Part shown: piece by piece, positions 1 through 36,846 of the stretch
Layout: each line of letters opens with the position of its first letter
Numbering within the stretch: the stretch's first letter is position 1
NCBI GenBank assembly: GCA_964446515.1
Contig: CAYUPG010000002.1
Span: forward strand, 1 to 36,846
Origin: an uncultured Treponema sp.
GTDB lineage: Bacteria > Spirochaetota > Spirochaetia > Treponematales > Breznakiellaceae
Length of the DNA: 36,846 nucleotides
Direction of reading: 5' to 3'
Translations under genes and position numbers: made by a program
The notes under the pieces: generated by a model
The model's database searches: none
What the model saw: the letters and a program-made list of their open reading frames with translations, nothing else
Told to the model about the DNA's origin: nothing

Positions 1-46
1 CGGCCCGCAAGGGCTGTGCCGCCTGATACACCATAAGGAGAGAACG

Positions 47-1111
47 ATGCGCTTTGACCGTACGATGCTGGAAGAGAAGATGGACCGGATCATCCTCAGG
101 ATGACCAATCCGCCCCCCGCCCGATTCGTGGAAACCCACCCCATCAGCAACCTGGACTTCACCCAGTGGGAATGGCCCCAGGGGGTCGGCCTCTACGGCA
201 TGGTGAAGCTCTACCTGCGGACCAAGGACCGCCGCTACTACGAGATCCTGGACGCCTGGTTCGCCGCCCGCCTGGCGGAGGGTCTGCCGGGCAAGAACGT
301 CAACACCATGGCGCCCATGCTCACCCTCATCCACCTGTACGAGATCGACAAGCGGCCGGAGCGGCTTACGCTGTGCAGGGAGTGGGCGGAGTGGGCCATG
401 AACGAGATGCCCCGGACCAAGGACCGGGGGCTCCAGCACATCACCGTGGCGGACATCAACGAGCAGCAGCTGTGGGTGGACACCCTCTACATGACCGGGC
501 TCTTCCTGGCCAAGTTCGGCATGGTCACGGGGGAACGGAAGTACGTGGAGGAGGCGATCCACCAGTTCCTGGTCCACATCAAGTACCTGGCGGACCGGGA
601 AGCGGGCCTCTGGTTCCACGGCTGGACCTTCGACGGGAACCACAACTTCGGCCGCATCCACTGGGGCCGGGGCAATTCCTGGTACACCTCCGGGGTGGTG
701 GATTTCATCGAGATCGTGGGACTCGAGGGGGGCGTGCGGGACTTCCTGGTGGACGCCCTGCGTAACCAGGTTGACGCCCTCCTGCCCCTCCAGGACGGCG
801 AGGGGATGTGGCATACCATCCTGGACGACCCGACGTCCTATCAGGAAAGCTCCGCCACCGCGGGCTTCGCCTACGGCATGCTGAAGGCCGTGCGCATGGG
901 TCTCCTGGAGGAGAAATACCGCGCCGCGGCGCTCCGGGCCTGCGAGGGGGTGCTCGAGCGGGTGGACGAGTCGGGCGTGGTGACCCAGGTGTCCTACGGC
1001 ACCGGCATGGGCAACGACGCGGCCTTCTACAAGGCCATACCCGTATGTCCCATGGCCTACGGCCAGGCCCTGACGGTGCACCTGCTCTCCGAGGTGCTGC
1101 ACCTGGCGTAG
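47..1111 (+). CDS. Glycoside hydrolase family 105/88-like unsaturated rhamnogalacturonyl/glucuronyl hydrolase (YteR/YesR-like)
   Basis: 354-aa ORF. AAGGAG at 35-40 lies 6 nt before the ATG. WPQGVGLYG, WVDTLYM and HWGRGNSWY stretches match my recollection of GH105 (alpha/alpha)6 hydrolases. Confidence 0.8.
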   Translation: MRFDRTMLEEKMDRIILRMTNPPPARFVETHPISNLDFTQWEWPQGVGLYGMVKLYLRTKDRRYYEILDAWFAARLAEGLPGKNVNTMAPMLTLIHLYEIDKRPERLTLCREWAEWAMNEMPRTKDRGLQHITVADINEQQLWVDTLYMTGLFLAKFGMVTGERKYVEEAIHQFLVHIKYLADREAGLWFHGWTFDGNHNFGRIHWGRGNSWYTSGVVDFIEIVGLEGGVRDFLVDALRNQVDALLPLQDGEGMWHTILDDPTSYQESSATAGFAYGMLKAVRMGLLEEKYRAAALRACEGVLERVDESGVVTQVSYGTGMGNDAAFYKAIPVCPMAYGQALTVHLLSEVLHLA

Positions 1112-1137
1112 CGTATAGAGCCCCGCGGCCGGCGGCA

Positions 1138-1167
1138 TTGACAGGACTGCACCCGCGGGGCTATTAT
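1138..1167 (+). promoter_or_regulatory. Sigma70-like promoter (TTGACA, 18 nt, TATTAT)
   Basis: Perfect -35 TTGACA at 1138-1143 and -10 TATTAT at 1162-1167, in the gap after the GH105 stop codon. Confidence 0.5.
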
Positions 1168-1197
1168 CAGCCATCACCACAACCGAAGGAGGTCTGT

Positions 1198-1239
1198 ATG
1201 AAGGGAATTGTAGCGGCCACGGCGGTGGTGTTCAGGTAG
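1198..1239 (+). CDS. Possible 13-codon leader ORF (MKGIVAATAVVFR)
   Basis: AAGGAGG at 1186-1192, a 5-nt spacer, ATG at 1198 and TAG at 1237-1239, about 25 nt downstream of the predicted promoter. It may not be translated. Confidence 0.25.
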   Translation: MKGIVAATAVVFR

Positions 1240-1427
1240 GATCGCCCACGGTTCCGCGTCGCGCCTCTGCGCGGCCGGCGGCCTAAGAGCTGCTCCTTCC
1301 TTCCTCACGGACCATTCCGCACTAATCTGTCCAACGAACACCCCGTCACTATTTCAACGCGGTACTCATTAATCTGGGCCTGCGGCTTCGGCATGTCCGA
1401 AGACCGGTCGGCCCGAAGGGCGTTGAT

Positions 1428-1790
1428 ATGTCGAGAACAACAAAGACGGTACACGGCGGTGACGAAACCTATATCTGCATGCACTGCGGCGCGGCGGTGC
1501 CTCCGCCGAGCGCCGGAGGAAAGAACCGCAACCATTGCCCCCGCTGCCTGCACAGCCGGCACATGGACATCACGGCGGGTGACCGCCGATCCCCCTGCAA
1601 GGCCCTGATGCGGCCCATCGCCGTGTGGGTCAGAGGCGACGGAGAATGGAGCGTCCTGCACCGCTGCGAACGCTGCGGCATCATCAGGGCGACGAGGATC
1701 GCCGCGGACGACGACGAAACGGCGCTGCTCAAGCTGGCGCTGATTCCCGTAACGAAACTTCCCTTTCCCCTTGGAGGGTTGAGCGCATGA
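1428..1790 (+). CDS. RNHCP domain zinc-ribbon protein
   Basis: 120 aa. Literal R-N-H-C-P string (GGKNRNHCPRCLHSRH), plus CMHCG and CERCG CxxC pairs. The stop overlaps the rsgA start (ATGA at 1787-1790). Confidence 0.8.
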   Translation: MSRTTKTVHGGDETYICMHCGAAVPPPSAGGKNRNHCPRCLHSRHMDITAGDRRSPCKALMRPIAVWVRGDGEWSVLHRCERCGIIRATRIAADDDETALLKLALIPVTKLPFPLGGLSA

Positions 1791-2974
1791 ACGGCACCTA
1801 CATACCCGAAGCCTGGGGCTGGAAGGGAGAATTCCACGCCGCCTGGGCGGCGAAAATAGAAGAAGAGGGGGGCAGGCGGCCGCTGGTGCCTGCCCGGGTC
1901 ATCGGCCGGGATCACCACCGCTACCGCCTGCTCCGTCCGGATTTTTCCGGGAGGCCGGGATTCGAGGGAATGCCCGAGGGCCCTGGGGTCTACGAGGATG
2001 TCCGGGTGAGCGGCCGCTTCGAGTACGGGGCCGAAGCCCCGTCGGACTATCCGGCCGCCGGGGACTGGGTCCTGGCGGACCCGACGGAGGCGGCCCTGCG
2101 CATCCACGCCGTCCTGCCCCGCCGTTCTTCCCTGAGCCGGGGCAGCGCCGGGGATAAGACGGAGGAGCAGGTCCTGGCGGCCAACATCGATACGCTTTTT
2201 CTCGTCTTCGCCCTGGACGGGGGCCGCAATTTCCTTCCCCGTCTTTTGGAGCGGGGCCTGGTGGTTGCGCGGAATTCCGGGGCCGCCCCCTGCATAGTCC
2301 TGAACAAGGCGGACCTCGCCGACCGGGAACACCGGGAAGCGGCCCTTTCGGAGGCCGCCCGCATCGCTCCGACGGTGCCCGCGGTTGCCCTGAGCGCCGT
2401 GACCGGGGAGGGGCTCGCCGACCTTTCGGCCTACCTCTCCCCCGGGGAGACCGTGGGCATGCTGGGGAAGAGCGGGGTCGGCAAGTCCGCCCTGGTCAAC
2501 GCCCTGGGAGCCTGGAGCTCCGGCCCGGTCGCGGAAGCGGAGGGGGAGCGCAGGGCCGCCCTCGCCCGGGAAGGGCAGGTGCGGGAGGACGACCTGCGGG
2601 GCAGGCATACCACGACCTCGAGCCGCCTCTACCGGCTTGATTCGGGCATACTGCTGATCGACAGCCCGGGCATACGGGAACTCAAAATCTGGGGGGACGC
2701 CGACGCGCTTGCCGGGGGCTTTCCGGAAATCGCGGAGCTGGCGGAAGCCTGCCGCTTCTCCGACTGCACCCATTCCGGAGAGGCCGGCTGCGCCGTCCTT
2801 GAGGCGCTGAACACCGGGTCCCTGGAGACCGAGCGCTACCTTGCGTACCTTGAGCTTTCAAAGGAGCAGGCCTGGCTCGAACGCCGGCACAACGAGGGGG
2901 CCAAGCGGGCGGAGAAGCTGAAGTGGAAGCAGATCGCCAAACTGCAGAAGGAGCTGTATAAGTCGCGGCAATGA
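1787..2974 (+). CDS. rsgA: Ribosome small-subunit-dependent GTPase A
   Basis: Circularly permuted GTPase order: NKADL (G4), then GKSGVGKSALVNAL (G1), then GRHTTT, then DSPG. C-terminal zinc motif CRFSDCTHSGEAGCAV. I chose the ATG at 1787 (MNGTYIPE); the ORF-track extension from 1625 is Arg/Gly-rich and overlaps the RNHCP gene. Confidence 0.9.
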   Translation: MNGTYIPEAWGWKGEFHAAWAAKIEEEGGRRPLVPARVIGRDHHRYRLLRPDFSGRPGFEGMPEGPGVYEDVRVSGRFEYGAEAPSDYPAAGDWVLADPTEAALRIHAVLPRRSSLSRGSAGDKTEEQVLAANIDTLFLVFALDGGRNFLPRLLERGLVVARNSGAAPCIVLNKADLADREHREAALSEAARIAPTVPAVALSAVTGEGLADLSAYLSPGETVGMLGKSGVGKSALVNALGAWSSGPVAEAEGERRAALAREGQVREDDLRGRHTTTSSRLYRLDSGILLIDSPGIRELKIWGDADALAGGFPEIAELAEACRFSDCTHSGEAGCAVLEALNTGSLETERYLAYLELSKEQAWLERRHNEGAKRAEKLKWKQIAKLQKELYKSRQ

Positions 2975-3071
2975 GGGCGGGGCGGCTGCGCCGCTCCGTT
3001 CCGAATTCCGCGGGAAAGGGATTTTATAATTTTCCTTGCTTTTCGTTTTAGTGCATGGGAATGTATCTCCT

Positions 3072-3671
3072 ATGGATACATCGATAGTGCTGCCCCCGCC
3101 GCGGCGGGATCTATCCTTTCCGCTGATGGGGGCCCTGGAAGCACGGAGATCCCGGAGAAAATGGGGAAGCGGAGACATCGGCCTGCAGGTCCTATCGGAC
3201 CTGCTCTGGGCCGCCTGCGGCATCTCCAAGGCGGCGGCGGGAAGGGTAAAACGTAAGCGGACCGCCCCTTCGGCGACGAACGCCCAGGAGATCGGCGTGT
3301 ACCTGCTGATGGAGGGCGGCGCCTACCGGTACGACGAAGAGGGCCATGAGCTGATGCTGCAGGCGGAGGGGGACTACCGGGGGCTCATAGGAACCCAGCG
3401 GATGATGCGCTCGGCGCCTATGGGCCTGGTGTACGTTTCGGACTACTCTAAACTGAAGCTGTACCTGGCCAAGGACGGGGAGACGAAATGGTTCGTCTCG
3501 GGGACCGACGCGGCCTTCATCGCCCAGAACGTCTACCTCTATTGCGCCGCCGCGGGACTGCATACGACGATCATAGGCCTCGTGGATCGGCAACGGCTGC
3601 ACGGGGCCCTGGGACTCCGTCCCCACGAGCAGGTGGTCTACACCCAGGCAGTGGGACCCGGCTGCCCGTAG
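3072..3671 (+). CDS. Nitroreductase-family protein
   Basis: RRSRRKW, LSDLLWAACGI and FIAQNVYLYCAAAGL resemble the nitroreductase fold family. The start is uncertain: ATG at 3072 or TTG at 3036. Confidence 0.7.
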   Translation: MDTSIVLPPPRRDLSFPLMGALEARRSRRKWGSGDIGLQVLSDLLWAACGISKAAAGRVKRKRTAPSATNAQEIGVYLLMEGGAYRYDEEGHELMLQAEGDYRGLIGTQRMMRSAPMGLVYVSDYSKLKLYLAKDGETKWFVSGTDAAFIAQNVYLYCAAAGLHTTIIGLVDRQRLHGALGLRPHEQVVYTQAVGPGCP

Positions 3672-3696
3672 GGCTTAGGGGCCGCGGGTCTTCGCC

Positions 3697-3960
3697 TTAC
3701 TTGGGCTGCAGGAGGAGTCCTATGACCCTACCGCAGGAACCGCACTTGAACCGGTACATGGGCCGGTGTGCGCCCTTCTCCTGGATGCCGACGAGGAGGG
3801 TCCATGACCCTCGGGCGCCGCAGGCGCCGCACTTGGCGAGCTTGATTTTATGGCCGCAGCGGTTGCAGGTGAAGGCGGTCTTGTCGATGTCTTCGATCTT
3901 GGGGATGTCGTTCCAGTTCCGGCTCCGGCAGGAGGGGCAGGTCACGAAATCGATATCCAT
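3697..3960 (-). CDS. Small double zinc-ribbon protein (four CxxC pairs), function unknown
   Basis: 87 aa with CPSC, CNRC, CGAC and CGSC. Starts 7 nt after the HxlR stop on the same strand. Confidence 0.55.
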   Translation of the reverse strand: MDIDFVTCPSCRSRNWNDIPKIEDIDKTAFTCNRCGHKIKLAKCGACGARGSWTLLVGIQEKGAHRPMYRFKCGSCGRVIGLLLQPK

Positions 3961-3967
3961 GGAGCGA

Positions 3968-4270
3968 TTATTCCCCGATGGTCCTCTTCCATTTTTGGCC
4001 CCACTCTTTGAAGGGCTTCAGGAGTTCGGCCAGCTCCTCCCCCAGCGGCGTGAGCCGGTAACCCTCGAGGGTGCGTTCGACCAGGATCGCTTCCGTCAGG
4101 TCTTTGATTCTGCCGCTCAGGATGGTGGGCGAAATGGAGTCGCAGCGCTTCTGGAGTTCGCTGAAGGACAAGGGTCCGTCGCTCAGCTGCCACAGTATGC
4201 CCATGGCCCAGCGCCGTCCGAGGAGATCGAAGATAGCCATGATGGGGGCGCCGGACTTGGATCCCCGCAC
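3968..4270 (-). CDS. HxlR-family winged-helix transcriptional regulator
   Basis: LLGRRWAMGILWQL..GPLSFSELQKR...ISPTILSGRIKDL matches the HxlR family pattern. The start could be the internal Met at 4240. Confidence 0.8.
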   Translation of the reverse strand: MRGSKSGAPIMAIFDLLGRRWAMGILWQLSDGPLSFSELQKRCDSISPTILSGRIKDLTEAILVERTLEGYRLTPLGEELAELLKPFKEWGQKWKRTIGE

Positions 4271-4360
4271 CGGCGTCCCTGGTTTTGGTATGGAAATGGT
4301 GCGCCCCTTTTCGGATTCCCCGCACGGAGGACTCCGGAATCCTCCGTACGTTATAGCGCG

Positions 4361-4555
4361 TTATTTTCCCGACAGCAAGGCTTTAACGGTCTTGCCGCCT
4401 ACGCCCATGTTTTCCCGGGGAAGTTCGGTGATGAGCACGGTGAAGTGCTCGGGCCGCACCTGGGTGACCTCCGCGGCCTCCGCGGTCAGCCGCTCGATAA
4501 GGCGTTCTTTTACGTCCTCAGGCGTGGGACCCGTAACAACAGAAATAACCGGCAT
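4361..4555 (-). CDS. 4-oxalocrotonate tautomerase-family protein
   Basis: 64 aa beginning MPVISV (Pro directly after the initiator Met, the catalytic Pro1 of the 4-OT family). AAGGAGGA RBS immediately upstream on the minus strand. Confidence 0.8.
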   Translation of the reverse strand: MPVISVVTGPTPEDVKERLIERLTAEAAEVTQVRPEHFTVLITELPRENMGVGGKTVKALLSGK

Positions 4556-4578
4556 GATATCCTCCTTGATACGTATTT

Positions 4579-4632
4579 TGTAGCTAGCTACATATTGTGT
4601 ATCACGCTACAAAAAATGTATCAATAGATGCA
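4579..4632. promoter_or_regulatory. Operator-like TGTA-N6-TACA palindromes upstream of the tautomerase-HxlR operon
   Basis: Perfect 14-bp palindrome TGTAGCTAGCTACA at 4579-4592. Second site TGTATCACGCTACA at 4598-4611. Third TGTATC half-site at 4617. The TGTA starts are spaced exactly 19 bp apart (4579, 4598, 4617). Confidence 0.4.
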
Positions 4633-4639
4633 GGGGAAA

Positions 4640-5119
4640 TTATCGAAGAATTTTCTCCATGCAGAGGCTTTCCGTCATGCCCGCGTATTGTCCGTAGTTT
4701 TCGATGACCCGATAGCCGAGCTTTCTATACAGGCCCACCGCTGCGGTCAAGGCATGCCCGGTTTCCAGAATAAGCCTGCGTATCCCCATTTCGGAAGCCT
4801 TTGCTTCCAATTCCCCCATGAGGCGGGCGGAGATACCCTTTCCGCGATAGGCCTGCAAGACGAAAACCCGCTTGACTTCGTAGGTTCCTTCCCCATAGGG
4901 TTTCATGGCTGCGCAGGCAACGGGAAGCTCTCCGTCGAAGCAGAGGAACACGTCCTTGATGCCGTCCAGGAAGTTGTACTGCTGGTACTTTTTCTGCGCC
5001 TGTCCGAAGAGTTCCCACAGTTCGGCATTCAAGACATCGGATAGGACCTCGAAGTCCTTTGTCACGCAGGTGAGATAGACGTAGCCGTAACCCATGGGGG
5101 GAGTATAGGAACGATTCAA
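4640..5119 (-). CDS. GNAT-family N-acetyltransferase
   Basis: 159 aa. The acetyl-CoA site-like VLQAYRGKGISARLM and LYRKLGY are typical of GNAT. Confidence 0.8.
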   Translation of the reverse strand: MNRSYTPPMGYGYVYLTCVTKDFEVLSDVLNAELWELFGQAQKKYQQYNFLDGIKDVFLCFDGELPVACAAMKPYGEGTYEVKRVFVLQAYRGKGISARLMGELEAKASEMGIRRLILETGHALTAAVGLYRKLGYRVIENYGQYAGMTESLCMEKILR

Positions 5120-5189
5120 GACTTCCGCATAGCCGTGCGCAGAAATTCCGCAGACCTCCGAATCGGTAGCCTTAGAGATGCTCGGCCCG

Positions 5190-5840
5190 CTAGGGCTTGA
5201 GATAGGCGCGCGTCCCTATGGAATAGAGCTCCTGGGATGGCTTGTAGCGCTTCTCCTTGGGGGGAAAACCCGCATCGAAGGCCGCGGCGGCGGCGGGGTC
5301 CAGATCGTAGACGGCGCTGTAGCGGAATTTCCAGGGGCGGTCGAAGCGGAAGGCTCCGTCCGCCAGCTCCCGGGCCAGCATGCCGAAGGGATATTCGCCG
5401 TTCCCGTCGCAGATGAGGAAGTCCCGGCTGCTCTTGAAGCCGTGGCGGCAATAGTTGCGGGGATCCCCCAGGATCACCAGGCCCGGGATGCCGGCCTTCG
5501 CGGCCATGGCCATGGTGCGCTCGATCAGGGCACTCCCGACGCCCCGACCCTGATAGTCCGGATGCACGCACACGGGGCCGAAGCCGGCGATCTCCATTTC
5601 CCGGCCGTCCTCCGCATGGAGCCAGGCGCGGGCGTACATGATGTTGCCCACGATGCGGCCGTCCAGTTCCGCCACCAGGTCGAGTTCCGGAAGGAAGTCC
5701 GGATGGTCCCGCAACAGGTGGGTCAGGTAGTGCTCGTCGCAGCCGGGCACGTAGAGGTTCCAGAACGCTTCCCGGGTGAGTTCCTCCACCGCGCGGTGGT
5801 CTTCTTTCCGTTCGCTGCGGATGGCGATGTCCAGGGTCAT
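5190..5840 (-). CDS. GNAT-family N-acetyltransferase
   Basis: Start chosen at the Met of MTLDIAIRSE (cat at 5838-5840). VHPDYQGRGVGSALI is the GNAT motif A. The longer ORF-track form (to 6167) overlaps the DUF4256 gene and is Arg/Pro-rich. Confidence 0.8.
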   Translation of the reverse strand: MTLDIAIRSERKEDHRAVEELTREAFWNLYVPGCDEHYLTHLLRDHPDFLPELDLVAELDGRIVGNIMYARAWLHAEDGREMEIAGFGPVCVHPDYQGRGVGSALIERTMAMAAKAGIPGLVILGDPRNYCRHGFKSSRDFLICDGNGEYPFGMLARELADGAFRFDRPWKFRYSAVYDLDPAAAAAFDAGFPPKEKRYKPSQELYSIGTRAYLKP

Positions 5841-6376
5841 ACCCTCAAAATACCCCGGAAACCCCGGGATGCATAGTAGGAATCGGCTCCGTTGTGGTAG
5901 ACGAAGACCTGGCCGTAGCGCCGGTCGCAGAAGAGGGCGCCGCCGAGCTTCCGGATGTCCTGGGGCGTGGCGATCCAGCTGGAGGTCTTCCTGTCGAATT
6001 CCCCAAGGGTCTGGAGCCTGCGGTACTGCGCTTCCGTCAGGAGCTCGATGCCCATGGAGCGGGCGCGGCCGAGGGCGCTGGAGGCGGGCTTGTGCTCCCT
6101 GCGCCCGTCCAGGGCTTCCTGGTCGTAGCAGAGGCTGCGTCTGCCCGCGGGGCTCTCGGCTGAGCAATCCATGAAGAGCAGTTCCCCCGTATCGGAATCC
6201 CGTCCCACCAGGTCCGGCTCTCCGCCGCTCTCTTCCATCCCGGCCAGCGATAGCAGCTTTCCGGGCGCTGCTTCCAAAGCGGCGCGCACCGTGTCCCAGG
6301 CGATGTCCCCATGGCGCTCGGGGTGCGCCTCTAAACGGGTTTTGAGGGCTTCAAGGAGCCTGTCTTGTTCGCTCAT
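5837..6376 (-). CDS. DUF4256-like protein
   Basis: 179 aa. Overall resemblance to the DUF4256 family from memory. 4-nt overlap with the downstream GNAT start. Confidence 0.6.
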   Translation of the reverse strand: MSEQDRLLEALKTRLEAHPERHGDIAWDTVRAALEAAPGKLLSLAGMEESGGEPDLVGRDSDTGELLFMDCSAESPAGRRSLCYDQEALDGRREHKPASSALGRARSMGIELLTEAQYRRLQTLGEFDRKTSSWIATPQDIRKLGGALFCDRRYGQVFVYHNGADSYYASRGFRGILRV

Positions 6377-6403
6377 GGGGTAAGTATACTACCGCAGGTC
6401 CCC

Positions 6404-6597
6404 GTGGGGGTAGGCCCGGGATCGCCGAGTCCGGGGGAGGAGGGGCTTTAGGGAGACGGGCTCCGGAGGAGACCGCGACTGTCCGGCGGGACCGCCGGAG
6501 GCGGGCCGGGGGAGGAAGCCCGGGCCGGGGGGGAGCCGCGGCGCTAGGGCCGCGGAATGGGGGGCCGGGCGGGCTCGGGGGGAGGGGTGCTCCCCCT
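6404..6597 (+). repeat. GC-rich intergenic repeat element, copy A
   Basis: Shares three ordered blocks with 31589-31730 and, inverted, with 15416-15694: GTGGGGGT.GGC.CGGGATCGCCGAG, then AGGAAGCCCG.GCC..GGGGGAGCCGCG, then GGGTGCTCCCCCT. The blocks are split by an extra segment flanked by the 11-bp direct repeat CCGGGGGAGGA (6431-6441 and 6506-6516). Confidence 0.6.
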
Positions 6598-6621
6598 AAC
6601 GCCTAACGGGAATCGAGGGGG

Positions 6622-6834
6622 CTAGGATTGCTCTCCGTCGTCGCCCGAATCCTCGTCGTCCTCCTCGCCTTCGGGCACGTCGAGGTATTCGTTGACCAGG
6701 TCTTCTTCGCCCTCGGGGATTTCGCCCCGGGCAATGGCTTCCCGGCGGAGCTTCTTCTTGAGCTCCTTCTCTTCTTTCTTCTTCTTGCGGTCCAGTTCCT
6801 TCCTGCGCTTCTCTGAGTTATAGTTCGGCTTCAA
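6622..6834 (-). CDS. Small highly charged protein (Lys/Arg/Glu-rich N-terminal half, acidic tail), function unknown
   Basis: 70-aa ORF with a TTG start. Sequence KRRKELDRKKKKEEKELKKKLRRE followed by EGEEDDEDSGDDGEQS. Only a weak RBS (GAAGGA). Confidence 0.4.
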   Translation of the reverse strand: MKPNYNSEKRRKELDRKKKKEEKELKKKLRREAIARGEIPEGEEDLVNEYLDVPEGEEDDEDSGDDGEQS

Positions 6835-6991
6835 TAGGTCCTTCTTGAGTCGTTGATACTCTACAGTTTACTACAAATTTCGTCCGGGGGAAAGGTGGCG
6901 GCCGCTGCGGCCGCCGTTTCGGCGTGGACGGACCGTCGGGGTCCGTCGGGTTGTCCGGGATATGTCAAATTTTGCGAAAATGTCTATCTTG

Positions 6992-7020
6992 TTGACTTCC
7001 CGCGGGGCTTGGCTGATACT
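6992..7020 (+). promoter_or_regulatory. Candidate promoter of the B12-sensor operon (TTGACT, 17 nt, GATACT)
   Basis: Hexamers at 6992-6997 and 7015-7020. This would leave a very short leader before the ATG at 7035, which has no obvious Shine-Dalgarno sequence. Confidence 0.3.
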
Positions 7021-7034
7021 GATGCTGTATCCCT

Positions 7035-8108
7035 ATGGAAAAAGTAAACGAAACGCCCGATACATCTTACCGTGCCCTCGCCGAGAGTCGGAGCGCCCTG
7101 GTTGAGGCGGCCCTCGCCGCCCTGGAGCGGCTGTCTCCCGGCATAGCCGGACGCTACGGCCCCCGGGGCTGGGAGCTGACCCGCCGGGACTTCGGCCTTA
7201 ACTTCGACTACCTGGCGGAGAGCCTGCGTTTGGACGCGCCGGAGCTCTTCCGATCCTATGTCGAATGGCTGGGACGGCTCTTCGAGGGCCTCAAGCTGCC
7301 CGCCGATACCCTCGACCTTACCCTTAGGTCCATGGCGGCCGCCCTGGAGGCGGTGCTGCCGCCCGATGCGGCGGAGGCGGGGACGGCCCTGCTGAGGGAG
7401 CTCTCAGGCGGCGGCGGCTCCGACGGGGGAGCCTCCCGCACCGGGGGCCCCGGGGGCGTCGAGGGCAGCTTGGCGCAGCCTTTCCTGAACTTCCTTCTGG
7501 AGGGAAAGCGCCGGGAGGCGGACGCGTACATCCAGGGCCTGGTAACGGGCGGAACGGACCTGGAGACCATTTACATGGAAGTCTTTCAGCCCAGTCAGGA
7601 GGAGCTCGGCAGGCTGTGGCTCGCCGGGCGCATCGGGGTGGACCGGGAGCACTTCTGCACCGCCGCCACCCAGACCATCATGTCCTCCCTGTACCCCCGG
7701 ATCTTTTCGGGTCCCCGGAACGGTAGGAGGCTCGTGGCGGCGGGGGCGGGGAGCGAGCTCCACGAGATCGGCATACGCATGGTGTCCGACCTCTTCGAGC
7801 TCCACGGCTGGGACACCTATTACCTGGGGAGCAACGCGCCGCCCCAGTCCATCGTGTCTTCCGTCAGGGAGCGCGGAGCGCCCCTGCTGCTCCTTTCCGC
7901 CACCATGGTGCCGAACCTCGCGGCCCTGGAGCGCACCATTGCCCTGGTCCGCGCGGAGAGTATCGGCCGGCCCATCGCGGTCATGGTCGGCGGCGGGCCC
8001 TTCAACCGGGCGCCGGGGCTCTGGCGCAGCGTCGGGGCCGACGGCTACGCTCCCGACGCGCGGTCGGCCCTTTCCGTCGCCGAATCCCTGCTCGGCGGCG
8101 CCCCGTGA
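7035..8108 (+). CDS. Stand-alone cobalamin (B12)-binding protein of CarH photoreceptor type, with no DNA-binding domain
   Basis: W195-x9-E205-H206 (LWLAGRIGVDREH; TGG at 7617-7619). E241-L-H243-E-I-G246 is the lower-ligand motif (His codon 7761-7763). A Rossmann-like C-terminus follows (LLLLSATM...AVMVGGG). The N-terminal ~125 aa are unassigned and are joined by a Gly/Ser-rich linker. Confidence 0.8.
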   Translation: MEKVNETPDTSYRALAESRSALVEAALAALERLSPGIAGRYGPRGWELTRRDFGLNFDYLAESLRLDAPELFRSYVEWLGRLFEGLKLPADTLDLTLRSMAAALEAVLPPDAAEAGTALLRELSGGGGSDGGASRTGGPGGVEGSLAQPFLNFLLEGKRREADAYIQGLVTGGTDLETIYMEVFQPSQEELGRLWLAGRIGVDREHFCTAATQTIMSSLYPRIFSGPRNGRRLVAAGAGSELHEIGIRMVSDLFELHGWDTYYLGSNAPPQSIVSSVRERGAPLLLLSATMVPNLAALERTIALVRAESIGRPIAVMVGGGPFNRAPGLWRSVGADGYAPDARSALSVAESLLGGAP

Positions 8109-9157
8109 GCTCTTCCGCGGGCTTCGCCGTCCTGACGGACGAAGCGGGGACGGTGCTGGCGGTCCTGCGGGACGAGCAGGGCATCCTGGGGCCTTCCCCC
8201 GAGGGCTCGCTTCTGGCCGCCCGCCTGGTTCCCGACTCGGTCGGCCCCTTCCTGGACATGCTCCTGGAGCTGCGCGGCGCAGGGGCGGCCTTCGACAGGG
8301 AGCTGGTGGTCCGGGGGGCCGAGGGGCCCGCGGCCTTCCACTTCGTCGCGGCCCGCCTGGGCGTGCAGGCGGTGGTGGTGGCCGGCGCCGCCCGGGAGGG
8401 CATCTTCGCCCTGTTCGAGGACCTGGCGCGGGCGAACGGGGAGCTGCAGCGCCTGGACGCCCTGAAGAACCGCTTTCTTGGCATGGCGGCCCACGACCTG
8501 CGGAACCCCATCGCCGCCATTGCGGCCTATGCGGACTACCTCCTGGATCCGCCGGCTCTCCCGGAAGGGGAAATACGGCACGCCCTGGAGAGCATCAAGC
8601 GGAGGGCGGAGTTCATGCAGGCCCTGGTCGAGGACCTGTTGGATACGGCGGCCATCGAGTCCGGTGCCCTGCGCCTGCACGAGGAGGCGGTGGACCTCTC
8701 CGCGGTCCTCGAGGAGGCGGCGGAAACCCTGAAGCCCGCCGCGGCGAAGCGGGACATACGTCTGGAGCTGCGGGCCGCCGCCGGACTTTCGGTCTGCGCC
8801 GATCCCGTGCGCCTTGCCCAGGCGGTGGGCAACCTCCTGTCCAACGCGGTCAAGTTTTCTCCCCGGGGCTCGACGGTGTCGGCGGAGGTCATCGCGGAGG
8901 AGCGGGAGGCCCTGGTGCGGGTGCGAGACCGGGGCCAGGGCATGGACGAGGAGCAGCTCCGCGCCCTGGGGACCCCCTTCGGCTCCCCCACGGCCCGCAC
9001 TCCCGACGGGGACAAGACCTCGGGCCTCGGGGTGCTCATAGCCCGGAGGATAGCGGAAGCCCACGGCGGACGCATCCTCTACCGCAGCGTTCCGGGGGAG
9101 GGCACCACGGCGGAGCTGCGGATACCCTCCCTTGCCGTAAAGGGGTGCACCGAATGA
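8105..9157 (+). CDS. Soluble sensor histidine kinase (HisKA + HATPase_c) with an unassigned ~110-aa N-terminal domain
   Basis: H-box FLGMAAHDLRNPIAAI, N-box LLSNAVKFS, G-boxes RDRGQGM and GLGVLIARR. No hydrophobic TM segment. The GTG start overlaps the upstream stop (GTGA at 8105-8108). Confidence 0.85.
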   Translation: MSSSAGFAVLTDEAGTVLAVLRDEQGILGPSPEGSLLAARLVPDSVGPFLDMLLELRGAGAAFDRELVVRGAEGPAAFHFVAARLGVQAVVVAGAAREGIFALFEDLARANGELQRLDALKNRFLGMAAHDLRNPIAAIAAYADYLLDPPALPEGEIRHALESIKRRAEFMQALVEDLLDTAAIESGALRLHEEAVDLSAVLEEAAETLKPAAAKRDIRLELRAAAGLSVCADPVRLAQAVGNLLSNAVKFSPRGSTVSAEVIAEEREALVRVRDRGQGMDEEQLRALGTPFGSPTARTPDGDKTSGLGVLIARRIAEAHGGRILYRSVPGEGTTAELRIPSLAVKGCTE

Positions 9158-10245
9158 GCGGCCCGCGGGCCCGGGAGGGGGAAGAGCTCCGTCCCGCCGT
9201 CCTCATCGTGGACGACGACGGGGACCTGCGGGATGCCTGGACCCGCATCCTGCGCGCCGCGGGGTATAGGGCCTCTGCGGCGCCCACGGGGGAGTCGGGC
9301 GTCGCGGCGGCCCTGGCGGAGGCTCCGGACATCATCCTGCTGGACCGGGGGCTTCCGGACCGGGACGGAACCGAGGTGTGCATCTCCCTGCGCAGGGAGC
9401 TCCTGGCCGCTTCTCCCCTCATCGCGGTGGTTTCGGGCTTTCGCCTCGATTCGGAGGACCGCATACGGGCCCTGGACAGCGGGGCGGACGAGGTCTTCGC
9501 CAAGCCGATAGGGAGCAGGGAGCTCCTGTCCCGGGTGCGGGCCCTGGATCGTCTGTGGGAGGAACGGCGGCGCCTGAAAAAAGAATCCTCCAACTGGGAG
9601 GCCCTCCTGAAGGCGGCCCACAACCGCATCGCCAACGATCTGGCTGCGGTGGAGAACCTGCTGCGCATGCGGGCCGAGGCCGCTCCCGAGGGGGCGGCCG
9701 ACTCCGGTCCGCTCTTGGAGGACCTCGCCGCCAGGGTCCGGGCCATCACGGAGCTCCATTCCCGGCTCAGGACCGGCACGATGGGGAACTGCGTGGAGGC
9801 GGGGGACTACCTGGCGGGCATACTGGGGAGCATAGAGCGCTACGCCTGCCCGGCGGACCAGGCGGTCCGCCTGACCTGGGCCGTCGATCGTGGCCTGCTC
9901 CTGGGGGACACCGATGCCGCGACCCTGGGCATGCTGGTGACGGAATTGGTGGGGAACGCCCTGCGCCACGCCTTTCCGGGGGGCAGGGGAGGATGCGTCG
10001 AGCTGAGCCTACGGGCCGACGGCGGCGGCGCGCTGCTGCGCGTGCGGGACGACGGGGTGGGCCTGCCTGCGGACTTTGCGCTGGAGCGGACTTCCGACCT
10101 CGGCCTGCGCCTGGTCGAGGCCCTGGCTTCCCGGCTGGGCGGAAGGCTCGCCCGGGGCGACGGGCCCGGAACGTCCTGGGAGGTTCGCCTGGCGGATGCC
10201 TGCCTGGAGCGGACGACGGCCGCGGAGGACGGCCGCGGGGAATGA
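9154..10245 (+). CDS. Hybrid receiver (REC) plus HisKA_2/HWE-like histidine kinase
   Basis: REC motifs (VLIVDDD, ILLDRGLPDRDG, AKP). H-box-like AAHNRIANDL (His codon 9619-9621). N-box ELVGNALRHAF, G1 DDGVGLP. The ATG overlaps the upstream stop (ATGA at 9154-9157). The ORF-track extension back to 7939 is rejected. Confidence 0.8.
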   Translation: MSGPRAREGEELRPAVLIVDDDGDLRDAWTRILRAAGYRASAAPTGESGVAAALAEAPDIILLDRGLPDRDGTEVCISLRRELLAASPLIAVVSGFRLDSEDRIRALDSGADEVFAKPIGSRELLSRVRALDRLWEERRRLKKESSNWEALLKAAHNRIANDLAAVENLLRMRAEAAPEGAADSGPLLEDLAARVRAITELHSRLRTGTMGNCVEAGDYLAGILGSIERYACPADQAVRLTWAVDRGLLLGDTDAATLGMLVTELVGNALRHAFPGGRGGCVELSLRADGGGALLRVRDDGVGLPADFALERTSDLGLRLVEALASRLGGRLARGDGPGTSWEVRLADACLERTTAAEDGRGE

Positions 10246-10257
10246 TAAGGAGCGCCC

Positions 10258-11916
10258 ATGCCTGAACGAACGATACTCCTGGTGGAGGACGAACCCATCA
10301 TCGCCATGGCGGAATCCCTGCGGCTGCGCAAGGGGGGCTACCGCGTTGAGACCGCCTCCACGGGGGAGGCGGCGGTGGAGCGGGCGCAGGCCCCGGATCC
10401 CGTGGACTTGATCCTCATGGACATCGACCTGGGCACGGGGATGGACGGGACGGAGGCGGCGCGGCGCATCCTCGAGGAGAGGGATCTGCCCATCGTGTTC
10501 CTGACCTCCCATTCGGAGCGGGAGATCGTGGAGCGGGTGCGGGGAATCACCCGCTACGGCTACGTGCTCAAGAACTCCGGGGACTTCGTCCTCTTCTCCT
10601 CGATCGAGATGGCCTTCGACCTGCACGAAGCCCACCGCCGAACGGAGGCGGAGCGCCGCAAGCTCCGTCTGGTGACGGAAAACCTCTCCGAGCTGGTCTG
10701 GCTCAGGGATCCCGCGGGGGGCAACATGCTCTTCGTAAATCCGGCCTACGAGGAGCTGTGGGGCAGGCCCCTCTCAAGCCTCTATGCGGATCCCCAGTCC
10801 TTTCTCTCCGCCGTCCACCCCGAGGACTTGGGGAAGGTGAGCGCGGCCCAGGAACGTCTGCGCAGGGAGGGCACGCCCTTCGACCTGGAGTACCGCATAG
10901 TCAGGCCCGACGGGGAGCTCCGTTGGGTGCACGGGCGGACGGCGGCGATTCAGGACGCGGAGGGCGCCACTCCCCTGATCCTGGGGGTCGCCGAGGACAT
11001 CACGGATAGGAAGGCCGTCTCCGACCAGGCGCTCCTGGCCCAGCGCAGGCTCAAGGGCATCATCCGCATCCTGGATGATTTCTCCTCCCCCGAAGAGGCC
11101 ATACTGGAGCGTCTCTTGGAGGAAGCGGAGGAGATCACCGGGAGCTCGATCTCCTACTTCTTCAACTACGATGCAGCTCGGCGGCTCTTCGCTCTCCAGG
11201 CCTGGTCCACGGGAGCTCTGCGGGACTGCGGCATCCGCAATCCGCCTAGGGAATACCGCTTGGAGGATACGGGCCTCTGGGGGGAGGTTGTGCGGAAGCG
11301 GAGGCCGGTGATCGTCAACGACTTCGAGTCGGGCGCGGGTGATCTGCGGAGGAACGGCTTTCCCCAGGGCCACGTGACGGTCTGCAGGCTCTTGTCCATC
11401 CCCGTCTGGTCCCGGGGAGAGATCGTGGCCACCATCGGGGTGGGCAACAAGAAGAGCGACTATACGGAGGAGGATGAGCTGCAGCTCGGCCTCCTGGTGG
11501 CCTCGGCTTGGCGCATCGTGGAGGCTAGGCGGAGCGAGCAGGCCCTGACGCTGAGCGAGGGGCGCTTCCAGAGCCTGTTCGGCGGTCTGCCCCTGGGACT
11601 CTACAGCTCGACGCCGGAGGGCCGCTTCTCCTACGTCAACGGCGCCTTCGCGGAGCTCCTCGGCTACGGCAGTCCGGAAGAGCTGACGGCGGCGGCGGAT
11701 GAGACGCCCATTGCGGCACTCCTCTACCCGGACCCGGAGCTGAGGCCCGGGGTATTGGAGGCGGCCCGGAACGCCGGGGGATCCTGGCACCGCTTCAGGG
11801 CGCGGTACCGCCGCAAGGACGGGTCCCTCCTTGAGGCAGACCAGTACATCAAGGCTCAGCGGGACGGAGACACCGGCGCGGAGGTCTTTTTCGGCGCCCT
11901 GCTGCCGGAAGGCTGA
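10258..11916 (+). CDS. Response-regulator receiver fused to PAS-GAF-PAS, with no recognisable output domain
   Basis: REC (LLVEDEP, LMDIDLGTGMDG, LKN). First PAS (NPAYEELWG...YRIVRPDGELRWV). GAF-like middle region (SISYFF...LSIPVW...IGVGNK). C-terminal PAS. AAGGAG lies 6 nt upstream of the ATG. Confidence 0.8.
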   Translation: MPERTILLVEDEPIIAMAESLRLRKGGYRVETASTGEAAVERAQAPDPVDLILMDIDLGTGMDGTEAARRILEERDLPIVFLTSHSEREIVERVRGITRYGYVLKNSGDFVLFSSIEMAFDLHEAHRRTEAERRKLRLVTENLSELVWLRDPAGGNMLFVNPAYEELWGRPLSSLYADPQSFLSAVHPEDLGKVSAAQERLRREGTPFDLEYRIVRPDGELRWVHGRTAAIQDAEGATPLILGVAEDITDRKAVSDQALLAQRRLKGIIRILDDFSSPEEAILERLLEEAEEITGSSISYFFNYDAARRLFALQAWSTGALRDCGIRNPPREYRLEDTGLWGEVVRKRRPVIVNDFESGAGDLRRNGFPQGHVTVCRLLSIPVWSRGEIVATIGVGNKKSDYTEEDELQLGLLVASAWRIVEARRSEQALTLSEGRFQSLFGGLPLGLYSSTPEGRFSYVNGAFAELLGYGSPEELTAAADETPIAALLYPDPELRPGVLEAARNAGGSWHRFRARYRRKDGSLLEADQYIKAQRDGDTGAEVFFGALLPEG

Positions 11917-11925
11917 TCCCTCCGT

Positions 11926-11954
11926 TTGACAAGGCCCGGAGGGGGTGCTACAAT
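11926..11954 (+). promoter_or_regulatory. Sigma70-like promoter (TTGACA, 17 nt, TACAAT) of the LacI-family gene
   Basis: TTGACA at 11926-11931 and TACAAT at 11949-11954 with a 17-nt spacer. Confidence 0.6.
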
Positions 11955-11973
11955 GCGTGTACGATCACGCATT
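11952..11973. promoter_or_regulatory. LacI-type operator-like palindrome overlapping the -10 and transcription start
   Basis: AATGCGTG-TACGAT-CACGCATT: perfect 8-bp arms with a central CG. The 18-nt core TGCGTGTACGATCACGCA matches the araA-upstream site at 14 of 18 positions. Confidence 0.5.
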
Positions 11974-11983
11974 GGGAGCGAGG

Positions 11984-13057
11984 ATGACGGTCAAAGAAAT
12001 CGCCGAGCTTGCGGGGGTGTCCATCGGAACGGTGGACCGGGTCCTGCACGGCCGCGGCAGGGTCTCGGCGGAGACCAAGGAACGGATCGAAGGCATCATC
12101 AAGCGTTCGGGCTTCACTCCCAATCCCATGGCCCGGCGCCTCAAGCGCAACAGGCCCTACCGCTTCTTCGCCCTCCTGCCCCACCGGGACGAGGATTCGG
12201 GGTACTGGGGGCAGGGCCGCGCGGGCATCCTGGCCGCCGCGGAGGAGGTCGGGCCCCTGGGGGCGGAGGTGAACGTCCTGGAGTTCGACCGCTACCGGGG
12301 CGCCTCCTTCCGGTCCGCCGCGGCGCGCATCCTTGAGTCCGAACCGGACGGCGTCATCCTGGCGCCCATCATGCCCGAGGAGAGCCGCGCCTTCGTGGGC
12401 TCCCTGACCGTCCCCTACGTATTCTTCGACGCCGATCTGCCGGGCACCTCTCCCCTGAGCGCCATAGGACAGGATTCTCTCCGGGGGGGCTACCTCGCGG
12501 GCCGCCTTGTCCACCTCTTCGCCGGGGGCGGCGCGGCCTCGGGCTGCTTCGCCGTCCTGGTGGCCCACCAGGAGGACTACCACATCGGCCGGCGCAGGGA
12601 CGGCTTTCTGCGCTATGCCGCACAGGCGCCCTTTCAGGCCCTGGCGGTGGAGGGGGTGGACCTGGAGCACGACGGCGCGGCCGCCGCGGCCCTGGCGGAT
12701 CTGCTGGATCGGCGCCCGGATTGCCGGGGGGTATTCGTGGCCGGGGCATCCTCCCACCGCATCGCCGAGGCCGCCCGGGACCTGCGGTCCCGGCGGAGCT
12801 TCATCATCGTGGGCTACGACTTGGTGGAGGCCAATAGGCGCCTCTTGGCCGAGGGGGCCATGGACGCGGTGATCTCCCAGCGGCCGGAGACCCAGGGCCG
12901 CCGGGCGGTGCTGGACCTGTACCGCGCCGTGGCGGTGGGCCGCCCGGTGGCGGCCCGGGTGGAAGTGCCCCTGGATGTCTACATCCGGGAAAACGTGCCG
13001 CCCGCGGCGGATGCGGGGAGCATAGAAACGGGGAAGGATTCCGGGGCGTGGCAGTGA
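11984..13057 (+). CDS. LacI-family transcriptional regulator (probable arabinose/pentose regulator)
   Basis: N-terminal HTH MTVKEIAELAGVSIGTVDRVLHGRGRVSAETKERI followed by a periplasmic-binding-protein-like core. The ATG at 11984 is preceded by GGAG. Confidence 0.85.
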   Translation: MTVKEIAELAGVSIGTVDRVLHGRGRVSAETKERIEGIIKRSGFTPNPMARRLKRNRPYRFFALLPHRDEDSGYWGQGRAGILAAAEEVGPLGAEVNVLEFDRYRGASFRSAAARILESEPDGVILAPIMPEESRAFVGSLTVPYVFFDADLPGTSPLSAIGQDSLRGGYLAGRLVHLFAGGGAASGCFAVLVAHQEDYHIGRRRDGFLRYAAQAPFQALAVEGVDLEHDGAAAAALADLLDRRPDCRGVFVAGASSHRIAEAARDLRSRRSFIIVGYDLVEANRRLLAEGAMDAVISQRPETQGRRAVLDLYRAVAVGRPVAARVEVPLDVYIRENVPPAADAGSIETGKDSGAWQ

Positions 13058-13080
13058 GGCGCCCGCTCGGCGCGGGCGCC
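13058..13080 (+). terminator. GC-rich stem-loop after the LacI-family gene (no U-tract)
   Basis: GGCGCCCGC, TCGGC, GCGGGCGCC: a 9-bp perfect stem starting right after the stop. The missing T-run makes intrinsic termination uncertain. Confidence 0.3.
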
Positions 13081-13115
13081 TACGCCGCTCTCCGGATGAC
13101 CATAACAGCGCCGTG

Positions 13116-13133
13116 TGCGTGAACGTACACACA
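13116..13133. promoter_or_regulatory. Second LacI-type operator-like site upstream of araA
   Basis: TGCGTGAAC|GTACACACA with a central CG, 12 nt upstream of the araA ATG. Similar to the 11954-11971 core. Confidence 0.45.
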
Positions 13134-13144
13134 AGGAGAAGAAC

Positions 13145-14641
13145 ATGATAGACCTCAAGCGCTTCGAATTCTGGTTCGTGGTAGGAAGCCAGGACCTCTA
13201 CGGAGAGGAGACCTTGAAGCAGGTTGCCGCCCACGCCAAGATCATGGCCGAGGGCTTCGGCGCGGACCCGGTCCTGCCGGGCAAGGTGGTGCTGAAGCCC
13301 ACGGTGCTGACCCCCGCGGGCATACGGCGCACCTTCGAGGAGGCGAACGCCGATCCCGCCTGCGCGGGCATCATCACCTGGATGCACACCTTCTCGCCCT
13401 CCAAGATGTGGATCGCGGGGCTCTCCATCAACCGTAAGCCCCTGCTCCACCTGCACACCCAGTACAACCGGGACATACCCTGGGCGTCCATAGACATGGA
13501 CTTCATGAACCTGAACCAGAGCGCCCACGGCGACCGGGAGCACGGATTCATCCACGCCCGCATGCGCCTGCCCCGAAAGGTGGTGGTGGGCCACTGGGAG
13601 GACCCGGCGGTGCGCCGCCGCATGGGCATCTGGATGCGCGCCGCGGCGGCCTGCGCCGACGGAAAGGCCTCCGCGGTGGTGCGCTGGGGCGACAACATGC
13701 GGGAGGTCGCCGTCACCGAGGGCGACAAGGTCGAGGCGCAGATCAAGTTCGGCTGGCAGGTCAACGGCTGGGGCGTGGGCGACCTCGTCGCCAAGGTGAA
13801 CGCCGTGTCCGATGCCGCCGTGGACGTCCTGATGAAGGAATACGAGGCCAAGTACGAGCTGACTGCGGCGGCCAAGTCCGAGGGCCCCGCGCGGAAGGCG
13901 GTGCGGGAGCAGGCCCGCTTCGAGCTGGGCATGAAGGCCTTCCTGGAGGAGCAGGGGGCCGGCGCCTTCACCACCACCTTCCAGGACCTGCACGGCCTGC
14001 CCCAGCTGCCGGGCCTCGCGGTCCAGCGGCTCATGGCGCAGGGCTACGGCTTCGGCGGCGAAGGGGACTGGAAGACCTCCATGCTGGTCCGGTCCATGAA
14101 GGTCATGGCCGCGGGCCTCGAGGGCGGCACTTCCTTCATGGAGGACTACACCTACCACTTCGAGCCGGGCAAGGAGGCCATCCTCGGCGCCCACATGCTG
14201 GAGGTCTGCCCCACGATCGCGGCGCACAAGCCCCGCATCGAGGTGCACCCCCTGGGCATAGGCGGCAAGGCCGATCCCGCCCGCATCGTCTTCGACGCGG
14301 CTACGGGAAAGGCTGTCTGCGCCACCCTGGTTGATCTGGGCGACCGCTTCCGGATGATCGTCAACGAGGTGGAGTCCGTGAAGATCGAGGCCGCCATGCC
14401 CAAGCTGCCCGGGGCCCGGGTGCTCTGGAAGCCCCTCCCCAGCCTCGCCGCCGCGGCGGAAAGCTGGATCGTCGCCGGCGGCGCCCACCACTCGGGCTAT
14501 TCCACGGCCATCGGCACGGAGTACCTGCGGGATTGGGCCGAGATGGTCGGCGTGGAGTTCGTGCGCATCGGCGAGGGGACCTGCCCCGACCGCCTGCGGG
14601 ACGAGCTGCGCTGGGGCGAGGCCTTCTGGTCCAAGCGCTGA
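13145..14641 (+). CDS. araA: L-arabinose isomerase
   Basis: About 498 aa. FWFVVGSQDLYGEETL, HTFSPSKMW and FGGEGDWKT are characteristic of AraA. AAGGAGAAG RBS before the ATG at 13145. Confidence 0.92.
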   Translation: MIDLKRFEFWFVVGSQDLYGEETLKQVAAHAKIMAEGFGADPVLPGKVVLKPTVLTPAGIRRTFEEANADPACAGIITWMHTFSPSKMWIAGLSINRKPLLHLHTQYNRDIPWASIDMDFMNLNQSAHGDREHGFIHARMRLPRKVVVGHWEDPAVRRRMGIWMRAAAACADGKASAVVRWGDNMREVAVTEGDKVEAQIKFGWQVNGWGVGDLVAKVNAVSDAAVDVLMKEYEAKYELTAAAKSEGPARKAVREQARFELGMKAFLEEQGAGAFTTTFQDLHGLPQLPGLAVQRLMAQGYGFGGEGDWKTSMLVRSMKVMAAGLEGGTSFMEDYTYHFEPGKEAILGAHMLEVCPTIAAHKPRIEVHPLGIGGKADPARIVFDAATGKAVCATLVDLGDRFRMIVNEVESVKIEAAMPKLPGARVLWKPLPSLAAAAESWIVAGGAHHSGYSTAIGTEYLRDWAEMVGVEFVRIGEGTCPDRLRDELRWGEAFWSKR

Positions 14642-14715
14642 ACCTGAATGCCCCGGCAGGGCGATAGGCGGATGCCGCCGTCCCGCCGGGGAGCCGCACG
14701 CTACAAGGAGCGACT

Positions 14716-15417
14716 ATGTATCCCTTCAAGACACTGCGGGACGAAGCCTACGAGGCGAACATGGAGATACCCCGGCGGGGTCTGGCCATCTACACCTGGG
14801 GCAACGTCTCGGCCTTCGACCCTGACAAGGGGCTCTTCGCCATCAAGCCCTCGGGGGTCTCCTACGACGACCTGAAGCCCGAGGACCTGGTGGTGGTGGA
14901 CCTGGAGGGCAAGACGGCGGACGGGAAGCTCAACCCCTCCTCTGACACCAAGACCCACCTGGTCCTCTACCGCGCCTTTGCCGGCATACGGGGCATCACC
15001 CATACCCACTCGACCTACGCGGTGGCCTGGGCCCAGGCCCGCAGGGAAGTTCCCGTCTTCGGCACCACCCACGCGGACCACGGGGCCGAGACCATCCCCT
15101 GCACGGCGGTGATGAGCGCAGAGGCGGTGAAGCGGGACTACGAGACGGAGACGGGAAACCTGATCGTCGACACCTTCGCGGCCCGGGGCGCGGATCCCCT
15201 GCACATGCCCATGGTCCTGGTGGCGGGCCACGGCCCCTTCGCCTGGGGAGAGAGCGCCGCCAAATCGGTCTACCACGCCGCCGTTCTGGAGGAGGTCTGC
15301 CGCATGGCCCAGCTAACCCTGAGCATAGACCCCGCCGCGGCGCCCCTGCCCGAGCACATCGTGCGCAAGCACTGGGAGCGCAAGCACGGGGCCGGGGCGT
15401 ATTACGGGCAGAGGTAG
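14716..15417 (+). CDS. araD: L-ribulose-5-phosphate 4-epimerase
   Basis: 233 aa. GNVSAFD, IKPSGV and HTHSTYA (class II aldolase/AraD metal-binding His motif). AAGGAG RBS upstream. Confidence 0.92.
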   Translation: MYPFKTLRDEAYEANMEIPRRGLAIYTWGNVSAFDPDKGLFAIKPSGVSYDDLKPEDLVVVDLEGKTADGKLNPSSDTKTHLVLYRAFAGIRGITHTHSTYAVAWAQARREVPVFGTTHADHGAETIPCTAVMSAEAVKRDYETETGNLIVDTFAARGADPLHMPMVLVAGHGPFAWGESAAKSVYHAAVLEEVCRMAQLTLSIDPAAAPLPEHIVRKHWERKHGAGAYYGQR

Positions 15418-15694
15418 GGGGAGCACGCTGGACGCGTAGTGTCCGTCCGCGCAATAGACCTGCGCCGGGGTCCCGACAGGTGGGCGCCGGTCCTCGCTTG
15501 GTCCTCGCCCACCATCCTGCGGCTGGTGGGTTGCGGAATCGCTCGGACCGGCGCCCCCCTGCCACCCCGCATAGCGTTTCGACTGCGCGGACGGCGTATA
15601 TGCCCCAAGCGGGCGCCCCCGGCAAGGCGGCTCCCCCTGGCTGCGAACTCCTCGCCCCGCTCCGCGGGGCTGCGGGGTTCTCCGCCACCCCCAC
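15416..15694 (-). repeat. GC-rich intergenic repeat element, copy C (inverted orientation)
   Basis: The reverse complement contains GAGTGGGGGTGGCG (14/14 to copy B), CCAGGGGGAGCCGC (14/14) and GTGCTCCCCCT (11/11) in the same order. The GTGCTCCCCCT end overlaps the araD TAG stop. Confidence 0.55.
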
Positions 15695-15746
15695 TCGGGG
15701 AGGACAGCCGGCGGCGGCGGGGAAATGGAAGTCCTGTAGACCTTAT

Positions 15747-15761
15747 TGAAGACCAAAGCAA
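15747..15761 (+). repeat. Left copy of the island-flanking direct repeat TGAAGACCAAAGCAA
   Basis: 14/15 identical to 26591-26605 (TGAAGACCATAGCAA). It sits at the point where GC content drops. Confidence 0.45.
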
Positions 15762-16065
15762 ATTGGTAATAGTCCCCCCCAAAAAGGTTCTTCCGGGTTT
15801 TAGGGGATTAGTAGGGAAATTTGAAAAAGCAACGGCGACACGGAAAAGTTCAAGGTGACCAAACCAAAGAACTACCGGAGGCCGCCGTTGCAGTACCACT
15901 GTACCCCACTCGATGATACCTGGGAAGGCTTTCAGATCGCGGATTTCAAAAGAACGGAAACAAAACCCTCACCAACGTTACGTTTCTTTCTGAAGCCGGA
16001 AAACGACCATGCCCCCCACCGCCATGATCCGTCAAGCTACAAGGTCAACGCGGAGTAATCGACGG

Positions 16066-17562
16066 TTACAATGTCTCATATATTTCTTTGAAGCTCTCGA
16101 TTCCGGCCTCAAGGTTCTCGATGATCTCCTGGGCGAGCACATCCGGTTCGGGCAGATTGTCCAGGTCGGTGAGGCTCTTGTCCTTGATCCAGGTTATGTC
16201 GAGGCTCGTCTTGTCGCGGGCGAGGATCTCGTCGTAGCTGAACTTCCGCCAGCGGCCCTCGGGGTTCTTCTCGGCGTCCCAGGTTTGTTTGCGCTTGGCG
16301 ATGCTTCCCGGTTTATAGCATTGGATGAAGTCCGCGAGGTCATCGAAGGCGAGGGGATGCTGCTTGAGCGTGAAGTGCATGTTGGTCCGGAAATCGTAGA
16401 TCCAGACGTCCTTGGTCCACGGCGTCTTCGCGGCGGGATGGTTGTCGAAGAAGAGGACATTTGCCTTGACGCCCTGCTTGTAGAAGACGCCCGTCGGGAG
16501 CCGCAGTATCGTGTGGAGGTTCGTCGTCTCCATGAGTTTTTTACGAACAGTCTCGCCGACGCCCCCTTCGAAGAGGACGTTGTCGGGCAGGACCACGGCG
16601 GCGCGGCCATCGGACTTGAGCATCGTCCTGATGTGCTGGAGGAAGTTGAGCTGCTTGTTGCTCGTGGTGACCCAGAAATCCTGACGATTGTAGGTCAGGT
16701 CCTCGGCCTCCTGCTCCCCCTCCTCGTTGGTGAAGGTCATGCTGCTCTTCTTGCCGAAGGGGGGATTCGCGAGCACGTAGTCGACGCGGAGTCCCGTATC
16801 GGCGACGAGGGAATCGGTGCTCGATATGAAGGTCTCGCTCTCGAAGTCGCCGATGTTGTGGAGGAAGCAGTTCATGAGCGCGAGGCGCCTCGTGGAGGCG
16901 ACGATCTCGTTCCCGAAGAAGGTCTTGTTCTTGAGGAATTCCTTATCGTCCCGGGAGAGGGTGTAATTTTCGGGATTTGCCAGGAAGTCGTAGGCTGCCA
17001 GGAAGAAGCCGCCCGTGCCGCAGGCGGGATCTGCTATCGTCTTCTGGGGCTCGGGCCGGACGCAGGCCACCATGGCGCGGATGAGGGCGCGCGGGGTGAA
17101 GTACTGTCCGGCGCCGCTCTTCGTGTCCTCGGCGTTCTTCTCAAGGAGCCCCTCGTAGATCCGTCCTTTGATGTCCGCACCCATCGTGCTCCACGCTTCC
17201 TTGTCGATCATATCGATGAGCTTATAGAGCTTGGCGGGGTCTTGGATCTTGTTCTGGCTCTTCAGGTATATCTGCCCGAGGACGCCTTTCTGCTTGGAGA
17301 GCTCGCGCAACAGCTCGGTGTAGTGATTTTCGAGAGCCGCCCCCTTCTTGTCGGTTAGGCTCTCCCAATCGTAGCCCACCGGGATCGGCAGCTTGCGGCT
17401 GTAGGGCGGCTTGGAGAACTCGTCGGCGAGCTTGAGGAAGAGCAGGAAGGTTATCTGCTCCAGGTAATCCCCGTAGCCCACGCCGTCGTCGCGGAGGGTA
17501 TTGCAGAAGGCCCAAACCTTGCTGATGATTCCGGAGCCGGAATCGATGTTGCCGTTATTCAT
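16066..17562 (-). CDS. hsdM: Type I restriction-modification system, DNA methyltransferase subunit
   Basis: 498 aa. N-terminal HsdM-type helical domain, AdoMet motif DPACGTGGF and catalytic NPPFG (LANPPFGKKS). The ATG at 17560-17562 lies inside the last codons of yoeB. Confidence 0.92.
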   Translation of the reverse strand: MNNGNIDSGSGIISKVWAFCNTLRDDGVGYGDYLEQITFLLFLKLADEFSKPPYSRKLPIPVGYDWESLTDKKGAALENHYTELLRELSKQKGVLGQIYLKSQNKIQDPAKLYKLIDMIDKEAWSTMGADIKGRIYEGLLEKNAEDTKSGAGQYFTPRALIRAMVACVRPEPQKTIADPACGTGGFFLAAYDFLANPENYTLSRDDKEFLKNKTFFGNEIVASTRRLALMNCFLHNIGDFESETFISSTDSLVADTGLRVDYVLANPPFGKKSSMTFTNEEGEQEAEDLTYNRQDFWVTTSNKQLNFLQHIRTMLKSDGRAAVVLPDNVLFEGGVGETVRKKLMETTNLHTILRLPTGVFYKQGVKANVLFFDNHPAAKTPWTKDVWIYDFRTNMHFTLKQHPLAFDDLADFIQCYKPGSIAKRKQTWDAEKNPEGRWRKFSYDEILARDKTSLDITWIKDKSLTDLDNLPEPDVLAQEIIENLEAGIESFKEIYETL

Positions 17563-17821
17563 AATGCGTCCACATCCTCAATACGCGTACGATTTTTTCA
17601 AACTCGAATACTTGGTACACCAGCCGATGCTGGATGTTGATGCGCCGCGAATAGGCTCCGGCGAGGTCGCCCAGGAGCTTCTCAAACGGCGGCGGATTTC
17701 TGAAGGGGTCCTCGGCCAGGATGGCGATGAGGACCTTCGCCTTCTCCTTAAGACCGGAAGCCTCGATCTTCTTGGCGTCTTTCACGGCCTGACGCGCGTA
17801 CACGACCTGCCACATCACCAA
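17555..17821 (-). CDS. yoeB: Txe/YoeB-family toxin (mRNA interferase)
   Basis: 88 aa. SRRINIQHRLVYQV and the C-terminal THYE match the YoeB family. Confidence 0.85.
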   Translation of the reverse strand: MVMWQVVYARQAVKDAKKIEASGLKEKAKVLIAILAEDPFRNPPPFEKLLGDLAGAYSRRINIQHRLVYQVFEFEKIVRVLRMWTHYE

Positions 17822-18057
17822 TCAAGCTTTGTAGCGCTCTTGGAGAGTGGCTCCTTCATGCCCTCCCGAATCGACTCCCGCATCCCCGGAATGGATAACA
17901 AGTAGAGGGTTTCCTGGATGGCGCGCCAATCGTCCTCGGCGACCAGGACGGCGTTACCCCGCTTGCCCGTGATCGTCACGGGCTCATGCGCTTCGTTGGC
18001 TTCATCGATGAGGCGGTAGAGGTTCGCGCGCGCGTCGCTAGCGGATAACATGGGCAT
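17815..18057 (-). CDS. yefM: Phd/YefM-family antitoxin
   Basis: MPMLSASDARANLYRLIDEA...VTITGKRGNAVLV matches Phd/YefM. GGAGG lies 5 nt before the ATG at 18057 (an alternative ATG is at 18069). 7-nt overlap with yoeB. Confidence 0.85.
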   Translation of the reverse strand: MPMLSASDARANLYRLIDEANEAHEPVTITGKRGNAVLVAEDDWRAIQETLYLLSIPGMRESIREGMKEPLSKSATKLDW

Positions 18058-18074
18058 GGCTGCCTCCATTAATA

Positions 18075-18103
18075 AACGTACGTTATTGCGTACGAACTGT
18101 CAA
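18075..18103 (-). promoter_or_regulatory. Candidate yefM-yoeB promoter with two CGTACG core palindromes
   Basis: On the minus strand: TTGACA (18098-18103), 17 nt, TACGTT (18075-18080). The CGTACG cores at 18077-18082 (within AACGTACGTT) and 18089-18094 are 12 bp centre to centre and occupy the spacer and -10. Confidence 0.4.
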
Positions 18104-18170
18104 GCAGGATATGTTACTCTCAGTTATCAAGGATTCCTTGACAGTTGCCGCCCTTTACAATTCCTTCGCT

Positions 18171-18401
18171 TTAAAGCCGTTGCTGATATGCCGTCTGAAC
18201 TACCGAGGATTGCTCGGTCGTTGCCGCTTCATCGAGCTCACCTTCGGCGAAGATGTTCTTGAGATGCAAACCGATAGTATCGCTATCCTTCTCAAACAGG
18301 TCCGCCATCTTCTTTTGAGAGAGCCAGACCGTATCCTCTTCAAAGCGGACCTCGATCTGGGTGAGATTATCAGGGGTTTGATACATAACAATCTCGCTCA
18401 T
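18171..18401 (-). pseudogene. Truncated RhuM-family gene (N-terminal ~70 aa only)
   Basis: MSEIVMYQTPDNLTQIEVRFEEDTVWLSQKKMADLFEKD...NIFAEGELDE matches the N-terminus of RhuM-family proteins, which I recall as about 300 aa or more. The ORF stops after 76 aa. Confidence 0.65.
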
Positions 18402-18418
18402 GACCCCCCCTTTCTATG

Positions 18419-18482
18419 TTGCGTCTCACATAATACCACAATTGAGACGCAAATCGTAATATGTCTCACTCATGAGACGCAA
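18419..18482. promoter_or_regulatory. Repeated 10-mer TTGCGTCTCA/TGAGACGCAA around an extended -10, upstream of the rhuM remnant
   Basis: TTGCGTCTCA at 18419-18428 is inverted relative to TGAGACGCAA at 18443-18452. A second direct TGAGACGCAA lies at 18473-18482, 30 bp away. On the minus strand, TGGTATTAT sits between the inner pair. Confidence 0.45.
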
Positions 18483-18524
18483 TCGATGGAAGCGAGCGGA
18501 AGCCAGTTGGATACGAAGGGCGAT

Positions 18525-19700
18525 TTACCCATCAGCGTGTCGCTTCCTTTCGCGGTCTACCACGTTTTTCAAGCCGCTCGTTTCGGCGTTCGCCGCGGGA
18601 GGAGCCTTCTTATACGAGGGCTGAAGCATATTCTTCTCCCGCTCGGTCATGTTATCACATACGCGTGCCAGGCTTATGAGTATCGATTTGGGATCGGCTT
18701 CAAGATCGATTCCTATGAGACGGAGCTCAAAATCGCCGAGATCTATTCGATGATCGAAGGATTCGTCCTTCATCGCGTAGACGAGGCTGGCCGACCACCT
18801 TCGCTTCAGTAGGTCGCGACGCCGCAGGGCGCTTAAGTAAGACGCTATTTGGTAGAGATGCGCGGAGCGGATCTTTTCATCCCCACTAGGATGTTTGGCA
18901 AAGGGATATTCGTAATACTTCGCATCGATAACCATGCAGCGGTAGTGACCGAAGATGGTGACGTCCGTCTCCATGATCGGTTCCAGTGGGCTCCTCGCGC
19001 TCTTAATGGGGTTCCAATGAAAGCGATTTCGCGCGACTCGGAAATCCCGGCCTAAAGTTTCTTTCAGGCCTCTCCTGACGAAGGCCTCGAAAGCGCGATT
19101 CATGCTCCTCCTATCGAAGGGATCCTCGACCTCCACATCGCCTTCTCGCGCCCTGGCTGAGTTCAGGACCAACCGAGCCCAGAAGAGGGCGCGGCGGTAA
19201 CCTGGGTTGTTTCGGTGGAGGCGGGCTCTTCTTAGGGCCGAGCGGCCTTCTACGATGGTTGGAAGCTCCGTTCCCGGAAATGCACGTCCGAGCGCCCGCG
19301 CTCTCTCGCGCGTTTCCGGGCATAGCTCGCTCAGGCCTTCGGCCAGGAGGAGCGCGGTCTTTATAGCGCTATTCTGCGGGCATTCCGGCGATAATCGCGC
19401 CGCAACGGATACCGCCTTCATGCCCATACCGAAGTCGCGTCCGAGCGTCCGGCCCATGTCTATCCGTCCCGCGATAGAAGGGCCGAAGCTTGATTCCTCT
19501 ACGTAAACGCGATCGGCCCCCCGCCTCAGGATCGTGGCTGCGGCGTCCGATAGGGCGCGGAACAGAAATTCGCATGGATTCGTTTCGCCGTACTCTCCCG
19601 AGAAGAGCTCGTCCTTCGGCGTATACAAGTTACCCGCATAAGTGAGGAGGAAGTAGAGCGCCTGCGGCGACAATCCTAAAGGATCAGCTCGTCCCGCCAT
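18525..19700 (-). CDS. mcrC: McrC-like endonuclease subunit of a McrBC-type modification-dependent restriction system
   Basis: 391 aa. PD-(D/E)xK-like MVIDAKYYEY with downstream LYQIASYL, as in the McrC family. 25-nt overlap with the upstream mcrB-like gene. Confidence 0.8.
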   Translation of the reverse strand: MAGRADPLGLSPQALYFLLTYAGNLYTPKDELFSGEYGETNPCEFLFRALSDAAATILRRGADRVYVEESSFGPSIAGRIDMGRTLGRDFGMGMKAVSVAARLSPECPQNSAIKTALLLAEGLSELCPETRERARALGRAFPGTELPTIVEGRSALRRARLHRNNPGYRRALFWARLVLNSARAREGDVEVEDPFDRRSMNRAFEAFVRRGLKETLGRDFRVARNRFHWNPIKSARSPLEPIMETDVTIFGHYRCMVIDAKYYEYPFAKHPSGDEKIRSAHLYQIASYLSALRRRDLLKRRWSASLVYAMKDESFDHRIDLGDFELRLIGIDLEADPKSILISLARVCDNMTEREKNMLQPSYKKAPPAANAETSGLKNVVDRERKRHADG

Positions 19701-21949
19701 CGTTTCACTTTATCCGGCTGATCGAACCAGTATTCCTGGAGAGTAGGAATAATCTGGCTCTCGACGATGGATTCGAACCATTCGTCGTCGAGTTTTGTAT
19801 CGTCGTCGATCGCGGAGAAGTAACTATGGCCGATCTTGTAGCCGTGGCCGAGGTTTCGGTCCCGTGCGATCTCGTCATTCAATCTGCTCATCGACTCGAC
19901 GATGCGCTTAAGCAGCTCTTGATCCATACCGACGCCGAGGTCGTCTCCCATGTAATTGGAAAAACCGTCCTTTCCGAAGGCCGGTTCAAGCTGGACGAAG
20001 GCGAAGCGCCTGCGAAGCGCGTAATCTACCACCGCAAGGGATCTGTCGGCGCTGTTCATCGTCCCGATGAGATAGAGATTCGGGGGGATATAGAAAGGCG
20101 GTTCGCCCGGCTTCTGGATCGAAAGTTTCAGCGCGCATTCGGGTCTACGTTTATCTTTTTCCAGGAGGGAAAGCATCTCCCCGAATATGCGCGAAGGATC
20201 GCCTCGGTTAATCTCGTCGATGAAGAGGATGTAGGGTCTTCCTTCATCTTTCCTGGCCGCCTCGCAGAATTCGAGGAAAGGGCCATCCCTCAACTCAAAG
20301 CCGCCCTTTCCCGGTCTCCAGCCGCGAACGAATTCCTCGTACGAGTAGGACTGGTGGAACTGGACCGCCATGAGCCTCGGATCCTCGCCGGAACACCCTA
20401 GCTTGATCCAGGCAAGCCGCAAGGCAAGCCAGCTCTTACCCGTCCCCGGAGGGCCGGAAAGGATGAGGTTCATGCGGTTATCCAGGGAATCAAGCGCTCC
20501 CTGAATCTCCGCGACATCGAGGAAAGCCCCTTCAGCGATGAGATCGTCGATAGCGTAGGGCCGCTCGCTCGTTTTTGCGGAGTATCCTTTGCCTCCGGAA
20601 TCACGCCCCTCTTCTAGGGGTCCGGTTTCGCCCAATAAATTGAAGACGTAGGCAAGCCAGGTCTTATATCGGCTCATATCGGTGAGGGTCTTCGTCGTGA
20701 TCCTTTGAGTCTCGGAAAGCCGCCACTCGCCGGTCTTGAGCCACTCGACATTGCGAACATGATGATACTCGGGGAAGGCCGGATCGTAGCGGCATCCGGA
20801 CTGTATCCGGCCGAGCCCAAGGACCAGGGTGCGCCCCTGTTTCGCCAGGACGAAGTCGCCTTCCTTCATCTCGGAGGCGAACTGATAGGCCGCCAAGGCA
20901 TCCATCGTCGGCTTCGCGCCCCCGCCCCTTGAAGTCTCAAGCTGGCTGAATATCTCTTCCTTGGAGAGAGTCGCGAGCTCCGCTCCGAAGTCCTCATACC
21001 CGATGGCTATAGCGCTCTGCGATTTGAAGTCTTCCCAGAGATGGGCTTCCGATCCCGCGCCTATCGCCCAAATGCGCGCTCCGCGATACCGCTCGGGGAT
21101 GCCGGCAGCCGCATAGGCGGATTGAGCTTCCTCCCCGTCTCCATCATCCGAACCGTCTCCTCTCGGCGGCAGCCATTGCGGGCGTATTTCGGGCGTCTCG
21201 TAATAGTCGAAGCCCTTTCCGTACTGAGACTCCAGTCGGGAACGAATCGCCAATAGTTGCCGGTCGGTGGACACTCTGTCTTTTACGTCGTACGGCTTGT
21301 CTCCTTCTCCGAAGCGTTCAAAAATCCATTTTTTGTGACTGCGGCTCGCGATCCTCTCGAAGAGCTCGGGAAAAAGGAGATGGAGAAGGGCATGGTAAAA
21401 CTGCCGGCCATGCGATGGATCGCGGGCATCCAGAAAGGCGGCTAAAGCCCACGCATCGGCCAGCAGGGCACTTCGCTCTTTTGGGGCAAGCGCCTTGAGT
21501 TCGCGAACCGTACTGATGGAATATGCATACTCCATCCAGAAATGATTCTGAATTGCCGGCCCCATCGATCCTATTCCTTCTAGGAGCGTGCTTTCGAGCA
21601 TCGGGCAGTCAACCGCCAACTCGCTTCCGGTCCAACTCCAAATCCTCCTGATCTTGAGGATCTTCGTAGCAGGGTTCACATTGCTCGCGAAGAGTAGAAT
21701 GGGCCAGACGAATTCGGCGGCAAGCCGCTTCGCGGGTGCCGAAGCGACCGACAACTGACGCTCAAGCTTCGTCATGAAATCCTGCTTGGAGAGGTCCGGG
21801 CGCCGTACATAGCATCTATCAAGCTCTTCAAGGTTTTCCAGGGTCCACAACGCCTCAGCGCTGAAGAGAGATCCGTCCCCGACCAGACATTTTTCCGCCC
21901 AAGTCTTTGCGGCGGTATAGATCCCTTGCGACGGCAGATAGACAGCCAT
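19676..21949 (-). CDS. mcrB: McrB-like AAA+ GTPase with a ~480-aa unassigned N-terminal region
   Basis: Walker A LILSGPPGTGKSW, Walker B ILFIDEINRGDPSRIFGE and the McrB signature LIGTMNSADRSLAVVDYALRRRF. GGAGG RBS 5-6 nt before the ATG. Confidence 0.85.
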   Translation of the reverse strand: MAVYLPSQGIYTAAKTWAEKCLVGDGSLFSAEALWTLENLEELDRCYVRRPDLSKQDFMTKLERQLSVASAPAKRLAAEFVWPILLFASNVNPATKILKIRRIWSWTGSELAVDCPMLESTLLEGIGSMGPAIQNHFWMEYAYSISTVRELKALAPKERSALLADAWALAAFLDARDPSHGRQFYHALLHLLFPELFERIASRSHKKWIFERFGEGDKPYDVKDRVSTDRQLLAIRSRLESQYGKGFDYYETPEIRPQWLPPRGDGSDDGDGEEAQSAYAAAGIPERYRGARIWAIGAGSEAHLWEDFKSQSAIAIGYEDFGAELATLSKEEIFSQLETSRGGGAKPTMDALAAYQFASEMKEGDFVLAKQGRTLVLGLGRIQSGCRYDPAFPEYHHVRNVEWLKTGEWRLSETQRITTKTLTDMSRYKTWLAYVFNLLGETGPLEEGRDSGGKGYSAKTSERPYAIDDLIAEGAFLDVAEIQGALDSLDNRMNLILSGPPGTGKSWLALRLAWIKLGCSGEDPRLMAVQFHQSYSYEEFVRGWRPGKGGFELRDGPFLEFCEAARKDEGRPYILFIDEINRGDPSRIFGEMLSLLEKDKRRPECALKLSIQKPGEPPFYIPPNLYLIGTMNSADRSLAVVDYALRRRFAFVQLEPAFGKDGFSNYMGDDLGVGMDQELLKRIVESMSRLNDEIARDRNLGHGYKIGHSYFSAIDDDTKLDDEWFESIVESQIIPTLQEYWFDQPDKVKRWRDELIL

Positions 21950-21981
21950 ATCGACCTCCCCATTCAGTTAGTATTATCGAT

Positions 21982-23391
21982 TTAGTCCGGATGCTTCCTC
22001 GGCCGTCCCCGCTTCTTGGGCGCGTCCGTCTGCGTTTTCTGAGCCGCCGCTTTCTCCGGTGCCTGCGCGCGTGGCTTTCTTCCCCTTTTTCCAGAAACGG
22101 AAATCTTCGCCGTTCCGGCTCCTTCCTTCTCCCGCTCGGCCCGAATCCGATCCAGCAGAACGCTCGCCGGCTCGTCGCTCGGATCCTGCGGCACGAGCTT
22201 TCCCTCAAACGCTTTCTTGAGGATGCTCTGGCGGAGGGACTCGGCTTTATCGAGACTTATTTTGATTTCTTCATCTCGACTACTGGGGAATGGTATCCGA
22301 CATTCTTTTAAATCGATGGGGGACAAATTGGGCTGGAGCGTTTCGGTAAACTTTGATCTGATATAAGTTTTGAAAGATTCAGTATTACAATAATAAAAGA
22401 GATACTTACTTTCACATTGTATTTCCTTGAAACAAGCGACTCGTTGATTCAACAATCCTATTTGTCCTTTAGGGAAGTAACATACTTTTGTGGTATTATT
22501 AGTAATTGGCCGCGTGAGAGCTATCAGTAAATCCCCGCTATTTACTACAAAGTTCTCATATTTTGAAACGAATTCTTCAGGTAAATACTGTTGATCCTTA
22601 ATATCAAATTTTGAGTACCCAATATTTGCAATCTTTATAACGGGAATACCTCGAGTAGTGAAGTCAGAACTTTTAAAGGCACATCCTGACAGGAGATCAC
22701 AGACGTCATATATATATCGATATCTCCACCCCTCCGGCAGCTCCCCATCCTTCACGTTCTTGTTTGTGAGCTTCCCTTCGAAGGCTTGCTTGAGCACAGT
22801 CTGGCGATAGACCTTAAGTTGCTTCTGGGCAGTCCTGAGACTCTCAATGCCTTTGTCGAGGATAGAGAAGAGTTCCTCGATCTTGACGACTATGCGCTCC
22901 TGCTCGGCGAGAGGGGGGAGGGGAATGGTGCATGTCTCTATGTATTTCGTCGGAACACGTCGTTGGCCGACTGCACCGGTCATATTTGATTTGGCCTCTT
23001 GTCTGAACCGAGATTGTGATAAGTAATAAAATAGATATCGATTTAGTAACGCTTGATTACACCTAAATACATGGAATTCGGTGGAGCCGAATCCAACACC
23101 ATTTTTCAATGAGTGGACTACCGCGATCTTACCGTTCTCCATACACGGCGATATTTTCGCAAATATCACATCTCCATCTATCATGGAGGTAAATCCTTTT
23201 TTTACCTCCATATATTTTCTTGATTCATCCAAATGAATCTTGCCTGTCTCTTCTTCAACTAACCTCATCGGTAAGAATGTGACTACAGAATCCTCATTAT
23301 ATGATTCGCATGGTAGGCCTGGATTGAGTTCGGACAATTCGGCAATTCGTGCCAAGGACCATGTTTGTGGAGTAATAGCAATGGAGCTCAT
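21982..23391 (-). CDS. hsdS: Type I restriction-modification system, specificity subunit
   Basis: 469 aa with two variable target-recognition regions separated by conserved repeats (VLKQAFEGKL and ILKKAFEGKL). Basic C-terminal tail with KRGRKPR and KRGRPRK. Starts 2 nt after the hsdR stop. Confidence 0.9.
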   Translation of the reverse strand: MSSIAITPQTWSLARIAELSELNPGLPCESYNEDSVVTFLPMRLVEEETGKIHLDESRKYMEVKKGFTSMIDGDVIFAKISPCMENGKIAVVHSLKNGVGFGSTEFHVFRCNQALLNRYLFYYLSQSRFRQEAKSNMTGAVGQRRVPTKYIETCTIPLPPLAEQERIVVKIEELFSILDKGIESLRTAQKQLKVYRQTVLKQAFEGKLTNKNVKDGELPEGWRYRYIYDVCDLLSGCAFKSSDFTTRGIPVIKIANIGYSKFDIKDQQYLPEEFVSKYENFVVNSGDLLIALTRPITNNTTKVCYFPKGQIGLLNQRVACFKEIQCESKYLFYYCNTESFKTYIRSKFTETLQPNLSPIDLKECRIPFPSSRDEEIKISLDKAESLRQSILKKAFEGKLVPQDPSDEPASVLLDRIRAEREKEGAGTAKISVSGKRGRKPRAQAPEKAAAQKTQTDAPKKRGRPRKHPD

Positions 23392-23393
23392 CC

Positions 23394-26171
23394 CTACACC
23401 GCCAGTTTCTCGTTCATCTCATCCATGATCCTGTTCATCCCGTCGCCGAAGAGTTGCCACATCTTGCCGCGGCCGCCGCGTGCGTCGAAGGGCGTGTAGT
23501 CCAGGTCCTCCACGTTGACGTGCACCGAGCTCGCGATATGGTCGCGGATCATGCGGAGCCACGCCATCTGTTCCTCGCTGAACTTTTCGCCCGATCCCGC
23601 GTGACGCGAGAAGATCCAGTCCTGGAAGTTTTTCGCGACCGTACTCTCCCAGGAGCGGAGCTCTTCATCGATCCCGGCCACTCGGCGCAGGAGCGCCACG
23701 AGCGCGATGAGTTCTTTGCCGGGTTTTCCCTGGACCTTTTCAAGATCTTCGTACGCCTGCCAGACCCGCAGCGGCGCCAAGCTCGGCTTGTCGGCCACGA
23801 GCTTTTCAGAGAGTTCCTTTATCATGTCGTAGGTGAGTTCCCTTCGGCGATAGGGCTGGTCGTAGAATAATCGCAGGGCGACGATCTCGTCGCGATGCGA
23901 AACCACCCAGCTGTTGAACTCAGCTACGATGCTTTGCGACCGCGCGTGCCGTGCGTCGTCCCCACCCGCGTATGTTACTTCGTCTATGTTGAGCGAGTCG
24001 ATGGTCTGTTCGTGGGCTCGCCTGACGTTGTCGATATACTCGTTGAAATCGCCGGTGAAGGGACGGGCCGCTTGATTCCGTATGGCAGTGATCCGCTTGC
24101 CGACTTCGGCTTCGACCGCTTCTGGACCTTTTCCGGGGAATTCCGACTGAACCGCCGCGCGGATATCATCTTCCGCGTCCGGGTTGAAGGTCCCCAAGAG
24201 CGCGTGGGCGATCGACGCGAGGCTTGAGCCGCCTGTTCGGCGCTCGACCTCGGTCTTCTCCTTTTCCGACAGCTGCCGATCGAGTCGAGCGAGTCTACTA
24301 GCCAAGGTCGTGAAGAGCTCCTCGTCCCGCGCCCCGGCCGCGATGGCGCCTAGGAGGTCTTTGAGCGGCACGCCGGGCTTCTTGTCCAAGGGGCGGCTAT
24401 CAGTCTTGAGGCTCTTGGTGACGCCTATCGCGTCGACGATGACGAAGTGGTCTTTGGTCAGCTTTGCGCTCGGCGATACCTTCTTGAGATCGTCATAGTC
24501 GATGACCCGCGTCCCACGGCCCTTCATCTGCTCGAAGTAGCCCCGGCTCTTCACGTCGCGCATGAAGAGGAGACATTCCAGGGGCTTCACGTCGGTTCCC
24601 GTGGCGATCATATCCACCGTCACCGCGATGCGCGGATGGTACTCGTTGCGGAACGACGCGAGGATCGATTTGGGATCGTCCTCGGCCTTATAGGTGATCT
24701 TCTTGCAGAAGTTGGATCCTTCGTCGAATTCTTCGCGTATGGCCGCGATGATGTCGTCGGCGTGGCTGTCGGTTTTTGCGAAGACAAGGGTCTTGGGTAC
24801 TTCGAAGACCCCGTCCTCGTCATATCGATCCGGGAAGAGTTCGCTCAGGTGATCCTTGAATGTCCGCACGATCGTCCGGATTTGGCTCGGGTTTATGACA
24901 TCCTTATCAAGTTCTTTCGAGGAATAGTCCTCGTCCTCGTCGAGGAGTTCCATGCGCTTGCGCCGGGAGAGGCGTTCCCGTCGCTCGATGTAGTTCCCCT
25001 TCCAGAGAGTTCCGCCGCCTTTCGAAATCTTCGTCTCGATGAGGAAGACGTCGTAGCCGACGTTGACCCCATCGGCTATGGCCATCTCATGGGTGTATTC
25101 GGACACCACGTTCTCGTGGAAGTACCCATAAGTTCTCTTGTCGGGCGTCGCGGTGAGACCGACCTGAAAGACATCGAAGTAGTCGAGCACCTGCTTCCAA
25201 AGGTTGTAGATGCTCCGGTGGCATTCGTCTATTACGATGAAGTCGAAGAACTCTATAGGGACCTTTTCGCTGTACTCTACCGGGGGCACTTCCTTGGGCA
25301 GCCAGTTATGCTCGGCAGGATTCTCCTCCTCGGACGAGTCGTCCAGATCCTGCCCCTTGAGGATGGAATAGAGCCGCTGGATAGTGCTGATGTACACATG
25401 GTTGTCCTCGGGAATGTACGAGGACGAGAGTCTATGGACGCCATAGAGCGACGAGAAGCTGCGGTTGTCGTCGTTCGGCTGGTATGCCATGAACTCCTGT
25501 TCAGCCTGCTCGCCGAGGTTCTTCGTATCGACGAGAAAGAGGATACGCTTCGCGTTCGTATACTTCAGGAGACGGTAGACGAAGGTGATGGCCGTGAAGG
25601 TCTTCCCCGATCCCGTGGCCATTTGAATGAGGGCCCGCGGCTTATTGGCCTTGAAGGATACCTCAAGCTTCGTGATCGCGTTTATCTGGCAGTCGCGCAA
25701 GCCTTCCGTCGGGAGCGTTGGAAGATCAGCGAAAGATGTACGGAGGGCTTTGCCTTTCTTGAGCCACCCTTGGATCGTCTCGGGACGATGGAAGGTGAAG
25801 ACCTCTCGGAAACGGGGTTTAGGGTCGCGGAAGTCGATGAAGCGCGTGATGGCGCCTGTGGAGAGGTAGACGAAGGGAAGCTGCTGATTGTCCAGATAGC
25901 GGAGCCGGGCACTCGCGTAGCCTTCCGCTTGATCCTCATGGACCGAAAGGCGTTCTCCCTCTTCTTCCCGCTTTGCCTCCACGATCCCGATAGGCTTCAG
26001 GTCCACAAAAAGGGCATAATCAGCCGGACCGATGGAGGTAGAATACTCCCGAACAGCGACCCCGAGTCCCGCGTAGAGGTTGATTTGAGCCTTGTCCTGT
26101 ACGAGCCATCCGCAGGCTCGTAGCTGGCTGTCTATCTCGTCGCGGGCTATCTGCTCAGGGTTTTGGTTCAT
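23394..26171 (-). CDS. hsdR: Type I restriction enzyme, endonuclease/translocase subunit
   Basis: 925 aa. N-terminal nuclease motif (PADYALF...GIVEAKRE), SF2 helicase motifs (MATGSGKTFT, VIDECHRS, GLTATP) and a long helical C-terminus. Confidence 0.92.
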   Translation of the reverse strand: MNQNPEQIARDEIDSQLRACGWLVQDKAQINLYAGLGVAVREYSTSIGPADYALFVDLKPIGIVEAKREEEGERLSVHEDQAEGYASARLRYLDNQQLPFVYLSTGAITRFIDFRDPKPRFREVFTFHRPETIQGWLKKGKALRTSFADLPTLPTEGLRDCQINAITKLEVSFKANKPRALIQMATGSGKTFTAITFVYRLLKYTNAKRILFLVDTKNLGEQAEQEFMAYQPNDDNRSFSSLYGVHRLSSSYIPEDNHVYISTIQRLYSILKGQDLDDSSEEENPAEHNWLPKEVPPVEYSEKVPIEFFDFIVIDECHRSIYNLWKQVLDYFDVFQVGLTATPDKRTYGYFHENVVSEYTHEMAIADGVNVGYDVFLIETKISKGGGTLWKGNYIERRERLSRRKRMELLDEDEDYSSKELDKDVINPSQIRTIVRTFKDHLSELFPDRYDEDGVFEVPKTLVFAKTDSHADDIIAAIREEFDEGSNFCKKITYKAEDDPKSILASFRNEYHPRIAVTVDMIATGTDVKPLECLLFMRDVKSRGYFEQMKGRGTRVIDYDDLKKVSPSAKLTKDHFVIVDAIGVTKSLKTDSRPLDKKPGVPLKDLLGAIAAGARDEELFTTLASRLARLDRQLSEKEKTEVERRTGGSSLASIAHALLGTFNPDAEDDIRAAVQSEFPGKGPEAVEAEVGKRITAIRNQAARPFTGDFNEYIDNVRRAHEQTIDSLNIDEVTYAGGDDARHARSQSIVAEFNSWVVSHRDEIVALRLFYDQPYRRRELTYDMIKELSEKLVADKPSLAPLRVWQAYEDLEKVQGKPGKELIALVALLRRVAGIDEELRSWESTVAKNFQDWIFSRHAGSGEKFSEEQMAWLRMIRDHIASSVHVNVEDLDYTPFDARGGRGKMWQLFGDGMNRIMDEMNEKLAV

Positions 26172-26201
26172 TTGGTTATCCTTCCGGTCTTAATCTATCT
26201 T

Positions 26202-26235
26202 AGTATAACATAAACATTTGTTATTCACGACTCAA
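26202..26235 (-). promoter_or_regulatory. Candidate hsdR promoter
   Basis: On the minus strand: TTGAGT (26230-26235), 17 nt, TATGTT, which overlaps an extended -10-like TGTTATACT (26202-26210). GGAAGG RBS lies before the ATG. Confidence 0.3.
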
Positions 26236-26242
26236 CAATCGA

Positions 26243-26593
26243 ATGGAGGAGTACCGCGGCATCCTCATCTGCACGATCAATATCGTCAAGAACTTGGATG
26301 CCGCCGTCCTCAGACGTTTCCATCTTAAGGCGGAATTCGGCGTCCTATCGGATGGAAACGCAGAATTGCTGTTCCATCGCTTCTTTCCGAAGGTTGATCT
26401 AGGCGACGAACATCGACGCCGATTCATCGCCGCGGGTCCATACGTTCCCGGCGACTTCGCCGCAGTGAACGGCGTCGCGTCGATTCTGCCGGAGGCGGAA
26501 CTGTCGGTAGAGTACTTTCTCAGCACATTCAAGGAAGAGGCTAAGCACCGCAAAACGCGAGCGGCGGCTATCGGCTTTCATATCGGGGACTGA
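26243..26593 (+). pseudogene. 3' fragment of an AAA+ ATPase gene (Walker motifs missing)
   Basis: Begins at ...ILICTINIVKNLDAAVLRRF, the sensor/arginine-finger region of classic AAA modules. There is no upstream P-loop and the frame opens only at 26204. Island-like GC. Confidence 0.55.
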
Positions 26594-26605
26594 AGACCAT
26601 AGCAA
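26591..26605 (+). repeat. Right copy of the island-flanking direct repeat TGAAGACCATAGCAA
   Basis: 14/15 identical to 15747-15761. GC content rises again immediately downstream. Confidence 0.45.
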
Positions 26606-26626
26606 CGCAATAAATCGGGTCCTAGA

Positions 26627-27129
26627 TTGGTTGAACTGTCAAAGCTGACGCCTATCCTGGTTTTGACCGGTGCGCGGCAGTCCGGCAAGACGACCTTGCT
26701 GCGCTCGATTTTTCCCGAGCACCGCTACGTCGGTCTGGACCTTCCCAGCGTTGCGGAGCAGGCGGAGCGGAGTCCCGATCAGTTCCTCGCCGCGAAGCCG
26801 CCGCCGCTGCTCATCGATGAGGTGCAGTATGCCCCCGGCCTATTCCGGCACCTGAAGATCAGAGCGGTCGGGAGATAGACGTACTGCTGGAGCGCGGAGG
26901 GGTCCTGGATCTTCTGGAGATCAAATGGTGCGAAAACCCCGACGATGCCGATGCGGCTCCGCTTGCGGCCGTGGCAAAGGCCCTGTCGGTCCATAGCCCG
27001 AGCTCCAGGCCGGGGACTTCCTATATACTCTGCCGCACCCCCTTTCCCTATTCGCGTCCCGACGGCGTGCGGATCATTTCGCCGGCGGAGCTGCCGGAGT
27101 TGTTTTCGCCCCGGCGGCCCGCGCCCTAG
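26627..27129 (+). pseudogene. Internally deleted and frameshifted ATPase gene (AAA/DUF4143-type)
   Basis: N-terminal piece with the P-loop LTGARQSGKTTLL and Walker B LLIDEVQ ends at TAG 26876-26878. From 26872, in another frame, a C-terminal piece EIDVLLERGGVLDLLEIKW...DGVRIISPAEL runs to TAG 27127-27129. The middle of the gene is missing. Confidence 0.6.
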
Positions 27130-27202
27130 CGCGCGTCCGGCATAGCGGGATCGCCGCAGGGGGTGTATAGTATCGGTACGGCAAGGAGCGGCGAGGACGG
27201 GC

Positions 27203-28288
27203 ATGAGCGACGGGCTGTACACCTTCACCACCGGCGCCTTCGGCGCGGCCTTCCTGATCGTCGGCGCGGGCTTCCTCTTTGAGCCGGGGAAGTCGCGCGT
27301 CCGCAGGGCCTTCGGCTCCCTGTTCCTGGCCCTGGGCTCCGCATATACCCTGAGCCGCTTCAGCATGTCCCTTACCTTGCCGGTTGCGGCCGATACCCTG
27401 CTTGTGCTGGCGATAGTTTTCGCCATGAGCCAATCCCTCTTCGAGATAAGCCTGTACCTCTTCGGGGACGAGGCGGTGCGGGGTTCCCGGCGGCGGGTAT
27501 ACCTGATCGGGGCGTCCTGGTCGCTCTTCCTCTGGCTGCTTCCCGGCTTGGATGTTCTCTTCCGCCTGCAGGCGATAGGTTCCAGCGTGGAAGACGGCAG
27601 GGCCCTGGGTCCCTTCCATTCGTTCGCCGCCGCCGCTCTCTACCTCTGGCCCCTCGCCATAGCGGTGATATCCTTCAAGGCAGGCCGTTGGCACCCCGCA
27701 GACCTTCCGCGGGAGCCCGGGGCCGCCTGGACCTTTCTGGGAGCCCTGGCCGCCGTCGTCCTCGTTCTGATCATCATCGGCCTTTCCCTGGCCGCCTCCT
27801 GGACCGACGGCTATAGAGCCGGGCATACGGCGCTCCAGCTCATGATGCTTTCTTGGTTCTTTTACTTCCAGGCCAATCCCGACGCGTTCAAGCGGGCCCG
27901 CGGGGAGATCGAGCGGAGGCACGCCCAGCGGGAGGCCTTGACGGCCGAGGAGGCGGAGGAGATCGCCGGGCGGCTGCGGAAGGCGGCGGAGTCGGAGTCG
28001 ATCCACACCGTGCCGGATCTCACCCTGGGCATCCTGGCCGGAAAGATCGGCGTTCCCGCCTACAAGCTTTCGGCCTATTTCAACGGATCCCTCGGCATGC
28101 GTTTTCCGGAATGGCTCAACGCCGCCAGGATAGAGCAGGTGCGGAGAAGCCTGCTCGAGAAGCCGGAGCGCAGCATACTGGACCTCTCCCTGGAGGCCGG
28201 CTACATCTCCAAGGGGGTCTTCAATCACCAGTTCCGGCGCCTGGTCGGGATGAGCCCGCGGGAGTACCGGGCGAAGAATTTGTCCTAG
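27203..28288 (+). CDS. Membrane-anchored AraC-family transcriptional regulator
   Basis: N-terminal ~220 aa contain several hydrophobic helices. The C-terminal AraC HTH includes ILDLSLEAGYISKGVFNHQFRRLVGMSPREYR. GAGGA RBS upstream. Confidence 0.8.
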   Translation: MSDGLYTFTTGAFGAAFLIVGAGFLFEPGKSRVRRAFGSLFLALGSAYTLSRFSMSLTLPVAADTLLVLAIVFAMSQSLFEISLYLFGDEAVRGSRRRVYLIGASWSLFLWLLPGLDVLFRLQAIGSSVEDGRALGPFHSFAAAALYLWPLAIAVISFKAGRWHPADLPREPGAAWTFLGALAAVVLVLIIIGLSLAASWTDGYRAGHTALQLMMLSWFFYFQANPDAFKRARGEIERRHAQREALTAEEAEEIAGRLRKAAESESIHTVPDLTLGILAGKIGVPAYKLSAYFNGSLGMRFPEWLNAARIEQVRRSLLEKPERSILDLSLEAGYISKGVFNHQFRRLVGMSPREYRAKNLS

Positions 28289-28296
28289 GGACGTAT

Positions 28297-28311
28297 TGAT
28301 TCATTGAATCA
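28297..28311. promoter_or_regulatory. Perfect 7-1-7 palindrome TGATTCATTGAATCA between the AraC gene and the next gene
   Basis: Seen directly in the sequence. No T-tract follows. Function unknown (operator or stem-loop). Confidence 0.25.
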
Positions 28312-28359
28312 GGACGATGATCCGGCGCGCGGATGCTACCCTGGTAGCGGAGGTACTCC

Positions 28360-30441
28360 TTGCGCCATCCCATTCCTGCCTGGTTACCGAAGGCGGCCGT
28401 AACGGCCGTACTGGCGGCGGCGTTCTCCGTTGCCCCGGCTTCCGCCGAGACTGCGGCCGCCATGACGCTCACGGCGGCCCCCATGGCCGTGTTTCCCCTG
28501 AGCTCCGGGGACTTCGGCTCCAACGAAGATTTCGACCGGGCCTTCGGCGGCTCCGCTTCCTTCGAGTACGCTCCGCAGACCTCGCTTCCCCTTCTCCTCA
28601 GGCTGAGCGGAGCCTATACCGCCGGGGGCCTAAAGCCGGCGGAGGGCGTCGCTATAGAAGGAACGCTCTCGGAGCTTTCCCTGCTGGCAGGCGTCGGGGC
28701 CTACAGGAGCCTGTTCTCCGCCCTGTCTCTCCAGGGCTTCTTGGACGGCGGCGCGGCGCTGGGCAGGCTCGACGATGGGGACGGCGCGGCCTACGCTTCC
28801 CTTCGGGCGGGAGCCGCCCTCAAGCTCAGGATCACCGAGGGCATCTCCGCCCGGCTCGAGGGGGCCTGGACCTACATGTTCGGCCTCTACGGCGGCATCA
28901 GTGCGACCCTCGGTTTAAGCTACGCCTTGCCGACAGGTCGAAACGGCGCGGACCCGCGCCGATTGGAGTTCGTCCCCATCAGGATGGACAACCTATTTCC
29001 CATGTTCAGGTCCTACTACGACGACAACGCCTTGGGCCTGCTCCGGGTCACCAACACCGGGAAGAGCGAGGTCACAGGCGTCAGGATATCCTTCATCATC
29101 CGGCAATACATGGACGCCCCCAAGGAATGCGCGGTCCTGGAGCGTCTTGGACCGGGGGAATCGGCGGAGGTCCCGCTCTACGGCCTCTTCAACGACCGCA
29201 TACTCTCCGTCACGGAGGCGACCAAGGTCGGCGCCGAGGTTATGGTCGAGCACGGGTCCGCCGAAGTCCAGACCAAGAGCTTCACCGTCCTCGTCTACGA
29301 CCGCAACGCCCTGACCTGGGACGACGACCGGCACGCCGCGGCCTTCGTGTCGAGCAAGGATCCCTGGGTGCTCGACCTGTCGGGCAACATAGTCGCGGCG
29401 GTCAAGGATGAGCGCAACCCCGAGGTCCCGGCGAACATACAGACCGCGGCGGCCTTCCACGAGGGGCTGCGGGCCTACGGGCTAAGCTACGTGGTCAGCC
29501 CCAACCGGCCCTTCGCCGCGGGGGCCGCCGACGCTGCGGCCGTGGACAGCCTCAAGTTCCCCCGGCAGACTCTGGGCTACCGGGCGGGGGACTGCGCCGA
29601 CCTGTCGGTGCTGTACGCGTCCTTCCTTGAAGCCGCGGGCATCCGGACGGCCTTCGTCACCGTGCCGGGGCATATTTTCCTAGCCTTCGACTCCGGCCTG
29701 ACCCCGAAGGAGGCGGCCGAGAGGGCCATGGACGAGCGGGAGCTCATCGTCGCGGACGAAAAAGTCTGGATACCCCTGGAGACGACCATGCGCAGCTCCG
29801 GCTTCCTGGAGGCCTGGCGCAAGGCGGCGGCCCAGTGGCGGGAGGCGGGCGCCAGGGGCGTTGCGGGCTTCCATCCGGTGCGCGAGGCCTGGGAGACATT
29901 CCCGCCGGTGGGTCTGCCGGCGGACGGCTCGGCGGTCTCCCCTCCGGCGGCGGCGGCGGTGGGTTCGGCCTTCTCCGCGGAGCTGGCCAAGATAGTCTCC
30001 CTGGAGCTCAACGCGCGGCTTGCCCGCCTGGGCCCCCAGCCGGCTTCCGCCGCGGGGAGGTTCCTCAACGAGCGGGGCATACTCTACGCCAAGTACGGGC
30101 GCTACGACGAGGCGGAGCGGGATCTGCGCGCTGCGGCCAAGGACAAGTACCTGCCCGCGGCGATCAACCTGGGCAACATGGCCTACCTCCGCAGGGATTA
30201 CGCCGCCGCCTACGAGCGCTTCGCCGAGGCTTCCAGGCTCAGCCCGGACAATCCGCGGCTTCTGGTGAGCATGGCCAAGGCGGCTTCCGCCCTGGGACGG
30301 GGCGGCGACGCCGCGTCACTCCTGGAAAAGGTGCGGGCCCTGGACCCCAAGACCGCGGAGCGCTACGCGATGCTTGCGGACGCCTCCGCCTCCGCAGGCC
30401 GCGCGTCCCGGACCGACAACGAGGAGATCCTATGGTTCTAA
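28360..30441 (+). CDS. Secreted multidomain protein: signal peptide, beta-barrel-like region, transglutaminase-like core, TPR repeats
   Basis: TTG start with GGAGG 6 nt upstream. Signal-like AVLAAAFSVAPASA. Alternating-hydrophobic, Gly-rich N-terminal region. Cys-His core GDCADLSVLYASFLEAAGIRTAFVTVPGHIFLAF. C-terminal TPR-like repeats (YAKYGRYDEAERDL..., YLRRDYAAAYERF...). Confidence 0.7.
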   Translation: MRHPIPAWLPKAAVTAVLAAAFSVAPASAETAAAMTLTAAPMAVFPLSSGDFGSNEDFDRAFGGSASFEYAPQTSLPLLLRLSGAYTAGGLKPAEGVAIEGTLSELSLLAGVGAYRSLFSALSLQGFLDGGAALGRLDDGDGAAYASLRAGAALKLRITEGISARLEGAWTYMFGLYGGISATLGLSYALPTGRNGADPRRLEFVPIRMDNLFPMFRSYYDDNALGLLRVTNTGKSEVTGVRISFIIRQYMDAPKECAVLERLGPGESAEVPLYGLFNDRILSVTEATKVGAEVMVEHGSAEVQTKSFTVLVYDRNALTWDDDRHAAAFVSSKDPWVLDLSGNIVAAVKDERNPEVPANIQTAAAFHEGLRAYGLSYVVSPNRPFAAGAADAAAVDSLKFPRQTLGYRAGDCADLSVLYASFLEAAGIRTAFVTVPGHIFLAFDSGLTPKEAAERAMDERELIVADEKVWIPLETTMRSSGFLEAWRKAAAQWREAGARGVAGFHPVREAWETFPPVGLPADGSAVSPPAAAAVGSAFSAELAKIVSLELNARLARLGPQPASAAGRFLNERGILYAKYGRYDEAERDLRAAAKDKYLPAAINLGNMAYLRRDYAAAYERFAEASRLSPDNPRLLVSMAKAASALGRGGDAASLLEKVRALDPKTAERYAMLADASASAGRASRTDNEEILWF

Positions 30442-31556
30442 GAAGAATTCGAGCGGGCGTTCGACCGATGACCGTCTTAGCCCTGATGCTCCTGGCTGCG
30501 GCCTGCGACAACCCCCTGTCCGAGCAGGTGGCGTCCCGAAAGGCCGAGGCCCTTGCTCCCAAGGAGGACACGGGAATCTACATCACCTTCGACGCCAACG
30601 GCGGGTCCGGTACGATGAAGCCGCAGCTTGTTAACCCGGACACGAACATTGCCCTGAAGAGCAATGCATTCACCCGCACCGGCTACAGCTTCGACGGGTG
30701 GGCGACCTCCAGCGAGGGCGGCAGGGCCTATACGGACGGCCAGAATGTGCCCATCGGGTCCACCGGCCTCAGCTTGTTCGCCAAATGGGTCAAGAACAGC
30801 TACAAGGTGGTGTTCCTGCCGAACATTCCTTCGGTTATCGGAGCATACAGCGCTTGGACGGGAACAAGCGGCTCCATGTCGGACCAGCCTTTCCTCTACG
30901 ACACTAGCGCCAACCTATCGAACTGCGGGTACAACCGTGCCGGCTATACCTTCGCAGGGTGGACACCCAACCCGAACAGCGCGAGCCCGACGCTCTATGC
31001 CAACATGGCATCCTACACCATGGGTTCAGCCGACGTGATGCTCTACGCGACGTGGCAGTATACGGGAGCGCCCTATGCCCTTGGCAGCACCGGCCCCGGG
31101 GGGGGGAAAATCATCTACGACAAGGGAAGCTACAGCGACGGATGGCGCTACATGGAGGCGGCAGCCGCCCAAGCCGGCGGCACCCCATGGTGCGGCACCG
31201 CTTGGAGAGAAGTAAATGTACCGACCAGCGGCGCGCTCGGCGCGGGCAAGCAGAACACCAAGGCAATTATAGATGAACTGGGCTTGTCCTTCAGCTACGG
31301 GGCCCGGTACTGCGCCGAGTACGTATCCAACGGCTTCAACGACTGGTTCATGCCGAGTCGAGATGAAGTGGAGCGCATCAAGGTTGCCCTGAATGACATT
31401 GGATACTACACCGGGATTTGGTCATCGACTCTGAGTGATCCCTGGTTGGCATTAATTGGAAACGACGGAGTAGGACAAACCGGCTGGGGCTTCAGCAACT
31501 TTAAAACCGCCGCACCTAACTCTACTTACTACCAGCGCCCCGTCCGCCGCTTCTGA
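30432..31556 (+). CDS. Lipoprotein with two InlB-type B-repeats (Listeria-Bacteroides repeat) and a DUF1566-like C-terminal domain
   Basis: Lipobox LLAAAC. Repeats ITFDANGGSGTM...TRTGYSFDGWAT...LFAKW and ...NRAGYTFAGWTP...LYATW. C-terminal NDWFMPSRDEVERI resembles the DUF1566 motif. GGAG lies 5 nt before the ATG. Alternative start at 30468. Confidence 0.75.
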   Translation: MVLRRIRAGVRPMTVLALMLLAAACDNPLSEQVASRKAEALAPKEDTGIYITFDANGGSGTMKPQLVNPDTNIALKSNAFTRTGYSFDGWATSSEGGRAYTDGQNVPIGSTGLSLFAKWVKNSYKVVFLPNIPSVIGAYSAWTGTSGSMSDQPFLYDTSANLSNCGYNRAGYTFAGWTPNPNSASPTLYANMASYTMGSADVMLYATWQYTGAPYALGSTGPGGGKIIYDKGSYSDGWRYMEAAAAQAGGTPWCGTAWREVNVPTSGALGAGKQNTKAIIDELGLSFSYGARYCAEYVSNGFNDWFMPSRDEVERIKVALNDIGYYTGIWSSTLSDPWLALIGNDGVGQTGWGFSNFKTAAPNSTYYQRPVRRF

Positions 31557-31588
31557 TCCCATGCGGCCGTACCGCGTCTTCCCGAGGA

Positions 31589-31730
31589 GTGGGGGTGGCG
31601 CGGGATCGCCGAGGCCCTGGGGACGAGGAAGCCCGCGCCCAGGGGGAGCCGCGTCGGCGGGGTTGCTGAAGGCCGGACAGGCCGGTCGGCCGTAAGGCCG
31701 ACCGGCTTTTCCGGAAAGGGTGCTCCCCCT
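31589..31730 (+). repeat. GC-rich intergenic repeat element, copy B (contains the terminator hairpin)
   Basis: The same three ordered blocks as copy A: block 1 about 33/40 identical, block 2 27/31, block 3 13/13. Confidence 0.6.
31681..31710 (+). terminator. Rho-independent terminator
   Basis: GCCGGTCGGCC, GTAA, GGCCGACCGGC, TTTT: a perfect 11-bp stem, a GNRA-type tetraloop and a T-run, 125 nt after the lipoprotein stop. Confidence 0.8.
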
Positions 31731-31833
31731 TTTATTTAAAATTTTCGAGCAAATTTTATTTAATGGCGGAGAAAAAGCGGGATCCATGCTATAGTCTGCA
31801 ATGTAGAACCAAAATAATTCGAGACAAGGGCTT

Positions 31834-33105
31834 ATGATACGAAATAAAAAGCGTGTTTTGCCGCAGTGCGTCGCCGCTGCGGCGCTTCTTTTATCGTCCT
31901 GCTCCATGGATGACTGGAACGCCGATCTTGCGGAGTTCGTGGACAACGGGCTCTCCATGGTGGACATGCGGTCCGTGAGCTTCTCCGCCGCCGACGGGAC
32001 CAGCGGCACGCGCTTCGCCTCGGGAACGACGATCACGGGGGAGGTCGCGGTGGTGAACCCCAAGGAGTTCGACGTGACCTATTCCTTATCGTGGGATCCG
32101 CCGGGCTTCTTCGCCGTGGACCCTCCGGCGGCGCCGGTCCAGTCGGACCCCAACAGGGTGGCCTTCAGCTTCGTCTTCGACGAGAGCGCGGAGCATAGGA
32201 CGGTCACCTTTACCCTGGGGAAGCACGCCGGGGCCATCAACAAGACCTACCCGACGGAGACCTTTTCGGTGCTCTGCGACAGTCCGCCGAACGCGGCCGC
32301 CGACCTTGCGGCGTCCATGGACGGGGACCGCAAATCTACCCTGAGCTTCACCGCCCCGAACCAGGTGAGCGACGACGATCTCGACCGGGCGGAAATAGCC
32401 TGGACCAAGCATTCGGTCCTGAGCCCCGCGGGCGGGTCGGGAACCATCAGCCCCCTTGTGCCGGGGGAGGCCTACTCCTTCGTGCCGCCGGGCTGCGCTC
32501 CGGGCTACTCCTACTCCTATTCCATACGGCTCTACGACCTTTCGGGGCAGCGGTCTGCCGCGGCGAGCGCCACGAGCGCCGCCCACGACTATTCCCTGAG
32601 CTACGACGGCAACGGGAGCGACGGGGGCTCTGCGCCGCCGGCCGCGGCGGTCCCGGCGGAAACTTTGATCAGCGCCGCGGCGAGCAGCTTTACCCGGGCG
32701 GGGTACGCATTCCTGGGCTGGAACACCGAGCCTGGGGGCACCGGCACGGCCTACGCGACGGGGGCGAGCTTCCGCATGCCGGCGGCGGACCGGGTCCTCT
32801 ATGCCCAGTGGTCCAACAGCGGGGTCCTGGTGGAGTTCGACCTGGGAGAGCAGGGCTTGGTCTTCAGCCCGGGCACCATTTCCGTGCTGCGGGGGGACGT
32901 TCTGACGATCGCCTGCACGAATCCGGACCTTGCAGGCGCCCGCTTCGCCTGGTACGAGGACGGGGTCGAGATAGGAGCGGAGGAGGGGCCCTCCTTCACC
33001 TGGGCGACCGCGGGGAAGGCGCCGGGCCAGTACGTGATCAGCTGCACGGCGACCTACGGGGGCATGACCTATTCGGGCCAGGTCCGGGCGACGATCACCT
33101 ATTAG
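31834..33105 (+). CDS. Lipoprotein with FN3/Ig-like regions and one InlB-type B-repeat
   Basis: Lipobox LLLSSC. Repeat LSYDGNGSDGGS...TRAGYAFLGWNTEPGGTGTAY...LYAQW. Beta-rich C-terminus. Confidence 0.7.
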   Translation: MIRNKKRVLPQCVAAAALLLSSCSMDDWNADLAEFVDNGLSMVDMRSVSFSAADGTSGTRFASGTTITGEVAVVNPKEFDVTYSLSWDPPGFFAVDPPAAPVQSDPNRVAFSFVFDESAEHRTVTFTLGKHAGAINKTYPTETFSVLCDSPPNAAADLAASMDGDRKSTLSFTAPNQVSDDDLDRAEIAWTKHSVLSPAGGSGTISPLVPGEAYSFVPPGCAPGYSYSYSIRLYDLSGQRSAAASATSAAHDYSLSYDGNGSDGGSAPPAAAVPAETLISAAASSFTRAGYAFLGWNTEPGGTGTAYATGASFRMPAADRVLYAQWSNSGVLVEFDLGEQGLVFSPGTISVLRGDVLTIACTNPDLAGARFAWYEDGVEIGAEEGPSFTWATAGKAPGQYVISCTATYGGMTYSGQVRATITY

Positions 33106-33118
33106 GCGGGAGGAGAGC

Positions 33119-35173
33119 ATGAGACGACTGATAGGGGCCGCGGCCCTCTGCCTGCTTGCCGCTTCCTGTTCGCCCCTTTTGGACGGGGCGGACGCACGGC
33201 TGCCCGAGGGAAGGGTGACCCTGGTGCTTGGGGGCGCAGACGGGAGGACCGTGCTGCCCAATTTCCCGGCCCTGGTGAACGAGGTGACGGTGACCATGAC
33301 GCCCCAGTCCGGGGGCGGCGCCCTGGTGCGGACCGCACCCTCCCTGGCGGGGAGCGTCATCTTCGACGGCTTGCCGACGGGGGAGTGGACGCTGCGGGTG
33401 GAAGCCCGGAGTTCGGGCTCCCTGGTGGGCAGCGGGGAGGCGCCGGTAACCGTAAACGCCGGGGTGAGCCAGACCGTGCGGGTTCCCATCATTTTCGATG
33501 CTTCGGGCTCGGCGAAGGGAAGCTTGAAGCTCGAGCTGCGCTGGCATGCCTCGCTGGAGATCGACCATCTGGAGTGGTCCATCGACGGCGGGGTTCCGTA
33601 CGCCGCGGACCTTATCGAAGCCGGGGGCTATTGGACTACGACCCTCGAGCGGATCGGATTGGACGCGGGCGGCTATAGGCTTGATCTGCATTTCAAGCGG
33701 GGCGGCGCGGGGGGGACAAGCGCGGGAAAGTTCGTCGAAGGGGTGAACATCTTTCCCGGCCGGGTCAGCGATGCGTGGATGGACAGGACGGGGGCGTACC
33801 GAAGCGTATGGGAGCTGCCGGCTTCGGACTTCCTTGATTCGGAATCAGCTCTGTACGATCTGACCATAAACGGGGCCTCCATAGGCTTCGCGTCCGGGAC
33901 TGCGGAGTACCACCTGGGCTCGGGTTTCGTGGACTCCATCTACTTTAGGCCGAGCTCCGCGGCGGCCGGCCAGTACATCACCTATATCTGGAACGAGGGT
34001 CCTGAAACGGAACTGCGGCCGGGGACCGATTCGCCCGCGCTGCCGCTGCGGCATCTGAACAATAAGCTGTTCGTCACCGTCCGAGCGCCGGACCGCGCAA
34101 CGACCCGGAGTTATTCCCTGGATTTTGAGGCCTATGAGCTCAGCTTCAACGGGAACGGATCGACCGGAGGCACCAAGCCCGCGAGCCTATTGGCGAGTCC
34201 GAGCACCGTCATTACGGTACCGGGAAATCCGGGTAACCTGACGAAGCCCGGCTATGCATTCCAGGGCTGGAATACCGCGGACGACGGGACCGGGACAGCC
34301 TACCTGGAGGGCGCCTCCCTTACCATGGCGGATGTGAACCGGGAGCTCTTTGCCCAATGGACCAATGAATCTCTAGTCGCCGCATTGGCTACCCTGGAGT
34401 CAGGCGGCACCGCAGTCATTACCGGTCCCTTGGGGGACGAGGAATTCGCGCTTATCAAAACCAAGCTGCAGGCCAACCCCAATGCGGCTTCGGTGACCGT
34501 GAATCTGAGCGGCGTGACGAACACGACCATGCCGAGCCAGGCTTTTTATAATTGTTCCGCCCTTGCTGCGGTAATACTCCCCACCGGCCTGACGGCCCTG
34601 CCTTCCGGCGCGTTCTGGGGCTGCACGGGCATCACGAACTTGACGCTGCCCGATTCGGTGACCTCCCTGGGCGCCCAGTGTTTCCAGGGGGCAAACAGCC
34701 TGGCCTACCTGCATATCGGAACGGGGTTGTCCACAATAAGCAACTTCAGCACCTTCAACTTGATGCCTGCCCTGCTGCAGATCACCGTGGCTCCGGGGAA
34801 TACCAATTTCGTCATCCTGGACGGCGTCCTCTACAACACGGCCAGGACCATACTCTACCGCTATCCGCCCAAGAGGGCCGGAGACAGCTTCACCATCCCG
34901 AGCACGGTGACTCGAATATATTCCTATGCCTTTGGGGATTGCTTGGACTTGACCACCATAACGGTGCCGGCGTCGGTTGCGACCCTGGACAGTTATGCCT
35001 TTGACGATTACAACGCACGGACAATATTCCATGGGATTGATCCGAGTACCGTATCTATTCAGACCTATACCTTTGGGTATACGCATCCGAACCTAATCAT
35101 CCAAGTGCCTGCGGACTTCCTGGCCGCGTACCAGGCAGCCTGGCCCGCATTCAGCGCATACATGACCGAGTAA
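33119..35173 (+). CDS. Lipoprotein with an InlB-type B-repeat and a BspA-type leucine-rich-repeat C-terminal domain
   Basis: Lipobox LLAASC. Repeat LSFNGNGSTGGT...TKPGYAFQGWNTADDGTGTAY...LFAQW. LRR_5-like repeats (AFYNCSALAAVILP, AFWGCTGITNLTLP, CFQGANSLAYLHI, YAFGDCLDLTTITVP). GGAGGA RBS upstream. Confidence 0.75.
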   Translation: MRRLIGAAALCLLAASCSPLLDGADARLPEGRVTLVLGGADGRTVLPNFPALVNEVTVTMTPQSGGGALVRTAPSLAGSVIFDGLPTGEWTLRVEARSSGSLVGSGEAPVTVNAGVSQTVRVPIIFDASGSAKGSLKLELRWHASLEIDHLEWSIDGGVPYAADLIEAGGYWTTTLERIGLDAGGYRLDLHFKRGGAGGTSAGKFVEGVNIFPGRVSDAWMDRTGAYRSVWELPASDFLDSESALYDLTINGASIGFASGTAEYHLGSGFVDSIYFRPSSAAAGQYITYIWNEGPETELRPGTDSPALPLRHLNNKLFVTVRAPDRATTRSYSLDFEAYELSFNGNGSTGGTKPASLLASPSTVITVPGNPGNLTKPGYAFQGWNTADDGTGTAYLEGASLTMADVNRELFAQWTNESLVAALATLESGGTAVITGPLGDEEFALIKTKLQANPNAASVTVNLSGVTNTTMPSQAFYNCSALAAVILPTGLTALPSGAFWGCTGITNLTLPDSVTSLGAQCFQGANSLAYLHIGTGLSTISNFSTFNLMPALLQITVAPGNTNFVILDGVLYNTARTILYRYPPKRAGDSFTIPSTVTRIYSYAFGDCLDLTTITVPASVATLDSYAFDDYNARTIFHGIDPSTVSIQTYTFGYTHPNLIIQVPADFLAAYQAAWPAFSAYMTE

Positions 35174-35182
35174 GGAAAAAGC

Positions 35183-36846
35183 ATGTCCATGAAGGAAAAA
35201 AAGGAAGGGCGGCGCCGGGTCCGGCGGCCCCTGGTGGTTAAGCTGATCGGCATCATCTCCATCATCGTGGTCGTTTCGGCGGCGGCGATAACGGGGATCT
35301 CGTCCTACTTCTTCTCCGACGATTCCCGGGCCCGGGCGGAGGAGAACGCCCTTACCCTGAGCCTGGTGCTCTCGTCGCAAGTGGAGGGCCGCGTCGAGTC
35401 GGTGGTGTCCGGCGCCCTGTCCCTCTTCGACGTCCTGCGGGAGAGCGCCGGGAACGAGGCCCTCTCCCGCTCGGCGACGGCCAACTACTTCGACCGGAAC
35501 GCCGCGGTGGCCTACATCGCCGCCCCGGGTCAAAGGGAAGTGGTCAACGCCAAGTTCTTCGCGGCCAACGAGCTGGAGCCGACGGTGCTGGCGCCCTTTC
35601 TGCAGAGCAAGGCCGACCTGCTCGCCCGCGCCCGGGAGGGGGAGACCCTGCTGTGCAACGCCAGCCCCTCGGTGGGCATACCCGCGGCGGCGATCTTCTT
35701 TCCCTACCGGGATATGGGTACCAGGAACGCCATGGTGATCCTCTTCTCCACCGAGGACCTGCAGGCCCTGGTGCAGACCGAGTCGGCGTCCCTCAGCTAC
35801 GCGGTGGCCTTCGACGGGAGCCTCATCGTACACCCGGACTTCGACCTGGTGCGTATGGGGGTCAACTTCGCCGACCGGGAGCTGGTCAGAAGGCTTCTGT
35901 CGGGCTCGTCGGACAACCTGCTGATGCGCTACCGGGATACGGACGGCCGGAGCTACCTGGGGGCCTACCGCAAGCTTGCCCTGGGGAACGCCGCGGTGAC
36001 CAGCAGCACTCCCACGGACCTGGTGTACAAGGCGGCCTTGGACGTGATGCGGAGGAACCTCTACATCACCGGGGTGGTGCTGCTCTTCTCGATACTCGCG
36101 GTCTGGCTCTTTTCCAAGACGGTATCCCGGCCGGTTCTGGCCCTGGTGGATGCGGCGGGGGACATAGAGGCGGGCCGCTTCGAGCTGGACATCAAGCCCC
36201 AGACTTCCGACGAGCTGGGGCTTTTGACCGAAAGCTTCGTGCACATGGGCAGGGGGCTCGCGGAGCGGGAGCGGGTAAAGGAGACCTTCGGCAAGTTCGT
36301 CAACAAGGCGGTGGCCGAGCAGGCCCTGCGGGGAGAGCTCAAGCTGGGGGGCGCTCGGAAGACCGCGACGATCTTCTTCTCCGACATCCGGTCCTTTACG
36401 GCGATCTCCGAGCGCCTCTCTCCCGAGGCGGTGGTTGAGTTCCTCAACGAGTACCTGACCCGCATGGTCTCGTGCATCGAGAACACCGGCGGGGTGGTGG
36501 ACAAGTTCATAGGCGACGCCATCATGGGCGTCTGGGGCGCCCCCCTTTCGGCGGGTAGTCCGCGGGAGGATGCCCTGGCGGCGGTGCGGGCCATGATGCT
36601 CATGCGGACCGCCCTTGCGGACTTCAACGCCGGGAGGGGAGGGGAGGACAAACCCCTCATCCGCATCGGCGCGGGGCTCAACACCGGTCCCTGCATCGCG
36701 GGCCAGATCGGCTCCCTGCAGCGCATGGAGTACACGGTCATCGGGGACGCGGTGAACCTGGCCAGCCGCATAGAGGCACTCAACAAGCCTTTCGGCACGG
36801 ACGTGCTGATCTCGGAGCATACCTACCGGCTTCTGGAGGACGAGGT
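35183..36846 (+). CDS. Membrane sensor class III adenylate/guanylate cyclase (extracytoplasmic sensor, HAMP, cyclase domain); 3' end lies outside the window
   Basis: Absent from the ORF track because there is no stop inside the window; I translated it by hand. MSMKEKKEGRRRVRRPLVVKLIGIISIIVVV (TM1), a ~270-aa extracytoplasmic region, TM2 ITGVVLLFSILAVWLF, HAMP (SRPVLALVDAAGDIEAGRF...LGLLTESF), and cyclase motifs ATIFFSDIRSFT, DKFIGDAIMGVWGAP and YTVIGDAVNLASR. Confidence 0.85.
   Translation, partial: MSMKEKKEGRRRVRRPLVVKLIGIISIIVVVSAAAITGISSYFFSDDSRARAEENALTLSLVLSSQVEGRVESVVSGALSLFDVLRESAGNEALSRSATANYFDRNAAVAYIAAPGQREVVNAKFFAANELEPTVLAPFLQSKADLLARAREGETLLCNASPSVGIPAAAIFFPYRDMGTRNAMVILFSTEDLQALVQTESASLSYAVAFDGSLIVHPDFDLVRMGVNFADRELVRRLLSGSSDNLLMRYRDTDGRSYLGAYRKLALGNAAVTSSTPTDLVYKAALDVMRRNLYITGVVLLFSILAVWLFSKTVSRPVLALVDAAGDIEAGRFELDIKPQTSDELGLLTESFVHMGRGLAERERVKETFGKFVNKAVAEQALRGELKLGGARKTATIFFSDIRSFTAISERLSPEAVVEFLNEYLTRMVSCIENTGGVVDKFIGDAIMGVWGAPLSAGSPREDALAAVRAMMLMRTALADFNAGRGGEDKPLIRIGAGLNTGPCIAGQIGSLQRMEYTVIGDAVNLASRIEALNKPFGTDVLISEHTYRLLEDE

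Follow-up and report, generated by a model that had tools for sequence, protein, structure and literature searches.

Described relatives and layout of the locus

In photocobilins, a cobalamin-binding domain resembling that of CarH is paired with a globin-like domain for biliverdin (photoglobin). The family was predicted in 2021 (PMC8717448, available text) and characterised in 2024 by Zhang et al. with SasPcob from Saccharothrix syringae (PDB 8J2W/8J2X) and AbDPcob (8J2Y) (PMC10979010). Through protein-protein contact, SasPcob and AbPcob control a diguanylate cyclase in trans, and a globin-first group was listed from AlphaFold models only and is uncharacterised in that paper (PMC10979010). In the available text of the 2021 survey, Schneider et al. 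described photoglobin, B12-binding_2 and B12-binding, in either order, as a 'regulatory bundle' in two-component operons, a bioinformatic prediction without experiment. The listed neighbours were sensor kinases, REC proteins and multi-kinase cascades, with S-helix, PAS and GAF domains, and none of the photoglobin loci had been studied according to the authors (PMC8717448). Neither PMC10979010 nor the available text of PMC8717448 contains an experiment on any globin-first member or any photocobilin-kinase pair.

The product of gene 1 of the locus described here shares the B12-binding fold, the Wx9EH motif and the ExH lower-axial His with CarH/LitR photoreceptors, and by analogy their logic, in which a dark-state oligomer disassembles in the light state, would be expected. 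It differs from CarH in having no MerR DNA-binding head, an extra globin domain and a kinase rather than DNA as its predicted output. AerR/PpaA, the cobalamin-binding antirepressors of CrtJ/PpsR in purple bacteria, resemble gene 1 in being stand-alone, in binding B12 and in having no DNA-binding domain; they work by contacting partner signalling proteins, as is predicted for gene 1. AerR differs in its ligand, photolysed (hydroxo-) cobalamin, and in its target, a transcription factor, and to our knowledge it has neither a photoglobin domain nor a kinase partner.

The window, which is the whole stretch of 36,846 nt that was analysed, contains four tightly packed open reading frames on the + strand at 7035-11916, with two overlapping junctions and one 12-nt gap:

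6992..7020, + strand: sigma-70-like promoter candidate, TTGACT-17-GATACT, 15 nt 5' of the gene 1 ATG (consensus match only)
7035..8108, + strand: gene 1, stand-alone photocobilin of 357 aa, photoglobin domain followed by CarH-like cobalamin-binding domain
8105..9157, + strand: gene 2 (kinase 1), soluble HisKA-class histidine kinase of 350 aa, GTG start, Pfam HisKA and HATPase_c
9154..10245, + strand: gene 3, REC-HisKA_2-HATPase_c protein of 363 aa (Pfam), ATG overlapping the gene 2 stop
10258..11916, + strand: gene 4, REC-PAS-GAF-PAS protein of 552 aa (Pfam)

Genes 1 and 2 overlap by 4 nt in GTGA (8105-8108), genes 2 and 3 overlap in ATGA (9154-9157), and the 12-nt gap before the gene 4 ATG at 10258 contains TAAGGAG; all three junctions lie where the original prediction had placed them. 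The promoter candidate matches the consensus at 9 of 12 positions, and two such sites are present in 6300-12200, compared to 0.3 expected from shuffled sequences. We read the genes at 7035-11916 as one operon for a cytoplasmic light-signalling phosphorelay with photocobilin input, to which we assign a probability of roughly 0.6. The locus is a good example, though not a new one, of a family for which a link to kinases has been predicted.

A globin-first photocobilin

At the level of sequence, the gene 1 product is a photocobilin with the globin domain first and not a truncated CarH. Its parts are as follows:

7056..7406, + strand: photoglobin (biliverdin-binding globin-like) domain, aa 8-124, from the SasPcob alignment and the model
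7407..7472, + strand: Gly/Ser-rich flexible linker, aa 125-146, low pLDDT and variable in the family
7473..7703, + strand: four-helix-bundle B12 cap, aa 147-223 (PF02607, E 4e-12)
7719..8090, + strand: Rossmann-type B12-binding domain, aa 229-352 (PF02310, E 1.6e-19)

The whole protein matches SasPcob (8J2W) with an E-value of 4e-29, and both the B12 half (query 152-348) and the globin half (query 8-104) contribute matches. Pfam assigns B12-binding_2 (148-219) and B12-binding (232-346) and gives no MerR or helix-turn-helix match, in agreement with the proposed lack of a MerR head. The N-terminal domain of about 125 aa, previously regarded as unassigned, shows homology to the globin domain with which SasPcob binds biliverdin: residues 8-104 align with chain positions 221-316 (domain E 5e-7; residue numbers in the SasPcob paper equal the chain index + 6). 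This domain forms six helices in the AlphaFold2 model (pLDDT 90.8 for the protein), and many homologues of gene 1 carry PF00502. Linker residues 127-139 have a pLDDT below 50, and the linker varies in length and sequence across homologues.

The cap motif comprises G192xxW195 (W codon 7617-7619) and E205-H206 (7647-7652), with W195, E205 and H206 aligned to SasPcob W61, E71 and H72. The lower-axial His243 (codon 7761-7763) lies within E241-L-H243-E-I-G and aligns with SasPcob His108. W195, E205, H206 and H243, the residues originally taken as hallmarks of the CarH class, are invariant in all 38 full-length homologues, so the motif matches are not due to chance. G265 and P269 of the G265xxxP269 motif in the B12-binding domain are also invariant in homologues. 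One signature position is off, with Ser240 standing where the GxxH motif normally has Gly (PMC11796333).

The best solved relatives of the B12 module are photoreceptors, namely SasPcob 8J2W, the CtMerR CBD (8JBS) and TtCarH. Structure comparison likewise places B12 photoreceptor domains closest to the model, with a Foldseek TM of about 0.8 (normalised to the CarH CBD) for TtCarH (PDB 5C8A/5C8D). These comparisons support assignment of the module to the light-responsive CarH-like class rather than to the methyltransferase/mutase class. The reading of some automatic annotations, in which gene 1 encodes an MtbC/MtaC/MtgC-type corrinoid methyl-carrier, is highly improbable. JGI labels many homologues 'methanogenic corrinoid protein MtbC1', and MtbC and MtgC are the top NCBIfam matches at an E-value of about 1e-13. 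However, these matches reach 44-49 bits, far under the NCBIfam cut-offs of 310-370, while much higher scores are obtained with photoreceptor structures, the Wx9EH residues of the adenosyl pocket never vary, most loci show coupling to a kinase, and methyltransferase genes were not found among the neighbours.

Gene 1 and SasPcob share the adenosyl-pocket W, EH and lower-axial His and the biliverdin-contact Asp and Trp; both are stand-alone, and both lack the Cys for a covalent link and a His beside the Trp. The two differ in domain order, which is reversed in gene 1, in the B12 half (about 28% identity), in the position of SasPcob His137, a cross-dimer bridge to biliverdin that is replaced by Ser272 in gene 1, and in context, as SasPcob is linked to STAS, SpoIIE and PP2C genes and gene 1 to a PAS-like histidine kinase cascade. 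Leu196 occupies the CarH His132 position, and a CarH-type bis-His light state is therefore not expected.

We regard it as unlikely that the protein is a B12-only green-light sensor of the CarH type, with a structural or docking N-terminal helical domain that holds no chromophore, as the original prediction implied. The photoglobin domain of AbPcob binds biliverdin poorly, with an occupancy of about 20%, and AbPcob is functional with AdoCbl alone (PMC10979010). The distal position in gene 1 is Thr (T49) instead of Cys, for which no covalent bilin link is expected according to the available text of PMC8717448. However, SasPcob also lacks the Cys and yet binds biliverdin at 0.7 uM. Its Asp270 and Trp296, which contact biliverdin in the crystal structure, align with D52 (codon 7188-7190) and W78 (codon 7266-7268) of gene 1 and are conserved family-wide, with W78 invariant and D52 present in at least 90% of the 38 full-length homologues. 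The weak binding by AbPcob has been ascribed to an Asp-to-His change that is absent in gene 1.

For a photocobilin, we infer that the C-terminal CarH-like domain binds adenosylcobalamin base-off/His-on via His243, beneath the W195/E205/H206 cap, and that the photoglobin domain holds a linear tetrapyrrole, probably biliverdin, non-covalently via D52 and W78 beside the corrin. By analogy with SasPcob, green light (absorbed by AdoCbl) or red light (by the bilin) would cleave the Co-C bond, upon which the cap helix would rearrange and the dark-state dimer would break.

Kinase 1 and its conserved pairing with the photocobilin gene

Three features were mapped in gene 2:

8117..8434, + strand: cryptic PAS-fold N-terminal domain, aa ~5-110 (model and Foldseek; no Pfam match)
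8430..8446, + strand: deletion scar, the single remaining copy of a 17-bp repeat, GGGCGAACGGGGAGCTG; 165 bp missing compared to relatives
8465..9127, + strand: HisKA (aa 121-187) and HATPase_c (aa 233-341) core (Pfam E 1.1e-14 and 1.5e-23)

The H-box (His130), N-box, G1 (DRGQGM), F-box and G2 are intact as read from the sequence. No 19-residue window in the gene products is hydrophobic enough for a membrane helix (maximum Kyte-Doolittle mean 1.54), as anticipated for the kinase. The kinase had been presented without a sensor. The model of its N-terminal domain (pLDDT 91.5) has a five-stranded sheet plus helices, and the best Foldseek matches are PAS domains (TM ~0.70). Thus, according to the model, the first ~105 residues are a divergent PAS fold, a family-specific partner of photocobilin genes.

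We surveyed the neighbourhoods of 76 related loci from many phyla with sufficient 3' sequence. The N-terminal domain of kinase 1 is encoded directly downstream on the same strand in 58 of these; 71 have a signalling-helix motif and 57 a HisKA core. The pairing is thus conserved across phyla, as the original prediction required. Of 61 loci, 23 have a 4-nt overlap between the photocobilin gene and the next gene, and in 49 the two are at most 20 nt apart. Elsewhere the PAS-like/S-helix module precedes GGDEF, HisKA_2 or other outputs, or stands alone, and it therefore behaves like an input unit that travels with photocobilin genes. Fusions of photoglobin-B12-S-helix-HisKA-HATPase (with or without REC) and of photoglobin-B12-PAS-like-S-helix were also found. 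The conserved pairing and the fusions support, at the sequence level, a photoreceptor that controls the kinase directly. As to the 'stoichiometric complex' suggested earlier, gene overlap and fusion proteins support functional coupling; the stoichiometry itself is conjecture.

The available text of the 2021 survey describes highly divergent contexts and does not single out the Pfam-undetected PAS-like/S-helix module (PMC8717448), whereas in roughly three of every four loci examined here it directly follows the photocobilin gene. Gene 1 is a further member of an already described family, and novelty of the family cannot be claimed; the original prediction overstated it, since the family and its association with two-component and multi-kinase genes are described in PMC10979010 and in the available text of PMC8717448. 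The original remark that this use of B12 photochemistry is poorly characterised holds for kinase control by such a protein (PMC10979010).

A deletion in kinase 1 had been overlooked. Gene 2 lacks 165 bp, encoding 55 aa of the conserved signalling-helix linker, and the loss occurred between 17-bp direct repeats. The segment, including the SRLNNEL..QREL motif, is retained in a near-identical relative (L081, 98-99% nt identity) and in 14 of 14 other aligned homologues. As the signalling helix is absent from this allele, sensor-kinase coupling may be altered or lost. The relay could be disabled or rewired in this genome (uncoupled, locked on or off, or decaying), or the gap could be an assembly artefact; we consider this improbable, and it is compatible with the phosphorelay reading rather than exclusive of it. 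The position of the deletion exactly between the repeats, its restriction to this sequence and a length that is not a whole number of heptads are in its favour. On the other hand, the reading frame is preserved across the deletion, the rest of the gene matches L081 at all but 12 of 1053 aligned bases, and all catalytic motifs are intact. At the junction, the PAS domain again runs into the DHp helix through an unbroken helix-like stretch, an arrangement seen in many short-linker PAS kinases.

In the proposed relay, kinase 1 would read the change in the photocobilin through its PAS-fold domain, by docking or by signal transduction; in normal members of the family, this domain would drive the HisKA core through the coiled-coil signalling helix.

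The later genes, the host and the nature of the signal

Pfam agrees with the architectures first proposed for genes 3 and 4. Gene 3 has REC (aa 16-129, Asp64), HisKA_2 (aa 156-227, His156) and HATPase_c (aa 254-346) domains, predicting a receiver-gated second kinase, and is also present in L081 and in another relative, L082. A REC-first gene comes next in 30 of 69 loci; of 30 such genes scanned, gene 3 among them, 16 encode kinases. All four genes of the cassette are retained in a 70%-identical relative, whose flanking genes are different. Gene 4 has REC (aa 6-110, Asp55), PAS (136-250), GAF (278-422, Pfam GAF_2) and, at the C-terminus, a PAS-like region, and no output domain can be recognised in it; its counterpart has 552 aa in L081 and 451 aa in L082, where the last PAS is missing. 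Kinase 1 would phosphorylate the gene 3 receiver and thereby switch the HisKA_2-type kinase; the gene 4 protein would then probably be the last acceptor, or a modulator. The ultimate effect may arise outside the operon or be exerted through protein contacts.

The DNA probably comes from an anaerobic member of the Treponemataceae, and anaerobes are frequent among the relatives (Anaerolineae, Syntrophobacteraceae, Methanotrichaceae). It is not obvious that such anaerobic habitats offer light or permit oxygen-dependent biliverdin synthesis, and no heme oxygenase, cobalamin or adenosyltransferase genes and no cobalamin riboswitch were found in the window. The same architecture might convey a non-light signal to the kinase, such as the availability of cobalamin or a linear tetrapyrrole, the ligand or redox state of cobalamin, or oxygen, akin to the AerR/PpaA B12-binding antirepressors or with an anaerobically made bilin as ligand. 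We hold this as a tentative second option. It is consistent with the probable host, with the many members from anaerobes of sediments and digesters, including a Methanotrichaceae archaeon, and with the lack of a heme oxygenase gene nearby. In addition, AdoCbl shifts the biliverdin affinity of SasPcob about tenfold, so that occupancy itself alters the protein (PMC10979010). Against it, the adenosyl-pocket residues W195, E205 and H206, by which light-responsive B12 domains are defined (PMC11796333), are invariant family-wide, the sole characterised relatives are photoreceptors, and many members are light-exposed (Heliorestis, Chloroflexia, soil Paenibacillus, Adhaeribacter).

Pfam finds no DNA-binding domain in the four encoded proteins, and the cluster is thus without a DNA-binding regulator, as had been noted. 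The LacI gene 3' of the cluster has its own strong promoter-like site at 11926-11954.

The putative four-gene operon and its boundaries

Genes 1 to 4 were recovered at exactly the coordinates given in the original prediction, and by Pfam analysis their products are a B12-binding pair, a HisKA kinase, a REC-HisKA_2 kinase and a REC-PAS-GAF-PAS protein.

Genes and promoter-like sites of the photoreceptor operon
6992-7020, promoter-like site upstream of gene 1
7035-8108, +, gene 1, 357 aa; Pfam B12-binding_2 and B12-binding
8105-9157, +, gene 2, 350 aa, GTG start; Pfam HisKA and HATPase_c
9154-10245, +, gene 3, 363 aa; Pfam REC-HisKA_2-HATPase_c
10258-11916, +, gene 4, 552 aa; Pfam REC-PAS-GAF-PAS
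11926-11954, near-consensus sigma-70-like promoter, TTGACA-17-TACAAT with an extended -10 TG, directly past the gene 4 stop

The expected stop/start overlaps were read at the junctions of genes 1 and 2 (GTGA at 8105-8108) and of genes 2 and 3 (ATGA at 9154-9157), and the 12-nt gap expected before gene 4 was found to contain a TAAGGAG ribosome-binding site. None of the four proteins contains a hydrophobic segment of sufficient length to form a membrane helix, in agreement with the claim that the first kinase lacks transmembrane segments. The phospho-accepting residues are all present: His130 in gene 2, Asp64 and His156 in gene 3, and Asp55 in gene 4.

The promoter-like site at 11926-11954 is much stronger than the one at 6992-7020; it lies ahead of a LacI-family regulator gene, araA and araD, and sets the 3' limit of the photoreceptor operon. 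Based on the two sites, genes 1-4 look like one transcription unit, apart from the downstream LacI-araA-araD genes. A hairpin at approximately 11917-11944 was rejected as a terminator after gene 4, being no better folded than shuffled sequence (z 0.47). Also rejected was a 768-aa ORF (7939-10245, +), which is gene 3 prolonged upstream through GC-rich sequence and overlaps gene 2 in a different frame. Its domain matches occur only from the ATG at 9154 onward, illustrating that ORF length is a poor guide at 70% GC. Divergent from gene 1 is a 70-aa ORF (6622-6834, -); one half of its product is helical and rich in Lys and Glu, and the tail is very acidic (…EGEEDDEDSGDDGEQS). A matching 70-aa gene call, with no Pfam match, is present in the near-identical relative (locus L081), and no counterpart was seen beside the cassette in the 70% identical relative (locus L082).

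Gene 1 and the photocobilin family

The best match of gene 1 among solved structures was SasPcob, the photocobilin of Saccharothrix syringae (8J2W/8J2X; E 4e-29), which aligned in two segments. Residues 152-348 align with the B12 module of SasPcob (chain 12-203), and residues 8-104 with its C-terminal biliverdin-binding globin-like domain, or photoglobin (8J2W chain 221-316; 32.5 bits, domain E 5e-7). The helical N-terminal domain, which the original prediction had left unassigned, is thus a photoglobin domain, and gene 1 encodes a photocobilin with its halves in the opposite order. A weak Phycobilisome match (PF00502) was also seen in the N-terminal domain of many homologues. The B12 half was identified by Pfam as a four-helix bundle (PF02607, E 4e-12) followed by a Rossmann fold (PF02310, E 1.6e-19). 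The AlphaFold2 model (pLDDT 90.8) is confident outside the Gly/Ser linker, displays an all-helical N-terminal domain of six helices, and superimposes on 8J2W with an rmsd of 2.0 A over 204 columns. The closest solved folds were the CtMerR B12 domain, the photocobilins and TtCarH. With the full model, Foldseek aligns only the B12 half to photocobilins, owing to the permuted domain order, so that the globin-domain homology is drawn from the sequence alignment with SasPcob. Based on the alignment and the structure model, we conclude that gene 1 belongs to the photocobilin family. This also corrects the labels "methanogenic corrinoid protein" and "MerR family regulator" that such genes routinely receive in annotation.

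The Wx9EH motif and the lower axial histidine that had been proposed for gene 1 were both found (W195-x9-E205-H206 and ELH243EIG), and all four residues are invariant in 38 full-length homologues. Their counterparts in SasPcob are listed below in the numbering of the paper, from which the 8J2W chain index is obtained by subtracting 6.

Chromophore-contact residues of gene 1 and their SasPcob counterparts (PMC10979010)
W195, E205, H206: Trp61, Glu71, His72; adenosyl pocket
H243: His108 (chain His102); lower axial ligand
D52, W78: Asp270, Trp296; biliverdin binding and contact with the corrin

In the same alignment, W78 is invariant and D52 is kept in at least 90% of the homologues. T49, three residues before D52, occupies the distal site of the globin pocket. 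According to Schneider et al. (2021), this position may be Cys, Ser or Thr in photoglobins (PMC8717448), and the threonine makes a covalent bilin link unlikely; binding of biliverdin is likewise non-covalent in SasPcob. Of the published signature of light-responsive cobalamin-binding domains (GxxW, EH, GxxH and GxxxP; PMC11796333), three of the four elements are exact in gene 1 and invariant in the family (G192xxW195, E205-H206 and G265xxxP269). The GxxH element reads G239-S240-E-L-H243, with Ser240 replacing the family-consensus Gly. The chromophore-contact residues of gene 1 listed above are conserved.

Gene 1 differs from the CarH/LitR regulators in several respects. The N-terminal MerR-type helix-turn-helix of these proteins had been reported as missing, and accordingly neither Pfam nor NCBIfam returned a MerR or HTH match. 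With the CarH model NF052513, the match is confined to residues 145-300 and scores 43.5 bits against a cut-off of 400. His132 of TtCarH, located beside the cap Trp and responsible for the bis-His light state, is replaced by Leu196 in gene 1, the family consensus being Q or L. With Leu rather than His after W195, a CarH-type bis-His light state is not expected, as in SasPcob. A corrinoid methyl-carrier (MtbC/MtgC/MtaC), the methyltransferase-type B12 family that would have made the Wx9EH match coincidental, was rejected on two grounds: the NCBIfam scores were 44-49 bits against cut-offs of 310-370, and no methyltransferase is encoded in the window or in either of the two relatives, L081 and L082.

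The photocobilin family comprises 1,362 clusters at 50% identity (matches at E<=1e-30), and at least 589 loci with a gene 1 relative were found in species-representative genomes. These relatives range over Chloroflexota, Acidobacteriota, Desulfobacterota, Bacteroidota, Bacillota, Gammaproteobacteria and one Methanotrichaceae archaeon. None of the relatives among 185,579 species-representative genomes exceeds 47% identity, and only two metagenomic relatives exceed 50%.

The proposed kinase partner, its neighbourhood and natural fusions

The kinase core of gene 2 matches PF00512 and PF02518. Its motifs were read in the sequence (H130 in AAHDLRNP, N243/N247, DRGQGM, F292 and GLGVLI), and the catalytic positions (DHp His; N, G1, F and G2 boxes) are invariant in the kinase family alignment. 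For the first ~105 residues, Pfam returned nothing consistent, and PDB sequences searched with a profile yielded no match beyond noise at E~1. The structure model of this segment (pLDDT 91.5) displays a five-stranded antiparallel sheet with flanking helices, for which Foldseek returned PAS domains at TM 0.65-0.74, with 75 matches at E<=1e-3. The PAS fold is thus identified solely by the structure model and Foldseek, being missed by sequence profiles; as modeled, the kinase is not sensor-less, since its first ~105 residues adopt a PAS-like fold. In typical family members, a ~55-residue coiled coil joins this domain to the DHp helix; its SRLNNEL..QREL..KN.EL motif, which is of the S-helix (signalling helix) type, hardly varies.

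Gene 2 encodes 350 aa, as compared to ~400 aa in its relatives and 405 aa in L081. Relative to L081, 165 bp are absent; the missing stretch is framed precisely by a 17-bp direct repeat, GGGCGAACGGGGAGCTG, present in two copies, of which one is left at 8430-8446. The deletion is in frame and removes the whole 55-aa signalling helix, which joins the PAS domain straight to the DHp helix. The segment is kept in L081, which is 98-99% identical, and in all 14 other aligned homologues. Because 55 residues equal eight heptads minus one, the helical register would shift. The deletion may reflect true slippage or an error of the assembly.

Three profiles from the gene 2 family (the N-terminal domain, the coiled-coil linker and the HisKA-HATPase core) were searched against 80 loci, of which the 76 with at least 1.3 kb of downstream sequence were counted. 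The PAS-like domain was located directly 3' of the photocobilin gene on the same strand in 58 of the 76 loci, the linker motif downstream in 71, and the HisKA core in 57, showing that the gene pairing, conservation of which had been named as a test, extends well beyond this contig. A 4-nt overlap between the photocobilin gene and the next gene was seen in 23/61 loci and a distance within 20 nt in 49/61; both counts are upper estimates, since the start nearest the upstream stop was chosen, which favours small distances. The PAS-like domain and linker were also found joined to GGDEF domains, to HisKA_2 kinases and to one PAS-kinase-REC-Hpt protein, as well as free-standing in a protein of ~170 aa. 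Kept beside the photocobilin gene with such varied outputs, the module behaves as an output-independent input module. In two loci of the Bacteroidota genus Adhaeribacter (L035, 6993-7493; L077, 6985-7497), the photocobilin gene is followed by one for a ~170-aa protein that consists of the PAS-like domain and the signalling helix and carries no output domain, which suggests that the module is able to work as a free-standing adaptor.

Further downstream, 30 of 69 loci have a gene that begins with REC after gene 2. Of 30 such genes scanned, gene 3 of the window among them, 16 are themselves kinases, usually REC-PAS-(GAF)-HisKA. The exact four-gene cassette is present in L081 (98-99% identical) and in L082 (70% identical), the latter with different flanking genes.

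Natural fusions support the coupling of photocobilin and kinase independently. Several cluster representatives and one genomic locus encode photoglobin-B12-S-helix-HisKA-HATPase proteins, with or without REC; one fusion is photoglobin-B12-GGDEF, and the homologous protein P0268 is photoglobin-B12-PAS-like-S-helix.

Whole-photocobilin fusions (L, genomic locus; P, homologous protein)
L071 529-2721; P0256, P0262, P0267, P0282, P0283, P0287, P0300, P0346, P0268: fused to S-helix-HisKA-HATPase (with or without REC), GGDEF, or PAS-like/S-helix alone

These proteins could be ready-made single-chain light-regulated kinases or cyclases. Taken together, the genes for photocobilin and PAS-like/S-helix kinase are coupled across phyla and in some cases fused.

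Proposed signal route, host and other genes of the window

Schneider et al. (2021) already predicted the bundle of photoglobin and B12 domain and its two-component and multi-kinase operons, and stated that no such locus had been studied (PMC8717448). Zhang et al. (2024) characterized two photocobilins with the B12 domain first and listed the globin-first group from models only; the function of stand-alone photocobilins was considered less clear, and protein-protein interactions were proposed (PMC10979010). Our literature search found no published test of a photocobilin with a histidine kinase. The observations of the original reading are confirmed and its interpretation is supported in part: the light-responsive type of B12 module and the kinase pairing hold, whereas the unassigned N-terminal domain and the novelty do not. 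Novelty is modest because the family and its signalling context were already published in these two papers. The present analysis adds the identification of a specific PAS-like/S-helix partner module that escapes Pfam, together with the evidence from fusions and the allele that carries the deletion.

By analogy with SasPcob and AbDPcob, the second characterized photocobilin (PMC10979010), AdoCbl and a bilin would sit side by side in the gene 1 protein, and the Co-C bond would be cleaved by green light directly and by red light via the bilin. The cap helix would then move and the dark-state dimer come apart, and the altered surface or oligomeric state may change the activity of a partner by protein-protein contact. 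We propose the PAS-like domain of kinase 1 as this partner. Kinase 1 would phosphorylate the receiver of the HisKA_2 kinase encoded by gene 3, the REC-PAS-GAF-PAS protein of gene 4 may serve as end acceptor or modulator, and the final output presumably lies outside the operon.

AraA of the window (araA, 13115-14641) shares 87% identity with proteins of Treponemataceae and Treponema MAGs, from which the host is probably an anaerobic spirochaete; the contig probably derives from a high-GC, free-living Treponemataceae bacterium. Many photocobilin relatives are also from anaerobes, so that neither light exposure nor oxygen-dependent biliverdin synthesis is self-evident. The window contains neither heme oxygenase nor cobalamin genes, and an Rfam scan of its whole length returned no cobalamin riboswitch or other known RNA. 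A possible alternative is that the signal is not light but, for example, the status of cobalamin or tetrapyrroles, the redox state or a bilin produced anaerobically.

A more speculative reading is that the PAS-like domain and S-helix, found after most globin-first photocobilin genes, form a dedicated, so far unnamed acceptor that would dock on the photocobilin and pass its state to interchangeable outputs (kinases, diguanylate cyclases), and that in strict anaerobes such as the Treponemataceae host the pair may report cobalamin/tetrapyrrole status, oxygen or an anaerobic linear tetrapyrrole instead of light. We consider this tentative, with a probability of roughly one in five. If the module is such a dedicated acceptor, the helix-deletion allele of the window would be a natural test of signal passage across the helix. 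The locus and its roughly 60 syntenic relatives point to a concrete partner, a small PAS-fold domain that a signalling helix joins to a kinase or a cyclase, and what stand-alone photocobilins control thereby becomes directly testable with two purified proteins. Photocobilins respond to light over the whole visible range, and a photocobilin-PAS pair would equip engineered two-component systems with a modular green/red-light input.

Elsewhere in the window, a defence island (16066-26171, -) displays a lower GC content (0.47-0.59) than the surroundings of the operon (0.65-0.73). It consists of a type I restriction-modification system with a McrBC-like pair set within it.

Genes of the defence island
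16066-17562, -, hsdM, type I restriction-modification system
18525-19700, -, McrC-like, McrBC-like pair
19676-21949, -, AAA_5 McrB-like, McrBC-like pair
21982-23391, -, hsdS, type I restriction-modification system
23394-26171, -, hsdR, type I restriction-modification system

Two adjoining genes at 31834-35173 (+) contain Listeria-Bacteroides repeats (Flg_new), one of them also BspA-type leucine-rich repeats, and their products resemble the surface proteins that are typical for Treponema and for gut or digester anaerobes.

Follow-up and report, generated by a model that had tools for sequence, protein, structure and literature searches.

A type I restriction-modification operon of an uncultured Treponema sp. 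with McrBC, a rhuM stub and yefM-yoeB in the hsdS-hsdM slot

Introduction

Defence genes nested inside type I restriction-modification (R-M) loci have already been published, in the form of the mlo/rlo ORFs, PrrC, TgvAB, DarTG2 and the cases assembled as 'guilt-by-embedding'. PrrC, an anticodon nuclease, is physically bound to the type I enzyme and set free when the enzyme is inhibited. The EcoprrI locus resembles the one described here, which lies in a window of 36,846 nucleotides (the whole stretch of DNA that was analysed, from an uncultured Treponema sp.), in having an accessory gene within a type I locus, but the window carries no sign of such guarding. [quoted passage not shown] Co-directional association with type I R-M is frequent in the K-12 branch of McrBC (PMC11090510).

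The cases with genes inside the operon can be compared more directly with ours. In Campylobacter jejuni, rlo ORFs lie between hsdR and hsdS and mlo ORFs between hsdS and hsdM (Miller 2005, cited in PMC5183652). These loci are like ours in their hsdR-hsdS-hsdM order, with variable extra ORFs in the R-S and S-M intervals, but they belong to a different hsd family and host, and the available part of PMC5183652 does not name McrBC or yefM-yoeB as mlo cargo. TgvAB is a type IV system inside the type I operon of Vibrio cholerae VPI-2, where it defends without need of HsdR activity and where both systems are active and complementary (PMC11411939). It is likewise a modification-dependent restriction system co-directional with its host operon, but it is GmrSD-like instead of McrBC, and it sits between hsdR and hsdS rather than between hsdS and hsdM. 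The RptR-RMS-DarTG2 island of EPEC also has a toxin-antitoxin (TA) system embedded in a type I operon, although this is DarTG2 and not YefM-YoeB, and in its authors' proposal the slot acts as a hotspot of recombination (PMC12255303). Finally, 'guilt-by-embedding' (Payne et al., bioRxiv 10.1101/2024.01.29.577857) has systematically collected genes that lie within type I R-M, BREX, DISARM and Hma loci. It covers the same phenomenon at scale, and two parts of our locus match PADLOC PDC families (the rhuM stub PDC-S05/S23, the McrB reader region PDC-S02), but it is a catalogue rather than an account of the present locus, and its searched text does not name McrBC.

The operon and its setting

Eight co-directional genes occupy the minus strand between 16066 and 26171, in the order hsdR, hsdS, mcrB-like, mcrC, a rhuM stub (rhuM'), yefM, yoeB and hsdM, and their profile matches have E-values far beyond chance. 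The block has a GC content of 0.555, against 0.662 outside, and thus forms a lower-GC island, flanked by araA/araD on one side and by an AraC-type regulator on the other. No recombinase or tRNA is present. An AAA_14 fragment lies at 26627-26878.

The block opens with hsdR (26171-23394; 925 aa; Pfam ResIII 3.9e-39, EcoEI_R_C 8.4e-38, HSDR_N), the type I restriction subunit, in which a PD..ExK nuclease and an SF2 motor are joined to an EcoEI_R_C tail. It is followed by the specificity subunit gene hsdS (23391-21982; 469 aa; two Methylase_S matches, PADLOC Specificity_I 5e-108), with two target-recognition domains (TRDs) and a basic C-terminal tail, the first TRD being 53-59% identical to TRDs of the related loci L010, L027 and L066. 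The m6A methyltransferase subunit gene hsdM (17562-16066; 498 aa; N6_Mtase 1.5e-68, HsdM_N, PADLOC MTase_I 1e-194) closes the block, 4419 nt away from hsdS. Packing is tight throughout: the TAG of hsdR and the ATG of hsdS are separated by 'gg', a 2-nt gap; the 32 nt between hsdS and mcrB include a GGGAGG ribosome-binding site, as read from the sequence; mcrB and mcrC share 25 nt; yefM and yoeB overlap by 7 nt; and yoeB and hsdM overlap by 8 nt (cat tATGaaTAA), so that the last Tyr codon of yoeB overlaps the hsdM ATG. The Pfam, NCBIfam and PADLOC matches and the reading of the junctions bear out the original prediction in its gene identities, its co-directional and tightly packed layout and the three junction sizes that it gave (2 nt, 32 nt and the 25-nt overlap), and the gene calls confirm the type IV system and the TA pair that it had placed between hsdS and hsdM.

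Gene order and cargo in the operon family

We compared the operon with 80 fetched loci that encode an HsdM 73-88% identical to that of the window and that represent at least 12 phylum-level groups. All 57 related loci in which the three hsd genes are visible have the order hsdR-hsdS-hsdM. The exact distance from the hsdS stop to the hsdM ATG, taken in 65 loci, is at most 65 nt in 14 of them (many at -4 or -8), at least 730 nt in 41 and above 3 kb in 11; the 4419 nt of the window would rank sixth largest. In cargo-free loci the hsdS stop abuts or overlaps the hsdM ATG. When cargo is present, it fits closely at both ends: the first cargo gene starts within 15 nt of the hsdS stop in 23 of 37 cargo-bearing loci, the last one overlaps the hsdM ATG or lies within 15 nt of it in 21 of 37, and most cargo ORFs are co-directional (96/107). 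The slot accepts more than 20 unrelated cargo families, which include SLFN_AlbA_2 (Schlafen), DUF4062, AAA_21/AbiL, RhuM/Fic, SIR2, HNH, McrBC, GmrSD_N and AbiEii. DNA homology to the relatives spans hsdR and hsdM, and at hsdM it begins exactly at the ATG.

The gene order had originally been taken for unusual; for this family the survey overturns this, since R-S-M is the order of every related locus in which it can be read and cargo between S and M is the majority state. The nested order is common among homologous loci, and it is catalogued in kind through mlo, TgvAB, DarTG2 and guilt-by-embedding. A McrBC between S and M had been called less familiar; McrBC itself is a minority cargo there, found in 2 of the 65 related loci, with pairs unrelated to that of the window. 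The layout is the normal habit of a widely transferred operon family, already described, and the case is an ordinary one.

We consider it probable that the block represents an intact type I R-M operon from a highly mobile family with the native order hsdR-hsdS-hsdM, and that its routine S-M cargo slot has received three independently acquired modules: 1) a McrBC type IV system, in which a GTPase of the E. coli K-12 type would be preceded by DUF8426 and a putative EVE/YTH-like reader; 2) an apparently decayed rhuM stub; and 3) the TA pair yefM-yoeB. The modules most likely function separately, and what they hold in common would be transcription and transfer. HsdR2M2S1 would cleave DNA without an m6A mark at the site specified by HsdS, McrBC would cleave DNA with a modified base and could thereby cover phages that escape type I by modification, and YefM-YoeB may serve to stabilise the island, to abort infection, or both.

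The toxin-antitoxin pair and the expression of hsdM

The yefM antitoxin ORF (18069-17815; PhdYeFM_antitox 1.9e-20, above cut-off) opens at 18069, but the ATG at 18057, which sits 5 nt after a GGAGG, is the likelier start. The yoeB toxin gene (17821-17555; 88 aa; YoeB_toxin; TIGR02116 3.4e-25, 88.1 bits against a cut-off of 51.8) keeps the C-terminal His-Tyr. The E. coli yefM-yoeB operator has TGTACA cores with 12-bp spacing. Upstream of our yefM, a promoter/operator-like region read from the minus strand (18070-18110) contains TTGACA (18103-18098) and two CGTACG palindromes (18094-18089 and 18082-18077), 12 bp apart from centre to centre; its -10 element is weak (TACGTT, 3/6), and in a sequence scan the palindrome hairpin also scored as terminator-like. 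Two further minus-strand leaders could contribute. The stretch before rhuM' (18402-18524) is a putative promoter/operator-like leader, in which GCGTCTCA/TGAGACGC inverted repeats surround an extended -10-like box, TGGTATTAT, and which also has a G7 ribosome-binding site. The AT-rich hsdR leader (26172-26240), where a -10-like hexamer TATACT (26207-26202) is followed by the ribosome-binding site GGAAGGA (26185-26179), is the putative main promoter of the operon. A simple sigma-70 consensus scan yielded no minus-strand promoter for the island, hsdR leader included (the host's promoter rules may differ), so that read-through and internal promoters are what we infer. Transcription from upstream of hsdR would run through the cargo into hsdM, and additional hsdM-proximal transcription would come probably from the rhuM' leader and, above all, from the autoregulated yefM-yoeB promoter, which would put M in excess over R and S. 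The translation of hsdM would be coupled to that of yoeB via their overlap, as that of hsdM would be to the last cargo gene in many relatives.

One may go further and ascribe the control of methylation to the TA pair: its promoter, autoregulated and derepressed under stress, would together with the yoeB-hsdM coupling set the level of HsdM, and could keep M in excess or raise it under stress. The overlap through the last yoeB Tyr codon and the combination of TTGACA with two spaced palindromes are consistent with this, as is the related locus L070, where the start of hsdM lies within the end of another, unrelated TA pair (DUF6364+PIN_3). However, L070 and the window are the only two of about 38 cargo-bearing loci with a TA pair in that position, and many non-TA cargo genes are likewise tightly coupled to hsdM, and the overlap is therefore a property of the slot, not of the TA pair. 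The weak -10 element also argues against such control, and the hairpin upstream of yefM could equally be a terminator. We regard it as unlikely, and it would supplement our main reading rather than replace it.

The McrBC module

The mcrB-like gene (21949-19676; 757 aa; AAA_5 6.9e-24) encodes a helical N-domain (DUF8426), an EVE/YTH-like beta domain at about residues 290-430 and a McrB AAA+ GTPase (NCBIfam McrB 3e-74, residues 464-756) with the motifs GPPGTGKS, DEINR and MNSADR. The closest PDB match of the GTPase domain is E. coli McrB (6hz4/6ut6; E about 1e-75). The AlphaFold model of the protein has a pLDDT of 82, and the top Foldseek matches are YTHDF2, the EVE proteins 2gbs and 1zce, and YTHDC1, with probabilities of 0.82-1.0 but weak E-values (0.013-0.5) and a target-normalised TM of about 0.5; PADLOC PDC-S02 matches residues 292-406. 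The EVE/YTH-like fold suggests that the N-terminus is a reader of modified bases, whereas the N-terminal reader of E. coli K-12 McrB is DUF3578/ADAM. The nuclease subunit gene mcrC (19700-18525; 391 aa; Pfam McrBC 2.8e-19, NCBIfam McrC 1.7e-42) has the TD...DAK motif of an intact PD-(D/E)xK site. Its product bears a 43-aa tail that the closest relatives lack, and its residues 1-347 are 51% identical to a stand-alone relative in L088. The McrB proteins of L005 and L062 are 34-40% identical to that of the window, in the GTPase domain only. The closest DUF8426-McrB relatives lie after hsdR (in an M-S-SIR2-R locus), after hsdS (in an M-Fic-S locus), beside Mrr and beside a PemK TA pair, and such varied settings speak for independent modules; with the window counted, three of the five known contexts are beside or inside type I loci, and some functional tie is therefore possible.

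In its full form, such a tie would make McrBC and the type I enzyme an integrated two-tier unit, functionally coupled and with the nesting itself needed for function, either by PrrC-like guarding, in which McrBC or YoeB is freed on type I inhibition, or by obligatory ordered co-expression. Beyond the recurrent type I contexts, the co-directional, tightly packed genes with no clear terminator fit this idea, and the TgvAB cluster gives 10-100-fold stronger protection when left among the five genes of its native context (PMC11411939). Yet that embedded system is independent of HsdR activity, and here the same slot is used by the many unrelated cargo families and holds McrBC in very few relatives, of different lineages. 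Moreover, close McrBC relatives occur in contexts without type I (Mrr, PemK), a related McrBC in L058 is divergent and outside the operon, and Pfam, PADLOC and NCBIfam profile searches found no PrrC homology. We therefore judge an obligate unit to be quite improbable.

State of the operon and its cargo

The hsd genes, McrB and McrC look intact. HsdR has the motifs PADY...VEAK, GSGKT and DECH, keeps 279 of 284 family-conserved columns and is 56-76% identical to the HsdR of related loci over its full length; HsdM has NPPF and PACGTGG and keeps 220 of 222 columns. The original prediction had allowed for hidden lesions in hsdM or hsdS, and the conserved columns and catalytic motifs of HsdM and HsdR disclosed no inactivating lesion in the hsd genes. 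The exception in the block is rhuM' (18401-18171; 76 aa; PADLOC PDC-S05/S23, down to 7e-30), a stub that corresponds to the N-terminus of a RhuM/Fic-type protein. It matches the RhuM-Fic protein of L005 (330 aa) over residues 1-69 of the latter, with 45% identity. Its homology ends within the conserved FRxVQxEG...YNLD motif, and it is most likely a relic.

This truncated gene, the AAA_14 fragment and the lack of a recombinase or tRNA would be expected of a decaying island, a graveyard of defence genes in which restriction and modification have been lost. We find this very unlikely, because the other seven ORFs are full length with their catalytic motifs, those of McrB and McrC included, 98-99% of the family-conserved columns are kept, and YoeB and YefM score above curated cut-offs. 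Scarcely credible is an assembly artefact in which the contig wrongly joins hsdR-hsdS of one genome to the cargo and hsdM of another: the source is a fragmented MAG (59%-complete, 352 contigs) and no identical YoeB protein is recorded elsewhere, but the same architecture is found in 57 independent loci, every junction is an in-frame, tight gene boundary, the island is bordered at either end by high-GC host sequence within one contig, and the N-terminal part of McrB recurs, 99% identical, on two other contigs.

Gene order and slot size across the type I family

The source genome is a MAG (59% complete, 352 contigs), and the window is the entire contig C2. Gene calling placed eight ORFs head to tail on the minus strand, from 26171 to 16066, and profile searches identified them with strong scores as HsdR (925 aa; ResIII, EcoEI_R_C and HSDR_N), HsdS (469 aa; Methylase_S twice), a McrB-like protein (757 aa; AAA_5, with residues 464-756 matching the E. 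coli McrB model at 3e-74), McrC (391 aa; Pfam McrBC), an N-terminal stub of RhuM (76 aa; PADLOC PDC-S05/S23), YefM and YoeB (each above its curated cut-off), and HsdM (498 aa; N6_Mtase, 1.5e-68). Read directly from the sequence, the junctions are a gap of 2 nt between hsdR and hsdS, a spacer of 32 nt between hsdS and mcrB in which a GGGAGG ribosome-binding site lies, and overlaps of 25 nt for mcrB/mcrC, 7 nt for yefM/yoeB, and 8 nt for yoeB/hsdM (cat tATGaaTAA). The gene content of the nested block, as originally predicted, was thus recovered by gene calls and by Pfam, NCBIfam, and PADLOC profiles, and every predicted junction distance held.

The same prediction had called the gene order unusual, and this view has to be abandoned. 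We scanned one genome per species for relatives of HsdM, which returned at least 591, and analysed the best 80 (73-88% identical). These best 80 span at least 12 phylum-level groups, including Spirochaetota, Bacteroidota, Planctomycetota, Desulfobacterota, Armatimonadota, Cyanobacteria, Bacillota, Acidobacteriota, Gammaproteobacteria, Ignavibacteria, KSB1, and Riflebacteria. When the window proteins were mapped onto the loci, the order hsdR-hsdS-hsdM was found, co-directional, in all 57 loci where the three genes are visible. How far the hsdM ATG lies from the hsdS stop could be measured exactly in 65 loci: the distance is at most 65 nt in 14, many of which overlap by 4 or 8 nt, lies between 149 and 584 nt in 10, and reaches at least 730 nt in 41 (63%), exceeding 3 kb in 11. 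The short or overlapping junctions indicate that the ancestral state was S translationally coupled to M. With 4419 nt, the window would rank sixth among the 65. The R-S junction is used as well, exceeding 1.5 kb in 11/57 loci. At the DNA level, the similarity between the window and its relatives covers hsdR and hsdM and ends exactly at the hsdM ATG, a pattern that fits a putative exchange of cassettes between conserved flanks.

The locus therefore adds to the known cases of type I operons with embedded defence genes: its cargo is flanked on both sides by hsd genes, is co-directional with them, and occupies a slot that varies across homologous loci. This pattern is already published. PrrC is embedded in the type I locus of EcoprrI (review PMC12707154). 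In C. jejuni, rlo ORFs lie between R and S and mlo ORFs between S and M, according to Miller 2005 as cited in PMC5183652. The V. cholerae TgvAB is a type IV system inside a type I operon, for which complementary and mechanistically independent action was shown (PMC11411939), and DarTG2 is a toxin-antitoxin (TA) system in such an operon, whose slot was proposed as a potential hotspot of recombination (PMC12255303). For the E. coli K-12 branch of McrBC, Bell et al. report a frequent co-directional association with type I R-M (PMC11090510), and the 'guilt-by-embedding' catalogue is a systematic survey of embedded genes, used for gene discovery (bioRxiv 10.1101/2024.01.29.577857). In the literature searched, we did not find the combination of McrBC and yefM-yoeB in the S-M slot named. 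The window locus does not depart from the known pattern of embedding and, as one more example of a published kind, has little weight alone. The R-S-M family, very mobile and with cargo in about two thirds of its loci, mostly with tight translational junctions at both ends, is a convenient natural system for studying cargo exchange and expression.

Cargo between hsdS and hsdM

The slot holds at least 1 kb in 38 loci, in which 107 ORFs were called, 96 of them co-directional with the operon. Pfam and PADLOC, run on the 95 cargo ORFs of at least 80 aa, found SLFN_AlbA_2 (10, with HATPase_c_4 in 9), DUF4062 (7), AAA_21/AbiL (5), IS200-type transposases (4), RhuM/Fic, SIR2, and HNH (3 each), and McrBC (2), as well as PD-(D/E)xK families, GmrSD_N, AbiEii, and more. 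In 23 of the 37 loci whose cargo is co-directional, no more than 15 nt separate the hsdS stop from the first cargo gene, and the last one lies within 15 nt of the hsdM ATG or overlaps it in 21, the overlap being exactly 4 nt in 12 of these. Given such distances, the geometry of the window, 32 nt at hsdS and an overlap of 8 nt at hsdM, is typical. A single co-directional block thus holds three complete modules and what is most likely one relic, joined by junctions of the geometry usual in the family.

Two spirochaete loci illustrate how the contents change. The closest relative among the best 80, L005 (a Treponema MAG; 2638-11488, plus strand), has an HsdM 88% and an HsdR 76% identical to those of the window, and its genes run R, S, RhuM-Fic, a 711-aa McrB-like protein, McrC, AAA_14/DUF4143, and M. 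Its cargo is of the same kinds as that of the window, but lineages and order differ, and the McrBC pair is unrelated. In L070, from a Spirochaetota MAG, a TA-like pair of DUF6364 and PIN_3 (9324-10013, plus strand) ends a 6.4-kb S-M cargo block, with 4 nt of overlap between its PIN gene and the hsdM ATG. Here a TA family unrelated to yefM-yoeB is coupled to hsdM, the second such case.

The type I subunits

Hidden lesions in the hsd genes, a concern raised with the original prediction, are not apparent at the sequence level: conserved columns and catalytic motifs are kept. We aligned HsdM and HsdR with the fetched relatives and scored the columns conserved in at least 97% of them. HsdM keeps 220 of 222 such columns and HsdR 279 of 284, its changes being conservative. 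HsdR has an N-terminal nuclease motif PADY...VEAK together with GSGKT and DECH, that is, a PD-(D/E)xK nuclease and an SF2 ATP-dependent motor. HsdM has HsdM_N and N6_Mtase domains, with PACGTGG at residue 179 and NPPF at residue 266, as in gamma-class N6-adenine methyltransferases. HsdS has two Methylase_S stretches, hence two target recognition domains (TRDs), and is matched over its full length by the PADLOC model Specificity_I. The components appear complete for site-specific m6A methylation and restriction, and the enzyme is predicted to be active. We describe HsdR as bearing EcoEI_R_C rather than as type IB (EcoAI/EcoEI), because only this tail domain is common to both and the equivalog cut-offs are missed (NF046051 restrict_EcoAI, 203.6 bits against 550; NF008521, 379 bits against 729).

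Two features of HsdS deserve mention. First, its C-terminal tail (21982-22090, minus strand) is long and basic and contains two AT-hook-like motifs, GKRGRKPRA and KKRGRPRKH; the HsdS of relatives also have basic tails, which follow a conserved ...FEGKLVPQDPNDEPASVLL..EREKN motif. Second, TRD1 (22700-23370, minus strand; residues 8-215) shares 53-59% identity with TRDs of three related loci (L010, L027, and L066) and matches the second TRD position in L010 and L027, while the remainder of the protein is about 30-40% identical. This pattern points to a shuffling of TRDs among members of the family.

The McrBC module

The McrB-like protein has the Walker A, Walker B, and NxxD signatures of the McrB GTPase (GPPGTGKS, DEINR, and MNSADR), and this domain is closest to McrB of E. 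coli K-12 (PDB 6hz4/6ut6, E ~1e-75). The protein misses the NCBIfam McrB equivalog cut-off (250 bits against 637) because its N-terminus differs. In precomputed Pfam annotation, it belongs to a small lineage with DUF8426, McrB_lid, and AAA_5; our own Pfam scan gave no match for the N-terminus. We modelled residues 1-480 with AlphaFold from an alignment of 16 sequences (mean pLDDT 82.4), in which a helical domain (residues 1-260 or so) precedes one rich in beta structure (about 290-430). Foldseek matches the latter best, among PDB entries, to the YTH domains of YTHDF2 and YTHDC1 and the EVE proteins 2gbs and 1zce, with probabilities of 0.82-1.0, yet with E of 0.013-0.5 and target-normalised TM of 0.41-0.54. 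PADLOC PDC-S02 matches residues 292-406. The model points to a PUA-like reader of modified bases in the N-terminus, which is likely rather than established. If this reader binds 5mC, it must avoid the sequence context of its own host. The window's MAG (G000) encodes at least one C5 cytosine DNA methyltransferase, which looks intact (G000:C135:3154-4155, plus strand, L103; PF00145, 3.2e-54). An EVE/YTH-like reader and DUF8426 on a GTPase of the K-12 type would make this a McrB variant of modest value.

McrC lies directly downstream of mcrB, scores 69.7 bits against a cut-off of 23.9 with Pfam McrBC, and keeps the TD...DAK motif of a PD-(D/E)xK nuclease. Its residues 349-391 (18525-18653, minus strand) form a 43-aa C-terminal extension (..CDNMTEREKNMLQPSYKK..RKRHADG) absent from the closest relatives, which have 348 and 365 aa. 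We considered whether ends of hsd genes had been left between blocks of cargo. The McrC C-terminus resembles the conserved tail of HsdS (FE.kLv..D...P.S.L....EREKN) at E 0.003-0.05, and the EREKN motif of the extension recalls this tail, but the idea is not supported here: stand-alone relatives of McrC have FELRL...P..I as a native part, so that the protein likeness is largely McrC's own, and at 26.5 bits the DNA similarity to the 3' ends of hsdS lies within the range of shuffled controls (95th percentile 25.6, maximum 27.4).

The closest relatives of the window McrB occur in varied contexts: one with 60% identity follows hsdR in a type I locus of order M-S-SIR2-R, another with 55% follows hsdS in an M-Fic-S locus, and others lie beside an Mrr-type gene or a PemK TA pair. 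The DUF8426-McrB lineage is thus often, not always, found with type I systems, and its position is not fixed. McrBC pairs also occupy the S-M slot of L005 and of another related locus, L062. Their McrB are 34-40% identical to that of the window in the GTPase domain only, and the pairs were acquired independently. Elsewhere among the related loci, L058 has a related McrBC outside the operon, in divergent orientation, and L077 a McrB-like gene downstream of hsdM.

The RhuM stub and YefM-YoeB

The stub aligns with residues 1-69 of RhuM-Fic from L005, a protein of 330 aa. It could be a genuine small protein, as it matches the PADLOC PDC-S05 models of 82-87 aa from end to end, but its alignment to full-length RhuM stops inside the conserved motif FRxVQxEG...YNLD. 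This makes a relic the most likely reading, and a small protein the less likely one. Pfam searches of an antisense ORF at 18111-18812 and of small flanking ORFs found nothing but an AAA_14 fragment.

The next two genes have the arrangement of YefM-YoeB, with an antitoxin (PF02604, 72.8 bits against a cut-off of 29.8) upstream of and overlapping its toxin (TIGR02116, 88.1 bits against 51.8), which keeps the C-terminal His-Tyr of YoeB. An exact-sequence look-up found no record of an identical YoeB. The yefM leader contains TTGACA followed by two CGTACG palindromes 12 bp apart, centre to centre; its -10 element is weak. The yefM-yoeB operator of E. coli consists of two palindromes with a TGTACA core at the same spacing. 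In the leader of the rhuM stub, sequence reading revealed the inverted repeats GCGTCTCA/TGAGACGC flanking a TGGTATTAT box.

Expression and proposed function

Transcription probably begins in the AT-rich leader of hsdR (TATACT, 26207-26202) and, since we saw no convincing terminator, reads through the cargo. The leaders of the rhuM stub and of yefM could act as internal promoters, which would feed yefM, yoeB, and hsdM, not hsdR or hsdS. A type I enzyme is R2M2S1; it takes up M in twofold excess over S, and the supply of M should not be limiting. Given this requirement, such promoters would be a simple answer to the question of how M:S stoichiometry is maintained. The coupling of TA genes to hsdM, seen twice with unrelated families, is of modest value in offering a simple idea of how M could be kept in excess when R and S are upstream. 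A scan for consensus promoters called none on the minus strand and listed the yefM palindrome as terminator-like.

The type I enzyme would restrict DNA without its own m6A mark. McrBC would restrict DNA with a modified base and thereby cover phages that escape the type I enzyme through modification, and YefM-YoeB would act as an addiction or abortive module. The complementarity of McrBC and the type I system is proposed by likeness to TgvAB. As for PrrC-type guarding, homology speaks against it: searches of the window with Pfam, NCBIfam, and PADLOC gave no PrrC-like match.

One may further ask whether the S-M junction is a coupling dock maintained by selection, in which the first cargo gene abuts the hsdS stop, the last overlaps the hsdM ATG, and production of the methylase needs transcription and translation to pass through the cargo. 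We regard this as rather unlikely. Were it so, retention and expression of the cargo would be tied to self-protection, the operon would be a carrier of defence genes across phyla, and the TA pair of the window would sit in the dock and supply hsdM with an autoregulated promoter.

Flanks of the block

The block has a GC content of 0.555, against 0.662 outside; its neighbours are araA/araD and, at the other end, an AraC-type regulator. A tRNA scan found no tRNA at the block, and an Rfam scan of 15000-27500, with E up to 0.1, gave no match. Of the 41 genomes searched, own genome included, 29 have a conserved araD, with 68-82% DNA identity. In the four closest araD regions it is the sole match, with no AraC-type neighbour and no hsd gene, and the empty insertion site could not be reconstructed from them. 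A direct repeat of 17 nt (15745-15761 and 26589-26605, 15/17 identical) was considered as a bracket of the island and set aside as probably due to chance, because a third copy (14/17 identical) lies inside mcrB at 20639-20655 and lower-GC DNA extends past 26605. This DNA continues to about 27200 and includes, on the plus strand at 26627-26878, an 83-aa fragment of an AAA_14 ATPase, divergent from hsdR and with no detectable similarity to the intact AAA_14/DUF4143 gene in the slot of L005. The fragment matches positions 3-83 of the 129 of the Pfam profile (3.8e-13) and is a second decayed gene of the defence island.
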